53,666 nucleotides of DNA from a virus. Taxonomy: Duplodnaviria; Caudoviricetes. The stretch spans positions 1-53,666 of IMG/VR virus record IMGVR_UViG_3300045120_000224. One strand, written 5' to 3'. The notes beneath the pieces are model-generated. The model was not told the origin of the DNA, did not search any database, and was given only the letters and a program-made list of their open reading frames with translations. The position numbers and the translations under genes were made by a program. Positions 1-53,666 of this stretch are shown here, piece by piece (within the stretch, counting starts at the first letter, position 1; each line of letters starts with the position of its first letter).

Positions 1-140
1 AGTCAAAGATGACTTCGTCATCCGCGTCGGTGAACTCATCTGATTCGGTTCCCTTCTGAAGTCGCTCCTCCTCCAGCTCGATTAGCTGGAGGTTGAGGCC
101 CATGTTCTGGGCCTGTAGATCTGTGACCCTGGCCAGCATC
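1..140. repeat. Terminal direct repeat / circular assembly overlap, copy 1
   Basis: 1-140 equals 53527-53666 except T at 14 versus G at 53540. The AAA ATPase ORF reads through the join. Confidence 0.95.
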
Positions 141-964
141 TTGCTGTCCTTGAGGATCGCCGCCGTCCTGGTCTTCAACGTGTGGTCGAAGACCTTGCCG
201 GTGGTGAGGAACACGTACTGCACCTTGCCCTGAGACAGGGCCCGGCGGTTGTTCATGTCCAGCAGCTCCTGCAGAGCAGCGCTCTTGACCTGACGCAGCT
301 GAGCCTGACCGATCAGGTTCCGCGGGCTGCTGCCCTTGGTACTGGCCGGAGCCGACGACTTCGCCCCGAGCACATCGAGGATCTCGTACATCGGCAGCAC
401 CTCGCTGTCCAGCAGCGAGGACATCTCCATGCTCTGCGCCATCTCGGGCAGAAGCCCGAGCCTGTCGACGAACAGCATGGCGATCTGCTTCTTCACCGAC
501 TTCAGGTGACGGGGATCCGGCACCGGCAGGTGCAGCAGCCGATCCTCCAACGCCTTGTCGTATGCCACCGTGGAGTTGCTGGCTGCAACAATGAACACCT
601 TGGGCAACTTGAACCCCGCCACCTCACGAGACGTGAAGATGTCGAGCAACCCCGAGTACACCTCAGGAAACCCACGCAGGAACTCATCGAAGAAGATGAT
701 GTCCCCCTCCTTGAGGTTGGTCCAGATCGTCGAGTGCAGCATCCGCAACCGACTGTTCTCATCGGTTGGCATCTGCACACCCTCGATCTCGAGCGGGCTC
801 AGCCTGCTCACGTTGACGATGTGCAGGTTGACACCCAGCAAGTCGGCTACCTCCTGGATGATCGAGGACTTGCCACAACCTGGAGGCCCGAACATGTGAG
901 GGATCGGGCTACGCACGTCAGTCGCCATCGACATGACGTACAACTTCAACAGCATTTCCAACAT
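1..964 (-). CDS. MoxR-like AAA+ ATPase (~321 aa); its stop codon lies across the circular join at 53525-53527
   Basis: Absent from the ORF track because it runs off the edge. Manual translation MLEMLLKLYV...HMFGPPGCGKS (Walker A), IIFFDEFLR (Walker B), IVAASN (sensor), ALEDRL (Arg finger). AGAAGGGAG RBS upstream of ATG 964. Confidence 0.9.
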   Translation of the reverse strand, partial: MLEMLLKLYVMSMATDVRSPIPHMFGPPGCGKSSIIQEVADLLGVNLHIVNVSRLSPLEIEGVQMPTDENSRLRMLHSTIWTNLKEGDIIFFDEFLRGFPEVYSGLLDIFTSREVAGFKLPKVFIVAASNSTVAYDKALEDRLLHLPVPDPRHLKSVKKQIAMLFVDRLGLLPEMAQSMEMSSLLDSEVLPMYEILDVLGAKSSAPASTKGSSPRNLIGQAQLRQVKSAALQELLDMNNRRALSQGKVQYVFLTTGKVFDHTLKTRTAAILKDSKMLARVTDLQAQNMGLNLQLIELEEERLQKGTESDEFTDADDEVIFD

Positions 965-1343
965 GACGCTTCTCCCTTCTGGTTCGTGCGCTTCGCTCGT
1001 TGCGGCACAGCCGACACCGAGTACCGCCATCACTGTCGAGCACGTAGTTCTCGGGCACCCACAGGTGGATGCCCTTGCCGCACCTCGACTTGTCCGGGCG
1101 CGTAGCTATCCCGGCCTCACCTCGCTGGCAGTTCACCGCATGGGTGACAGCCTCGAGGTGGTACACGTTGTAGCAGGGGCGAACCCTGCAGGTGTGGTCA
1201 AGCTCCAGCGGTTCAGGTGGTAGAGCACCGAACACCTGGAGCCAGGCCCAACGATGGGCCAGCATGACCTTTTCGCCCACACGCACGGCACCGTAACCGG
1301 CAGCCGTACGTGCGCCCGTCCAGATGACACAGTCACTGGTCAT
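918..1343 (-). CDS. HNH homing endonuclease
   Basis: CVIWTG...GYG...AHRWAW...LDHTCRVRPCYNVYHLEAVT..VN pattern, plus a C-terminal CxxGxH...CxxC zinc motif. Start taken at ATG 1343. Confidence 0.9.
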   Translation of the reverse strand: MTSDCVIWTGARTAAGYGAVRVGEKVMLAHRWAWLQVFGALPPEPLELDHTCRVRPCYNVYHLEAVTHAVNCQRGEAGIATRPDKSRCGKGIHLWVPENYVLDSDGGTRCRLCRNERSARTRREKRHVGNAVEVVRHVDGD

Positions 1344-1383
1344 TGTTATCCTTACCTCGTTGCTGGATGCGACGGTGAACACA

Positions 1384-1415
1384 GAGGGCGGCAGGCTCAC
1401 GCACCTGCCGCCCTC
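1384..1415 (-). terminator. GC-rich hairpin, likely terminator
   Basis: GAGGGCGGCAGG / CCTGCCGCCCTC 12-bp perfect stem just after the stop at 1424; weak U-tail. Confidence 0.5.
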
Positions 1416-1423
1416 CGCTGTGC

Positions 1424-1900
1424 TCAGACCTCGTCGAGCGGGAGGCCGGTGGCCTCGGCACCCACCTCGGCAGCCGACGGCTGCACGGAGGCGGTGCCGG
1501 CCAGCACCTCGAGGACCTCGAGCTGGTCGTTGACCCAGGCCAGCCGGTCGTGGTCACCGGACTCCAGGATCCGCAGGACCGTGGAGTCCTTGGTCAGCTT
1601 GACCAGGTGAGCCGGCTTGCCCTGCACACCGGCGACCTCCTCGGACAGCACCACGAACCCGATCGGGTCCGGCTGCTTCTCGAGCTTCTTGCCGACGGCC
1701 TCGGCCGCCTCGGTCAGCGGCTTGAAGAACTCCTCGACCGCCGCGTCGAACGCCGCGGTGGCCTGGTCGAACTCCTTGTGAGAGTTGACCTCGGTCCACT
1801 GGCTGGAGTCCAGCACGGTCTGACCCTCGTTGCCGAAGACGTCCGTGCCCTGTACCAGGACACGCTCGTCGACGAGCCTGGTGGTGGTGAACTGAGCCAT
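1424..1900 (-). CDS. Hypothetical protein (158 aa)
   Basis: AGGAAGGAG RBS before ATG 1900 (MAQFTTT...), strong GC3 codon bias. Confidence 0.85.
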   Translation of the reverse strand: MAQFTTTRLVDERVLVQGTDVFGNEGQTVLDSSQWTEVNSHKEFDQATAAFDAAVEEFFKPLTEAAEAVGKKLEKQPDPIGFVVLSEEVAGVQGKPAHLVKLTKDSTVLRILESGDHDRLAWVNDQLEVLEVLAGTASVQPSAAEVGAEATGLPLDEV

Positions 1901-1960
1901 TAGATGGCTCCTTCCTGATGGAGTGGGTGGCATGCCGGACAGCCTGCCACTGGTGTGGTG

Positions 1961-2149
1961 CTAGTTGCTCGTGCTCTCGTACTGCCAGCCTGCCGTGACA
2001 AGGCCACGGTCCTTCGCCGCCCGAAACAGGGTGGCGAGGGACGGCTGGCTGTTCGCCTCGACCAGTGAGTCGAGGCTAGCGTCACCCTCCGACACTTCTC
2101 GGTGTCGGTCGGTGGCGTGCGGACCGTTGCAGGTGCGGCACTGACCCAT
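1961..2149 (-). CDS. Small hypothetical protein with N-terminal CxxCxxxH
   Basis: MGQCRTCNGPH; start abuts the upstream stop. Confidence 0.7.
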   Translation of the reverse strand: MGQCRTCNGPHATDRHREVSEGDASLDSLVEANSQPSLATLFRAAKDRGLVTAGWQYESTSN

Positions 2150-2346
2150 CAGATCCCCCTCTCCACGTCGACCAGTGTCGCGGTGAACGCGATGCCCTGG
2201 CCGATCGTGACCTCGATGTTGTCGCTTCGCTTCTGCAGCAGACCCACCACGATCTGACCGTGGTCGACCTTGTTCATGATGAGCTCGGTCAGGACTGCGT
2301 CCGCCTCGTGCTCATCGGCCACGTCGACCACCAGTACCAGTCTCAT
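2149..2346 (-). CDS. Small hypothetical protein
   Basis: MRLVLVVDV...; GGAAGGAG RBS; ATGA overlap with the upstream gene. Confidence 0.75.
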   Translation of the reverse strand: MRLVLVVDVADEHEADAVLTELIMNKVDHGQIVVGLLQKRSDNIEVTIGQGIAFTATLVDVERGI

Positions 2347-2606
2347 ACCGGCTCCTTCCACGAGGGGCGGACCGACACGGTGAACGTGGTGGACGGGTGC
2401 TCACGCGCGACGCGCTTGAGCTCACGCCGCAGAGCGGCCGCCTTGTTCAAGGCGACACGCCTGGTGGGCCAAGGACCCACCACCCACGGCCAGCTCCGCT
2501 TGCCACGGGTGACGATGGCGACAGCCACGTACCCGTTCGCCTCCGCCCTGACCAGCGCCTCCCATGACGGGTACTGGACGCCCGTGCTCTCCGAGTACGC
2601 CATCAT
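2343..2606 (-). CDS. Hypothetical protein (87 aa)
   Basis: Coupled by ATGA overlaps on both sides. Confidence 0.75.
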   Translation of the reverse strand: MMAYSESTGVQYPSWEALVRAEANGYVAVAIVTRGKRSWPWVVGPWPTRRVALNKAAALRRELKRVAREHPSTTFTVSVRPSWKEPV

Positions 2607-3382
2607 TCGAGTGCCTCCATGATCGAGTCGAGACTGTCCTTGAAGTCGATCTCCTTGCTGGCCCTGGTCAGCTCGTCGATCTCGTCAGCCTCGATGTACC
2701 TGGCGATCGCGTCGTAGATACGGCCAAGCATCTGCTTGTCCGTGTCGTAGTGCGTGCCGAAGTACAGGCTCGCCATGTCGTAGCCGGTGACCAGGTCGTC
2801 CTTCACCAAGGTGAGGTCGTACCCGTAGCCGGCGTACTTGGCGTAGCGCCCGCACTCACGCAGCCCGTTGTACTGGCTGATGAAACCGTTGCGCCAGTTG
2901 GCGCGCTTGCTCGGCATCATCGGCAGCGGACCCATCGGGTCCATGCCGGGGAACAGATAGCCGCGCATGTCACGGTAGGTGTCGGACTCCAGGTCGTAGC
3001 CGACACCGAGCAGACCGAAGTCGAAGGACTCCAGCACCTGACCCAGGCTCGTCGTCGGGTGACCGTCGACCAGCTTGTACACCAGGTTCGTCTCCACCCC
3101 TGTGGGAGACGTCAGGCGCAGGCTGTTGGTGTGCCAGGTCTTGAACCCGTAACGCAGCCACCGTGCCCAGACACGGTCGAAGCGCTCCGGGAACGTGTAG
3201 CCCGAGTCGATCAGCCGCTGACCCACAGCGATCAGCACCTGGCTGGTAGGACAGAACAGGTCGACATCGGAGTGCGCGTTGCTCATCGCGTACGCATCCT
3301 CCGCCACGAGGGAGCCGGCCAGAAAGACCGGCTCCCCACGCAGCAGAGCACGGACGTCGGCGATGAGAGCCGACGCGGACAT
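2603..3382 (-). CDS. Putative nucleotidyltransferase (Pol-beta superfamily)
   Basis: VFLAGSLV...HSDVDLF fits the hG[GS]x(n)DhD signature; later SFDFG segment resembles CCA/poly(A)-polymerase heads. Confidence 0.6.
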   Translation of the reverse strand: MSASALIADVRALLRGEPVFLAGSLVAEDAYAMSNAHSDVDLFCPTSQVLIAVGQRLIDSGYTFPERFDRVWARWLRYGFKTWHTNSLRLTSPTGVETNLVYKLVDGHPTTSLGQVLESFDFGLLGVGYDLESDTYRDMRGYLFPGMDPMGPLPMMPSKRANWRNGFISQYNGLRECGRYAKYAGYGYDLTLVKDDLVTGYDMASLYFGTHYDTDKQMLGRIYDAIARYIEADEIDELTRASKEIDFKDSLDSIMEALE

Positions 3383-3696
3383 CAGCCCTGGTCGGGCGTG
3401 ACGTCAGTGCCGGCGGGGTCGAGGTCGACGACACCCAGCTCGGAGAGCTGCTTGTCGATGACCCGGATGTTCTCCTGCCGGTCCTCGATCTGCGTGACCA
3501 GCTTGGCCCGCTTGTCCTGCAGGTCGGTGACGACCTTGGCGTCCTTCTCGGACGCCTTGGCCTTCGCCGCGGCGAGGTCCGCCTCGAGCTTGGCGACCCG
3601 CTGCGCCGGCGTCAGGGTCTGACGCTTGGCCTTCGGCTTGTCAGCCTCCGGCTGGGCAGCCGGCGGTGCGGCCGCTGCCTTCTTGGTGGTGGTCAC
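3382..3696 (-). CDS. Lys/Ala-rich coiled-coil protein
   Basis: GTG 3696 with AAGGGAG RBS; heptad-like RVAKLEADLAAAKAKA...KLVTQIEDRQENIRVIDKQL. Confidence 0.75.
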   Translation of the reverse strand: MTTTKKAAAAPPAAQPEADKPKAKRQTLTPAQRVAKLEADLAAAKAKASEKDAKVVTDLQDKRAKLVTQIEDRQENIRVIDKQLSELGVVDLDPAGTDVTPDQG

Positions 3697-3804
3697 GGTC
3701 GACCACTCCCTTCTGTTGATGGATGCGCGTGCGATCTGCACGCGCCACGACCCGGTATCCCATCCTCCATCGGAGAGGGGACACCGGGCCGCAGAACGTG
3801 GGGC

Positions 3805-3996
3805 TCAGCCTTCCAGGCCGAGCCTGAGAAGCAGCGCGGCCTTGACCTCACGGGCGAATGCCCGTGCGTCCTCGACCTGCTCCGCCGTCGTCCCGGCCTC
3901 CAGCCGATGCAGCAGCTGCATCTTCTTGAACAACGCCCAGGCGTCGTGAGAAGTGCGAAGCAGCTCCATCGTGGAGAGTGCGGGTACTGCAGCCAT
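3805..3996 (-). CDS. Small hypothetical protein (63 aa)
   Basis: GGAGGT RBS before ATG 3996; helical amphipathic sequence. Confidence 0.7.
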   Translation of the reverse strand: MAAVPALSTMELLRTSHDAWALFKKMQLLHRLEAGTTAEQVEDARAFAREVKAALLLRLGLEG

Positions 3997-4188
3997 CGGT
4001 TACCTCCGATGTAGGTGAGCGGCTGGTCCGCTCGAGACTTGACCAGCACCCGACAGCAGGTGCTGGTCCGTGCTCCGTGACGATGGCTGCCCATCTCCGA
4101 CGTGCACACCTCGAGGGTGTGCTGCGCCTGCCACCCGTCGGGTAGTGGCAGGCGCCTTGCACCGGTCAGGCCGGTGCAACTCCATGGG

Positions 4189-4515
4189 TCAGCGCCGGCC
4201 CCAGCCCTGCTGGTTCGGTCGATCCTGCAGCTCGGCCTCGGTCAGCCATGACGGTGGCGGCGGCAGCTCGTCCTCGTCATAGGGCCAAGACGGCGGGAGC
4301 TCGACGCTCACGCTGTCGTGGATCGGAGTGTCCGATCCGCTGGCGTGTGGCACGTACTCGACGTCGGTCACGCTGAGACCGAGCTGGTCGAGCAGGTTGT
4401 TCAGAGCAGCGGCCTCGGTCCGTGCCTCGTTGCGCTGCGGTACGAAGTAGCCGGCTGCACAGGCGAAGCCCAGCAGCAGAGCCACGATGAGCCCAAGCCA
4501 TTCCCACATGATCAT
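4189..4515 (-). CDS. Membrane-anchored hypothetical protein
   Basis: N-terminal hydrophobic helix WEWLGLIVALLLGFACAAGYF followed by an acidic Pro-rich tail. Confidence 0.75.
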   Translation of the reverse strand: MIMWEWLGLIVALLLGFACAAGYFVPQRNEARTEAAALNNLLDQLGLSVTDVEYVPHASGSDTPIHDSVSVELPPSWPYDEDELPPPPSWLTEAELQDRPNQQGWGRR

Positions 4516-4707
4516 GCCTCTCTCTACGATCTAATGTAGATCTCTCTCTCAGAGATAGCTCTTGCTATCTCCTCTCCCTTCCCTACTACCTAACAGTAGT
4601 AATCACTACCGCGCACAAGCATGTGCGCGACACCAAGCATGGTGGGTAGCCAGCAGGCTACGTGAGCAGCAGCGAGATGGTGGAGAAAGACGAGACATAG
4701 ATGTCCC

Positions 4708-5094
4708 TCACGAAGCGTTGATCTTCGCCTCGAGGTTCGCCTCATCCTGTGCGGTGAGCACGATGCCACGGCCTGAGTAGACAACCTGCAAGGTGCGCAC
4801 GTTGACACGGGCAGCGGAGACCGGCAAGCCGGAGTCGATGCTCCGCCTGTACTCGTTCACCAGGTCGTCGACGACCTGACCGTTGACGAACGCAGGGTTG
4901 CCCTTGCGCGATCTCTCGTGTCGCCGCCTGTCGGCAGGGCCGGCAGACGGCGACAGCCCCTTGTCAGTGAGGTGGTCACCGAGAACGGAGACCACGTACT
5001 TGGACAAGGTGATGTCCTTGACATCGGCGAACGCGACGAGCGCGCTCTTCATCTCGACGGGTATGCGGACTGTGATGGTGGTGTCTGAGGTCAT
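4708..5094 (-). CDS. Ribbon-helix-helix DNA-binding protein
   Basis: TTITVRIPVEMKSALVAFADVKDITLSKYVVSVL fits the RHH strand-helix-helix pattern. TAGGCT -10 box 6 nt before the ATG suggests a leaderless transcript. Confidence 0.7.
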   Translation of the reverse strand: MTSDTTITVRIPVEMKSALVAFADVKDITLSKYVVSVLGDHLTDKGLSPSAGPADRRRHERSRKGNPAFVNGQVVDDLVNEYRRSIDSGLPVSAARVNVRTLQVVYSGRGIVLTAQDEANLEAKINAS

Positions 5095-5173
5095 GGACCC
5101 AGCCTACATCAAACGTCCTACATTGTGTACACCGACACGTCCGAGAATCGGACATACCCGGCAGGTTGTGGAG

Positions 5174-5382
5174 TGTAGTCACCCCCCCCCCTGACTACAC
5201 GAAGCTGCAGGTCAGAGCATGTGTAGACATGTAGTCACCTAACAGACTCCATCTTCTCCCCGAAGGTCTTACATAGTGTACAAAGATATGGAGTTTGTTT
5301 TTGCCCTGGACAAACCGGACAGTGTCGGGTGAAAACCAGGGCTGACCTGCGCAAACGTGTAGTCACCCCTAGGGTGACTACA
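5174..5382. repeat. Palindromic TGTAGTCAC element A (origin- or operator-like)
   Basis: TGTAGTCA/TGACTACA at 5174, 5192, 5230, 5358, 5374, variant at 5222; CAGGTCAG 5208 and CTGACCTG 5342. Confidence 0.85.
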
Positions 5383-5726
5383 TTCGTTGCAGCCTGCAAG
5401 GAATATTGCACCCACCCCGGTGTCGGGTGGACGGACAGCAGCCGGCCTCGGCTGCACGAGGCAAACCAAACAAGGCTTACGCCAGATAGGACTGACGCGC
5501 TAACGCTTGAAGCAGACCTTGGTCTGCTACGCAACGCTTACGTTGCGATGTCACCTAGCCACATGGCTGTGTCATAAAGTCCGGCAATCTCATAAAACCA
5601 CATTGCGCATGCACACCTTGTCTTGTGACGATCCCTCGCTCAGTAGCCTGAGCGCAAGCGTCACGAGACTAGGCGAAAGTGTTACTTGTTGTTGTGTTGT
5701 CTTCTCATCAACGCATGCACATTGTG

Positions 5727-5769
5727 AAAAAAGAGATTGCCTCCCAGCCATAAAGGCTAGGAGACAATC
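5727..5769 (-). terminator. Rho-independent terminator
   Basis: 15-bp stem 5735-5749/5755-5769 whose two mismatches are G-U pairs on the minus strand, followed by a U6 tract, right after the stop at 5774. Confidence 0.85.
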
Positions 5770-5773
5770 ACGT

Positions 5774-6031
5774 CTACGACGTGTAGCGATCCAGCATCCG
5801 CTGGTATGCAGCGATGACCTTGTCATCCTCGCCCTTGGCGATGCAGTCCGCGATCGTGCTACGCAGACGATCCATCGTGTCCAGCTTGACCGTATCCAAC
5901 TCAGTGTTGGACTGGGCAACCTGCTGCTCCGCGAACTTACGCATCACTGCGTTCATGGGATTCAGGTTGGCAACCATGCCATCCTGCAACGCATCCATGA
6001 GACTAGCCATCACGACCTCCGGTTGTGACAT
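5774..6031 (-). CDS. Small helical hypothetical protein (85 aa), first gene of the leftward arm
   Basis: MSQPEVVMASLMDALQ...; lower GC than neighbours; has its own terminator. Confidence 0.7.
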   Translation of the reverse strand: MSQPEVVMASLMDALQDGMVANLNPMNAVMRKFAEQQVAQSNTELDTVKLDTMDRLRSTIADCIAKGEDDKVIAAYQRMLDRYTS

Positions 6032-6240
6032 CTGACTATCAATCTGATAATCCAAAAAGAACCAAACCAAACGAAACACACGTTTCATCCTTATACATAC
6101 CAAATGGATCCTAATATACCATATATACATATATAAGGGGGAATAGTGTGTGTTGTTTGTTTTATTTGTTTATTTTGGTACCTCTCGTAAAAGTTTTCAC
6201 TAATCCAGAAACCGTAGCCAATGGTACGAGGTAAAGGTAT
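6032..6240. promoter_or_regulatory. AT-rich divergent control region
   Basis: The most AT-rich stretch of the genome; lies between the divergent arms; imperfect dyad around ATATATACATATAT. Confidence 0.65.
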
Positions 6241-6459
6241 TCGGGCCCGCCGGGGTGGGCACGTCCTCGCCGGCTCTGCCTCACAGCGTACGACGTCGAC
6301 GTCCTGGCACGCCTTGCACGCCCTGGCGCGCAGGCCCGGGTGTAGGTGCCCGCCAGGGTCGTCGGGGCCCTCCAGCGGTCTGCCGCGCCGTCGCAGGCTG
6401 CCCCCGGACAGCGGCCGATACCGGTAGCATCCCGGATTAGTCGATCAGTGGAGGACGAC

Positions 6460-9400
6460 GTGGGCCGTTTCGACAACTCGGGGCTCCAGAAGTGGACGAA
6501 GATCGCCAAGGCCCCCGAGGCGCCGGCGGGTATGCAGCAGGCGGCGGTGGCCGCTCGCGGTTACGAGGCGGGCACCCCGCGGTTCGCCGACTCCAGGATC
6601 GGGCGGTTCACCTCGCAGCAGGGTTTCGTCGACACCGCGCGGAACTGGTACACCGGGGCCAACCGTGAGGGCACGAACAACGGCTGGGACACGCAGTTCA
6701 CCAACGACTTCATCAACGGGCAGAACGAGGCGGCGTCCAAGGGCCAGCTGAACACGTACTTCTCCCAGCCGGACGCCACCGGTGTGGTGACCTGGGATCA
6801 CAGGCTGGCCGACGGCACGCAGGCCCACTTCGGCGACGTGTTCAAGAACGGCCGCAAGGTCGACAACGTCTACCACACGTTCGGTCGTGACACCGGCAAC
6901 CTGATGATGAGCCAGTTCGTGCTGAGCGGCGACCAGAAGGCGCATGTGTTCAGCGCCTCGGACAACGTGGAGCGGCTCAACCGGGAGATCGTCGGGGTCC
7001 GCGAGCAGAACAACGTCGACATCCCGAAGGGGCAGGCCGCGATCCGCTTCCAGGACACGGTGGAGAAGACGACACGGCAGTTCGAGCGGGGTCACGTCGA
7101 CGAGGCGGCGGTGCTGGGCGGTGCCGCCGGTGGGGCTGCGGTCGGCACCGGTATCGGTGTGGGGGTCGGTGCGGCGTTCTTCGGTGTCGGTGCCCCCGTG
7201 GGTGCCGCGGTCGGTGCGGGGGTCGGTGCGGTGGCCGGTGGGATCGGCGCGTTCTTCAACAGGGACGCGCTGACCCAGCAGGCGGCACGGGCTTATGAGA
7301 TCACCGCGATGAGCAACCGGGAGAACGGTGGCAGCGCGGCGGTGGCCACCGGGATCCAGCAGTGGGCGGGGTTCTCCCAGAAGCTGACGTCCCCGCTGAG
7401 CAATCTGCTGCAGGGCGGCTATGACGCGACGCGGGGGAAGGGCGGTGACGGCGAGTCGGAGTTCTACCGGACGGACGCGAAGGGGAAGGCGCACACTCCG
7501 GCCTGGGTGAAGATCGCGGACGTCGGTGCGGCGATCGGTGACGGTGCGCTGGAGTTCGCCAGCCCCATCGGTGCCGGGCTCTACACGGCGCAGATGGGCG
7601 GTGTGATCAGTGGCGAGGTCGGGGAGCTGGCGATCACCAGGGGGAAGGCGTTCGACTACTCCCGTGGCGGGTTCGACAACATCTTCACCGACGACAAGGG
7701 CAACTTCTCCGCTACCGAGGGTGCGGCCGGCATCGCCAAGGTCGGCATCGACATGGTGCAGATGGGGATGGCCCGCGGGCTGCTGGGCCGGGTGCAGTCC
7801 GCCCGGGGTGCCGCCGGGCTCGAGGAGGTCGGTGCGCCGTCCGCGATCGGGAAGAGGCTCTACGGCGGTAGGGATGTGGCCGACCGGGCGCTGCCGGGCT
7901 GGCTCGGCGGCCGCACGGCGGCGCAGCGGGAGGCGCTGACCAACGGTGGGGCTGAGGAGATCCTCAAGGGGTTCCGGTATGTGACGGACAGCACCGGGAA
8001 GGTGGTCGGTAACCGGCGGGCCACGCTGTCCCTGCTGGCACCCAGTGAGCAGCTGGGTGCGCTGAGCACCCGGGTGCTGGCGCTGCGGGCCAGGGCGCGG
8101 AACGCGGGTGCGCTGAGCGCGGACGACTTCTACCGGGCGGCCACCGCGATGGAGCACGGTGAGCGGAGGTTCACCACGGCTCTGGTGAACGGGATGGGTG
8201 AGGGCTACGAGGAGGCGGTGCAGGCGGTCCTTGAGCCGTACTCCCACGACGACAAGGTCTCCTACGCCGACATCGGGAACAGCGCGCTGTACGGCTTCGC
8301 GGGTGGTGTCGGGATGGGTCTGGGCACGAACGCCCGGATGCCGACGGCCTCGGAGAGGCTGGACGCGAAGGTCAGGCTGGCGCACCGGATCCAGACCGGT
8401 GGCGCCGACATCGACGAGCGGCTGCTCGCGGGGATGAGCCTGAGCGAGAAGCAGGCCCGTGCCGCGATGTCGGGGATCGAGACGGCGACGGCGAGGGCGG
8501 CCTACGACAAGCTGGCCGACGACCACGCCGCCGAGCTCACCGCCGGCGTGGAGGGCGTGAACAGGCTGGCGGACGCGGTGAAGACGACGATCGCGGCCGA
8601 CCTGGTGCGGGTGGGCCCACGTACCGACGTCCCGTTCGTGATCACCCAGCTCGAGGAGGCGGGCCGTGTCGACTCCGCCGGGACGCTGATCGGTAACAGC
8701 CTCCCCTCCGACGCGGTCGCCTCCAGTGGTGCGCAGCTGCTGCGCAACTACGCGAACCGGATGACCGGTGTGGGCGAGCAGCTCACCACGTTGCAGCGTG
8801 ACCAGGCTGACAACGAGCAGGCGCTCGTCAACGACCCGGCCTCCGAGGCGCTGACCGCCAGGAAGGCGGAGCTGGCCACGAACATCACCCGCACGCAGGC
8901 GATGCTGGACCTCGGGGAGCAGTTCGCGGCCGAGATCGACGACCACGTCTCCCAGATGTACGCCACCAAGGCGGACCCGAACAGCATCGCGGCGGAGTCC
9001 GAGCTGCTCAACCACAAGATCCGGGCGGCGTTCAACCTCCAGGTCGACACGCTCGGTGGTGTCGTGCTGGACCGGGAGCAGAAGATGGCGCTGGCACGGG
9101 CCGTCAGCGCGGTGGTGACCCGTGACCCGCAGGACCAGTCGGGGTCCTACCAGGTGCTGGTGCCGCAGGTCTCCGCGAACCTCACGATCGCCAACTCCGA
9201 CAACGTGCTGCAGGTCTCCCACGCGATCCTCCCGGCGATCCGCGGCGACTTCGACGGGGACAAGATCCGGACGCTGAACCAGCTGATGCTCGACGAGACA
9301 AGTTTCGTCTCGGCCCGTGCCGGGATGCACTTCCTCGGGGCGGGCACCACGGTGAACGTCGGAGCCCCCAAGTACGAGAAGTGGATGGTGCAGTACCTCG

Positions 9401-12400
9401 CGGAGGGGATGCGCAGCACCAACGACGCGCTGCGGAACTTCGCCACCGGCACGCTGACCCACATCTCCGGAGCGGTCCGGGACCGCTACGACGGGGTGGT
9501 CGACGCCGGTCTGCTGAACCGGGTGCTCAAGGACTTCTACGACGCGGTGTACGCGGGCGACAAGGACGCCCGCTCGGTGCTGCTGGACGGGCTGGCCGGC
9601 TCGGAGGCCGGTGGCGCGATCACCGAGTTCGCCCGGTCCAACCTGAGCAACGAGTGGCTCTGGATCGACCAGCTCGTCCGGTCCTCCATGCAGGAGTACC
9701 AGGAGTCGTACGCCGCGAACCGCAAGCACTTCGGCCCGGAGCCGGGCGAGAGGCGCGGGCGGCCCACGAAGCGGGCCACCGCTGTGCGGGAGCGGCGTGC
9801 GGCACGGGCGGCCACCACCGGTCAGACGGTGGGGATCTGGCTCGAGGGCGACCAGATGTTCCGCAAGATGCAGAAGCTGCACTACACCACCCTGTCGGCC
9901 GCCGTGCGCAGCGCGGACGACGCCGGCGCCCGTGCCGAGCTGGCAGAGCTGGCGATGCAGTACGAGATGCTCGGCCAGGAGGCGTCCCAGTCCGAGCTGG
10001 ACCGGGTCCGCGGCAAGGACGACATCACCGGGCGGGTGCTGACCCAGCTGATGTACCTGGCGCGCAACGCCACCAGCCTCGACGACCGGCTCTCCCCGAT
10101 CCAGGCGATGGCGGTGATCGCCAACGTGCAGGTCACCGACTTCGACATCGCGGCGGACGGCGAGCTGTCCACGTCGGGCAAGCAGATCTCCCTCGCGCAG
10201 TCGCTGCTGAAGCGCTCGATCGCGCGTGACCGGGGCGAGAAGGCCGCGATCTACGAGGCCAGCCCCGAGCTGCAGGCCAAGCACGCCCGGCTGCGCTCGA
10301 TGACCTACGCCGACGGCCAGGGCGTCAAGGGCAGCGGGGTGAACGCCCAGCGCGCGTTCACCGAGGTGTTCGGCGCGATGCAGATGTTCATGCTGCTCGG
10401 TGACGACGCCGGCCCGCTCGGCCCGCACATGACGGTGGAGCAGTACCTGCGGTTCTACACCGAGAAGTCGGAGTCGGACCGGCGCAGCGAGGACTACAAG
10501 CTCCGCAACGAGGCCGCGTACCTGGGCCGCAAGACCACCACCGACCTGCCCTACTCCGTCCAGGAGCTCGTCGACGGCAACGTGTCCCCGTACCGGTCGG
10601 TGGTGGACTCCCTGATCGCGGTCGGCCACAAGCGTCTCGCCATCGACGCCGACGTCGCGGCGTCGAAGGACACCACCCGGCACCACCTGTCCGGTGAGTA
10701 CGCCGAGCAGCACTACCGGGTGTCCAAGCAGTTCCAGAAGGCGATCACCGACGCCCGTGCCGCGCTGTTCGAGTTCGGCCGGCTGTCCCCGCGCGACGAG
10801 CTGAGCGCGGAGACGGTGAGGCGGCTGCTGGAGAACAACCCGCAGTTCGCCCGGCAGGTGATGGCGCTGATCCCGAAGGCCGCCGCGGGCTCCACCTTCG
10901 AGATCCGCAACGACGAGGTCTACGTCGCCAACTGGGTCTACGACATGTTCACCTTCAAGGACCCCGCCGAGGCGGAGATGCACTTCTGGCGGTCCACGCT
11001 GCTGGCCGAGTGGAACGCCAGGGGCCAGAACAGCCCTCCGGAGACCGAGGACGACGAGGGCTGGGCGGAGCGGGACTACATGCGGCTGTCCCGCCGGATG
11101 CACCGGGTGCTCTACAACATGAGCCCGGAGCGTCAGCACGACCACGGGGTGCGGCTGGCGAAGTTCGTGACCGAGATGCGCAACGCCACCAGCCTCGAGG
11201 AGTTCCTCCGCTGGGTGAACACCACCCCGGGTGTCCGCGGTGACCAGGCGCCGCTGCTCGGGTGGGTCGACGACACCGCGCAGTTCGACGTGGACAAGGC
11301 GTCCGGCGGCTGGTCGACCGCACTGGCGGGCACGGAGCAGCGCGAGGCCATCGCGTCCCTGTCGCGCGGTGCCACGAACCTGGTCAAGGACATCGCGGAC
11401 GAGCGGGCCGCCTGGTCGACCGACCGTTCCGTGATCGCCGCCATCGAGCGGGTGATCAAGGCCGACGCGGGCGGCAACGTCAAGCTGGACGCCGGTGACC
11501 GGGACCTCTACGACGCCTTCGCCCGCTCCATCGAGAAGGCGGGCGAGCTCTCCAACGGGCTCGGCCCGCAGGCGATGATGTACCAGGTCGTCGGTGCGGT
11601 GCGCGGGTTCTACCCGCAGGCCCACACCAAGGGCAAGAACCCCGACTACGTGGAGCCGGCCGGCGCGTTCGACGCGCTGGCCGACGCCTTCGACTACACC
11701 ACCAACTACGAGCGGCTGCTGTCCTCGATGACGTCGCTGAACATGGACGCGGTCGGCGGCAACCTGTCCCAGGTCGCCAAGGACGGCGGCCGCACCATGG
11801 ACGACGCGGGCCGCCAGGTCTCCTGGGACAAGCCGACGCCCCAGGCGATGATCGCGCTGCTGAAGAACCCCGACACCCGGCCGCTGGCCCGTGCCGTGCT
11901 GTTCCCGCAGGTGATGGAGCGTACCGTCGAGGGGCGGCTGTCCCCGCAGCTGCTGGTCGGCAAGTCGCTGAAGTCGCTGCTCGACCGGTCCGCCTTCGAC
12001 AACCTGTTCGAGCGCAACGACAGCCTCTCCCACGACAACGCGCTGCGGTACCTGTCGGTGGTGGAGGCCGCCGCCCGCAAGGAGGGCGGCCACTTCTCCG
12101 TGCAGCGGGCCGTCAACGACATCGTGATCGCCCGGACCAGCGCCGCTGACCATGTACTGTCCACCTACGAGCTCGAGCAGATGGCACGCACCGCGATGTA
12201 CGAGGTCGCACAGATCCTGCAGGACGTCGGGAGCCTGGCCAGCGCACCGGCCGACCCCAACGCCCACCCGCTGGACACGGTGCTCACCGAGATCCGGGCC
12301 GCCCAGCGTCGGGTGCGGACTGCTGGGCGGCTCGGTTTCGAGGCCAAGGACCAGGAGATCACCGACTCGGTCCTCGAGGACCTGATCAACCGCCGCCTCG

Positions 12401-15400
12401 CGGAGATGGAGTCCGACAAGAACGACATCATCGCGGAGCGGGTGCCCGGGATGAGCGTGGCCGAGACCGAGCGGCTCGAGGCCCGGGTGCTGGCCGCCGA
12501 TGTGGACATGGACTCGTTCCGCCGGCGTGTCGAGGTGCTGAAGTCCGACGACGCCGCCGGCCTGGTCGTCGACATGTTCTCCTTCACCGGCGACCCGCAG
12601 ACCGACCCCGGCCGCCAGGGCGAGCTCATCGCCTACATCTTCTCGCGGACGGACACCTTCCGGTCCAAGTCCTCCTCCAGCCGGCAGATCATGATGAAGC
12701 TGTCCGAGCAGATCCAGGACTCCGGTCGCAACGGCCAGGTGGACCTGACCGACGACGAGTGGACCCACCTGTCGAACGCCGCGATCGCCGTGTACCTCGA
12801 CGAGACGCTGTCGATCGGCGGCATCTCGGTCCCGCCGTACCCGGACGAGGACCGCCGTGACGACCGCCGCTACTACGACATGTCGTTCTCCTACCTGGCG
12901 CAGCCGCTGCTGGACCGGAACAGCCCGCTGGTCAAGGCTGCCGTCGAGGTGCACCGGCTGGCCGGGCGCCAGGGCGACTACGCCGCGACCCCCACCGAGA
13001 TCAAGACGCTGCTGTCCCGCACCCTGTTCAAGGACTTCTCGGTCGGTGACTGGACCTCCGACATCCCGCGCTCCTCCATCGAGGCGAACCAGCGGCTCGA
13101 CTCCGCGGCCGCAGCCCAGGCCATCGCGATGGCCGGCAACTCCCCGAAGCGGCAGGCGGTGATCTCGGCCGCCACGAAGCGGACCTTCCGGGTGCCGGGC
13201 GACGACCTGCTCTCGACCGTCACGCTGTCCGCGCTGGACCTGTACCGGGGCGACTTCGACGAGGTCGCCGTCACCTTCCCCGACGGCACCGTCGGGTCGC
13301 GGCCGCTGGCGCAGCTCAACAACCGGTTCGCCCGCTCCGTGGTGATGCACTACCGGGACGCCGCCGACCCGGCCAACATCATCGAGGTCGACCTGCTGGG
13401 CACCGACCCCCGCCTCGGCCGGGTCTTCCACACCGACGACACGGCCTCCGCGTCCGGTCTCAAGGAGATCCATCTGGAACGACTCCAGAACGCGAAGGAG
13501 CGGATCGGCGTCGACGACGCCCGTGTCGTGGACATCCAGGTGAAGTTCTTCCACCCCGACTCCCAGCCGGTCGACACCGCCGAGGACCAGGCCCGGTCCC
13601 GGACCTGGTACAACAACCTGTTCTTCGAGGGCACGTCGTTCAACCTCGACGCCGACCGGCACAAGTCGCTGAACGAGACGCTCTGGTTCACCGAGGGCGG
13701 CATCAACCCGGTCTCGCAGGCCACCGCGCTGGACGCCAGCAAGCTCGGGAAGCCGGCGCTGCAGCCGGTGGAGACGGTGACCGCCGAGAAGCTGGCCGAG
13801 CTCGAGACCGACTTCGCCTCCGATCTCGGCGCGGTGCTGCGCGCCAAGACGAAGATCGCGATGACCACCTCGCTGGGGCTCGGCAAGCAGGGCAAGCTGG
13901 ACATCGAGTTCTACAACGCGGTCTACAAGGACATGAAGCTGCGGCACTTCGTGCGCGGCATCAGCAGCGCCACAGGCGAGAACCTTATATGGACCGCTGA
14001 TCAGGTTGTGGCCTATCAGCAGGCGAACCCGGGGCAGCCGCTGCCGATGAACGACCCCGCGCTGTGGGTGCCCAGCGACGACGTGCTGCGCACCATGCTC
14101 GGTGAGCAGGGCGACCAGGGCGTCGCCCGGGTCACGCCCGACTTCCTCGAGGTCGACCTGACCCGGGTCCGTGGCTACGCCGGGGTCAACGACAGGATGA
14201 AGCACCTGTTCAAGGTCGGGATGGACGGCGACACCCGGCCCATCGAGGAGACCCGGCTCTCCGCCGTCGCCCGCCAGGGCCTGCTGACGGTGCGCGCCAA
14301 CCTCGACTCCCGCACCCGTGCCCTGTACGAGACCAGGATCAAGTACTTCCAGGCGCTCAAGGACGAGATCAGCGTCGACCGTGCCAGCTTCACCGGCCGC
14401 GGCTTCGACTCGCAGCGGAACCTGGCGGCAGCGATCGCCGCCGGGGAGGCGGTGCTCCGCGCCGAGGACATCTCGATGGACTGGACCTCGGCCGGCATCC
14501 CGTTCTTCGGCCCGCGCACGCCGGGTGACTCGGCCATCAGCCGCCGGCTGCTCCAGGAGCTGGAGGCCGCGCTCCGCCCGGACGGCAACCGCAACGGGTT
14601 CATCTTCCGTGAGGGCGCGCAGGCCGACGCACCGACCGGGCTGATCACCGGGGAGTCCATCCACAACCTGAAGGGCGCGATGCGGGTGGCGCCCGGTGAC
14701 CTGGTGGTCGTCGAGCTCGACTCGTTCCGCGGCAACATGGAGCAGGCGCACAAGCGGCTGGACTGGCTGGCCGACCAGGGCGCCACCATCGTGCTCGGTG
14801 CCGCCGACGGCCAGGCCGACGTCCGCGCCGACTCCGCCGTGTTCCTGCAGTCGCTCGGCTACGAGCGGATCGCCGGTTCCGTCCACGTCTACCAGCCGAG
14901 CCTGACCACGCCACGCTTCCAGAACCTGCGTGCCCGTGCCTCCACCATGACGGAGGTCCGGGGCGTGTCACCGCGATCGCACATCGCGCTGCTGAACGTG
15001 ATGGGTCACGAGGTCGAGGAGAACTCGGCGTGGGTCGACTTCGACAACGAGCGCCTCGGCTCCATCGCTGAGACCGTCAACCTGGTGCCCACCGACTTCC
15101 TGATGGGCTTCAACGTCCCAGTCGCCCAGTACGGCAACGACTCGATGATCTCCCAGGTGCGGGCCCAGCTGAACGGGCTGAACGACGCCGAGGGCCGCAC
15201 CATGCTGCGCAACATGGCGAACGACCGGATCAAGGACAAGAAGGCACGCGCCGAGGCCGACATCGCCTTCGACTACCACTTCGACGAGATGCTCGACCGG
15301 ATGAACAACAACCCGGGCACCGTGCTCCCCCAGCCCGACGACACGTTCGGGCTCGGCTCGATGATCCCGCTGGTCGACACGATGGGCCGCATCGTGATCT

Positions 15401-18400
15401 ACCGGCACGGGATGAAGGCCCCGCACAGGTGGCGTGTCGACGAGATGACCGCGCAGACCCTCGACCGGGGTGGCGACGCGAAGAACGTGGCGGTGTTCCC
15501 CACCAAGCTGGAGTCCGCCGCCACGATCCACGATGGTCGTGTCATCGAGTTCAACCCGCGCTCCGGCTTCGGCCTGTCCGCCCGGCTCGAGATCGACCTG
15601 CAGACCCTTGGTGACAAGAAGGTCCTCGAGTGGAACGGGATGAAGTACCTGCTCACCCCGCGCCCGAAGTCGAAGGTGCTGCCCGACCACGGGATCTTCA
15701 CCAACTGGGACATCGACGGGATCGTCTCGCTCGACGACACGATGAGCAAGGAGTCGTTCGAGGGGATGGTGGACAACCACCGCAACGCCTTCGCCTACTT
15801 CGGCATCGACTTCACCGACGACATCGCCACCTTCCTCGGTGTCGACCACGCCACCGCCCTCGACATCCTGGACATGGTCGCCAACCGGGCGCCGAGGATC
15901 CAGCTCGCCGCCGCCGACGAGATCCTGAACAGCCGGCGGATCATGTCCACCGTGCTCAACCAGATCAAGGCCGCCGGCGTCCCCAACCTCGACGACGCCC
16001 TGGTCGACACGCTCGCGGACCCGACCAGCAACGAGGCGAAGATCACCGCCGCGATGCTGGTGTACCTGATGACCCCGGGTGCCCGGGTCTCCGACGTCAT
16101 CAAGTCCGGCGGCTTCAACGACGAGTCCTCCACCATCGACGCGCAGTCGATCCTGATGCCGCGGCTGTTCACCCAGGTCTTCGACAACGAGCCGCTCGGC
16201 TCCGACCTGCGCACCGAGATCAACGGCCGGCTCAACGCCCAGCTCCACAACCCGAACAACGACGGCACCGGCTACTCGCTGCGCCAGGACTGGGTGCTCG
16301 AGGTCCGCAACACGGACTCGAAGAAGAACATGTACGGGATGCTGCAGTTCGCCGAGGCCCACTCCGCCGGTGACAACCCGATCAAGAACGGGATGTCGTT
16401 CGACGAGACCGACCAGCAGACCGCCAGCCTGCACTCGGCCGCCATCGCCTACCAGGCCACCGGGGCGCAGACCGCCAACCTCTACGACCTGGCGAAGTCC
16501 CGGCTGCTGGCCGACTCGCTGCACGAGCCGAACATCAAGGACGCCAAGGACGGTGGCGTGTGGCGGATGCTCTCCGAGATCGGCTACAACGACAAGGGCG
16601 GGGCCGCGCTGTGGCGGGCCGCCACCCCGGCGGAGGCTATCCGCCGGGAGAACGGCCGCGACGCGGTGGTGCAGTTCCGGCAGGCGATCAACACCGAGGA
16701 CAAGAACGGCTGGAACAACACCACTCGGCGTGAGTACGCGGAGATCGCCACCAACATCATGCACGAGCTCGGCCTGCAGGGATCGCAGCGCGGTGTCGTC
16801 GACTTCTGGGTGCGCCAGCTCCTCGGGATGCCGTACGGCACCAACGAGCTGGGCGAGGAGGTCGGCCGCGTGAACGGCCGGTTCGCCAAGGAGGCGGCCA
16901 ACGACATCCTCTGGAACGTCCGCAACCGCTACCTTCCCGTCGTCGGTGCCGAGGTCCCGCTGCTGCACATCCATGACCTGCAGGCGATCTACCGTGCGGG
17001 CAAGTGGGTGCCGCGCTCCTCGATGGACGGCGACGCCTCGCCCGCCGGCAACTGGAACGAGTGGGTCGACATCTCGCTCGGCTCTGCGCTGACCTCCGAC
17101 AACCTGTTCGACCCGCTGTACCTGCTCGCGCTCGACGGGTTCATGCACACCTACCAGTCGGCCACCTCCTCACTGCTGGACCTCCCGGTCTCGTTCGACG
17201 CGATGAAGACCGCGCAGCTGATGGACCCCGACACCAACGCGCTGCTGGTCTCCATCAGCGACGAGACCAACCTGCTGGCCACCGACCCGATGCTGCTCGA
17301 CGTCACGAAGGCCAGCCTCGAGGCGATGATCGGCGGGCAGCGTTTCGCCGGGAAGCTCTACGCCAAGGCCGCTCCCGCCTCCGCGATCGCCAAGCGCCGT
17401 GACGCACGCCGCGAGTGGCGCAAGGAGTCGGGTGTCCCGGTGCCTGTCGACGTCTCCCTGAAGGACCTGCGCAAGAACGGCGCCCGGTTCACGCACAAGT
17501 CGACGGTGACCAACGCCTTCGCCCGCAGCCTGATCAACATGCGTGTCGGCACGGCGCTGCTCAACCCGGCGCTGTACGTCTCGATGGGCCCGGAGCAGTG
17601 GATCCGTGGCACGCTCGACCGGGCCGCGAACCTGATCACCGGTCAGTCGCTGGCCGTGCGCACCACCCGTGAGGGCGAGCTCACCTCCACCTCGCTGGCT
17701 GGTGCCGCCGCGAAGGTCGGTGACCGGCTGGCCGGCACGGCACTCGGTGAGGGCCTGGCGAACATGGGGCTGGAGATGGCGTACACGCCAGACCAGCTCG
17801 TCAAGTTCCGCCAGCTCGTCACCGTGCTCGGGCAGCGCAACGACTTCAAGGCGATGGTCTACAAGGACCTGATGTTCCTGCGGCCCTACGAGCCGGGTAT
17901 CGGCCGCATCGAGAAGTGGCTGGAGAACTACGCGAAGTTCGGCGCCAGGATGCAGGACCCTACCTGGGGGATGCGGGCCGACACCCTGGCCCGCCGCTAC
18001 CTCGAGGGCGCGCTGCAGGAGATCAACGCCACCCCGACGCTCAACGTGATCAGCAACGAGACGCTGATCGCCGCTCTCGCCACCGACCCGGAGTGGCTCA
18101 AGGACAACATGGAGGCCGCCCATAACGCGGGCACCCGCGCCGTGGCGCAGCTCCGGTCGCTCAAGCCGACGGTGCTGAGCCAGACGCTGCGCGGGATCTA
18201 CGAGCCGCTGTCCGCGTCACCGAACGCGGGGCTGAACTTCCTCGGCAACGTGGTGCTGAAGATGCCGATGCTGTTCAGCAACTACGGCATGAACGTGATC
18301 ACCACCGTCACCGGGCTGCAGGGCCTCGACCAGATGACGGCGGCGTTCATGACGGGTCGGACCAACGGGTTCAAGCACCCGCGCACCCTGCTCGGCCGGG

Positions 18401-20472
18401 TCCAGGCGAAGATGGCCGGACGGGAGATCACCCCCGACGACGACGCCAACTTCGACCTCGACTCGGTGATCGAGACCATCGACCTGTCCCGTGCGTTCAT
18501 CCGTGGCGGCCTGACCCACACAGGGCTGTTCGCCTTCGGCCTGGCCGCCGGCGGGCTCGGCCTGTCCGGTGAGGACGACGAGACGAAGAAGCGTCGCAAG
18601 CTCGCCGCGCTCCAGGGCGCGGGCTTCGTCTACGACCCGCGCGACGTGCAGAACGACTTCCGCAACAAGGACGCGATCTTCCTCGACTGGCTCCCGTTCG
18701 GGATGGACTCCTGGTTCCGGGTCACCGGCGAGGACGTGCCCGGCGGCGCCCGGTCCATGGCCCAGCTCAACTGGACCCTCAAGCAGTTCATCTCCCCGAT
18801 CATCGGGATGGAGAAGTTCTTCGAGACCGGCGACTTCCGCAACGTCACCTGGGGCTTCGAGGACGCCATCGGCTCCTTCCCGCTGATCAACACCCTGATG
18901 TGGGACGACGCCGTGCAGACCGCGCACGAGTTCGCGCAGATGGCGAACGACGAGGCGAAGCTCGGCGGGCCGCAGAACATGCCGATCGCGGCCGCGTTCG
19001 CCGCCAACGCGGTCGGCACGTACGAGCGGATGCTGTTCGAGAACTCGTTCATCAACCAGATCTACCAGGCCCGCGACCGCTACGACCGCGACCCCTACGT
19101 GCTGCCGCTGCGGGACAGCAGCGGTGCCCTGCAGCGTGACATCGAGGGCAACCCGCGCAAGCAGGACCTGGCGTTCGAGTCGTTCATCGACCCGGAGACA
19201 GGTGAGCTCAAGTCCGGCTACCTCAACCGCGACATCGACTCGGCCACCCTGCACGCGCTGACCGAGAACCGGGCCACGCTGGCTACCGTCGCCACCCTGT
19301 TCTCCGGGTTGAGCGGGAACACCCCGGACTACTTCCGCACCCAGATGCCGATAAAGGAGCGGGTCATCGAGCGGCCGCCGGTGAGCCAGGCGGAGGCCGA
19401 GACGCTGATCCGGAAGATCTCCCAGGACACCAGCGGCGGCCAGCCGAACCTGACGGCCGACGAGATCTCCTCGATCATGAAGGCCAACGGGCGCAAGGCC
19501 GGGGTCTTCCTCGACTACAACAAGGTCGACGCCCAGGCCGCCGCCTTCGCCAAGCAGGAGGGTCCGGCCGCGATGTCGGTCCTCGACGCGCAGGGCCGCG
19601 AGCTGCTCACCAAGGAGGGTGCGCACGGCGTGCTCCGCGGCCTGGCCAAGATGAGCGTCCACCTCGGTGACGCCTCGCTGCGCGGCATCCACATCCCGTT
19701 CAAGATGCGCGAGGAGATCCAGAAGGACTGGATGCGCGAGCTCATCCAGGACGGCGTGGACATGGGCCTGGACCAGACCAAGGCCACGTCCCGGATGAAG
19801 CGGCTGTGGTACGGCCCCATCTCCAACCCCAGCGTCCAGGGTCTCGGGGACATCCTGTGGTCCAAGGACATCTCCTACACCGACAAGATCAAGTACAACC
19901 AGCTCAACACCACCTACGTGATGGGACCGGACGGGCGGCCGTGGGCCACCGGCTTCACCCGTGACGGCCTGCTCGGCGCGCTCGGCGTCAAGCCGCTGAA
20001 GCGGGCGATGATCTCCGAGCAGGGTGCCACCGGCAACGACTCGATCCTGAACACCGTCGACTTCGTGAACAACATCAACACCGGAATGCGCGGGCTCGAG
20101 CTGATCGACGAGTCCCGCAACGTCCCGACCGATGTGGAGATCGGCAAGTCCATCGAGCAGGCCATCAAGGATGCGGCGTCCTCCGACTTCACCCCGTTCC
20201 AGCCGTTCACCAACCGGGGCGGTGGCGGCTTCGGCTTCACCCCGTTCCGCCACTTCGGCCGCTCCGGGTTCCGCCGGTTCGGCCGCGGTGGCGGCGGAGG
20301 CGGGTTCTCCTCGTTCCCCAACTTCTCCAAGATGTTCGCCCTGCCCAACGTGCGCGAGCCGTTCGGCAACGACATCCCGTTCATCAACACGACGAACCCG
20401 CTCATCCGCCGTGGCGATGTGCGGCGTGAGAGAGTCTGGTCCGAGCGAGGAAGGCTGAAGCAGTGGCAGTGA
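6460..20472 (+). CDS. Giant (~4,670 aa) virion protein, putative two-barrel DNA-dependent RNA polymerase / ejection polyprotein
   Basis: 14-kb open frame with GC3 bias; GGAGG RBS before GTG 6460 (the track starts at 6346). TRDP...RGDFDGDK at 9118-9264; GDKKVLEWNGMK at 15610-15645; N-terminal glycine zipper; directly upstream of the portal. Confidence 0.75.
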   Translation: MGRFDNSGLQKWTKIAKAPEAPAGMQQAAVAARGYEAGTPRFADSRIGRFTSQQGFVDTARNWYTGANREGTNNGWDTQFTNDFINGQNEAASKGQLNTYFSQPDATGVVTWDHRLADGTQAHFGDVFKNGRKVDNVYHTFGRDTGNLMMSQFVLSGDQKAHVFSASDNVERLNREIVGVREQNNVDIPKGQAAIRFQDTVEKTTRQFERGHVDEAAVLGGAAGGAAVGTGIGVGVGAAFFGVGAPVGAAVGAGVGAVAGGIGAFFNRDALTQQAARAYEITAMSNRENGGSAAVATGIQQWAGFSQKLTSPLSNLLQGGYDATRGKGGDGESEFYRTDAKGKAHTPAWVKIADVGAAIGDGALEFASPIGAGLYTAQMGGVISGEVGELAITRGKAFDYSRGGFDNIFTDDKGNFSATEGAAGIAKVGIDMVQMGMARGLLGRVQSARGAAGLEEVGAPSAIGKRLYGGRDVADRALPGWLGGRTAAQREALTNGGAEEILKGFRYVTDSTGKVVGNRRATLSLLAPSEQLGALSTRVLALRARARNAGALSADDFYRAATAMEHGERRFTTALVNGMGEGYEEAVQAVLEPYSHDDKVSYADIGNSALYGFAGGVGMGLGTNARMPTASERLDAKVRLAHRIQTGGADIDERLLAGMSLSEKQARAAMSGIETATARAAYDKLADDHAAELTAGVEGVNRLADAVKTTIAADLVRVGPRTDVPFVITQLEEAGRVDSAGTLIGNSLPSDAVASSGAQLLRNYANRMTGVGEQLTTLQRDQADNEQALVNDPASEALTARKAELATNITRTQAMLDLGEQFAAEIDDHVSQMYATKADPNSIAAESELLNHKIRAAFNLQVDTLGGVVLDREQKMALARAVSAVVTRDPQDQSGSYQVLVPQVSANLTIANSDNVLQVSHAILPAIRGDFDGDKIRTLNQLMLDETSFVSARAGMHFLGAGTTVNVGAPKYEKWMVQYLAEGMRSTNDALRNFATGTLTHISGAVRDRYDGVVDAGLLNRVLKDFYDAVYAGDKDARSVLLDGLAGSEAGGAITEFARSNLSNEWLWIDQLVRSSMQEYQESYAANRKHFGPEPGERRGRPTKRATAVRERRAARAATTGQTVGIWLEGDQMFRKMQKLHYTTLSAAVRSADDAGARAELAELAMQYEMLGQEASQSELDRVRGKDDITGRVLTQLMYLARNATSLDDRLSPIQAMAVIANVQVTDFDIAADGELSTSGKQISLAQSLLKRSIARDRGEKAAIYEASPELQAKHARLRSMTYADGQGVKGSGVNAQRAFTEVFGAMQMFMLLGDDAGPLGPHMTVEQYLRFYTEKSESDRRSEDYKLRNEAAYLGRKTTTDLPYSVQELVDGNVSPYRSVVDSLIAVGHKRLAIDADVAASKDTTRHHLSGEYAEQHYRVSKQFQKAITDARAALFEFGRLSPRDELSAETVRRLLENNPQFARQVMALIPKAAAGSTFEIRNDEVYVANWVYDMFTFKDPAEAEMHFWRSTLLAEWNARGQNSPPETEDDEGWAERDYMRLSRRMHRVLYNMSPERQHDHGVRLAKFVTEMRNATSLEEFLRWVNTTPGVRGDQAPLLGWVDDTAQFDVDKASGGWSTALAGTEQREAIASLSRGATNLVKDIADERAAWSTDRSVIAAIERVIKADAGGNVKLDAGDRDLYDAFARSIEKAGELSNGLGPQAMMYQVVGAVRGFYPQAHTKGKNPDYVEPAGAFDALADAFDYTTNYERLLSSMTSLNMDAVGGNLSQVAKDGGRTMDDAGRQVSWDKPTPQAMIALLKNPDTRPLARAVLFPQVMERTVEGRLSPQLLVGKSLKSLLDRSAFDNLFERNDSLSHDNALRYLSVVEAAARKEGGHFSVQRAVNDIVIARTSAADHVLSTYELEQMARTAMYEVAQILQDVGSLASAPADPNAHPLDTVLTEIRAAQRRVRTAGRLGFEAKDQEITDSVLEDLINRRLAEMESDKNDIIAERVPGMSVAETERLEARVLAADVDMDSFRRRVEVLKSDDAAGLVVDMFSFTGDPQTDPGRQGELIAYIFSRTDTFRSKSSSSRQIMMKLSEQIQDSGRNGQVDLTDDEWTHLSNAAIAVYLDETLSIGGISVPPYPDEDRRDDRRYYDMSFSYLAQPLLDRNSPLVKAAVEVHRLAGRQGDYAATPTEIKTLLSRTLFKDFSVGDWTSDIPRSSIEANQRLDSAAAAQAIAMAGNSPKRQAVISAATKRTFRVPGDDLLSTVTLSALDLYRGDFDEVAVTFPDGTVGSRPLAQLNNRFARSVVMHYRDAADPANIIEVDLLGTDPRLGRVFHTDDTASASGLKEIHLERLQNAKERIGVDDARVVDIQVKFFHPDSQPVDTAEDQARSRTWYNNLFFEGTSFNLDADRHKSLNETLWFTEGGINPVSQATALDASKLGKPALQPVETVTAEKLAELETDFASDLGAVLRAKTKIAMTTSLGLGKQGKLDIEFYNAVYKDMKLRHFVRGISSATGENLIWTADQVVAYQQANPGQPLPMNDPALWVPSDDVLRTMLGEQGDQGVARVTPDFLEVDLTRVRGYAGVNDRMKHLFKVGMDGDTRPIEETRLSAVARQGLLTVRANLDSRTRALYETRIKYFQALKDEISVDRASFTGRGFDSQRNLAAAIAAGEAVLRAEDISMDWTSAGIPFFGPRTPGDSAISRRLLQELEAALRPDGNRNGFIFREGAQADAPTGLITGESIHNLKGAMRVAPGDLVVVELDSFRGNMEQAHKRLDWLADQGATIVLGAADGQADVRADSAVFLQSLGYERIAGSVHVYQPSLTTPRFQNLRARASTMTEVRGVSPRSHIALLNVMGHEVEENSAWVDFDNERLGSIAETVNLVPTDFLMGFNVPVAQYGNDSMISQVRAQLNGLNDAEGRTMLRNMANDRIKDKKARAEADIAFDYHFDEMLDRMNNNPGTVLPQPDDTFGLGSMIPLVDTMGRIVIYRHGMKAPHRWRVDEMTAQTLDRGGDAKNVAVFPTKLESAATIHDGRVIEFNPRSGFGLSARLEIDLQTLGDKKVLEWNGMKYLLTPRPKSKVLPDHGIFTNWDIDGIVSLDDTMSKESFEGMVDNHRNAFAYFGIDFTDDIATFLGVDHATALDILDMVANRAPRIQLAAADEILNSRRIMSTVLNQIKAAGVPNLDDALVDTLADPTSNEAKITAAMLVYLMTPGARVSDVIKSGGFNDESSTIDAQSILMPRLFTQVFDNEPLGSDLRTEINGRLNAQLHNPNNDGTGYSLRQDWVLEVRNTDSKKNMYGMLQFAEAHSAGDNPIKNGMSFDETDQQTASLHSAAIAYQATGAQTANLYDLAKSRLLADSLHEPNIKDAKDGGVWRMLSEIGYNDKGGAALWRAATPAEAIRRENGRDAVVQFRQAINTEDKNGWNNTTRREYAEIATNIMHELGLQGSQRGVVDFWVRQLLGMPYGTNELGEEVGRVNGRFAKEAANDILWNVRNRYLPVVGAEVPLLHIHDLQAIYRAGKWVPRSSMDGDASPAGNWNEWVDISLGSALTSDNLFDPLYLLALDGFMHTYQSATSSLLDLPVSFDAMKTAQLMDPDTNALLVSISDETNLLATDPMLLDVTKASLEAMIGGQRFAGKLYAKAAPASAIAKRRDARREWRKESGVPVPVDVSLKDLRKNGARFTHKSTVTNAFARSLINMRVGTALLNPALYVSMGPEQWIRGTLDRAANLITGQSLAVRTTREGELTSTSLAGAAAKVGDRLAGTALGEGLANMGLEMAYTPDQLVKFRQLVTVLGQRNDFKAMVYKDLMFLRPYEPGIGRIEKWLENYAKFGARMQDPTWGMRADTLARRYLEGALQEINATPTLNVISNETLIAALATDPEWLKDNMEAAHNAGTRAVAQLRSLKPTVLSQTLRGIYEPLSASPNAGLNFLGNVVLKMPMLFSNYGMNVITTVTGLQGLDQMTAAFMTGRTNGFKHPRTLLGRVQAKMAGREITPDDDANFDLDSVIETIDLSRAFIRGGLTHTGLFAFGLAAGGLGLSGEDDETKKRRKLAALQGAGFVYDPRDVQNDFRNKDAIFLDWLPFGMDSWFRVTGEDVPGGARSMAQLNWTLKQFISPIIGMEKFFETGDFRNVTWGFEDAIGSFPLINTLMWDDAVQTAHEFAQMANDEAKLGGPQNMPIAAAFAANAVGTYERMLFENSFINQIYQARDRYDRDPYVLPLRDSSGALQRDIEGNPRKQDLAFESFIDPETGELKSGYLNRDIDSATLHALTENRATLATVATLFSGLSGNTPDYFRTQMPIKERVIERPPVSQAEAETLIRKISQDTSGGQPNLTADEISSIMKANGRKAGVFLDYNKVDAQAAAFAKQEGPAAMSVLDAQGRELLTKEGAHGVLRGLAKMSVHLGDASLRGIHIPFKMREEIQKDWMRELIQDGVDMGLDQTKATSRMKRLWYGPISNPSVQGLGDILWSKDISYTDKIKYNQLNTTYVMGPDGRPWATGFTRDGLLGALGVKPLKRAMISEQGATGNDSILNTVDFVNNINTGMRGLELIDESRNVPTDVEIGKSIEQAIKDAASSDFTPFQPFTNRGGGGFGFTPFRHFGRSGFRRFGRGGGGGGFSSFPNFSKMFALPNVREPFGNDIPFINTTNPLIRRGDVRRERVWSERGRLKQWQ

Positions 20473-22466
20473 GCTACCAGACGGTCGGCGGGTTCGACGA
20501 GTGGTACGTCGACTACAACCCCAATGGCGGCCGCGACGGCAACCTCGACTGGCGTGGCTTCTCGCCACAGGCCGACGAGATCTGGCGCATGTGGCAGACC
20601 TACAAGCGCGAGATGGACCTGCGGGTCGAGAACTACGACATCCTCGAGATGCTGGCCGACGGCGAGGTGATCAGCCCGAAGGCCGACCTCCCCAACATCA
20701 GCAGCGGGGAGACGGCCGGGCTGGTCCGCCGGATCGCCCGCAACCTGGTGCAGAACACCCCGAACGTTGAGGTCATCTCCCGGTTCAACGACGACGACAT
20801 GAAGGGGATCTTCGCCCGGCACATCCTCGGCGCGAAGATCATCGGCTCCGACGAGTACTCCAACGACATGCAGCAGAACCTGTTCGCGTCGACGAAGACC
20901 AGCATCACCCTCGGGTTCGCCTGCGTCATCCCGGTGCTGCTGCAGGACGCGGCCGGCGGCTGGTACATGAAGTACGACACCATCCACTACCGCGACGTGT
21001 TCCCCGAGCCGGGGACCAAGGACGTCCGCTCCTGCTGCTCGGTGTTCGTACGCCGCTACCTGACCCGTGGCGAGGCGGTCTCCCTCATCTTCGACCAGGC
21101 GCCCGGCTGGGACCTCGACGCGCTGAAGCTGCTGGTCAAGAACCGGCCGCCGGCACGGGAGAACCAGAGCGTCGACCACCAGACGAAGAAGCACCACCAG
21201 ATCCCGGACGGCTACGAGATCATCACCTGGTACACCGACTCGGGTGCCGACTTCCTCACGTTCTCCGCGAACACCAAGATGCTGCTGCGCATCGAGAAGA
21301 ACAAGCACCCGCTCAAGCAGCACCCGGTCCACTTCCTGGTGCTCGAGAAGGACGAGCACCAGCCGCTCGGGAAGTCCCAGGTGGAGCTGCTGATCGGCCG
21401 CCAGGACTTCCAGGACCTGATGCTCAACGGTGCGATGAAGCTGTGGTACCGCAACATCAACCCGAGCATCATCGGCTACGGGACCGTCAACGCGGTGCCG
21501 AACCTGAGCCCCGGCAAGTACACCCAGATCTCCAACCCGAACGCGAAGATCGAGCCGTTCGAGGTGAACACCCAGACGCTGATGCAGTACTCCTCGATCA
21601 GCCAGCAGAACCTCGGGTCGATGGTCAGCCTGATCGGTGCCGCCGACCAGCAGATGGCTCAGTCCCAGGGCGGCAACGGCCAGGGCATGAGCGCCACACC
21701 GCAGGGTGTCGAGGCACAGCAGGCGATGGTCGACATCACCACGAACAACTACCAGAAGGCGATCGAGGCGTTCTTCAGCCACTACTGCTCCTACGCGCTG
21801 ACGATCTACTTCCAGGAGCTGAAGGCGGTGAAGAAGGTCCGGCCCTCGGCCGAGGCCCGGATCAAGCTGCTCGAGGCCGGGCTCGACCCGGAGCGGATCA
21901 ACCCCGACGGGTCCATCGAGGTGGACTTCGAGGACATGGCGACCGAGTACTGGGTGCGCTGCGTGCCCGGCTCGCTGGTCGAGATGGAGGACGAGAAGCA
22001 GCTCCGGATCCTGAACCAGCTGTTCATCCCGCTCTCCCAGGCGATGCCGGCGCTGGTCGCCACCCAGGACCCGGACCTCACCCGGCAGGCGGCCAAGGCC
22101 ATGCAGTACATCGTCGGCAAGCAGATCGAGCTCTCCGGCGCCACGTCCGCCAAGGAGCTGGGACTGCTCTGGTCGAAGGGCGACGTCGAGCAGGTCAACG
22201 AGCGCGACGCGCGCATCGGCGCGGTCGAGGACATGATCTCCGCGTTCAGCGGTGGGGCCGAGGCCGAGCTCGAGCAGAACGGCCTGGCCATCGCACAGAT
22301 GCAGCAGCAGATCAGCCTGATGGCCCAGAACCAGCAGATCCTGCTCGAGAAGCTAGGTGTGATGCAGCCCGGATCTGGAACCGGTTCTACTACAGAAGCG
22401 GAGACACCGGCTGAAGATGTAGCAGAACCCGCCGAAGAACCTACTGTTTACCCTGCCAGCGCCTGA
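20463..22466 (+). CDS. Portal protein (podovirus type)
   Basis: 667 aa immediately upstream of the capsid gene; Gln-rich C-terminal coiled coil as in P22-like portals. Call rests on synteny and character. Confidence 0.7.
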   Translation: MAVSYQTVGGFDEWYVDYNPNGGRDGNLDWRGFSPQADEIWRMWQTYKREMDLRVENYDILEMLADGEVISPKADLPNISSGETAGLVRRIARNLVQNTPNVEVISRFNDDDMKGIFARHILGAKIIGSDEYSNDMQQNLFASTKTSITLGFACVIPVLLQDAAGGWYMKYDTIHYRDVFPEPGTKDVRSCCSVFVRRYLTRGEAVSLIFDQAPGWDLDALKLLVKNRPPARENQSVDHQTKKHHQIPDGYEIITWYTDSGADFLTFSANTKMLLRIEKNKHPLKQHPVHFLVLEKDEHQPLGKSQVELLIGRQDFQDLMLNGAMKLWYRNINPSIIGYGTVNAVPNLSPGKYTQISNPNAKIEPFEVNTQTLMQYSSISQQNLGSMVSLIGAADQQMAQSQGGNGQGMSATPQGVEAQQAMVDITTNNYQKAIEAFFSHYCSYALTIYFQELKAVKKVRPSAEARIKLLEAGLDPERINPDGSIEVDFEDMATEYWVRCVPGSLVEMEDEKQLRILNQLFIPLSQAMPALVATQDPDLTRQAAKAMQYIVGKQIELSGATSAKELGLLWSKGDVEQVNERDARIGAVEDMISAFSGGAEAELEQNGLAIAQMQQQISLMAQNQQILLEKLGVMQPGSGTGSTTEAETPAEDVAEPAEEPTVYPASA

Positions 22467-22496
22467 CACCAGGCCGCAATCACGAGGAGGAGCGAC

Positions 22497-23894
22497 ATGG
22501 TCGCACCAGTCCAGAAGGACAGCCTGACCGACTACCAGGTCGCTCTGGCCACGTACCTTCGCATCACCAGCCCCGTGGCTGGGATGTTCACCGGGTCGGA
22601 GATCAAGCCGAACCCGAACGCCCGGTCCATCCGGGTACCCGACATCCGGGTCGACGACTACATCGTCGACGCCGAGCTGGGCCGGATCGGGTCCGAGCAC
22701 TACTCCGGGTCGGAGTTCACCGGCGAGTGGAAGAACGGCGTGCCGCCCATCGAGTGGCGCACCTACTCCATGAGCCGCCACCGCGCCTTCGGCTTCACCG
22801 TCTTCGACGAGCAGCTCCGCTACTCGCCGATCAAGAACATCGTCCAGGAGTACACCGGCCGCAAGATGCAGACCACGGTCCTGCGCGACCACGACAAGTA
22901 CTGCCTGCTCGCCGCGATCTCCGGCCACATGACCGGCAAGCTCGTGCCGCGCACCGCCGCCGACACGCCCGGCCCGCAGTTCGTCGACGCGGTGAAGGTC
23001 TCCAACACCGGCAACGCCGCGGACTACAAGTGGATCGCGGAGCCCGGCGAGGACTTCGACAACCAGATCCAGCCGTCGTTCGCCACCATCAAGGGCGTCT
23101 TCCTCAACGACACCGACCCGCTCTCCACGCTGGACGCGCTGACGCTGCTGTTCAGCGACAACTGGTTCGACTCCAACTTCGGCAACAACGAGCGCTTCCT
23201 GCTCGTCACCAGCGCCCTCGAGCTCGTCTACATCAACGCGCTCATCGACGCCGGTGCCGGAACCGAGTCGGCCTTCAAGCTCCTGAAGGACGGTGACATC
23301 TCCGGCGCGAACGCGGCCGGCTACCTCGGCACCCTGAAGGGGTCGTGGAAGCTGGTCAAGATCCACCCGGAGTTCCTGCCCAAGGTCTTCACCGACACCA
23401 ACCTCGTCGTCGACCCGGTGGCCGACACGGGCACGGCGGCCCGCACGCTGCGCCAGGTCATCGCCCTGGCCGCGTACAAGAACTCGGTGCAGACCTACGA
23501 GCACTTCGCGGAGCGTCGCCAGGCCGACGGCGGCGTGCGCTTCAAGGGCACCGAGTACGTCCAGGACTTCTCCTACGACTGCTGGGTGATCGACCAGCTC
23601 AGTGAGGGTGTGGTGCCGGTGTTCCTGCCGACCACGATCTCCAACCTGCAGGTCGTCAGCGACTCGTTCACCGCCGTCGCTGCCAAGGTCGCGGCCGCCC
23701 GCGCACAGCTCTCGGTGGCTCCCGTCACCTACCCGCTGTCCGGCGCCAACACCCTCAAGTCCCGGCCCGAGTGGTACACCTCGCCGTACGAGGGCACCTC
23801 GTCCCTCACCGCCGGCGTGCAGGCCACCGGCGACGTGGCGCACCGCAACCCGCTGCTCGCCGCGGACGACACCACGGACTCGTCCGGCCAGTAG
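22497..23894 (+). CDS. Major capsid protein
   Basis: 465 aa; GAGGAGGAG RBS; very strong codon bias; ARSIRVPDI...HRAFGFTVFDE...ERFLLVTS segments typical of HK97-fold podovirus capsids; double TAG stop. Confidence 0.75.
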   Translation: MVAPVQKDSLTDYQVALATYLRITSPVAGMFTGSEIKPNPNARSIRVPDIRVDDYIVDAELGRIGSEHYSGSEFTGEWKNGVPPIEWRTYSMSRHRAFGFTVFDEQLRYSPIKNIVQEYTGRKMQTTVLRDHDKYCLLAAISGHMTGKLVPRTAADTPGPQFVDAVKVSNTGNAADYKWIAEPGEDFDNQIQPSFATIKGVFLNDTDPLSTLDALTLLFSDNWFDSNFGNNERFLLVTSALELVYINALIDAGAGTESAFKLLKDGDISGANAAGYLGTLKGSWKLVKIHPEFLPKVFTDTNLVVDPVADTGTAARTLRQVIALAAYKNSVQTYEHFAERRQADGGVRFKGTEYVQDFSYDCWVIDQLSEGVVPVFLPTTISNLQVVSDSFTAVAAKVAAARAQLSVAPVTYPLSGANTLKSRPEWYTSPYEGTSSLTAGVQATGDVAHRNPLLAADDTTDSSGQ

Positions 23895-23921
23895 TAGCCA
23901 GCGGCTACGGAAGGGAACGAC

Positions 23922-24170
23922 ATGGACAAGCTCATCGAGCTGCTCCAGCAGATCCAGGAGCTGGCCGGTGTCGCCATCGACGCGCTCAAGGGCGCTGCCG
24001 GTGGCGAGCACGGGCAGGGTGGCCCGCCCCACGAGGGTGGCGGCGGGCCCCCGCACCAGGGTGGCGGTGGCGCTCCCGAGCGCCGTGCCGCTCCGGGCGG
24101 CCCACCCGGTGGTGGCGGTGGCGCCGCACCCGAGGGTGGACCGCCCCGGCGCGAGGAGCAGCCTGCCTAA
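23922..24170 (+). CDS. Small protein: amphipathic helix plus Gly/Pro-rich tail
   Basis: GAAGGGA RBS; MDKLIELLQQIQELAG followed by GGPPH(E/Q)GGGG repeats. Confidence 0.7.
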   Translation: MDKLIELLQQIQELAGVAIDALKGAAGGEHGQGGPPHEGGGGPPHQGGGGAPERRAAPGGPPGGGGGAAPEGGPPRREEQPA

Positions 24171-24182
24171 CAGGCGGCTGGG

Positions 24183-24222
24183 ACGCCGAGGTGTGGTGCT
24201 TGGGAGGACCACACCTCGGCGT
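24183..24222 (+). terminator. 15-bp stem-loop after the capsid operon
   Basis: ACGCCGAGGTGTGGT / ACCACACCTCGGCGT perfect stem; weak U-tail. Confidence 0.6.
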
Positions 24223-24253
24223 TCCCTACTCGATAAGGAGGTGACGGACCCCG

Positions 24254-26395
24254 ATGCCGAGGCAGACGAATGACAACTCGATCCTCCAGGCCGACCTCAC
24301 GACATCCCCGGCCCGGGTCCAGCTCCGTGCCGAGGCGCGGCACTCCTTCGCCTTCGGCCTGTACTTCGAGACGGCCGACGCCCAGCGTGTCAACATCACC
24401 GGCTGCACCATCACCTTCACCGCGATCAACCCGGTCTGGCGTGCCACCGGCATCGCGGTCACCAAGGTGGCCGACATCGTCGACGGCCCCAACGGCCACG
24501 CCCAGGTCAACCTGCAGGCGGTCGACCTCGACCTGCTCGCCGGGCAGTACGAGTTCGACGTCACACTGCTGACGCCCGAGGCGTACTCCAACCCGATCTT
24601 CAAGGGCTACCTCGAGGTGGTGGCGAACCCGGACCCCGGCTACGTCGACGAGGTCTACGACGCCGCGAACCCGCCGGACTCGCTGACCACCAGGCTCTTC
24701 GACAACCACACCGTCGGTGTCGTGGTGAACCACCTCTCCGCGCTGACGCTCGAGGTCGGGTCGGTCACCACGCTACCGACAGGGTCCGACGCATCCGCCG
24801 GGATCATCGGTGACTACCCGCACCAGATCCTGAACCTCGGCCTGCCGCGCGGCGAGGCGTCCACCGTGCCCGGCCCGAGCGGACCGGCCGGACCCCAGGG
24901 CACACCCGGTACCACCGGCTCACCGGGAGCGACCGGACCCCAGGGTGCGCCAGGCGCAACAGGCGCGACCGGCCCGGCAGGACCGACCGGCCCGGCGTCC
25001 ACGGTTCCCGGTCCGACCGGACCGGCCGGTCCGCAGGGTCTGACTGGTCCTTCCGGCCCGGCGTCCACCGTTCCCGGCCCGACCGGGCCAGCCGGACCAC
25101 AAGGGCTCGAGGGTCCGGCTGGCGCGGCCAGCACGGTGGCCGGACCCACCGGCCCGAAGGGTGACCCGGGCACGGCCGGTGCCACCGGAGCCACTGGCGC
25201 CCAGGGCCCTAAGGGCGACACCGGAGCGACCGGCAGCACCGGAGCCCAGGGCTCACCGGGAACCCCGGGCACGCCCGGTGCCACCGGTGCGCAGGGTCCG
25301 AAGGGCGACAAGGGCGACCCGGGTGCGACCGGGTCGACCGGGGCCACCGGCCCGCAGGGCTCCGCCGGCACCGGCATCAACGTGCTCGGCTCGGTGGCCA
25401 CGGTCGCTGCGCTGCCACCGCCCGGTGGGCTGAACCCCGGTGACGCCTACACGGTGGTGGCCGACGGCCACATGTACGTCGTCAACGCCTCCCGTACCGC
25501 ATGGACCGACGTCGGCGTCATCCAGGGACCGAAGGGCGACCCCGGTGCCACCGGAGCCCAGGGCCCGAAGGGCGACACCGGTGCGGCCGGAACCCCTGGT
25601 GCGACCGGGGCCACCGGGTCGACCGGCGCCCAGGGCATCCAGGGCAACCCGGGTGCGACCGGCGCCCAGGGCGTCAAGGGCGACCCGGGCGTGGCCGGGC
25701 CGCAGGGCGTCAAGGGTGACACCGGTGCGACCGGCAGCACTGGTCCCGCCGGCACCGCCGGTGCCACCGGGCCACAGGGGCTGCAGGGCAACCCCGGTGC
25801 TACCGGCCCCACGGGTGCGGCCGGCACCGCCGGAGCCACCGGACCACAGGGTCCGCAGGGCAACCCCGGTGCGACCGGGTCGACCGGAGCCCAGGGCCCG
25901 AAGGGCGACACCGGCGCGGCCGGTGCCGATGGCGCCACCGGAGCCCAGGGCCCGAAGGGTGACAAGGGTGACCAGGGCATCCAGGGCATCCAGGGCATCC
26001 AAGGTGTCCCCGGTGTCGCCGCCGACTCCGGGTGGCTGGCGTTCACGATGGGCAACGGTGACCCGCCCTGGGGCGGTCTCGCCGCTATCTCCTATGCGGA
26101 GTACCGGGTCATCGGCCGGATGGTGTACATCCGTTTCTCACGGACCTCGGCCGCCTCGGCGTACACCGGCTCCGCCTCCGGCAACTTCGCCAACATCGAC
26201 ATCGCCGTTGCCGGTGCCGTTCCGGCCGCAGCGCGCCCGACCCGCAACCAGTGGTTGCTCGCGGCATGGAACGACCTGATGGTGACGCTGCTCGTCCAGA
26301 CGACAGGGGCAATCACCATCTGCGGTGGCATCCCGTCCGGCAACTACGGCTCAGCGACCGTGTTGAGCTGCAACGACTCATACAGTCTGGACTGA
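24254..26395 (+). CDS. Collagen-like tail fibre / receptor-binding protein
   Basis: N-terminal BppU-like beta domain, long Gly-X-Y repeats interrupted by a GINVLGSV...GDAY...WTDVG module, globular C-terminal head. Confidence 0.85.
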   Translation: MPRQTNDNSILQADLTTSPARVQLRAEARHSFAFGLYFETADAQRVNITGCTITFTAINPVWRATGIAVTKVADIVDGPNGHAQVNLQAVDLDLLAGQYEFDVTLLTPEAYSNPIFKGYLEVVANPDPGYVDEVYDAANPPDSLTTRLFDNHTVGVVVNHLSALTLEVGSVTTLPTGSDASAGIIGDYPHQILNLGLPRGEASTVPGPSGPAGPQGTPGTTGSPGATGPQGAPGATGATGPAGPTGPASTVPGPTGPAGPQGLTGPSGPASTVPGPTGPAGPQGLEGPAGAASTVAGPTGPKGDPGTAGATGATGAQGPKGDTGATGSTGAQGSPGTPGTPGATGAQGPKGDKGDPGATGSTGATGPQGSAGTGINVLGSVATVAALPPPGGLNPGDAYTVVADGHMYVVNASRTAWTDVGVIQGPKGDPGATGAQGPKGDTGAAGTPGATGATGSTGAQGIQGNPGATGAQGVKGDPGVAGPQGVKGDTGATGSTGPAGTAGATGPQGLQGNPGATGPTGAAGTAGATGPQGPQGNPGATGSTGAQGPKGDTGAAGADGATGAQGPKGDKGDQGIQGIQGIQGVPGVAADSGWLAFTMGNGDPPWGGLAAISYAEYRVIGRMVYIRFSRTSAASAYTGSASGNFANIDIAVAGAVPAAARPTRNQWLLAAWNDLMVTLLVQTTGAITICGGIPSGNYGSATVLSCNDSYSLD
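24880..26015 (+). repeat. Collagen Gly-X-Y coding repeats
   Basis: Recurring GGTGCCACCGGAGCCCAGGGCCCGAAGGGCGAC-type units encoding GATGAQGPKGD. Confidence 0.9.
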
Positions 26396-26407
26396 GGAGG
26401 ACAGCCC

Positions 26408-26758
26408 ATGATCGTCAAGACGCCACCGTTCCAGCGGCCCGTCGACAACTCCACGTTCACCGACATCACGCCGTTGGCGTTCACCATCGGCAAGGACGCC
26501 CTCGGTGGACCGGCCCTCGACTTCGCCGGTGACCTCACCGACGACCAGGTCCAGCAGATCCGGGAGCGGGTCGACGAGCCGGTCAACTCCACCACCCTCA
26601 AGCAGCAGACCCACGACGCCTTCGTCGGGCTGCGGCAGACCCGGGACTCGACCGGGGCGCTGACCAACGCGCAGCTCTCCAACGCCGTGCGGCTGCAGGC
26701 CAAGGTCATCATCGCTCTCGGCCGGATGGTTCTGGGAGAAGAAGATGCGGTCGACTGA
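26408..26758 (+). CDS. Hypothetical protein, possibly fibre-associated
   Basis: GAGGAGG RBS; directly follows the fibre gene. Confidence 0.75.
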   Translation: MIVKTPPFQRPVDNSTFTDITPLAFTIGKDALGGPALDFAGDLTDDQVQQIRERVDEPVNSTTLKQQTHDAFVGLRQTRDSTGALTNAQLSNAVRLQAKVIIALGRMVLGEEDAVD

Positions 26759-26997
26759 TGGAGCGGATCCGCGACCGGTCGACCGGCGACCTCCTCGTCC
26801 TGATGATCGCCGGGACTGTGTGCGCCGTGATCCTCATAGCAACGGGAGCTGTGATCGTGCAGAAGGTGCTGCGTCCCGACGACATGGACGCCGTGAAGGC
26901 GGCGGCGCAGATCGGGGACGTCATCAACACTCTGATCGGGCTGCTCGCGGGGTTCCTCGCGGGCCGCACAGAGCGGACAGCGAGGAGAGACCGATGA
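26758..26997 (+). CDS. Two-TM membrane protein (holin-like)
   Basis: Two hydrophobic helices and a basic C-terminus; TGATG coupling. Confidence 0.65.
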   Translation: MERIRDRSTGDLLVLMIAGTVCAVILIATGAVIVQKVLRPDDMDAVKAAAQIGDVINTLIGLLAGFLAGRTERTARRDR

Positions 26998-27194
26998 GCT
27001 TTCCCATGGCAGGCGACTGCCCCGTCTACTGGTACTCCGTCGAGGAGCTCGAGGACGACGTCAAGCTGACCCTGTGGCCGCAGGTCGGCTCCCCCAACGT
27101 CTTCATCATCAGCCGTCTCGATGCGGCGATCATCGGATCCGCGATGGTCAACCACGCCGTGGCGCTGCTCGATGCGGACGAGGCCGCACAGTGA
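26994..27194 (+). CDS. Small hypothetical protein (MSFPMAGDC..., 66 aa)
   Basis: GAGGAG RBS and ATGA overlap; 3' part of track ORF 26745..27194. Confidence 0.65.
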   Translation: MSFPMAGDCPVYWYSVEELEDDVKLTLWPQVGSPNVFIISRLDAAIIGSAMVNHAVALLDADEAAQ

Positions 27195-27242
27195 GAACAT
27201 GGACCCGCCAGCACACCGGCTGGCCGAGCAAGGAGATCACAG

Positions 27243-27497
27243 ATGACTGACGTCACCAGCCGCAACCTCTCCAAGGAGGCCGGCAAGAAGAAGGACGCGA
27301 TGGGCGCGGCGCTCGTCACCGTCTCGACGACCGCCGCACTGGCAGCCGTCGGCAACGCCATCAACACGACCGGCAAGTACCAGGGGAAGATGGTGTTCAA
27401 CTCGACCACCAACATCCTGGTGGTCGCCGTCGGATCCACCGCCGCCTCGGTCTGGGCCAACGCCGGCACCGGAGTCACGGCCCACACCCCGGTCTGA
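27243..27497 (+). CDS. Small Ala/Thr-rich protein, possibly virion-associated
   Basis: AAGGAG RBS; strong codon bias. Confidence 0.75.
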   Translation: MTDVTSRNLSKEAGKKKDAMGAALVTVSTTAALAAVGNAINTTGKYQGKMVFNSTTNILVVAVGSTAASVWANAGTGVTAHTPV

Positions 27498-27754
27498 TGA
27501 ACCCCGTCGCCGTCATCACCGAAGCGCTGCAGTCGCTGCCACCGGCGGTGCGCAAGTGGCTGCTGCTCGGGTACTCCGTCCTGGTCGTCCTGGTCGGGGT
27601 GCTCGCGCTGGTCGGTGTCGGCCTGCCCTACGACAAGATCACCGCCGTGCTCACCCTGGTCGGCGGCTATCTCGGAGTCCAGTCCGCCGTCAACGTCCCC
27701 GCCAAGGGCGAGGGCACGAGGGTGGACCACACGCCCGAGCACATGAAGGAGTAG
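27497..27754 (+). CDS. Two-TM membrane protein, putative holin
   Basis: PPAVRKWLLLGYSVLVVLVGVLALVG...AVLTLVGGYLGVQSAVNV resembles small actinophage holins. Confidence 0.6.
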   Translation: MNPVAVITEALQSLPPAVRKWLLLGYSVLVVLVGVLALVGVGLPYDKITAVLTLVGGYLGVQSAVNVPAKGEGTRVDHTPEHMKE

Positions 27755-27756
27755 CC

Positions 27757-29016
27757 GTGTTCACCGACAAGGGCGGTGCCGAGCAGAAGTCGACACCACT
27801 GAAGCACCTGGTGCGCAAGCCGCCCGGTGGTGGCCGGACCGCTGCTTCCGGCCACCCCGGTGCAGGGGCCAGCTCGACGCTGCGCGAGTGGACCGCCGGT
27901 GCCAGCCACCGTGCCGGGCCCGCCCCGGCGGTGGAGCCGCAGCACCCGGCACGGACCAACTTCGCCAACTTCATCCACTCCATCGGGTCCGGCATCGCCA
28001 ACGCCGTGCACGTCCCCACGCCGCCGGACTCCTACGGCCAGCCGCCGGTGCCGGAGTACCTGACGGCCGCGGTCAACCCGACGCCCGAGCAGAAGGCCGA
28101 CTGGCGCGGGCTGGACCGCACCGCCCGGGAGGCCGCGCTCGGCATCCCGTCCGCCGAGCAGGGGCCGAAGGCGAACACCCGGCCCAAGCCGAAGGACGTC
28201 GGCCAGGTCGACCGGATGTCGTGGGAGGAGTACAACGCGCTGAGCGAGAAGCAGCGCGCCGCCGTCGACTTCAACACGCTGCTGGTCAAGGCGGTCAGCA
28301 AGGACAACGCCAGCCAGAAGATCTACGACCCGACGCTCGACGAGAAGATGGCCTACGAGAAGGGCGTGGAGCACATCTTCGGCGACGACGCCAAGCAGCC
28401 TGACGAGTACGCACCGGAGACGCTGTCCCTGCTGCAGCAGATCAACTACCACGACGACGCGGGCGAGCTCGACGACTTCCTCGGTCTCAAGGCGGCCATC
28501 ACCGAGGAGGACCTCAAGCACATCACCGTCGCCGCACCCGCCAACGCTGTCGCGTTCTCCGGTGCCGACCAACCGCAGGTCGACCGGATCGAGCTGACCC
28601 AGCAGCTGGCCGACCAGACCCAGCGGCTCGAGGCGTCGCTCGCCAAGGGCACCAAGATGCTGCAGTCGATCAACGCCACCGCCAACCTCGAGCGGAACAC
28701 CATCCTGAACATGGTCGGCGGGATCCCGAACAAGCCGCCCCAGCCGCTCGGCTACGGCGCCGGCGAGGTCGACACCTACTTCAAGCAGGCGTTCGACGCG
28801 CTCGCCAACCAGGCCAACACCAAGGACAAGGACGAGATCCTCGGTGTCATCAACCAGGACCTGTCGCCTGACGAGCTGCAGGCGTTCAAGTCCTACTCCG
28901 ACACCCGGGTCGGGAACGCCGAGAGGTTCGACCTCCCGCTGGGCGAGGAGAAGGGCGTGACATACCGTAGTCCCGAGGAGTTCCGTGACCTCCTCGGCAT
29001 CGGAGGTGGACGATGA
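27757..29016 (+). CDS. Hypothetical protein (419 aa), possible internal virion protein
   Basis: GTG 27757 after AAGGAG; codon bias; position in the virion block. Confidence 0.75.
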   Translation: MFTDKGGAEQKSTPLKHLVRKPPGGGRTAASGHPGAGASSTLREWTAGASHRAGPAPAVEPQHPARTNFANFIHSIGSGIANAVHVPTPPDSYGQPPVPEYLTAAVNPTPEQKADWRGLDRTAREAALGIPSAEQGPKANTRPKPKDVGQVDRMSWEEYNALSEKQRAAVDFNTLLVKAVSKDNASQKIYDPTLDEKMAYEKGVEHIFGDDAKQPDEYAPETLSLLQQINYHDDAGELDDFLGLKAAITEEDLKHITVAAPANAVAFSGADQPQVDRIELTQQLADQTQRLEASLAKGTKMLQSINATANLERNTILNMVGGIPNKPPQPLGYGAGEVDTYFKQAFDALANQANTKDKDEILGVINQDLSPDELQAFKSYSDTRVGNAERFDLPLGEEKGVTYRSPEEFRDLLGIGGGR

Positions 29017-30071
29017 ACCCGCTGGCGTCCATCCCGATCGCGCCACGACCGCGTGCCCGGACACACGCGGCGGCGCCTGCGAAGCGCAGCAGCGGAGGCG
29101 GTGGCTCCCACGCTTCCTCGACCTCCGCTGCTGCTCGCTCGAGCTCGGGTTCCAAGGCAAGCAGCTCGGGCTCGAGCAAGCCGGTCAACACCATCGCCGC
29201 GGCCCAGGCCCGTGCCGACGCCAAGGAGCGCAAGGCCCAGGGCAAGGCGGCGCGCAAGTACATCGACCAGGCCACCACGCTCAACCAGCAGGTCCGGGCG
29301 CTGCAGGCCGCACTCGGCGGCAAGGGCTTCATCAAGGCGCTGAACCAGCGGCTGCGCAACGTGACGCTGGTCGCCAACCAGCAGGACGCCGCGCTGGTCC
29401 ACGACTTCCGCTCCCGCTACGGGGCGCTGAAGGACACCTTCACCGACAACGAGAAGGCCGCCGGCGCGCAGACGTTCGCCGCCCTCGGCAACCGTGGCCG
29501 CGAGCGGGCCAACGCTCTGAGCGAGGCGATGGCCCAGGGCGCCGGCGAGTCCGACATGCTGCGCACCCAGCAGATGAGCCTGCGGAACTGGAACGCCAAC
29601 CAGAACGAGGTGTCGCGCAGCTACCACGACACGCTCACCTCCATCAACTCCTCGCTGGTCGACCTGACCGCCGACACCCGCACGGCCCGGATCAACATGG
29701 CCAGCCAGGCGAACGCCGACCGGTCCTCGCTGTGGACCGACTACTACTCCCAGCGGTCGGAGACGCTGACCCAGCTCGGCAACGTGCGTGGCCAGCAGGC
29801 CGAGTTCTACGGCCTGGCGAACGAGGCGGTCTCCAGCAAGGCCACCCAGGGCAAGCGCAAGGCTGCCGCCGGTGCGTCCGGTGCGGCGTTCATGGGGGCC
29901 ACGAAGGCGTCCGCCACCGCGTGGAAGAACCCCGGTGTGAAGGCTTCGCTGCGGAACTGGGCCGGGCCCGCCGCGTTCGAGGGCGACCTGACCACGTCCA
30001 ACCGTCACGAGACAGTCGACGAGGTGCCGCTCAAGCGGCCCGAGGGCGCGACGCTGAGAGGATGGGCATGA
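29013..30071 (+). CDS. Ala/Gln-rich helical protein, possible ejection protein
   Basis: GGAGG RBS; ATGA overlap; coiled-coil composition. Confidence 0.75.
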   Translation: MNPLASIPIAPRPRARTHAAAPAKRSSGGGGSHASSTSAAARSSSGSKASSSGSSKPVNTIAAAQARADAKERKAQGKAARKYIDQATTLNQQVRALQAALGGKGFIKALNQRLRNVTLVANQQDAALVHDFRSRYGALKDTFTDNEKAAGAQTFAALGNRGRERANALSEAMAQGAGESDMLRTQQMSLRNWNANQNEVSRSYHDTLTSINSSLVDLTADTRTARINMASQANADRSSLWTDYYSQRSETLTQLGNVRGQQAEFYGLANEAVSSKATQGKRKAAAGASGAAFMGATKASATAWKNPGVKASLRNWAGPAAFEGDLTTSNRHETVDEVPLKRPEGATLRGWA

Positions 30072-30865
30072 CATCGAGCATCAGCCCCGAGCTCGTCTTC
30101 ACCCTCGACGACGCGGTGAAGGAGGTCCTCGGCACGCTCTACGGCATGGACCTCAACTACGACCCCGAGCTGGACCGGTACGCCAACGTCACCCGTCAGC
30201 TGAACCGGGCGCTGCGGTCCAACGCGCTCGAGCACGAGTGGTCCTACTACTCCTCCTCGCAGTCGGCCGGCACCAGCGTCGAGGGCGACAACGAGATCTG
30301 GCTGCCTGCCGACGTGCGGCCGCGGGTCGTCGGGGACGATGCCGTGCGCCTGGTCGACGCCGACGGGCACGTCGTCCGGTGGGCCTACGTGCTGCCGCGC
30401 GACGCCCTGAGCAAGTACTACGGCCGCTCCGGGATCTGGTGCGCGGTCACCCGCAACACCATCGCGTTCTCCCGGCCGTTCGACCTGGCCGAGGCTGGGC
30501 TCGACATCCAGGTCCCGGTGATGCGGGAGCCGGTGATGTTCCGGCTCCCCGCCCAGCCGGAGGACCCGTCGCTGCCGACGGTCACCGTGGACCCGGCGAT
30601 CCGGGTGCAGCCGATCGACTTCCAGTACCCGGACGTCATCACGATGCGGGCCGCGTTCTACTACGCGCAGACCGACCCGGTCACCCAGCCGCGCGTGCAG
30701 ACGCTCGAGTCGATGTACAAGGACCTGATGTACCAGGTCATCGAGCGCGACGACCGCAACACGGACTCCCCGTACCTCAACGAGTTCTTCGTCCCCATCC
30801 GCAACGGGATCGTCGAGCCGACGTTCCTCCACCCGCACCCGCACAGCGACGAGCGACGGAGGTAG
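30068..30865 (+). CDS. Putative head-tail adaptor / tail tubular protein A
   Basis: 265 aa directly before the nozzle-sized gene; RQLNRAL...EHEWSY pattern as in T7 gp11-like adaptors. Largely synteny. Confidence 0.55.
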   Translation: MTSSISPELVFTLDDAVKEVLGTLYGMDLNYDPELDRYANVTRQLNRALRSNALEHEWSYYSSSQSAGTSVEGDNEIWLPADVRPRVVGDDAVRLVDADGHVVRWAYVLPRDALSKYYGRSGIWCAVTRNTIAFSRPFDLAEAGLDIQVPVMREPVMFRLPAQPEDPSLPTVTVDPAIRVQPIDFQYPDVITMRAAFYYAQTDPVTQPRVQTLESMYKDLMYQVIERDDRNTDSPYLNEFFVPIRNGIVEPTFLHPHPHSDERRR

Positions 30866-30868
30866 CCC

Positions 30869-33800
30869 GTGCCTCCGAAGGCGAAGACACCGGCACCCAT
30901 CGACCGGCCGATCTCACGCGCCTACCTGCGGCAGTTCACCGGCTGGTCCACGGCGTACCCTCCTGGCGTCTCCGACTCGACTTCCCTGCGAGTCATGGAG
31001 AACATGATGATCCAGCAGGAGGGTGCGATCCGGGTGCGGCCGGGGATGCGGTACATGTCCTACCTCACCCCGCCGACCGACGCCGCCCCGGCCGGTGCCG
31101 CGTTCCTGCCGGCACAGGTCGGGACGCACGAGCCGTTCTTCCTCAACGACGGGAGCAAGGCGTACCTGTTCGCCTGCCGCGAGGGCGACGGCACCGTCGG
31201 GTTCCGGGTGCTGGCGCAGACCACGGCGGGCCAGGCCGTCGTCAGCCTTGCGGCCGCCGGCTTCTCCGTGCCGCAGGGCGAGACCCTGCTGAACTTCTCC
31301 GCGAACACCAGGTACGTGAAGTACCTGCAGATCGACAACAAGATCTTCGCGCTCTCCGACGCGGGCGAGATGATGCGGCTGTTCTACGTCGGCACCAGCA
31401 AGGTCGCCAAGCGGCTGCTGTCGATCGACCGGCCCGAGTGGACGGTGGCCGACAAGCTCCTGGTGGTGCAGCCCGACATCGGTTGGGTGAACACCGGGCC
31501 GCCCACCACGACCAGGACCAACCGGTTCACGAACCCCTCGTTCGAGACGAACACCACCGGGTGGACACCGAACAACGCGCTGACGAAGATCACCCGCGAC
31601 GCCAGCCAGCACCAGGACGGTGCCTACTCGGCCCGGCTGGAGTCACTGCCCACCCGTACGAACCTCCTCCCGTACGCCCTGGGCGACGTGGCGACCGACG
31701 GGACGGTCGGGTGGACACCCGGTGCCGGGTCCGCGTCCGTGGCCGTCAGCGCCCCGCTGAACGCCCTGCGCTGGACCCTCTCGCCCGGGCCCGTCGGGCA
31801 GCGCGGCTACGTCAACAGCCCCTATGCGGCCGTCGTGGCGGGCCAGGACTACGCGGTGTCCTGGGACCTGGCCGAGCTCACCAACATCAGCCGCATGACA
31901 GTCATGGTCCGGTTCTACAACTCGGCCAACACCCAGCTTGGTGCGCAGGCCGAGTTCGGCGGCGTCGCCCTGACGCTGACCAGGAAGACCACCATCAACG
32001 TGCGGCCGCCCACCGGCGCCACGAAGGCACGGTTCTTCTTCTACGGCGAGCGCGGCTCGGCCACCCTGGGCTGCGCGGTGTCCATCAAGAACGTGCTGGT
32101 CGCGCGCGAGACGGAGCCGACCACGTTCTTCTGGGGCAACTCCGGTACGTCCTACTACTGGACCGGAGCCACCAAGGCGTCCCCCTCGGTCTACCACCCC
32201 TCCGCAGACATCGCCGTGCGGGCCACCGTCACCGTCGGTGCGCTGGCGGTGGCCGCCGGGATCTCCATGCGCGGCTCGGTGGCCCGCCAGGGCGGCATGG
32301 ACTTCACGTTCAACGGCGCGTCCGGGGTGATCGCCACCAAGACCGGGACGCTGGTGACGCTGCCCACCGCAGCGTGGGCGACCGTCACCAACTCCGACAT
32401 CGCCCATGCGGGCACCACCACCGTGACCGTGGTGGTGAAGGTGAACACCGCTGCACGCGGGGAGACCTACTTCATCGACTCCGCGCTGTTCGAGGCCAGC
32501 CCCACCATCGGCGCCTACTTCGACGGGTCTTCCGCCGATGTCCCGGCGCAGACCCACGACTGGTCCGGCACCGCTCACAACTCCACCTCGAACGAGCGGG
32601 CCTACTCGGTCGGCAACACCATCCCGCCGGCGGAGACGAAGACCGCGAACACGCTGATCTCCTCGACGTCGACCGCCAACGTCTACAACTTCGGCTTCTT
32701 CTACACGTTCATGAACGAGGTGGGCGAGTCCGCGCCGTCCCCGATCACCGTGATGCGCACCCAGCGCCCGTGGTCCGGGTGGCGGTGGGAGACGGGCAAC
32801 ACCGCAGGTGAGCCGTCCGGCACCACCACCGCCGACCCGATCGCGTGCGCCGACCAGCTCGTCGCCTACATGCCGTCCGACGTGCTGGCCGCCGGGCTGG
32901 CCGCCGGCGCCATCTCGTGGAACCTGTACATGTACACCTGGTCGGACCAGGACCCGGTGCCGGTCACCGCGGTGCGCGTCGACGCCAGGACGCTGACGCC
33001 CGCATCCGTCCACGGGTCGTCGGGCTGGCTCCGGGTCACCCCGTCACAGTCCGAGGCGGGCTCGGAGACGATGGTGCCGCCCACCAAGACCGGCCGGTTC
33101 AACTACTCGAGCCCGTCCCGTGGCGGGCAGGGCCTGGTGGCCGCCGACCGCATGGTGCTCGTGGCCGACGCCCGCGACCCGGCCGTCATCCGGTGGACGT
33201 CGAACCTGCAGGGCTCCTACACCGACTTCTCCGCCAGCCGTGGCGGCGGGTTCAAGACCCTGACGTCCGGCAACCTGTACATCCCCGCCTGCGTGAAGCT
33301 CTGGCAGAACCCGCAGTCGGCGGACACGCTGACCATCCTGTGCCGGGGCGTCGACGGCTACTCGGCCGGCTACTACATGGCGCCCGCCCAGGTGGCCAGC
33401 CAGTCCGAGGCGACCAACATCATGGGCTTCGAGGAGACCACCGCCACCCCGGGCACCACGTCGCCGTACGGCTGCGAGGTCTTCAACAACGCGCTCTACC
33501 ACCCGCTCGACGACCAGCTGATGAAGTCGACGGCGAACAACTACAACATCAGCCACAAGTCGCAGTCCGACAAGATCGAGAACAAGTGGAAGGCGCTGAC
33601 CCGCAAGGAGTGGATCGTCTCCTCCCTGCACGACAGCCACATCTACTACCTGGTGAACAACCCCGACGGCGAGCCCCTCGAGGACGGATGCAGCGGCAAC
33701 GAGATCTGGGTCTTCGACGGCAGTGGATCCGCGGACGCGCCCGGCGGAGGCTCCTGGTCCCGCTGGCTGGTGCAGGCGTGCAGCCTGCGGAAGATCGAGC

Positions 33801-34396
33801 AGGGCGGACAGATCTACATGTCGGTGATCCGTCCCAGCGGGATCTACTACTTCGACGAGCTCTACGGGCTCGACGACTTCGTCGACGACGCCGGGCTGAT
33901 CTCGAGCCGGCCGATCCCGTGGAAGATGGAGACCAACACCCAGGGCGCGAACCGGGCGCATGACGCCTGGTGCCACCTGCAGCAGCTGCAGCTCAGCCTC
34001 GGCAACTTCACCGGTGGGCTGCGCTACGGGATCCGCTCCTTCGACATCCACGGGAAGCCGATCGAGTACGCCAAGAACGTCTACGACAACAACGACCGCA
34101 CCGAGGCGATGTTCGACCTCGAGGACTTCCTGCAGGTCCGACGCGACCTGAAGGAGTGGTTCTTCTTCGCCGAGTCCACCGTCGGGCCGGACGGCGTCAG
34201 CACCCTCGCCTCGTTCGGGCAGATCAACCTGGTGCAGTACAGGTACACCCCGGTGAGCGTGAACGTCGGCTACGAGTACGGGTCGGTCGAGACCTTCGAG
34301 TACGGCCGCGCCGACTACACCGGGATGCGTGGGCTGCCCGACCCGCTCAGCGTGAACGGTGTGCCCCGCCCGATGATCGACACCAGGAGACCGTGA
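30869..34396 (+). CDS. Putative tail nozzle (tubular protein B) with inserted carbohydrate-binding-like domains
   Basis: N-terminal FTGW...MENMMIQQEGAIRVRPG typical of podovirus nozzles; beta-rich; TNRFTNPSFETNTTGW CBM-like insert. Confidence 0.65.
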   Translation: MPPKAKTPAPIDRPISRAYLRQFTGWSTAYPPGVSDSTSLRVMENMMIQQEGAIRVRPGMRYMSYLTPPTDAAPAGAAFLPAQVGTHEPFFLNDGSKAYLFACREGDGTVGFRVLAQTTAGQAVVSLAAAGFSVPQGETLLNFSANTRYVKYLQIDNKIFALSDAGEMMRLFYVGTSKVAKRLLSIDRPEWTVADKLLVVQPDIGWVNTGPPTTTRTNRFTNPSFETNTTGWTPNNALTKITRDASQHQDGAYSARLESLPTRTNLLPYALGDVATDGTVGWTPGAGSASVAVSAPLNALRWTLSPGPVGQRGYVNSPYAAVVAGQDYAVSWDLAELTNISRMTVMVRFYNSANTQLGAQAEFGGVALTLTRKTTINVRPPTGATKARFFFYGERGSATLGCAVSIKNVLVARETEPTTFFWGNSGTSYYWTGATKASPSVYHPSADIAVRATVTVGALAVAAGISMRGSVARQGGMDFTFNGASGVIATKTGTLVTLPTAAWATVTNSDIAHAGTTTVTVVVKVNTAARGETYFIDSALFEASPTIGAYFDGSSADVPAQTHDWSGTAHNSTSNERAYSVGNTIPPAETKTANTLISSTSTANVYNFGFFYTFMNEVGESAPSPITVMRTQRPWSGWRWETGNTAGEPSGTTTADPIACADQLVAYMPSDVLAAGLAAGAISWNLYMYTWSDQDPVPVTAVRVDARTLTPASVHGSSGWLRVTPSQSEAGSETMVPPTKTGRFNYSSPSRGGQGLVAADRMVLVADARDPAVIRWTSNLQGSYTDFSASRGGGFKTLTSGNLYIPACVKLWQNPQSADTLTILCRGVDGYSAGYYMAPAQVASQSEATNIMGFEETTATPGTTSPYGCEVFNNALYHPLDDQLMKSTANNYNISHKSQSDKIENKWKALTRKEWIVSSLHDSHIYYLVNNPDGEPLEDGCSGNEIWVFDGSGSADAPGGGSWSRWLVQACSLRKIEQGGQIYMSVIRPSGIYYFDELYGLDDFVDDAGLISSRPIPWKMETNTQGANRAHDAWCHLQQLQLSLGNFTGGLRYGIRSFDIHGKPIEYAKNVYDNNDRTEAMFDLEDFLQVRRDLKEWFFFAESTVGPDGVSTLASFGQINLVQYRYTPVSVNVGYEYGSVETFEYGRADYTGMRGLPDPLSVNGVPRPMIDTRRP

Positions 34397-34620
34397 TGAA
34401 GGCTGCCGCCCGCAACAAGCTCAAGAAGGGGTCGTTCGCGCTCCCGTCCAAGCGCAAGTACCCGATCCACGACAAGGCCCACGCGAAGTCCGCGCTGTCG
34501 TATGCCGCCCGGCACGACACCGAGGGGTCGTCAGCGACCATCCGCGCTGCCGTGCTCAAGAAGTTCCCGTCGCTGAAGAAGGACGGTGGCAAGTCCCAGC
34601 TGAAGAAGTGGGACCGCTAG
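34396..34620 (+). CDS. Small basic protein (74 aa)
   Basis: RNKLKKGSFALPSKRKYPIHDKAHAKSAL, a motif type recurrent in phage structural regions; AGGAG RBS. Confidence 0.75.
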   Translation: MKAAARNKLKKGSFALPSKRKYPIHDKAHAKSALSYAARHDTEGSSATIRAAVLKKFPSLKKDGGKSQLKKWDR

Positions 34621-34697
34621 TCCTTACCGTGACGGTTGCGGCCGAACACGAACCAGAGCACCGCGACCAGGAACACGAGCGCCAGTACCGTGAACAC
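34617..34697 (-). CDS. 26-aa single-TM peptide
   Basis: MFTVLALVFLVAVLWFVFGRNRHGKD; GTG start 2 nt after the preceding stop. Confidence 0.5.
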   Translation of the reverse strand: MFTVLALVFLVAVLWFVFGRNRHGKD

Positions 34698-34699
34698 GG

Positions 34700-34852
34700 C
34701 TACATGCTCTTGATCTGGGTTATCAGCGGGACCAGCACCCAGAAGAACAGCCCGAGCGCCACGAGGTAGACCCTCGGGGACCAGTCCCGGACCGACGCGA
34801 GCGCGAAGCAGATGGCGGCTGCGAGCAGCAGAAGCAGGTACACGACGTCCAT
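34700..34852 (-). CDS. 50-aa two-TM membrane protein
   Basis: Manual translation MDVVYLLLLLAAAICFALASVRDWSPRVYLVALGLFFWVLVPLITQIKSM; high GC3; TACCCT -10 box 6 nt before the ATG. Confidence 0.65.
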   Translation of the reverse strand: MDVVYLLLLLAAAICFALASVRDWSPRVYLVALGLFFWVLVPLITQIKSM

Positions 34853-34871
34853 GGACTGAGGGTACCCGAGA

Positions 34872-35102
34872 TGTAGTCACTGTAGTCACCTGTAGTCACC
34901 CCGGGGGTGACTACACATAACTGCAGGTCAGAGGCCCTTTTCGGACGATGTAGTCATGTAGTCACCTCAAAAGTCTTAACACTAAGAGCGAGTCATAGCG
35001 GTAGAAACTTTGGGGGTGACTACATGACTACATCTCTAAGAAAGGGCCTCTGACCTGGGCAAACGTGTAGTCACCCCCAAGGTGACTACAGGGGTGACTA
35101 CA
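34872..35102. repeat. Palindromic TGTAGTCAC element B (~95-bp inverted arms)
   Basis: 11 copies of TGTAGTCA/TGACTACA; arms 34881-34974 and 35007-35102; CAGGTCAGAGGCCCTTT / AAAGGGCCTCTGACCTG perfect 17-bp inverted pair. Confidence 0.95.
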
Positions 35103-35206
35103 CGACCGACACGCCGGGTGTCGGGTGAGACTGCACCGTCTCCCTGTAGCGCGATCCGGCTGCTACTGTTCCTCACATCGGCTACCCGACCTACCTAGGA
35201 ACAGCG

Positions 35207-36004
35207 ATGACCCAGTCTCTGAAGGCGGCCTACTTCCAGGCGCTGAAGAATGCAGGCGTGGCCTTCGACCGCCACTACCGGGAGTACTCCACCGACGAGC
35301 TCAAGCTCGCCTACGACAAGCTGACCGAGGGCGAGGACACCATCGACCTGCCACCGGTCGAGGAGCCCGCCGGCGAGCAGCCGGCCGAGGACGAGGAGCC
35401 GCCGCCCGCCGGCTTCTTCGGCTACGACGAGCCCGTGCCGCAGCCGCAGGCCGAGCCCGAGTCCACGGTCGAGAAGACCCAGGACATCGCCGTCAAGGCG
35501 GCCGACCCCAACGAGATGGCCGGGCAGCGGCTCAACAGCCAGCCCCTCGACGAGCCCATCCGGGTCGACCCGGACACCGGCCGGGCCTGGTTCCAGGAGG
35601 AGATCCTCAAGCCCGCGTACCCCAAGCCCCGCGGCCGCCGCGTCCTGACCTACCTCGAGCGTGGCGTCAAGCAGGAGGAGGTCCACGCCGGCCAGTTCAT
35701 GGAGTCCTTCGAGGTCGCAGGCGACGGACCGGCACGGGTGGCCGAGGTCCGGATCACCCTGCCGTCCTACCAGGTCGGGATCTTCAAGGACCCCCGCTTC
35801 CCGTTCAAGGTGCACACCTACAACGGGCTCGAGGGCTTCGACCTGTTCGAGGTCCGCGACTACTACGGCGGAGCCGAGCTGGTCCCCGAGACCTGCAAGC
35901 TCGTCTACGTCGAGAACGTGCTGTGCTACGACATCCGTAGCGTGGTCAGGGCCATCGAGGCCGAATACCGTCACCTCGTGCTGACAGGAAAGGTGGAGCC
36001 GTGA
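35207..36004 (+). CDS. Hypothetical protein (265 aa)
   Basis: AGGA RBS; codon bias; acidic Pro-rich linker. Confidence 0.85.
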   Translation: MTQSLKAAYFQALKNAGVAFDRHYREYSTDELKLAYDKLTEGEDTIDLPPVEEPAGEQPAEDEEPPPAGFFGYDEPVPQPQAEPESTVEKTQDIAVKAADPNEMAGQRLNSQPLDEPIRVDPDTGRAWFQEEILKPAYPKPRGRRVLTYLERGVKQEEVHAGQFMESFEVAGDGPARVAEVRITLPSYQVGIFKDPRFPFKVHTYNGLEGFDLFEVRDYYGGAELVPETCKLVYVENVLCYDIRSVVRAIEAEYRHLVLTGKVEP

Positions 36005-36603
36005 GCGGCGACAGCGTCCCCGGAGAGGTCATCGAGACCGCCGACTACAGCGACCAGGACAAGATCGACCTGGCGCACCTCGGCGTGAACCCCGACGACG
36101 ACGCCAAGTACCACACCATCCTCGAGGTCTGGCGCGAGGTGCTCCGCCCCGCCGCCGCCGAGGCCGGCAAGAAGGTCACCCCACAGTGGGCCAACCGGAT
36201 GCTGGCCGCCTACATGGGGCTGACGTACGCGGACATGGACGCCTTCCGCGACCTCTACTACGAGCGCATCGGGGAGATGCTGCACATCCTCGAGGTCGAG
36301 ATCAAGACCGACGACGACGCCCTCGACTGGGCCACGCCCGAGGAGGACGCGGCCGAGAACTCGGCCCACTACAAGAACATGCTGCTGCAGTGGCAGCTCG
36401 CCGTCCTCGCGTGGGAGATGGACTGGAACACCACCGACGAGGACGCCGCGGTGCAGATCGCGGTGATCTCCGAGGTCCACAAGATGTTCCTCGGTGACCA
36501 GGGCCTGGTGGCCTGGCTCGAGAACATCCGCTTCGAGTTCACCGAGGCCGACCAGGCGATGTTGGTGGCCACCCTGATGGAGTTCCGTGGGGAGGAGCTG
36601 TGA
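36001..36603 (+). CDS. Acidic helical hypothetical protein (200 aa)
   Basis: GTGA overlap; GGTGGAG RBS; codon bias. Confidence 0.85.
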   Translation: MSGDSVPGEVIETADYSDQDKIDLAHLGVNPDDDAKYHTILEVWREVLRPAAAEAGKKVTPQWANRMLAAYMGLTYADMDAFRDLYYERIGEMLHILEVEIKTDDDALDWATPEEDAAENSAHYKNMLLQWQLAVLAWEMDWNTTDEDAAVQIAVISEVHKMFLGDQGLVAWLENIRFEFTEADQAMLVATLMEFRGEEL

Positions 36604-37688
36604 GTGAGCAGTCCACGGAAGACGCGGTTGTCCTTCCTGTCCACGGCGACGCTGCGTTTGCGACACTCATGGACGCGCTATCGCCGGAGCCGACTGGAGA
36701 GGCGGCTGGCGAAGGAGGCACGCCGGCTGGATCTCCTGGTGGAGATGAGCCTGGAGCAACGCCGCCTGTGCGCCCGGCTGGAGCAGCGACTCCACCCGCC
36801 GCTGGAAGCGGTGATGGCGGAGATCGGCCTGCGACCACCGGAGGACCCGGAGCCGTCAAGCCAACCGACGGCGCTTCCGATGCGGCCGCACGGCAGCCCG
36901 CCGTGGACGGACAGCCCGGAGCAGACGGAGCAGCCGGAGCCGGAGGAGCCGATGGCGGACCCGGGACTGGAGATCGCCCAGCGTCTTGGACTGCTCCAGC
37001 CGCAGACTTCGTTCCCCGTCTCGGAGAGCTCGCCACCGCGCTAGAGGACAGGACCCTCAAGGCGTACCAGACCGCTGCGCTCGAGGAGGTCCAGACCGAG
37101 CACGAGCAGTACTTCGACGCGCTCAAGCGGCACCCCCGCCTCCTGGTCGGCATGGAGGTGCCGAAGCTCGAGGGCGAGGGCATGGAGACCCTGCGCGACG
37201 CGAACGACGCGAAGGACTGGCAGGACGCCGTGAAGTCGCTGCTCGTCGACGAGGTCAACGACCGCGCCACCAAGGCGCTGGAGGACAACGCAGACTTCCT
37301 GCAGACCGTCCACGCCAGCATCGAGCTGTTCCAGAAGAACCCCGACATGATCCCCGGCACGGCCGAGTTCGACGTCGACCTCGCCAACCAGTTCGCCGAG
37401 ATCGCCACACCCTACGAGCTGCGTGTCGACGGGAAGCTGCAGGGATACTCCATCCCGGTGCAGCCGATCATCGAGCAGCTGCGAACCAGACTGGTCGCAG
37501 CTCGGGCAGCGCCTCCTCAGCAGGCAGCAGGCGCTCCGGCCTCGACCCCCGCAGCGCCTGCTGCCGCCCGCCGGCCTGCGGCTGAGCCACCGCAGGCCGG
37601 CATCCCCTCCAAGGCCGGGTCGTCCGACGCGCGTGAGGACTTCTCCACGCTGTTCGGCACCATCGGCCTGCCCGACCTACAGATCTGA
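36600..37688 (+). CDS. Putative scaffolding-like protein
   Basis: Disordered Gly/Ala/Pro N-terminus, helical core, low-complexity linker, short C-terminal helix EDFSTLFGTIGL. Confidence 0.6.
   Translation: MSEQSTEDAVVLPVHGDAAFATLMDALSPEPTGEAAGEGGTPAGSPGGDEPGATPPVRPAGAATPPAAGSGDGGDRPATTGGPGAVKPTDGASDAAARQPAVDGQPGADGAAGAGGADGGPGTGDRPASWTAPAADFVPRLGELATALEDRTLKAYQTAALEEVQTEHEQYFDALKRHPRLLVGMEVPKLEGEGMETLRDANDAKDWQDAVKSLLVDEVNDRATKALEDNADFLQTVHASIELFQKNPDMIPGTAEFDVDLANQFAEIATPYELRVDGKLQGYSIPVQPIIEQLRTRLVAARAAPPQQAAGAPASTPAAPAAARRPAAEPPQAGIPSKAGSSDAREDFSTLFGTIGLPDLQI
36604..37044 (+). CDS. Candidate overprinted gene (146 aa) in the +1 frame
   Basis: GC3 bias sits in this frame across 36.69-37.0 kb; GGAGGAG lies 6 nt before GTG 36604. 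Confidence 0.5.
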   Translation: MSSPRKTRLSFLSTATLRLRHSWTRYRRSRLERRLAKEARRLDLLVEMSLEQRRLCARLEQRLHPPLEAVMAEIGLRPPEDPEPSSQPTALPMRPHGSPPWTDSPEQTEQPEPEEPMADPGLEIAQRLGLLQPQTSFPVSESSPPR

Positions 37689-37696
37689 GGAGAGCC

Positions 37697-37882
37697 ATGG
37701 AACCGGAGATCCTGCAGTACTTCGCCTACGAGCACCTGCCCGAGCATCTGCAGCCGGTGTCGGCGAAGTTCTCGATGCTCGCCCGGGAGATCGCGTCGGG
37801 TCTGCCGGAGTGCGCCGAGCGGTCCGTCGCCCTGCGCAAGCTCCTCGAGGCGAAGGACGCGGCTGTGAGGGCGGCACTGTGA
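37697..37882 (+). CDS. Small helical-hairpin protein, possibly Acb2/Tad1-like
   Basis: GAGGAG RBS; YFAYEHLP...LPECAERSVALRKLLEAKDAAVRA. Confidence 0.7.
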   Translation: MEPEILQYFAYEHLPEHLQPVSAKFSMLAREIASGLPECAERSVALRKLLEAKDAAVRAAL

Positions 37883-39270
37883 ACGAGATCCGCATTGGTC
37901 ACATCTCGATGCAGTCGACGGACCGCCCCGGCGAGCAGCACGCCGACGCGCGGAAAGTTTTCGCTCGTGCCAAGGCCCGCAACTACGTGTGGCTCACCGG
38001 CTCCGAGGCCAACAACGCCACCGTCTCCGCCGTGTTCGAGTCCGAGGCGAACGCCGCGGGCTTCTACTACGTGCGCGGCGGCGACGCCTGGATCGCGGTG
38101 CCCAAGCACCGGGTGAACGGCGTCCTGCAGCACGGGTTCACCCCGGTGATCAAGGGCGAGGCCCACAAGTTCCCGACGCGCGGCGTCACCCGTGCCACCT
38201 ACGTCGACGACGAGCTCGGCAAGGTGACGGTGCTGGCCTGCCACATGCAGACCAAGCGCACGTCGGTGGACCGCCCGCACGACAACGTGCTGCTCGCCAC
38301 CGAGATCGGCAAGCAGGCACGCCAGTACGGGCAGGGCACCTCGCTGGTGTTCTACGGAGGTGACCAGAACATCACCGACCGCACCGACGACACCTTCAAG
38401 GGCCAGCCGCTGACGTCCTGCTGGGACGAGCTGAAGCGCTGGCCCAACACCGGCCACGACAACATCGACGTCATCGCCTCCTACGACGGTGACATCCGCG
38501 TCACCGCGAAGGCCGCCGACGCCTTCGACGACACGGAGTTCTCCCTGAACACCGACCACTACCTGATCGAGGCCGTCTACACGGTGGCCGACGTCGGGGC
38601 CAAGATCCCGGCGCCGGCTCCAAACCCTCCGGCACCGGCGCCGGGTCCGGCCCCCAAGCCGCCGAGCAAGTCGGCCGGCGTCCACGCCAACCCACCGGTG
38701 GTGGGCGGCCACCCGAACAAGAACTCGGGCAAGGGCAACAAGCCCATCCGCCGTGTCGTGATCCACTCCGCGGTGACCGAGTGCAAGCGCGGCGCGGCCA
38801 GGGCCCTGGGCCGCCAGAACCAGACGTCGAAGACCGGCTCCTGGCACTACGCCGTCGACCCGTTCGAGACGATCCAGTGCTCGTACGACGCCTACGTCTG
38901 CTGGCACGCACCGCCGAACCCGCACTCGCTGGGCATCGAGATGGCCGACAACCCGAAGCCCTGGCCGACGGGCAAGCAGACGGCGAAGTGGTGGTTCAAC
39001 CTGACCAAGGTGTGGCGGTGGAACGACAAGAACCACAAGCTGATGCTCGAGCGGGCCGCGAAGCTGACCGCCGCGCTCTGCGTGGACTACGACCTGCCGG
39101 CCGTGTTCCTGTCGGTTGCCGACGTGAAGGCCGACAAGAAGGGCATCACGATCCACGCGAACGTCTCCAAGGCGTTCGGCCAGAGCACCCACTGGGATCC
39201 GGGTGCCTGGCCGCGCGGCAAGTTCATGCGGATGGTCCACGCCGAAGTGGCTACCCTGAGGAAGACCTGA
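37879..39270 (+). CDS. Endolysin: EEP-family phosphoesterase domain + Pro linker + N-acetylmuramoyl-L-alanine amidase
   Basis: N-terminal GSE, ACH, GGDQN, IDVI, TDH motifs; C-terminal VVIHS, SWHYAVD, CWHA, SLGIE, TIH, HWDPG motifs; GTGA overlap at the start. Confidence 0.85.
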   Translation: MNEIRIGHISMQSTDRPGEQHADARKVFARAKARNYVWLTGSEANNATVSAVFESEANAAGFYYVRGGDAWIAVPKHRVNGVLQHGFTPVIKGEAHKFPTRGVTRATYVDDELGKVTVLACHMQTKRTSVDRPHDNVLLATEIGKQARQYGQGTSLVFYGGDQNITDRTDDTFKGQPLTSCWDELKRWPNTGHDNIDVIASYDGDIRVTAKAADAFDDTEFSLNTDHYLIEAVYTVADVGAKIPAPAPNPPAPAPGPAPKPPSKSAGVHANPPVVGGHPNKNSGKGNKPIRRVVIHSAVTECKRGAARALGRQNQTSKTGSWHYAVDPFETIQCSYDAYVCWHAPPNPHSLGIEMADNPKPWPTGKQTAKWWFNLTKVWRWNDKNHKLMLERAAKLTAALCVDYDLPAVFLSVADVKADKKGITIHANVSKAFGQSTHWDPGAWPRGKFMRMVHAEVATLRKT

Positions 39271-39286
39271 CAGGAGGGAGGAAACC

Positions 39287-39481
39287 ATGGCAACGGACAA
39301 GGACGTCAGCACCACCGAGGCGGCCGCCGAGCAGTACCGGACGATCTCCGGCATCGGCAAGGTCAGCCACATCGACAAGCCCGCCGGGCAGAAGAACGTC
39401 GATGCGACTGCGGAGGCGCTCAGCGAGGAGACAACCCCCGAGGAGCCGAAGACCGCCAAGAAGACCGCGGCCAAGAAGTAG
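39287..39481 (+). CDS. Small hypothetical protein (64 aa)
   Basis: GGAGGGAGG RBS; Lys/Ala-rich tail. Confidence 0.75.
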   Translation: MATDKDVSTTEAAAEQYRTISGIGKVSHIDKPAGQKNVDATAEALSEETTPEEPKTAKKTAAKK

Positions 39482-39487
39482 GACCTC

Positions 39488-40951
39488 ATGCCCACGTTCC
39501 CCGTCCACTACCGCCCGAGGCCGTACCAGCAGCTGCTGCACCAGATGTGGCGGACGCACCGTATCGGCGTCGGGGTACTGCCACGGCAGGCGGGCAAGGA
39601 CATGGCCATGAGCATGGAGATGTGTGAACGCCGGTTGCGAGTTCCCAAGACGACCGGCGTTTACATCTCCCTCGACAACCCGATGGTGCGCGACATCATC
39701 TACGACAAGACGTACTTCGACCCCGACTCCGGCCACTACATCCAGGCGCTGCAGGACAACGTCCCCTACGACCTGTGCGAGTGGAAGGACACCGTCATGG
39801 AGGGCCGGTTCTCCAACAAGAGCCGGCTCAAGATGCAGGGGTACTTCCAGTCCGGCCGCGACAAGAACGGTGTCGGCACCTCCTTCCAGGACTACGCCTT
39901 CACCGAGCTCGCGCTGTTCACCCGCGAGGACCCGCTGCCCCGGCTCATGCCGATCCTGTCCAACGAGCAGGAGGACAAGCGGCTGATGGCCGTGTCCACC
40001 CCACGCGGGAAGCGGAAGAACCCGCTGTGGCAGCTCATGGAGTCGTTCAAGGGCAGCAAGGACTTCCAGGTCCTCACCTTCACCATCGACGACCTGAACA
40101 CCATGATGGGCCGCGAGGGCCTGCCGCCCGTGCGCAGCCAGGACCAGCTCGCCCAGGACCGCGACGCCTACCACCGCCGCTTCGGCAACGACCGGATGTT
40201 CGAGCAGGAGTACTACTGCTCGTTCGAGGAGATGGACGCGGCCGCCGTCTACGGCGAGGCGTACATGGCGATGGTCAACGACCAGCGCATCCACGACTTC
40301 AACCTGTTCCAAGGCCACCCGGTCTACGTCGCCTTCGACATCGGCGCCTCCGGCATGCAGTCCGACGCCACAGCGTGGCTCGCGTTCCAGTGGATCAACA
40401 ACCGGATGTTCGTCTTCGACTGCGGCGAGGGCCACGGCAAGGCGCTCCCGGAGTACGTCGACGTGCTCCGGGAGAAGGTCTGGTTCCCGATGATCACCCA
40501 GATGATCCTCCCGTGGGACGGCGACCACCACGAGAAGGCGGTGAACACCACGCCGGCGGACATGATGCGCACCAAGTTCCCGAACGTCTCGGTGCTCGCC
40601 AAGTCCGGCAAGGTCTGGAAGATCCCGGGCTCACGCTCCGGGGACTACGACCTGATCACCGACATCCAGCAGGCCCGGATGCAGATGTACAACCTGATCG
40701 TCCACCAGACCAACTGCCAGTGGCTGCTCGAGTGCTTCGAGAACTACAAGTACGAGTTCAACCACAAGGCCCAGATGTGGACCGAGAAGCCGCTGCACGA
40801 CCGCTACTCGCACATGATGGACGCCTACCGCTACGCGGTCCAGGCCACCAAGGAGCTCGACTTCTTCGGCGGCGTGTTCTTCGAGCAGCCCGGCAGCGGA
40901 GGATCCGTCGACTACGTGGAGGACTGGTCGAAGGTGTGGGCCAAGGCATGA
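39488..40951 (+). CDS. terL: Terminase large subunit
   Basis: PRPYQ, PRQAGKD (Walker A), YAFTE (Walker B variant), VSTPRG, FEQEYYCSF, VAFDIG and HMMDAYRY nuclease motifs. Confidence 0.9.
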   Translation: MPTFPVHYRPRPYQQLLHQMWRTHRIGVGVLPRQAGKDMAMSMEMCERRLRVPKTTGVYISLDNPMVRDIIYDKTYFDPDSGHYIQALQDNVPYDLCEWKDTVMEGRFSNKSRLKMQGYFQSGRDKNGVGTSFQDYAFTELALFTREDPLPRLMPILSNEQEDKRLMAVSTPRGKRKNPLWQLMESFKGSKDFQVLTFTIDDLNTMMGREGLPPVRSQDQLAQDRDAYHRRFGNDRMFEQEYYCSFEEMDAAAVYGEAYMAMVNDQRIHDFNLFQGHPVYVAFDIGASGMQSDATAWLAFQWINNRMFVFDCGEGHGKALPEYVDVLREKVWFPMITQMILPWDGDHHEKAVNTTPADMMRTKFPNVSVLAKSGKVWKIPGSRSGDYDLITDIQQARMQMYNLIVHQTNCQWLLECFENYKYEFNHKAQMWTEKPLHDRYSHMMDAYRYAVQATKELDFFGGVFFEQPGSGGSVDYVEDWSKVWAKA

Positions 40952-41256
40952 AGACAGTCTCCGTGCGCCAGGCGCTGCAGCACGTTGCCGACTACCCGGT
41001 CCCTCTCGACGACGAGATGATCCAGTGGCCGGTCCACGAGCACATCGCCCGTGCCCTGTACACGATCGCCAACAACCCGGACGCCTCGGTCCGTGGCAGC
41101 ATGGGACGCGCGAACAAGGCGCGCAAGATGATCCTCGACCGGCTCGTCGGCCGCCGCCGCAGCGGATCCCACCCGGCGACCCGCAACCATGTGTCGATCG
41201 ACTTCGTCGACCTGACCGGAGGTGAGATCGGTGCTGGAGCTGATGAAGAGGATTGA
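40948..41256 (+). CDS. Hypothetical protein (MKTVSVRQAL..., 102 aa)
   Basis: ATGA overlap with terL; 3' part of track ORF 39775..41256. Confidence 0.75.
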   Translation: MKTVSVRQALQHVADYPVPLDDEMIQWPVHEHIARALYTIANNPDASVRGSMGRANKARKMILDRLVGRRRSGSHPATRNHVSIDFVDLTGGEIGAGADEED

Positions 41257-41386
41257 CCCCCTGCTGGCGCTGGTCAGCCTGCTCGGCATCATCATCTGCG
41301 TCGGTGGCCTCGGCTACGTCGCCTACCTGTTCGTGTCCGTCATCTTCCTAGGAGCCGCGGGATGCCAGCCGACGTCGTGCCTGTGA
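41243..41386 (+). CDS. 47-aa membrane peptide
   Basis: Manual translation MKRIDPLLALVSLLGIIICVGGLGYVAYLFVSVIFLGAAGCQPTSCL; fills the gap between two genes. Confidence 0.6.
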   Translation: MKRIDPLLALVSLLGIIICVGGLGYVAYLFVSVIFLGAAGCQPTSCL

Positions 41387-41655
41387 ACCGGAAGTTCCGC
41401 TCCACCATCCCCGACTCGCACCGCCTGAGCCTCGACACCCGGATCCTGTGGCTGTGGAACCAGCGGTTCGGCACCGTGCAGACCGTGTGGCAGAAGTCGC
41501 CCGATGTGCTCGACAAGACGGCGGCCACCCTCTACCTGCAGGCGATCATGGCGAAGGACCTCGACTCGATCGCGCAGATCTTCCACCGCATCGAGGGTGG
41601 CGCGGTCCCCGACGACAAGGTCCTCGAGCAGGCCGAGTCCGAGATCCGCGTCTGA
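41362..41655 (+). CDS. Hypothetical protein (97 aa), last rightward gene
   Basis: AGGAG RBS; codon bias. Confidence 0.8.
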   Translation: MPADVVPVNRKFRSTIPDSHRLSLDTRILWLWNQRFGTVQTVWQKSPDVLDKTAATLYLQAIMAKDLDSIAQIFHRIEGGAVPDDKVLEQAESEIRV

Positions 41656-41663
41656 AAGTTTTT

Positions 41664-41981
41664 TTACGGCGTGGGGGCCCGCCCCGTACGTGCCCGCCTC
41701 CGCCACAGAACGGTGGCCTGTGGGCGCCGGCAGACCCTGCACATGCAACCGGCCCAGTGCAGCAGCGTCTCGGCGTCAGGGATGGTCTCAGGCATCTCTC
41801 GTGCCTGCTCCTCGACCAGCTCGAGGGGCAGGAACCACTGGCCGTGGAAGCGCACGGCACGCGGGTCGCCCGGCTTGCGGACACCGTTGGTCCGCTCGTC
41901 GGCCGACAGCGGCAGGTACCCGTGCCCGCACTTGTACCACCGGGTGCCGTCCGGCAGGGTCTTGATCGGCCGGCTGGTCAC
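41664..41981 (-). CDS. Hypothetical protein with HxxxCxCxxC motif
   Basis: GTG 41981 overlaps the upstream stop; HWAGCMCRVC. Confidence 0.7.
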   Translation of the reverse strand: MTSRPIKTLPDGTRWYKCGHGYLPLSADERTNGVRKPGDPRAVRFHGQWFLPLELVEEQAREMPETIPDAETLLHWAGCMCRVCRRPQATVLWRRRARTGRAPTP

Positions 41982-42520
41982 GGGTACAGCGTGCCCTCGG
42001 CGTACTCGTTGTACAGCGTCAGCGTCATCGGCCGGTGCCGGCGGATGAAGTAGCCGGGCTTCACCCGATACGCCTTCGGGATCTTCCGCCCCATGATGTA
42101 GGTCATGTACGGCTTGTCGAAGTAGAACCTCAGCACCTGGTTGATCTTGCGCAGGTCCGAGGCGGCCGACCCGCCCTCGTCCATCAGGTCCTTCACCCGG
42201 ATCCCGGTGGCCCACTCGTAGATCATCACGGCCGCGACCCGGTGACCATGCACTGGTGTGAGGTTGCGCAGGAACTTGCGTGTCTCACGCTCCCACGCCA
42301 CGAGATGGGGATTCTCCCGGATCAGGTACTTGTCCTTCGTGAATGGCATTCTTCCTCTCTCTGAGTCAGGGAGAGTCAGCTGGTCGAGGCGGGCGGACGC
42401 CTGCGCGTCGAGGGCCGTTGACGGCACTCGACGCTTGTCGGCCTCCTCCTTCACGAACTTCTTCTTCAGCAGCATCTCGACCTCGGAGAGAAGCTGCCGA
42501 TCGCTACCGATTGGCTCCAT
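41978..42520 (-). CDS. Hypothetical basic protein, possibly DNA-binding
   Basis: Codon bias; TAGCAT -10 box 7 nt before ATG 42520 (leaderless). Confidence 0.75.
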   Translation of the reverse strand: MEPIGSDRQLLSEVEMLLKKKFVKEEADKRRVPSTALDAQASARLDQLTLPDSERGRMPFTKDKYLIRENPHLVAWERETRKFLRNLTPVHGHRVAAVMIYEWATGIRVKDLMDEGGSAASDLRKINQVLRFYFDKPYMTYIMGRKIPKAYRVKPGYFIRRHRPMTLTLYNEYAEGTLYP

Positions 42521-42538
42521 GCGAAGCATGCTACTCGG

Positions 42539-42580
42539 AAAAAAAGAGAGGACCGCAGCCATTGGCTACGGTCCCCTCCC
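42539..42580 (-). terminator. Rho-independent terminator
   Basis: GGACCGCAGCC-ATT-GGCTACGGTCC stem (G-U on the minus strand) followed by U7, right after the stop at 42581. Confidence 0.85.
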
Positions 42581-42775
42581 TCACTTCAGCACCTCACTCC
42601 ACAGCGCCTTCTCCTGCAGAGACGCCGGTCGCACCGACACGATCTCCCAGCCCTTCTCGGTCCGGTGGAGGTTCTCCACCATCCCGTGCCGGACACGGAA
42701 CCCGAGGTCGACGACCAGCCGCTCCTCCCGTGCACCGCTGATCTGCGCGTACACCGGCTTCGGTGTGTCACTCAT
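42581..42775 (-). CDS. Small hypothetical protein (64 aa)
   Basis: GAGGGAGG RBS before MSDTPKP. Confidence 0.75.
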   Translation of the reverse strand: MSDTPKPVYAQISGAREERLVVDLGFRVRHGMVENLHRTEKGWEIVSVRPASLQEKALWSEVLK

Positions 42776-42953
42776 CGCTGCCTCCCTCACCGGGTGGAAT
42801 GACGTGCCCGCTAGCGAGCTCCCCACACGGGCAGATCGGGTCACGCGGACAGAAACAAACCCGGCATGATGGGGCGCGCCAATGGTCCGTGGCCAGGTGA
42901 TGACAGATTCCACACCGACCCTCCGGGGCGTGCGTCGGTGTATCACTCATCAC
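42768..42953 (-). CDS. Small Cys/His-rich protein
   Basis: CGICHH...CRVCFC...CPC; coupled on both sides. Confidence 0.6.
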   Translation of the reverse strand: MMSDTPTHAPEGRCGICHHLATDHWRAPSCRVCFCPRDPICPCGELASGHVIPPGEGGSDE

Positions 42954-43081
42954 TCAGTCACCTTCGCAGCGATCGTGTCAAGTGACGAGGCTATCTGGTC
43001 CAGCGACCGCGCTATGTCCACGAGCGAATCGAGCATCTGATGAGCCAGAGCCCATGCGTTCGCTTCGTCTCCGAGGTTCAT
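42950..43081 (-). CDS. Small coiled-coil protein (43 aa)
   Basis: GGAGGTGAGG RBS before MNLGDEA. Confidence 0.6.
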   Translation of the reverse strand: MNLGDEANAWALAHQMLDSLVDIARSLDQIASSLDTIAAKVTE

Positions 43082-43204
43082 ACCCTCACCTCCGTATGCC
43101 GTGAACGGGCCCGGTGAGGGGCTCGCACACGAGACACCGGATGCCCGGTACCCACTCACCGGGCTGACGCTCGGTGCAGAACCGGGCCCGGGTGTCGTGC
43201 CCGT

Positions 43205-44080
43205 TCACGGCGCTGTGGCGGTGCCGTACCGCTCGATGTTGGCGAGCAGCTTCGCCGTCTCGTCCGCGTCGAGACCCAGGTCGATGGCCCGCTTCTCCAC
43301 GAGCTCCGGCCAGTTCTCGATCTTCGCCTCGCGCATCTGGTTCCCGATGGCGAACAGCGTGTTGTTCCGCTTCCCCGCAGGGATCGGCTTGCTCAGGTCC
43401 ACGATCAGCTGGTCCTGCATGAGTAGTACCTCCGTCTCGTCGTTGCCCTCGAGGACCGAGATGATCCTCGCGGTTGATGCGGCCGCCTTCTGCTCCCGCG
43501 CGACCAGGTCCTCGAGGACCTGGAGCGGCAGCGGCACCGGCTCACGCCCGTTCCACCGCTGCTGCGGGTGGTGGTAGACACAGCCCGTGCTACGGATGTC
43601 CACCCCCTGCTCGATGCCGATGCGGTCCCGCACCAGGGCGAAGCCCTCGGTGTGCGACCACACGTCGTCGAGCGTGTAGAACAGGTGGTACCCGTTGCCG
43701 GACTTGCTGGTCTCCGCCATCGTCAGCGGCAGTGCTCCCAGCTTCTTGGCCTCGTGCAGCCCACCGTTCTTCCCGTCGATGTCGATGCACACCATCTGCA
43801 CCGACCTCATGACGAACGCGAACTCCCACTTCCCCTTCTCATACCCGAACAGGATGCGGCGGTGGTTGAACTCGTTGCGCATGTAGCGCGGGATGAAGCC
43901 GTTCCTCGGGTCCGACTTCGGACCCTGCAGCCCCCAGCCCTGGTCGGTCCGGCCGTCAGGCCAGGCCCGCACAAGCGCCGGCCCGTTGGGACCGGACAGG
44001 GCGAGGAACGACGTCGGCAGTGGTGAGACCACGTCGTAGTCGTCACTCATCCACCAGGGTGTCGAGGATCTCTGCGTCAT
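43205..44080 (-). CDS. Bifunctional primase-polymerase (AEP prim-pol) with PriCT-like tail
   Basis: VCIDIDGKNG, ETSKSGNGYHLFY, GVDIR and GKRNNTLF motifs; AAGGAAGGA RBS. Confidence 0.85.
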   Translation of the reverse strand: MTQRSSTPWWMSDDYDVVSPLPTSFLALSGPNGPALVRAWPDGRTDQGWGLQGPKSDPRNGFIPRYMRNEFNHRRILFGYEKGKWEFAFVMRSVQMVCIDIDGKNGGLHEAKKLGALPLTMAETSKSGNGYHLFYTLDDVWSHTEGFALVRDRIGIEQGVDIRSTGCVYHHPQQRWNGREPVPLPLQVLEDLVAREQKAAASTARIISVLEGNDETEVLLMQDQLIVDLSKPIPAGKRNNTLFAIGNQMREAKIENWPELVEKRAIDLGLDADETAKLLANIERYGTATAP

Positions 44081-45437
44081 CGCTGGTTCCTTCCTTGATC
44101 GTTCGTACGAATGCGGCAGCCTCGTCCTTGAACGAGACCACCGTCCTGACTTTGCGCACCGTCTTGCCAGTCCGGAAGGACTTGCGCTCGGTGTTGAGCA
44201 GCGGAGCGAACAGCGCCAGCACGTCGGGCTCAGCCCACGTACCGAGGTCGTTCTCCTTCAGCCGCCACGACCTGAACCGTGCGATCAGGTCGGAGGCGGC
44301 GATGTCGAGCAGGCCCACCGCCCCGAGCGGGTCGGTCTCCTCCACGGCCTTGATGAACTGCAGGCCGAGGGAGTTGGCGTACATCTGGTTCAGCTGAAGC
44401 TCGATCGCCTTCGCGGTCGGCGCCAGCCTGGTGGCCACGTCCTGCTCCTGCACGTACCGGTCCACCATCAGCGACAGCAGCGCCCCGATCATCTGCGGTG
44501 TGCGCACGTACCTCTCGAAGGAGTGGTCCAGTGCGTACACGTTCGGGAACTGGAACCGCACCAGCCGCTTCTGCAGGGCCATCGACTTGTCGCTGGTCTT
44601 CGGCTCCCGGTTGAGACCCTCGATGAACAGCGCGTTGGTCGACACCATCGTGGCCGTCGACTCGTACAGCCGCCGGATCGGCACGGGTTCCCCGGCCGTC
44701 AGCGACTTCTCGTACCCGGAGTCCTTCACGTACTCCGAGCGACCGTCGTACACGATGTTGAGCAGCTTGCCGTTCAGCTCGGTGACCACCGGGTTCTGCT
44801 CCGACATCGCCTGCCGTGTCACATGGCTGACGTTGTCGGGACCGAACAGGGACTGCAGCATCTTGAGCATCAGGCTCTTGCCGTTGCGGCCCTCGCCCAG
44901 CAGCAGCACGTACTTCACCGCCGACCACCCTGGTGCCAGACAGGTAGCCAGGTGGGCCAGCAGCGACTCGGCCTCCTCGTCGGAGTCCAGCCACCCGCTG
45001 AAGATGTCGAAGACCTTGGCCTTCGCCTTCTTGTCCGTGTTCAGCATCGGCACCACCGTGTTGGGACGGAAGTCCCCGGACACGGTGACGAGGTTGCCCT
45101 CGTCGTCGAGCTCGCGCAGCCCCTGCTTGGTCCGCACGAGCAGCGAGTCCACCGTCTTGTCGATCTGGTTCGCAGTCTGCGCCACCATGAAGTCGAAGCT
45201 CGCAAGCTCCGAGTCACTGGCGAACAGCGCATCGAACTGCTCGGCCGCCAGGACCTGGATGTCCCGCCTCGTCTGTGGCAGCCAGATGGTCCGGTCGATG
45301 TCCGGAACCACCGATGTGTCCAGCGTCTCGTAGTCCGCCGGGATGTACGTCACGCCTCGATACCTGACCATGTTCGACCCCGTCGACAACCGGAAGGCGT
45401 AGGTGGCCAGCTCCTTCTTCGTCTTCAACTCCAGCAT
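44043..45437 (-). CDS. SF3 (D5-like) replicative helicase
   Basis: LLLGEGRNGKS Walker A, LNGKLLNI, KSLTAGE; adjacent to the prim-pol. Confidence 0.85.
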   Translation of the reverse strand: MLELKTKKELATYAFRLSTGSNMVRYRGVTYIPADYETLDTSVVPDIDRTIWLPQTRRDIQVLAAEQFDALFASDSELASFDFMVAQTANQIDKTVDSLLVRTKQGLRELDDEGNLVTVSGDFRPNTVVPMLNTDKKAKAKVFDIFSGWLDSDEEAESLLAHLATCLAPGWSAVKYVLLLGEGRNGKSLMLKMLQSLFGPDNVSHVTRQAMSEQNPVVTELNGKLLNIVYDGRSEYVKDSGYEKSLTAGEPVPIRRLYESTATMVSTNALFIEGLNREPKTSDKSMALQKRLVRFQFPNVYALDHSFERYVRTPQMIGALLSLMVDRYVQEQDVATRLAPTAKAIELQLNQMYANSLGLQFIKAVEETDPLGAVGLLDIAASDLIARFRSWRLKENDLGTWAEPDVLALFAPLLNTERKSFRTGKTVRKVRTVVSFKDEAAAFVRTIKEGTSDDAEILDTLVDE

Positions 45438-45464
45438 GGGAGCCGTCCTTTCATCTCTCGAATG

Positions 45465-45508
45465 AAAACGAACGGCCGGCCGGTGCCGAAGCACCGGCCG
45501 ACCGCTCG
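45465..45508 (-). terminator. Terminator-like hairpin
   Basis: CGGCCGGTGC-CGAA-GCACCGGCCG (UUCG loop on the minus strand) followed by a U-rich tail. Confidence 0.7.
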
Positions 45509-45637
45509 TCAATCCCGCTTCTGCTGGTTCCGGAGAACCTCGATCTTCCGCTCGATCAGAGCGATGTCGTCCTCCGTGATGCCTGGCCTCTCGAGCCGGT
45601 CCAGCAGCCGCGTGATTCGTGGGTCCATGTCATCCAT
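45509..45637 (-). CDS. 42-aa helical protein
   Basis: Manual translation MDDMDPRITRLLDRLERPGITEDDIALIERKIEVLRNQQKRD; GAGGAGG RBS. Confidence 0.7.
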   Translation of the reverse strand: MDDMDPRITRLLDRLERPGITEDDIALIERKIEVLRNQQKRD

Positions 45638-45709
45638 GGAACCCTCCTCTCCTACCCGTGGTCAGGCACAGTGCCTGACCCCGCCCCCGATCACGGGGTA
45701 GGAAGAACC

Positions 45710-46891
45710 TCACTGCAGTACCAACCGGAACACCCGCTTCTTCGAGGCGTTGCCGCCTACACCACGCGGCATGATCCGCCCGATCAGCTGACGCCGGAGA
45801 CTGTCGTCGTCCGTGTCGTCGATGATGATGAGGACGTCACACGCCTTGTCCAACCCATCCGTGCCGGTGGCCAGCGAAGCCGTACCGACCAGCACGTCGA
45901 ACACTCTGCCACGGAACTGACCCAGGAGCGCCAGCTTCTTCTCCTGTGTCGTGGACCCGGTCACCAGCCCGTGCGCTACCCGGTCCAGCAGCAGCCTCTG
46001 GCTGTACGCCGTAGCCACTGTGGCGTGGTTGGCGTACACGAGCGCCGGAGTCCCGAACCGCTGTAGCAGGGCGTCCACCTGTAGGTAGACGTCATGCCTC
46101 AGCAGCCCGTCGTCGTCGATCAGCGACAGCTTGACACGCTGGTGCCGCTCCTCCATCTGGCTGGCGACCACCCGCTCCTCCCTCCGGTTGAAACCGAAAC
46201 GACGGAACGCGAAGTCCAGCCTCTCGCTGACGGGCAGATCCTGCACCGTGTAGGTCAGGTCGTCCGGCAGGTAGAACACCCCGTCCAGCGCAGCCAGGTA
46301 GGCCGCGGCGTCCGGGAACGACCTGAACCCGGTGACCTTGGGCTCACGTCCGAACGGGTTCTCCTCCGTCTCGCAGTTCGCGTAGAGGAACTCGAGGTAC
46401 CCGCCCTTCGTCCCGTGCGGGTCGAGCACATGCTTGATGCAGTACACTCGCTCCGCGTCGTTGTAGTTCGGCGTCGCGGACGCCAGCACCAGCGGCGCCT
46501 GCAGGTGCCGGGCCATCGTGTCCAGCTTGACCCAGCCCTTGCCGCCGTGACCACCGAACAGGTGCATCTCGTCGGCGATCACGGCGACCTTGCGGGACAG
46601 CCGGGTGTCCGGCATCCGGAACCTCGCGTGCGACATGGGTTGCACGTCGACGTTCAGCCTCCGGCCCGTCGCCACCCACAGGTCGTGGGTGGCCGGCGGT
46701 GAGATGACGACCACCTCGGTCTGTCCCCAGACCACCATCTGCAGCAGGCCGGTGATGGTCTTGCCAGCACCGGTCTTGTAGTACAGGCAGGTCCTCGGTG
46801 CCACGCCCGCCAAGACCTGAGCACCGAGGACCGCGTCCTTCTGCCAGTCGAACAGCGGCTGGCCGAGCATCCGCTCGAAGTCCTCGATCAT
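45710..46891 (-). CDS. SF2 (DExH) helicase
   Basis: KTGAGKT, IADEMH, ASATP, TGTD and QLIGRIMPR motifs; GGAGG RBS before ATG 46891. Confidence 0.9.
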   Translation of the reverse strand: MIEDFERMLGQPLFDWQKDAVLGAQVLAGVAPRTCLYYKTGAGKTITGLLQMVVWGQTEVVVISPPATHDLWVATGRRLNVDVQPMSHARFRMPDTRLSRKVAVIADEMHLFGGHGGKGWVKLDTMARHLQAPLVLASATPNYNDAERVYCIKHVLDPHGTKGGYLEFLYANCETEENPFGREPKVTGFRSFPDAAAYLAALDGVFYLPDDLTYTVQDLPVSERLDFAFRRFGFNRREERVVASQMEERHQRVKLSLIDDDGLLRHDVYLQVDALLQRFGTPALVYANHATVATAYSQRLLLDRVAHGLVTGSTTQEKKLALLGQFRGRVFDVLVGTASLATGTDGLDKACDVLIIIDDTDDDSLRRQLIGRIMPRGVGGNASKKRVFRLVLQ

Positions 46892-47052
46892 CGGAGCCTC
46901 CGCATACAGGTACCACATGACACGGCGTCGGTGGTCTCGACCAAGGTCCAGCCACCGTGAACCTTGCAGCGTGCCACCCGACGGAACTCCGAGATCGCAT
47001 GCACCACGTTGCCGAGCTCGTTGGTCGTGGTGTTCAGCACCCGGGCGTTCAC
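46888..47052 (-). CDS. Small Cys/His protein (54 aa)
   Basis: GTGA/ATGA overlaps on both sides; H...C...CGTC. Confidence 0.6.
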   Translation of the reverse strand: MNARVLNTTTNELGNVVHAISEFRRVARCKVHGGWTLVETTDAVSCGTCMRRLR

Positions 47053-47369
47053 GACTCCGCCTTGCAGTTCTTGCAGACCCCGAAGGTCAGCACGACCCGG
47101 GTACCCCAGCGCTGTCGCGCGACGTGCCCGGTGTAGAAGCCCACCTCCGGCGGGCAGTAGGTCCGGCACCTGTCGCAGGTGCGGTCCCACAACTTCAGCT
47201 CCGCCTCGGTCGGCTCGTGGTCCAGCTCGCACATGGGCGTGACCACCAGGTTGCCGGCCTGCGCGTTGAACCCCTTGAAGAACGGGTCCATCTGCGCGAG
47301 CCGCTGGTCCACCGCGGCCACCACCCACGGTGGCTCGACGATGAGCTCACTCATCTCCTCGTCCATCAC
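47049..47369 (-). CDS. Hypothetical zinc-binding protein
   Basis: CDRC...CKNC; coupled. Confidence 0.75.
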   Translation of the reverse strand: MMDEEMSELIVEPPWVVAAVDQRLAQMDPFFKGFNAQAGNLVVTPMCELDHEPTEAELKLWDRTCDRCRTYCPPEVGFYTGHVARQRWGTRVVLTFGVCKNCKAES

Positions 47370-47572
47370 CTGCCTCCTTCCTGGTAGCCCAGTTCCCTGA
47401 GACGCTTCAGCGTCTTCTGGTGTCCGCTCGAGTTCGAGCTGAACCCGATGATGACCATGCCGTCCCGGCCGGGCCGGGTCACCTTCCAGTGACCCGACCC
47501 GTTCCGTGCGACGACGAAGCCCTGCTTCTGCAGCTTGATGATCAGCTGCCGGGTCTCGCCCCTGGCGCTCAC
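47366..47572 (-). CDS. HicA-like small protein
   Basis: LIIKLQKQGFVVARNGSGHWKVTRP fits the HicA fold; no HicB neighbour. Confidence 0.55.
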   Translation of the reverse strand: MSARGETRQLIIKLQKQGFVVARNGSGHWKVTRPGRDGMVIIGFSSNSSGHQKTLKRLRELGYQEGGR

Positions 47573-47886
47573 GCCAGGTCCCACCGCTGCGCGATGTACT
47601 CCTCCACCGACCGGGCGTGGACCATGTCCTTGCCCACCACCTGACGGAAGATGTCCAGGTATCCGGCGATGTCGTCGCTGTTGTCGGAGTAGTCCGGCGT
47701 GACTGCCGTACGCAGCAGCTTGTACCCGATCAGCATGAGCGGCACATCCTCGGCGGTGACCTCGTGTCCGAGGATCCCTGACCAGATCTGTGCCACTCGC
47801 GGGAAGGTCTCGGTCGGTGACCCGTAGACCTGCACCCGCCTGTCGATCAGCTCGTCAAGCTGGCCCCTGTCGTTGCTCTCACTCAT
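47569..47886 (-). CDS. DUF6378-like alpha-helical protein
   Basis: RVQVYGSP..TF.RVAQIWS...KLLR...DNSDDIAGY pattern. Confidence 0.7.
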   Translation of the reverse strand: MSESNDRGQLDELIDRRVQVYGSPTETFPRVAQIWSGILGHEVTAEDVPLMLIGYKLLRTAVTPDYSDNSDDIAGYLDIFRQVVGKDMVHARSVEEYIAQRWDLA

Positions 47887-47922
47887 GTGCTGGTTCCTTG
47901 TCTGTCGTTGCGGAAAGTTTTT

Positions 47923-48444
47923 CTACCGAATCACGCGCCAGGCTTTCCCGTCGAGGTTGTCACGGAGGAATCCGTAGACCACTGCGTTCAGGTCCTTGTG
48001 CTTGAGCATCCCGAACAGGGCGATGCGCCCAGCCGCGCGCAGATCCTGGTGGTGGGTGGTGGTGCCGAAGCGCCACACACCGATCAGCTCCATCAGGGGC
48101 TGACGCACCACCTTCTTGACGCCGGTGTTGTTGATGACCTCACCGTTGGTCGCAGCCTTCACGTCCTTGACGAGCTCGACCATCCTCACGTCCGTGCCGA
48201 ACGTCGACCTTGGGCGGTAGCCCTCGACGAACGTCCGCGGCCGGCTGGCACCGTTGCTCATCGCAACGATCCACTCCTGCACGCGCGGCCCCACCGGGTC
48301 GGTCTCCGGTGGCTGAGCGCCCGGTCCCTTGATGACCGTGTGGTTCACACGGATCAGCCTGGCATCGGGCATGAACTGGATCTGTACGACACCCGTGTCC
48401 ACAAGACCCGGGTCGATTCCGATGACGTGCGTAGTACGCTGCAT
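47923..48444 (-). CDS. RuvC-like Holliday junction resolvase
   Basis: VIGIDPGLVDTG, FVEG and HQDLRAA motifs. Confidence 0.75.
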   Translation of the reverse strand: MQRTTHVIGIDPGLVDTGVVQIQFMPDARLIRVNHTVIKGPGAQPPETDPVGPRVQEWIVAMSNGASRPRTFVEGYRPRSTFGTDVRMVELVKDVKAATNGEVINNTGVKKVVRQPLMELIGVWRFGTTTHHQDLRAAGRIALFGMLKHKDLNAVVYGFLRDNLDGKAWRVIR

Positions 48445-48510
48445 GGCGAAGGTTGGTTCCTTTCTTCGAGAGCCGGGCCCGCACCCCTGTTGCGGACCCG
48501 GCTCTTGTCG

Positions 48511-50625
48511 TCACTTGATGTAGCGGTATGCCGCCTTCACGTCTGCCGCCAGGGGGAACGACGTCAGCGGTCCCGGACGGGACATCATCCTCTCGAGTGC
48601 GGCACGCACCTCGTTCAGATCCCAGGTGCCCGGCCTCCAGTCCAGGACCAGCTCGTCATGGAACTGCCCGACCAGCCCGACCTGCCCACCAGTGGTGGAG
48701 CAGTACGTGGCGACGTCGACCATCGCCATCATGAACAGCTCCCGACACAGGGACTGTGTCAGGATCCCGGCGAGCTTCCCACCGTAGAGCTCGTACCACC
48801 TGACCTGCTTGGTCTTCGGGTCCACGAAGTGGGACTTCCACACCGGACCGGTCTTCCTCTCGGTCGGCCGGTAGTAGCTGATGTTGCGGCCACGGACATA
48901 GCACCCGTGGAAGTACCGCTTCAACAGCACGGTGCCCTCGTTGCCTCGCTGGCTGCGGACCTGCATCTCCACCGAGATCGTCGCAGGGTGCAGCTTCTTC
49001 AGCGACGCAGGCACAGGCACCGCCTTGAGGATCAGCTCGTACCCGTCCTCGAGGCCGAGCCTCTCGGACGGGCTGCCGTCCTCCACCACGTTGTGGATCA
49101 TGTGGTTCAGCACGGTCCAGAAGTCCACGATGCGGGGGTTGGCCTCACGCCAGTTCCGCACCAGGTCAGCCGACTCCGCCTCGGTCATCTCGATGCCCAT
49201 GTTCAAGGCGAACGCCTGTACCGCACCCGGTCCCGCACCGTACCCACACGACAGCTCGCCGGTCTTGCCGACCTGCCGCTGCGCGGGTGTCACACTGTCG
49301 ATGTCGGTCACGTTGTAGATCCGCATGGCCTGCACCTTGTACAGGTCCAGCCCCTGACGGTAGGCCGAGAGCTTCCACTGCTCGTCGGCCAGCCACGCCA
49401 GGCCCCTGCTCTCCACGGACTTGAAGTCGCCCACGATCAGACGACCGTTGGGGTCGCTGGCCGTGAACACCTGGCGCAGGTTCTGCGCCAGCTTCGTGTT
49501 GCTCCACTCCGAGTCCGGGTCGAGCAGGTCGTCCATGTCCTGCACCACCTCGAGACGCTTGAGGTTCTGCATCTGGACCGACCGACCCGTGGTGCGCAGC
49601 GTCTGCCCCGCACCACAGTGGATGTACTGGTCCTTCAGCCTGTGCCGGCCAGGCCGCCACAGATCCTCGCTCGACGTGTCGAGGATGACGGCCAGCTTCT
49701 TCAGGCTGGAACCACCGAGCATCTGCTTCGTCTCCAGCAGAGCCAGCACCTCGGAGTAGTGCCTCTGCTTGTCGTGGTACTGATCGAGCGGCATGGTGCC
49801 CAGCTTGTTGATGATCCTCCGCTTCAAGGACTCGACGTGCTTCTCGTCGAAGCTGCGCGCCCTGACGCCACGCTCAGCACACCACTCCTTCAACTGCTTG
49901 AGGCTGTTCAGGTTCAGGTCGAACGCATCGTTGTCCACCCTGAACTTCTGCAGCGCCACGTCCTGGTTCTCCAGGTAGCGGCGCTGCATCTCCTCCACCA
50001 AGGGCACGTCCACGCACCAGCCGGTGGCGTTCATGTCCATGGTGACGTGCATGTACTTCAGCTCCTGCACCGTCAGCCTGCCCAGGTAGCCATGCACGAT
50101 GCCCAGCCCCAGCTCCGCATCCACGTCGCAGTAGTGGCCGTACTCGTTCCACTCGTCCGGGTGGTCACGCACCACCTGCGGGTCGAACAGCGGTGACCCG
50201 CTCTCCTCCTGGTACTTGCCCGGGAAGGAGAACAACCGCATCAGGTTCTTCCCCGACTCGAGCTTGTCGTTGTCCAGCAGCTGAGGGGCAGCAGCCTCCA
50301 GCTTCCCGGCGGCGCCGGCGGCACGCGCCACCACCGCCGAGTCGATGAACCTCGACGACGGCAGGCTGATACCGATGTGGTTCAGCACCGCCTGCTCGAA
50401 CCCTGCGTTGTGCGCAATGACGGTGTTCGAGCCGATGCCCTGACGCAGGAGCCGGACCGAGGTCGAGTAGTCCTCGACGAAGTCCAGCCGTGTCGTGCCG
50501 TAGTCCTCGACGAAGCTGGCGATCAGCGGCGTGAACGACTTGTCACCCACGTAGCGGGCGAGCCCGTGACGTGGCAGATCCACAGCACCGTAGGTCTCGA
50601 AGTCGAGACCGACGTAACCACTCAT
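48511..50625 (-). CDS. DNA polymerase family A with 3'-5' exonuclease domain
   Basis: LDFETY, AHNAGFE, YCDVD exonuclease motifs; GDFKSVESR (A), RQVGKTGELSCGYG (B), FHDE (C). Confidence 0.95.
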   Translation of the reverse strand: MSGYVGLDFETYGAVDLPRHGLARYVGDKSFTPLIASFVEDYGTTRLDFVEDYSTSVRLLRQGIGSNTVIAHNAGFEQAVLNHIGISLPSSRFIDSAVVARAAGAAGKLEAAAPQLLDNDKLESGKNLMRLFSFPGKYQEESGSPLFDPQVVRDHPDEWNEYGHYCDVDAELGLGIVHGYLGRLTVQELKYMHVTMDMNATGWCVDVPLVEEMQRRYLENQDVALQKFRVDNDAFDLNLNSLKQLKEWCAERGVRARSFDEKHVESLKRRIINKLGTMPLDQYHDKQRHYSEVLALLETKQMLGGSSLKKLAVILDTSSEDLWRPGRHRLKDQYIHCGAGQTLRTTGRSVQMQNLKRLEVVQDMDDLLDPDSEWSNTKLAQNLRQVFTASDPNGRLIVGDFKSVESRGLAWLADEQWKLSAYRQGLDLYKVQAMRIYNVTDIDSVTPAQRQVGKTGELSCGYGAGPGAVQAFALNMGIEMTEAESADLVRNWREANPRIVDFWTVLNHMIHNVVEDGSPSERLGLEDGYELILKAVPVPASLKKLHPATISVEMQVRSQRGNEGTVLLKRYFHGCYVRGRNISYYRPTERKTGPVWKSHFVDPKTKQVRWYELYGGKLAGILTQSLCRELFMMAMVDVATYCSTTGGQVGLVGQFHDELVLDWRPGTWDLNEVRAALERMMSRPGPLTSFPLAADVKAAYRYIK

Positions 50626-50637
50626 GACTCCCCCTTC

Positions 50638-51366
50638 CTAGAGACCGAGCATCTCGTTCTCGTCGACGATCGGTGGATACAGCATGGACATCATCGCCGG
50701 GCACAGCGGCTTGCCCTTCAACCCACGACCATGTGGGTTGGCAGGGCAGAACTTGCAGTGGTCCGACGGGCCGAACGCGGTGTCGCCCTTGGCGATGGCA
50801 GCCTCGGCACGCCGAGCCTTGTCCATGAACGCGGCGATCGTCGCCGTGTCCGCGAACCACGACGTGTTGCCGTTGGCCCACGGCTGCAGGATGTGAACCA
50901 TCACACCCTTCGCCTTCGGTGCCAGCCGGCCAACGGTCGCTGCGTAGAACAGCAGCTGCTCGTTGTCCACAACCTCGACCGGGATCTTCCCGGTCTTCAG
51001 GTCCAGCACATGGATCTCGTCAGCCACATACAGACCCAGGTCGATCGTGGTCTGCGGGTTCGTGGCCAGCCAGGTAGCCGTGAACGTCTGCTCGATCATG
51101 ACCTTGAACCTGCGGGTGCGCCGCAACGTGGCGACGTAGTCGATGGCCTCGGCCATCTTCGCCATGTCGGTGGCACCCAGCTCCATGACCGCGGCGAACA
51201 TCTCGTGCATGGCAGAGCCACGGTTCGCTGCGTTGTCCGCCGTCGGGTCCTTGACCGGCGGCACCCAGTGCGGGATCGCCAGCCCCAGGTTGGCCGAGGC
51301 ATGGCACGTCATGTGCCGGCCGGCCACACTGGCGCTGAACCTCTCAGGCGTGGGCGACTGAGTCAT
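50638..51366 (-). CDS. Cas4-like PD-(D/E)xK exonuclease
   Basis: N-terminal Cys, RGSAMHE, ID...DLKTG, QLLFYA, HCKFC...C; AAGGTGG RBS before MTQSP. Confidence 0.85.
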   Translation of the reverse strand: MTQSPTPERFSASVAGRHMTCHASANLGLAIPHWVPPVKDPTADNAANRGSAMHEMFAAVMELGATDMAKMAEAIDYVATLRRTRRFKVMIEQTFTATWLATNPQTTIDLGLYVADEIHVLDLKTGKIPVEVVDNEQLLFYAATVGRLAPKAKGVMVHILQPWANGNTSWFADTATIAAFMDKARRAEAAIAKGDTAFGPSDHCKFCPANPHGRGLKGKPLCPAMMSMLYPPIVDENEMLGL

Positions 51367-51718
51367 CGGAGACCACCTTCGCCTTGATGGTGAAGGGCCA
51401 CTCACCCACGGGCAGCCGCTTGTTCTGTGCCATCAGCACGAACAGCGGGAACGTCTTCGACTGCACCTCGAGCATGACGTCGCCGTCCTGCTCGGTGATG
51501 AGCACGTCGACCACGGGCTGCGCCTTGCGCAGCGTGTTGACCAGGCAGCCCTCGAAGTACACGCCGTCCTTCACCTCGATGGTGAAAGCCGATGCGTCGG
51601 TGAACGTCACGTCCACCGCCGGCACACCGGTGTTGCTCTCGTGCTGCGGCCTGATGCCGTACAGCGTCTTGCCGGCGAACAGGTCTCGCCACTGCTTCTC
51701 GATCTCCTCGATGACCAT
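51344..51718 (-). CDS. Hypothetical protein (124 aa)
   Basis: AAGGAG RBS before MVIEEIE. Confidence 0.8.
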   Translation of the reverse strand: MVIEEIEKQWRDLFAGKTLYGIRPQHESNTGVPAVDVTFTDASAFTIEVKDGVYFEGCLVNTLRKAQPVVDVLITEQDGDVMLEVQSKTFPLFVLMAQNKRLPVGEWPFTIKAKVVSDDSVAHA

Positions 51719-51748
51719 GCGCTTATCTCCTTGTCGGTATGAATGGAA

Positions 51749-51784
51749 CGGCCGGGCCCCGCGACGCCCCGCGGGGCCCGGCCG
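51749..51784 (-). terminator. 15-bp GC hairpin after SSB
   Basis: CGGCCGGGCCCCGCG / CGCGGGGCCCGGCCG perfect stem. Confidence 0.65.
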
Positions 51785-51788
51785 CTGA

Positions 51789-52469
51789 TCAGTCGGCGAA
51801 GATCTCGTCCTCGTCGACGGTGGTGCCACCACCGATGCGCTCGCCGTCCGCCTTGAACACCGCCACGCTGGCACCGGCACTGAAGCCGGGCAGCTTGCCG
51901 TTGTGGTAGGCGTACAGGTTGAGCGTCACCGCGACGTACGCTCCCGCGTACATCTGGTGAACGGTCTGGCCGATCGGCCGGACCACCGGGAACGACAGCA
52001 GGTCCGGCTCCGGGACCAGCAGCTCGTTCTCACCGGCAACGATGGCGCGGAGCTCGATGTCCGTGCCCTTGTTGCCGATCACCTTCACCGTTGCCACGGC
52101 CTCCGGCGCCAACGGCACCGTCTTCTCGTGGACCGGCTTGATCGGCGTGTTGTACACGCCGTCGAAGGTGGCCGACTTGATCTGCTTGATCAGGTCGTCC
52201 GCCTCCTTCTTGGTGAGCGTGTCCCGCTTCTCACCCGCCGCGTCCTGCTGCACGCAGTACGGCATGAACACCGTCTCCACGTGGGTACGCAGCTTGTCGA
52301 GCTGAGCCTGCTCGACGAGCAGCTGGAAGTCGGGCGCTGCCGAGGCAACGTCCGCCGCCGGGTACTTCCCCTTCTGGCTCCGGTCGTAGGCGGCCTGAGC
52401 CGTCCACGTCGGGAACGACAGGCGACCGTAAATGGTCACCGTCTTCGGGGACTTCTGCTGAGCAGCCAT
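51789..52469 (-). CDS. ssDNA-binding protein (T7 gp2.5-like)
   Basis: GRLSFP, MYAGAYV, DGERIGG and acidic-aromatic tail DEDEIFAD; sits upstream of the exonuclease and polymerase. Confidence 0.75.
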   Translation of the reverse strand: MAAQQKSPKTVTIYGRLSFPTWTAQAAYDRSQKGKYPAADVASAAPDFQLLVEQAQLDKLRTHVETVFMPYCVQQDAAGEKRDTLTKKEADDLIKQIKSATFDGVYNTPIKPVHEKTVPLAPEAVATVKVIGNKGTDIELRAIVAGENELLVPEPDLLSFPVVRPIGQTVHQMYAGAYVAVTLNLYAYHNGKLPGFSAGASVAVFKADGERIGGGTTVDEDEIFAD

Positions 52470-52599
52470 GCTGGCTACCCCTCTCTCTAGTTGGATACGG
52501 ATTGTTGCGGCCCCTCGCACGCGCGAAAAGTTTTTCGCTGATGCGCGGGAAGTCTGGCCCACTCCCGCCAAGGACAGGCACCTGGCGGGAGCGGGTGTC

Positions 52600-53532
52600 T
52601 CAGTCGCGCAGCACGTACGCGCTGTTGGCGATGAGCAGCGGACGGACCTCGTCCGCCAGCTGGCCCACGCACTCCGCCAGGTACGTCGGCCTGTTGACCA
52701 GGCTGATGTCCAGCAGCGTGTCGATGTGGCTGGTGCAACCGGCGAGCACCTGCTTCGCGGAGTACGACGAGTCGTAGTCCGCGACCGTGATCACGGTGCC
52801 CCACGGCTGGCCGTCGAACAGGTCGGCCAGCTCCTCGTAACGGGTGCCGCCGTACTCCGCACGAGCGAGCACGTCGTCGACCGAGTACGAACCCGGCGCC
52901 CAGTAGGTGCAGGTGTTCGACACGATCGCCATGTGCGCGTTCGCGTTGTAGCTCAGCGCCACCACGTCGTCGACGATCTTGCCGATGGTGTCGGCGTTCA
53001 TCGAACCCGACACGTCCAGGATCAGGAGGTTCTCCTTCACCCGCTCGTGGTGGATCCCCGCCTGGTGGACACCGATGGTCGGACGCTTCGCGTTCATCCG
53101 AGCCATCGTCTTGAACACCATGCTGCCCTGCTTGCCGGGCAGCAGGGACACGACGCTCTCGAGGCGGGATGCCACGTCCTTGATGGACTGTGCCACCTGC
53201 ACCTCGAGCTGCTCCCACATCTGCGGGAGGATCTCGCCCTTGGGCGGCTCCTCCCCGTAGGTCACGTCGCCCTCCTCCACGCCCATCACGTCGCACAGGT
53301 CGACGATGTAGTCCTGCAGGTCACTGCTGTGCTCGGCGCCGTGGTTGAACAGGGCGTCGGCCACCGTGCTGTGCAGCACGACGGACAGCAGCGACGAGAG
53401 GTGGCTGTAGTCCAGGTCGTAGACCTTGCCGAAGAACAGCGCGGTCTCCGCGTCCGGCAGCAGGTCCATCAGCACGGCCTTGCTGAACCGCACGCCCGGC
53501 TTCACCTCGACCAGGTCGAGGCTGTCAGTCAA
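52600..53532 (-). CDS. VWA (MIDAS) domain protein
   Basis: LLILDVSGSM (DxSxS), GGT, ITVAD; likely TTG start at 53532 overlapping the ATPase stop. Confidence 0.85.
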   Translation of the reverse strand: MTDSLDLVEVKPGVRFSKAVLMDLLPDAETALFFGKVYDLDYSHLSSLLSVVLHSTVADALFNHGAEHSSDLQDYIVDLCDVMGVEEGDVTYGEEPPKGEILPQMWEQLEVQVAQSIKDVASRLESVVSLLPGKQGSMVFKTMARMNAKRPTIGVHQAGIHHERVKENLLILDVSGSMNADTIGKIVDDVVALSYNANAHMAIVSNTCTYWAPGSYSVDDVLARAEYGGTRYEELADLFDGQPWGTVITVADYDSSYSAKQVLAGCTSHIDTLLDISLVNRPTYLAECVGQLADEVRPLLIANSAYVLRD

Positions 53533-53666
53533 AGATGACGTCGTCATCCGCGTCGGTGAACTCATCTGATTCGGTTCCCTTCTGAAGTCGCTCCTCCTCC
53601 AGCTCGATTAGCTGGAGGTTGAGGCCCATGTTCTGGGCCTGTAGATCTGTGACCCTGGCCAGCATC
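53527..53666. repeat. Terminal direct repeat / circular assembly overlap, copy 2
   Basis: 139 of 140 bases identical to 1-140. Confidence 0.95.

Follow-up and report, generated by a model that had tools for sequence, protein, structure and literature searches.

A gene of >13 kb, among the largest viral genes, has been noted since 2020 in the Microbacterium podophages of cluster EK and in phage Burro, with no function assigned (PMC7302621), and the function of the encoded giant proteins is given as unknown (PMC7302621, PMC8281081). Burro virions show a band of ~250 kDa, which exceeds every other predicted product and from which the authors inferred that the giant protein is virion-associated (PMC7302621). 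Giant virion proteins with polymerase activity are known from other phages. The virion RNA polymerase of phage N4 (3,500 aa, T7-like) is a giant, packaged and ejected podovirus enzyme; it is also cited in PMC7302621, where no similarity to it was found. The gp96 protein of phage P23-45 combines a two-barrel virion RNA polymerase with a 5,002-aa tape measure protein in one fusion, and a coupling of DNA entry with transcription has been proposed (PMC10770324). In some crAss-like phages, the polymerase and the products of adjacent genes form a single huge polyprotein (bioRxiv 10.1101/2020.03.07.982082). The virion polymerases of jumbo phages are also packaged. In the literature searched, no link between the EK/Burro giant gene and an RNA polymerase was found; the 23 polymerase families listed in the supplements of PMC10770324 and of the gp66 paper might include the family.

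The window analysed here is a whole soil phage record of 53,666 nt, for which megablast against phages returned no nucleotide match. A giant gene (6460..20472, + strand) of 14,013 nt was identified by direct translation, encoding 4,670 aa plus stop from a GTG start, within a single open frame (6346..20472, + strand, in the ORF listing). A ribosome-binding site, GGAGGA, was found by sequence inspection 4 nt upstream of the GTG (6450..6455, + strand). A terminal repeat of 140 nt was detected in the record; the gene occupies 26% of the full record and also 26% of the ~53,526 nt remaining without the repeat. Its end overlaps by 10 nt the portal gene (20463..22466, + strand), whose product is 55% identical to Burro gp28, annotated as portal. 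This is followed by a capsid-subunit candidate (22497..23894, + strand), 81% identical to Burro gp29, the capsid role of which is an inference of PMC7302621; PHROGs recognised neither of the two. A DNA polymerase I, a primase and a helicase are also encoded by the phage itself. Between divergently oriented genes upstream of the giant gene, there was a TGTAGTCAC repeat cluster with a perfect hairpin (5174..5382), a candidate promoter or operator, and a second cluster of TGTAGTCAC repeats with hairpins was present in another divergent intergenic region (34872..35102).

The giant protein proved to be homologous, over its full length, to Burro gp27 and to gp31 of cluster EK. Identity to Burro gp27 was 30%, in an alignment spanning 98% of residues 1-3,000, and Foldseek against BFVD returned the proteins of Burro (E 5e-47), Truong (3e-21) and TinyTimothy (6e-15). 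The closest metagenomic relatives were 58% identical. The family comprised 186 representatives at 50% clustering, nearly all of 4,400-4,900 aa, and each of the 139 relatives of at least 4,000 aa was a single open frame. Burro gp27, gp31 of the cluster EK phages Akoni, ArMaWen and TinyTimothy, and the protein of Arthrobacter phage MissAmericana share the size, the pre-portal position and a DxDGD motif with the present protein, whereas the present phage forms a lineage distinct from theirs. Homology, a size of 4,400-4,900 aa and a gene directly before portal place the protein in the EK/Burro giant virion protein family. For the present protein itself, packaging into the virion rests by analogy on the 30%-identical Burro homologue only.

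In cellular beta-prime, the NADFDGD region holds an Asp triad after an RxP-bearing strand, and the same arrangement occurs in the giant protein, where VVTRDPQ is followed, after a spacer of 31 aa, by ILPAIRGDFDGDKI. The RxP element, R888-D-P890, lies at 9121..9129 (+ strand), and the putative Mg-binding triad, D930-F-D932-G-D934, at 9247..9261 (+ strand). A protein of such composition is expected to contain D.DGD 0.18 times, against one observed occurrence, and R.P-(30-45)-D.DGD arose in 33 of 5,000 shuffles (0.7%), so that the motif by itself is just mildly unlikely; its weight comes from its conservation among relatives. DxDGD was kept in all 139 full-length relatives, with overall identity down to ~25%, and the complete RxP...DxDGD pattern was found within aa 600-1300 in 137 of them. 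The remaining two are N-terminally truncated, and DFDGD/DYDGD sits further upstream in both. R888, P890, D930, D932, G933, D934 and K935 were invariant in 28/28 sequences, Burro and Akoni included, and the R and P also in 43 alignment rows.

The region around the motif was predicted to form a beta-prime-like active-site module (8614..9717, + strand; aa 719-1086; AF2 model and Foldseek). The AF2 model that covers this segment had a mean pLDDT of 79.1, rising above 90 over aa 729-1089. Residues ~884-938, modelled at pLDDT >90, comprise strands and a helix; DFDGD occupies the loop preceding the last strand. They form part of the stretch that aligned structurally with the active-site region in the largest subunits of RNA polymerases. 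When the module was searched with Foldseek against PDB, largest subunits made up 46 of the best 50 rows, among them all 35 that ranked above the first unrelated row (rank 38); the best E was 1.9e-3, at a probability of 0.95-0.98. VIA-align gave largest subunits in 50/50 best entries. Profile comparison pointed the same way: compared by hhalign with the N-terminal beta-prime subunits of jumbo phages (120 sequences), the region reached a probability of 88.3% (E 2.9e-6), spanning RxP...GDxDGD, against 0.2-0.4% in two cross-controls. The jumbo-phage family used was pre-selected, having been reached by scanning for the pattern GD[YF]DGD. In BLASTP, the motif region and one jumbo-phage beta-prime N-terminal subunit shared 31/99 identical residues (E 4e-8). 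By model prediction, then, the protein has the double-psi beta-barrel with a DxDxD Mg-binding loop (barrel A) that characterizes the two-barrel RNA polymerase superfamily.

The second barrel of that superfamily was predicted in a beta-like module (14944..16389, + strand; aa 2829-3310; model and fold searches). All of the best 50 Foldseek rows for this module were second-largest subunits, the phiKZ nvRNAP among them, and VIA-align found second-largest subunits in 49/50 best entries. A Foldseek-independent search of 48,161 chains placed DPBB domains and RNA polymerase beta subunits on top. The match to second-largest subunits had been predicted from sequence motifs ahead of the fold run. The VIA-align scores for the beta-like part were below a Z of 8, with an rmsd of 7-8 A for long alignments, a range called middling in the tool's own note. 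Moreover, hhalign of the region against 120 jumbo-phage beta subunits gave a probability of 0.4%, and therefore the beta-like module has no sequence-profile support. Within it, GDKKVLEWNGMKY (15610..15648, + strand; aa 3051-3063) contains K3053 and K3062, and TMSKESF (15739..15759, + strand; aa 3094-3100) contains K3097; K3053, G3060, K3062 and K3097 were conserved to at least 90% (27 rows and 36 rows). These three lysines, which we take, on the basis of a beta-subunit motif, to be the equivalents of the beta lysines, might face the Asp triad. This remains a possibility only, as the two barrels were never modelled together and no active-site geometry is available. At the level of model prediction, the chain also has the second, beta-type double-psi barrel that membership of the superfamily demands.

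The fold evidence has limits. No row of the Foldseek searches against PDB reached an E of 1e-3 or better with either model. The pTM values were 0.43 and 0.38 for the two models, and hence the packing of domains is unreliable. The folded segments exclude residues 1-379, 1580-2349 and 3550-4670 of the protein. It could be argued that the motif and the fold matches arose by chance or as a model artefact, without any relation to RNA polymerases, and the Foldseek E of merely ~1e-3, the silence of Pfam and the occurrence of the pattern in shuffles speak for this view. Against it, two separate models of different parts of the protein each matched one class of polymerase subunit, the second of these matches was foreseen, and the beta-prime hhalign probability stood far above its controls. 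We consider an artefact very unlikely. The established part of the case is that both barrels show homology and a matching model-predicted fold, and that the putative catalytic residues are conserved.

The multisubunit RNA polymerases (bacterial, archaeal, eukaryotic, those of poxvirus and ASFV, and the phiKZ/AR9-type enzymes of jumbo phages) provided the best structural matches of both modules. In contrast to them, the giant protein is a single chain instead of at least two, with beta-prime followed by beta and ~2,000 extra residues flanking the core. Cellular beta-prime carries zinc sites; cysteine is absent from the whole 4,670-aa protein, and therefore such sites cannot exist there. Also unlike the multisubunit enzymes, the protein was unmatched by Pfam models, with no family found in a scan of the whole chain at E up to 1. 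Searched against the record at E up to 10, PF00623 (RNA_pol_Rpb1_2) and PF00562 (RNA_pol_Rpb2_6) gave zero matches; 14 of 14 control genomes were matched. PF00940 also gave none, and this was uninformative since the control was silent in every genome. Neither phmmer of aa 601-1900 against PDB nor the family profile against PDB returned anything meaningful, and the only PHROGs match on the giant protein was phrog_3405 (unknown function), on a Gly-rich segment.

Comparison with the single-chain enzymes revealed both likenesses and differences. P23-45 gp96 resembles the giant protein as a virion protein of ~5,000 aa with DFDGD in its N-terminal fifth (residue 779 versus 930 here) and with hydrophobic segments. 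It differs in its barrels, both confined to residues 327-1124 with B ahead of A, in its flat clampless shape and in belonging to a siphovirus tail (PMC10770324), and also in its metallopeptidase domain, no counterpart of which was found in the giant protein by Pfam at E up to 1. The crAss-like phi14:2 gp66 is likewise a virion-packaged podovirus polymerase with a DFDxD-type motif. In gp66 and Neurospora QDE-1, however, B precedes A across a short connector (PMC10770324), whereas the giant protein matches canonical beta-prime/beta. The layout of the gp66/QDE-1/gp96 type, with B before A, a short connector and ~800-1,400 aa, is not met, as A lies at ~884-938 and B within 2829-3310. The original prediction had compared the motif with cellular beta-prime, QDE-1 and YonO and with a close variant in gp66; the fold matches are to canonical beta-prime/beta, and the barrel order is the reverse of that in gp66, QDE-1 and P23-45 gp96. 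The N4 virion RNA polymerase belongs to another fold class, the single-subunit T7-like one, as opposed to the two-barrel matches obtained here.

An active two-barrel nucleotidyl transferase other than a DNA-dependent early-gene transcriptase is a further possibility. It might copy RNA, extend primers, resemble a primase, or be a DNA polymerase of PolD type with a part in replication or counter-defence. The superfamily does cover QDE-1-type RNA-dependent enzymes and archaeal PolD (PMC10770324), and the present data are silent on template and substrate. On the other hand, the polymerase matches among the best rows were, for both models, subunits of DNA-dependent RNA polymerases; gp66, QDE-1, PolD and P23-45 gp96 were not among the best 50 rows of the fold searches with either model, which does not exclude similarity. 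The phage, moreover, already has a DNA polymerase I, primase and helicase. This alternative thus appears improbable.

Outside the two barrels, a Gly/Ala-rich hydrophobic segment (7102..7260, + strand; aa 215-267; hydropathy scan) is a possible membrane-inserting element; it carried the weak phrog_3405 match, and a DUF6861 match below cut-off was seen in a homologue. Leads from a language-model search of the N-terminal 720 aa were all below 0.9. A conserved block of unknown role (8038..8316, + strand) contains APSE 527-530, E581, E584, E585, Q588, G612, G616 and G618, invariant in the 43-row alignment and in 28 sequences. Weak evidence suggested an alpha/beta (Rossmann or methyltransferase-like) fold at 14434..14910 (+ strand; aa 2659-2817). 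The best-conserved part of the family according to the conservation profile and consensus, for which we propose a packaging or ejection module, lies at 18460..20469 (+ strand; aa 4001-4670). It contains a hydrophobic stretch, GGLTHTGLFAFGLAAGGLGLS (aa 4016-4036), as well as a Gly-rich tract, and its C-terminus, RRERVWSERGRLKQWQ, is near-invariant. An LPD38 assignment for the C-terminal region was dropped as a claim and retained only as a weak lead: the language-model score was 0.95, the recognition value of 1892 was below the tool's mark of 2300, and Pfam found no match, LPD38 included, on nine C-terminal pieces of 1,100 aa.

These regions bear on the view that the protein serves a structural role inside the virion or in ejection, as part of an ejectosome or as a molecular ruler, and that its polymerase-derived domains are non-catalytic scaffold relics. 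In favour of this view, no enzyme family was recognised over most of the chain, conservation of the family peaks at the C-terminus rather than in the polymerase core, there are weak language-model leads to polyvalent or ejected-protein domains, and homologues are labelled tape measure protein in some GenBank records. Tape measure identity was rejected because the gene comes before portal and capsid, instead of between tail-tube or chaperone genes and distal tail genes of a long-tailed phage, and because the relatives are podoviruses, which have no long tail to measure (PMC7302621, PMC8281081); the same absence of a long tail argues against a ruler. Tail-tube and tape-measure families were absent among the 10 large right-arm ORFs scanned. 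A relic, further, would not retain three Asp and a Gly in 139/139 relatives that are 25-58% identical, nor the upstream RxP (137/139 in-window), and the lysines of barrel B are conserved too. We regard a relic as unlikely.

On balance, we lean towards the interpretation that the central part of this giant virion protein (~720-3310) is a one-chain, two-barrel RNA polymerase of cell type that is packaged, ejected and transcribes early in infection. The preference is not a strong one. Activity, ejection and target genes are inferred, and neither a bridge helix nor a trigger loop was identified. In the proposed mechanism, barrel A (beta-prime type, strands ~884-938) would hold the Mg-binding D930, D932 and D934, and barrel B (beta type, within 2829-3310), following it along the chain, would supply the basic K3053, K3062 and K3097 opposite the triad. 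The giant gene stands first in the structural operon, its end overlapping portal, and the protein would therefore be made late alongside the capsid proteins. By analogy with the Burro homologue, it would be packed into the head, possibly after cleavage, and then ejected together with the DNA. The flanks may aid envelope crossing: each has a hydrophobic segment, the Gly/Ala-rich one in the N-terminal 700 aa and the other in the highly conserved C-terminal 670 aa. The genes that enter first, presumably those of the leftward replication arm, would then be transcribed by the polymerase core without the host RNA polymerase.

A packaged RNA polymerase could also act elsewhere in the cycle. Newly synthesised, it might transcribe middle or late genes, or it might function within the capsid or at the portal without being ejected. 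The position of the gene in the late structural operon and the lack of ejection evidence are compatible with this. In contrast, known virion polymerases act on early genes (PMC10770324); N4, gp66, gp96 and the phiKZ vRNAP are examples. In addition, a late-made enzyme would be most useful in the next infection, because no other RNA polymerase was matched in the genome with PF00623 and PF00562 (PF00940 being uninformative). Action elsewhere is hence considered unlikely. A bolder version of the early-polymerase interpretation, which we are rather inclined to doubt, would see a third, independent phage route to carrying a polymerase: a complete beta-prime and beta core permuted in one cysteine-free chain and welded to DNA-ejection machinery, so that one molecule would open the envelope, pull the genome in by transcribing and start infection without the host RNA polymerase. 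Lineage-specific 9-mer/hairpin clusters such as TGTAGTCAC would then be the promoters.

Most of the original prediction, made from sequence alone, was borne out. The ~4,670-aa gene covering 26% of the genome, with DFDGD at 9247-9261 (~residue 930), held in full, as did VVTRDPQ, for which a following ~35 aa had been claimed. The position directly before portal and capsid held via the identity to Burro gp28 and gp29, and the existence of Microbacterium podovirus genes of similar size via full-length homology to cluster EK and Burro. The two-barrel polymerase reading was supported, with neither half detected by Pfam, and none of the outcomes named as refuting it was encountered: the strands and helix modelled for ~880-940, whose double-psi fold had been set as a test, superpose on the largest-subunit active-site region; DxDGD is conserved in 139/139 full-length homologues plus Burro and Akoni; and virion presence is reported for the Burro homologue (PMC7302621), only analogy supporting packaging here. 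Ejection and catalytic activity remain inferences. The statement that more than 3,000 aa are unexplained held in part; fewer residues are unexplained because barrel B lies ~2,100 residues downstream of barrel A rather than adjacent to it, and ~720-3310 may belong to the polymerase.

Annotation pipelines label such genes hypothetical or, wrongly, tape measure, and with 186 representatives at 50% clustering the family is not a curiosity. If the polymerase assignment is true, it would give a testable function to the known EK/Burro family, whose phages can be cultivated on a harmless laboratory host. Early transcription independent of rifampicin and a novel specificity for promoters would be of practical interest. 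Among phages of Actinobacteria, the protein would be the first virion two-barrel polymerase; its single chain would place beta-prime ahead of beta and lack zinc sites. It would represent a third architecture beside the split jumbo-phage enzymes and the compact gp66/gp96-type chains, and as such would bear on how viruses have captured and remodelled cell-type polymerases.

The giant gene (6460 to 20472, plus strand) lay in a single open frame spanning 6346 to 20472 in the six-frame ORF list. It has a GTG start at 6460, preceded by GGAGGA at 6450 to 6455, and translation from this start gave 4,670 residues and a stop codon. The sequence VVTRDPQ was followed by 31 residues and then by ILPAIRGDFDGDKI, with DFDGD at residues 930 to 934 (nucleotides 9247 to 9261). 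The gene length and motif of the original prediction were confirmed, with a spacing of 31 instead of approximately 35 residues. The motif alone was merely suggestive, because D.DGD is expected 0.18 times by composition in such a protein and R.P-(30-45)-D.DGD arose in 33 of 5,000 shuffles. Among relatives of at least 4,000 aa, RxP-(30-50)-DxDxD was present within residues 600 to 1300 in 137 of 139; the two exceptions were N-terminally truncated and carried DFDGD or DYDGD at 461 and 385. The second position of the motif was occupied by F (55), Y (46), H (29), or other residues (7, including one regex mis-hit). R888, P890, D930, D932, G933, D934, and K935 were invariant when 28 sequences were aligned, including those of Burro and Akoni, Microbacterium podophages with homologous giant proteins.

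The fold of residues 380 to 1579 was modelled from a 38-row alignment (mean pLDDT 79.1, >90 for 729 to 1089; pTM 0.43). In the model, strands 884-889, 898-904, and 916-919 are followed by a helix (921-927), the DFDGD loop, and a further strand (935-938). In a Foldseek search of this model against the PDB, RNA polymerase largest subunits accounted for 46 of the 50 rows shown, including Thermus and E. coli beta-prime, vaccinia Rpo147, and Pol I, II and IV; the first unrelated row was at rank 38, and all 35 rows ranked above it were largest subunits. With a best E-value of 1.9e-3 (probability 0.95-0.98), all rows fell short of 1e-3. Further, a pattern scan led to a 263-kb phage contig, in which one ORF contained Pfam Rpb1 domains 1 and 2 and matched residues 852 to 950 by BLASTP (31/99 identities, E 4e-8). 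This record (L011/G001) represents a jumbo phage whose beta-prime and beta subunits are split, including a beta-prime N-terminal piece (L011:9032-10390) and a beta C-terminal piece (L026:1120-3186, minus strand). Of all sequences found in this analysis, its GDYDGD region was the closest relative, at sequence level, of the motif in the giant protein. Comparison by hhalign of the giant family (36 sequences, residues 700 to 1100) with 120 homologues of the contig's subunit gave a probability of 88.3% (E 2.9e-6, 53 columns), against 0.2-0.4% in two cross-controls. The BLASTP and hhalign results provide independent sequence-level support for a beta-prime-like module, with the caveat that the target family was itself found via the motif pattern. 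The Pfam RNA polymerase models PF00623, PF00562, and PF00940 had no match in the whole record, and the control for PF00940 was uninformative.

The family consensus contained another beta-strand-rich stretch with conserved GDK...G.K (3051 to 3063) and SKE (3096 to 3098), which we take to resemble the lysine-bearing motif of beta subunits. Its beta-like identity was predicted ahead of folding. When residues 2350 to 3549 were modelled from 27 rows (mean pLDDT 71.3, mostly 75-92 over about 2909 to 3299; pTM 0.38), all 50 Foldseek rows shown from the PDB were second-largest subunits of RNA polymerase, namely mycobacterial, cyanobacterial, and Thermus beta, chain C of the phiKZ non-virion polymerase, and Pol I/II subunit 2 (E from 1.2e-3, probability up to 0.99). 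K3053, G3060, K3062, K3097, R2982, and G2984 were at least 90% conserved in the 27 rows, and the three lysines also in 36 rows. The giant protein therefore likely contains a second, beta-like barrel, which rests on model prediction and is not established.

The first barrel was located at about 884 to 938 and the second within 2829 to 3310, with approximately 2,100 residues between them; therefore, the order is beta-prime followed by beta. This is opposite to gp66 of crAss-like phage phi14:2, QDE-1, and the P23-45 enzymes, in which the beta-type barrel comes first, followed by a connector and the beta-prime-type barrel (PMC10770324). Judging from subunit lengths, the spacing would roughly fit beta-prime and beta of bacterial size fused head to tail. 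Because the predicted beta-like barrel, the new and probable but unproven element, lies far downstream of the first, the enzyme is more like a beta-prime/beta fusion in permuted form than a compact gp66-type polymerase. The N-terminal part (~700 aa) contained a Gly/Ala-rich hydrophobic segment (215 to 267) and an invariant acidic block (527 to 619). The C-terminal part (~1,350 aa) contained a hydrophobic segment (4016 to 4036), a tract rich in Gly, and a nearly invariant peptide at the C-terminus, and its last 670 aa were the best-conserved stretch of the family.

With the first 3,000 residues as query, tblastn matched 33 phage records, of which Burro and ten others showed ≥80% coverage with 29-30% identity; cluster EK phages aligned from residue 872-880 on, i.e., from the motif region. 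A search of 5.8 billion proteins yielded 25 relatives of 4,561-5,018 aa (35-58% identity). When residues 480 to 1679 were searched exhaustively by HMMER against 1.84 billion cluster representatives, 186 matches were obtained at E ≤1e-3 and 125 at ≤1e-30; since nearly all of the 150 listed matches were 4,400-4,900 aa or contig-truncated pieces, the family is large and of conserved length. Overall identity within it drops to about 25%. No cysteine was present in the 4,670 residues, nor in 114 of 139 full-length relatives, Burro, or Akoni, possibly reflecting unfolded passage through the tail or life outside the cell. In one homologue (P0015), residues 3269 to 3324 matched GNAT acetyltransferase (28.3 bits against a Pfam cut-off of 20.7), indicating that lineage-specific enzyme inserts occur in giant proteins.

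The window, 53,666 nt long, represents a complete virus record (CheckV completeness 100%). Its ends (1 to 140 and 53527 to 53666) were 99% identical over 140 nt, which would fit either a short repeat at the termini or a circular assembly with overlapping ends; the source of the record classes it as linear. The plus-strand arm encoded the giant protein, portal, capsid candidate, a collagen-like tail fibre, minor tail protein, endolysin, and large terminase subunit, and the minus-strand arm primase, helicase, DNA polymerase I, exonuclease, an SSB-like protein, and an ATPase; Burro and the Microbacterium phages of cluster EK have been described as having this two-arm layout (PMC7302621). The tail-fibre gene (24254 to 26395) contained long collagen-like Gly-X-Y repeats, seen as 9-nt periodic direct repeats, and matched PHROG tail-fibre and collagen-like families. 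The predicted position directly before portal and capsid held by identity to Burro gp28, annotated as portal (55%), and the capsid candidate gp29 (81%), neither gene being recognised by PHROGs. Compared with 30% for the giant protein itself (Burro gp27), these values indicate a much higher rate of evolution in the giant gene than in the genes next to it.

TGTAGTCAC occurred in 13 exact copies in the window, all of them located in two divergent intergenic regions (5174 to 5382 and 34872 to 35102), and 20 matches were found at up to one mismatch against 7.9 expected. Three copies formed perfect hairpins of the form TGTAGTCACC-N-GGTGACTACA, two of which were preceded by CTGACCTG.GCAAACG. These clusters are candidates for promoters or operators, perhaps ones used by the polymerase of the phage itself. 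In relatives (L005, L006, L008, Burro, and Akoni), the 1.7 kb preceding the giant gene contained clusters of lineage-specific 9-mers at the same place: GGTGACTAC in L006 and L008 (6-11 times), GTGTCTACA in L005 (5 times), AGGTAACGG in Burro (6 times), and GGCGTAACC in Akoni (5 times). Upstream of the giant gene, relatives L007 and L015 had only an (AT)n run in place of such a cluster, and L010 had none. The approximately 1 kb directly upstream of the giant gene (5400 to 6459) showed no convincing ORF and lower G+C (0.586 for 4001 to 6000), and may contain leader, regulatory, or small-RNA elements. Bordering the second repeat cluster, a short minus-strand ORF (~34620 to 34852) stood alone amid plus-strand structural genes; read by eye from the DNA, without any tool, its product seemed hydrophobic.

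The giant genes of cluster EK phages and Burro have been reported as the largest in any actinobacteriophage, of unknown function and without similarity of their products to the N4 virion RNA polymerase (Jacobs-Sera et al., 2020, PMC7302621), and the Akoni announcement called the gene novel (PMC8281081). No paper assigning them a polymerase function was found in the literature searched, which did not extend to the lists of families in the supplements of the gp66 and P23-45 papers. Virion association is reported for the Burro homologue alone, in which a virion band of ~250 kDa was assigned by the authors to gp27, whole or as a processed part (Jacobs-Sera et al., 2020, PMC7302621). Our analysis shows two chain parts homologous to the two catalytic subunit classes, the second barrel being likely only, with conserved putative catalytic residues. 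The predicted packaged and ejected RNA polymerase is supported as far as computation allows; packaging in this phage, ejection, and activity are inferred. The protein would be made late together with capsid proteins and, by analogy, packaged in the virion and then ejected, with the flanking modules perhaps helping it cross the envelope. By analogy with N4, crAss-like phages, phiKZ, and P23-45, it may transcribe the first-entering genes; for P23-45, it has been proposed that DNA entry is coupled to transcription (PMC10770324). The polymerase reading offers a function open to testing for a giant gene that is a well-known orphan and is carried by cultivable phages.
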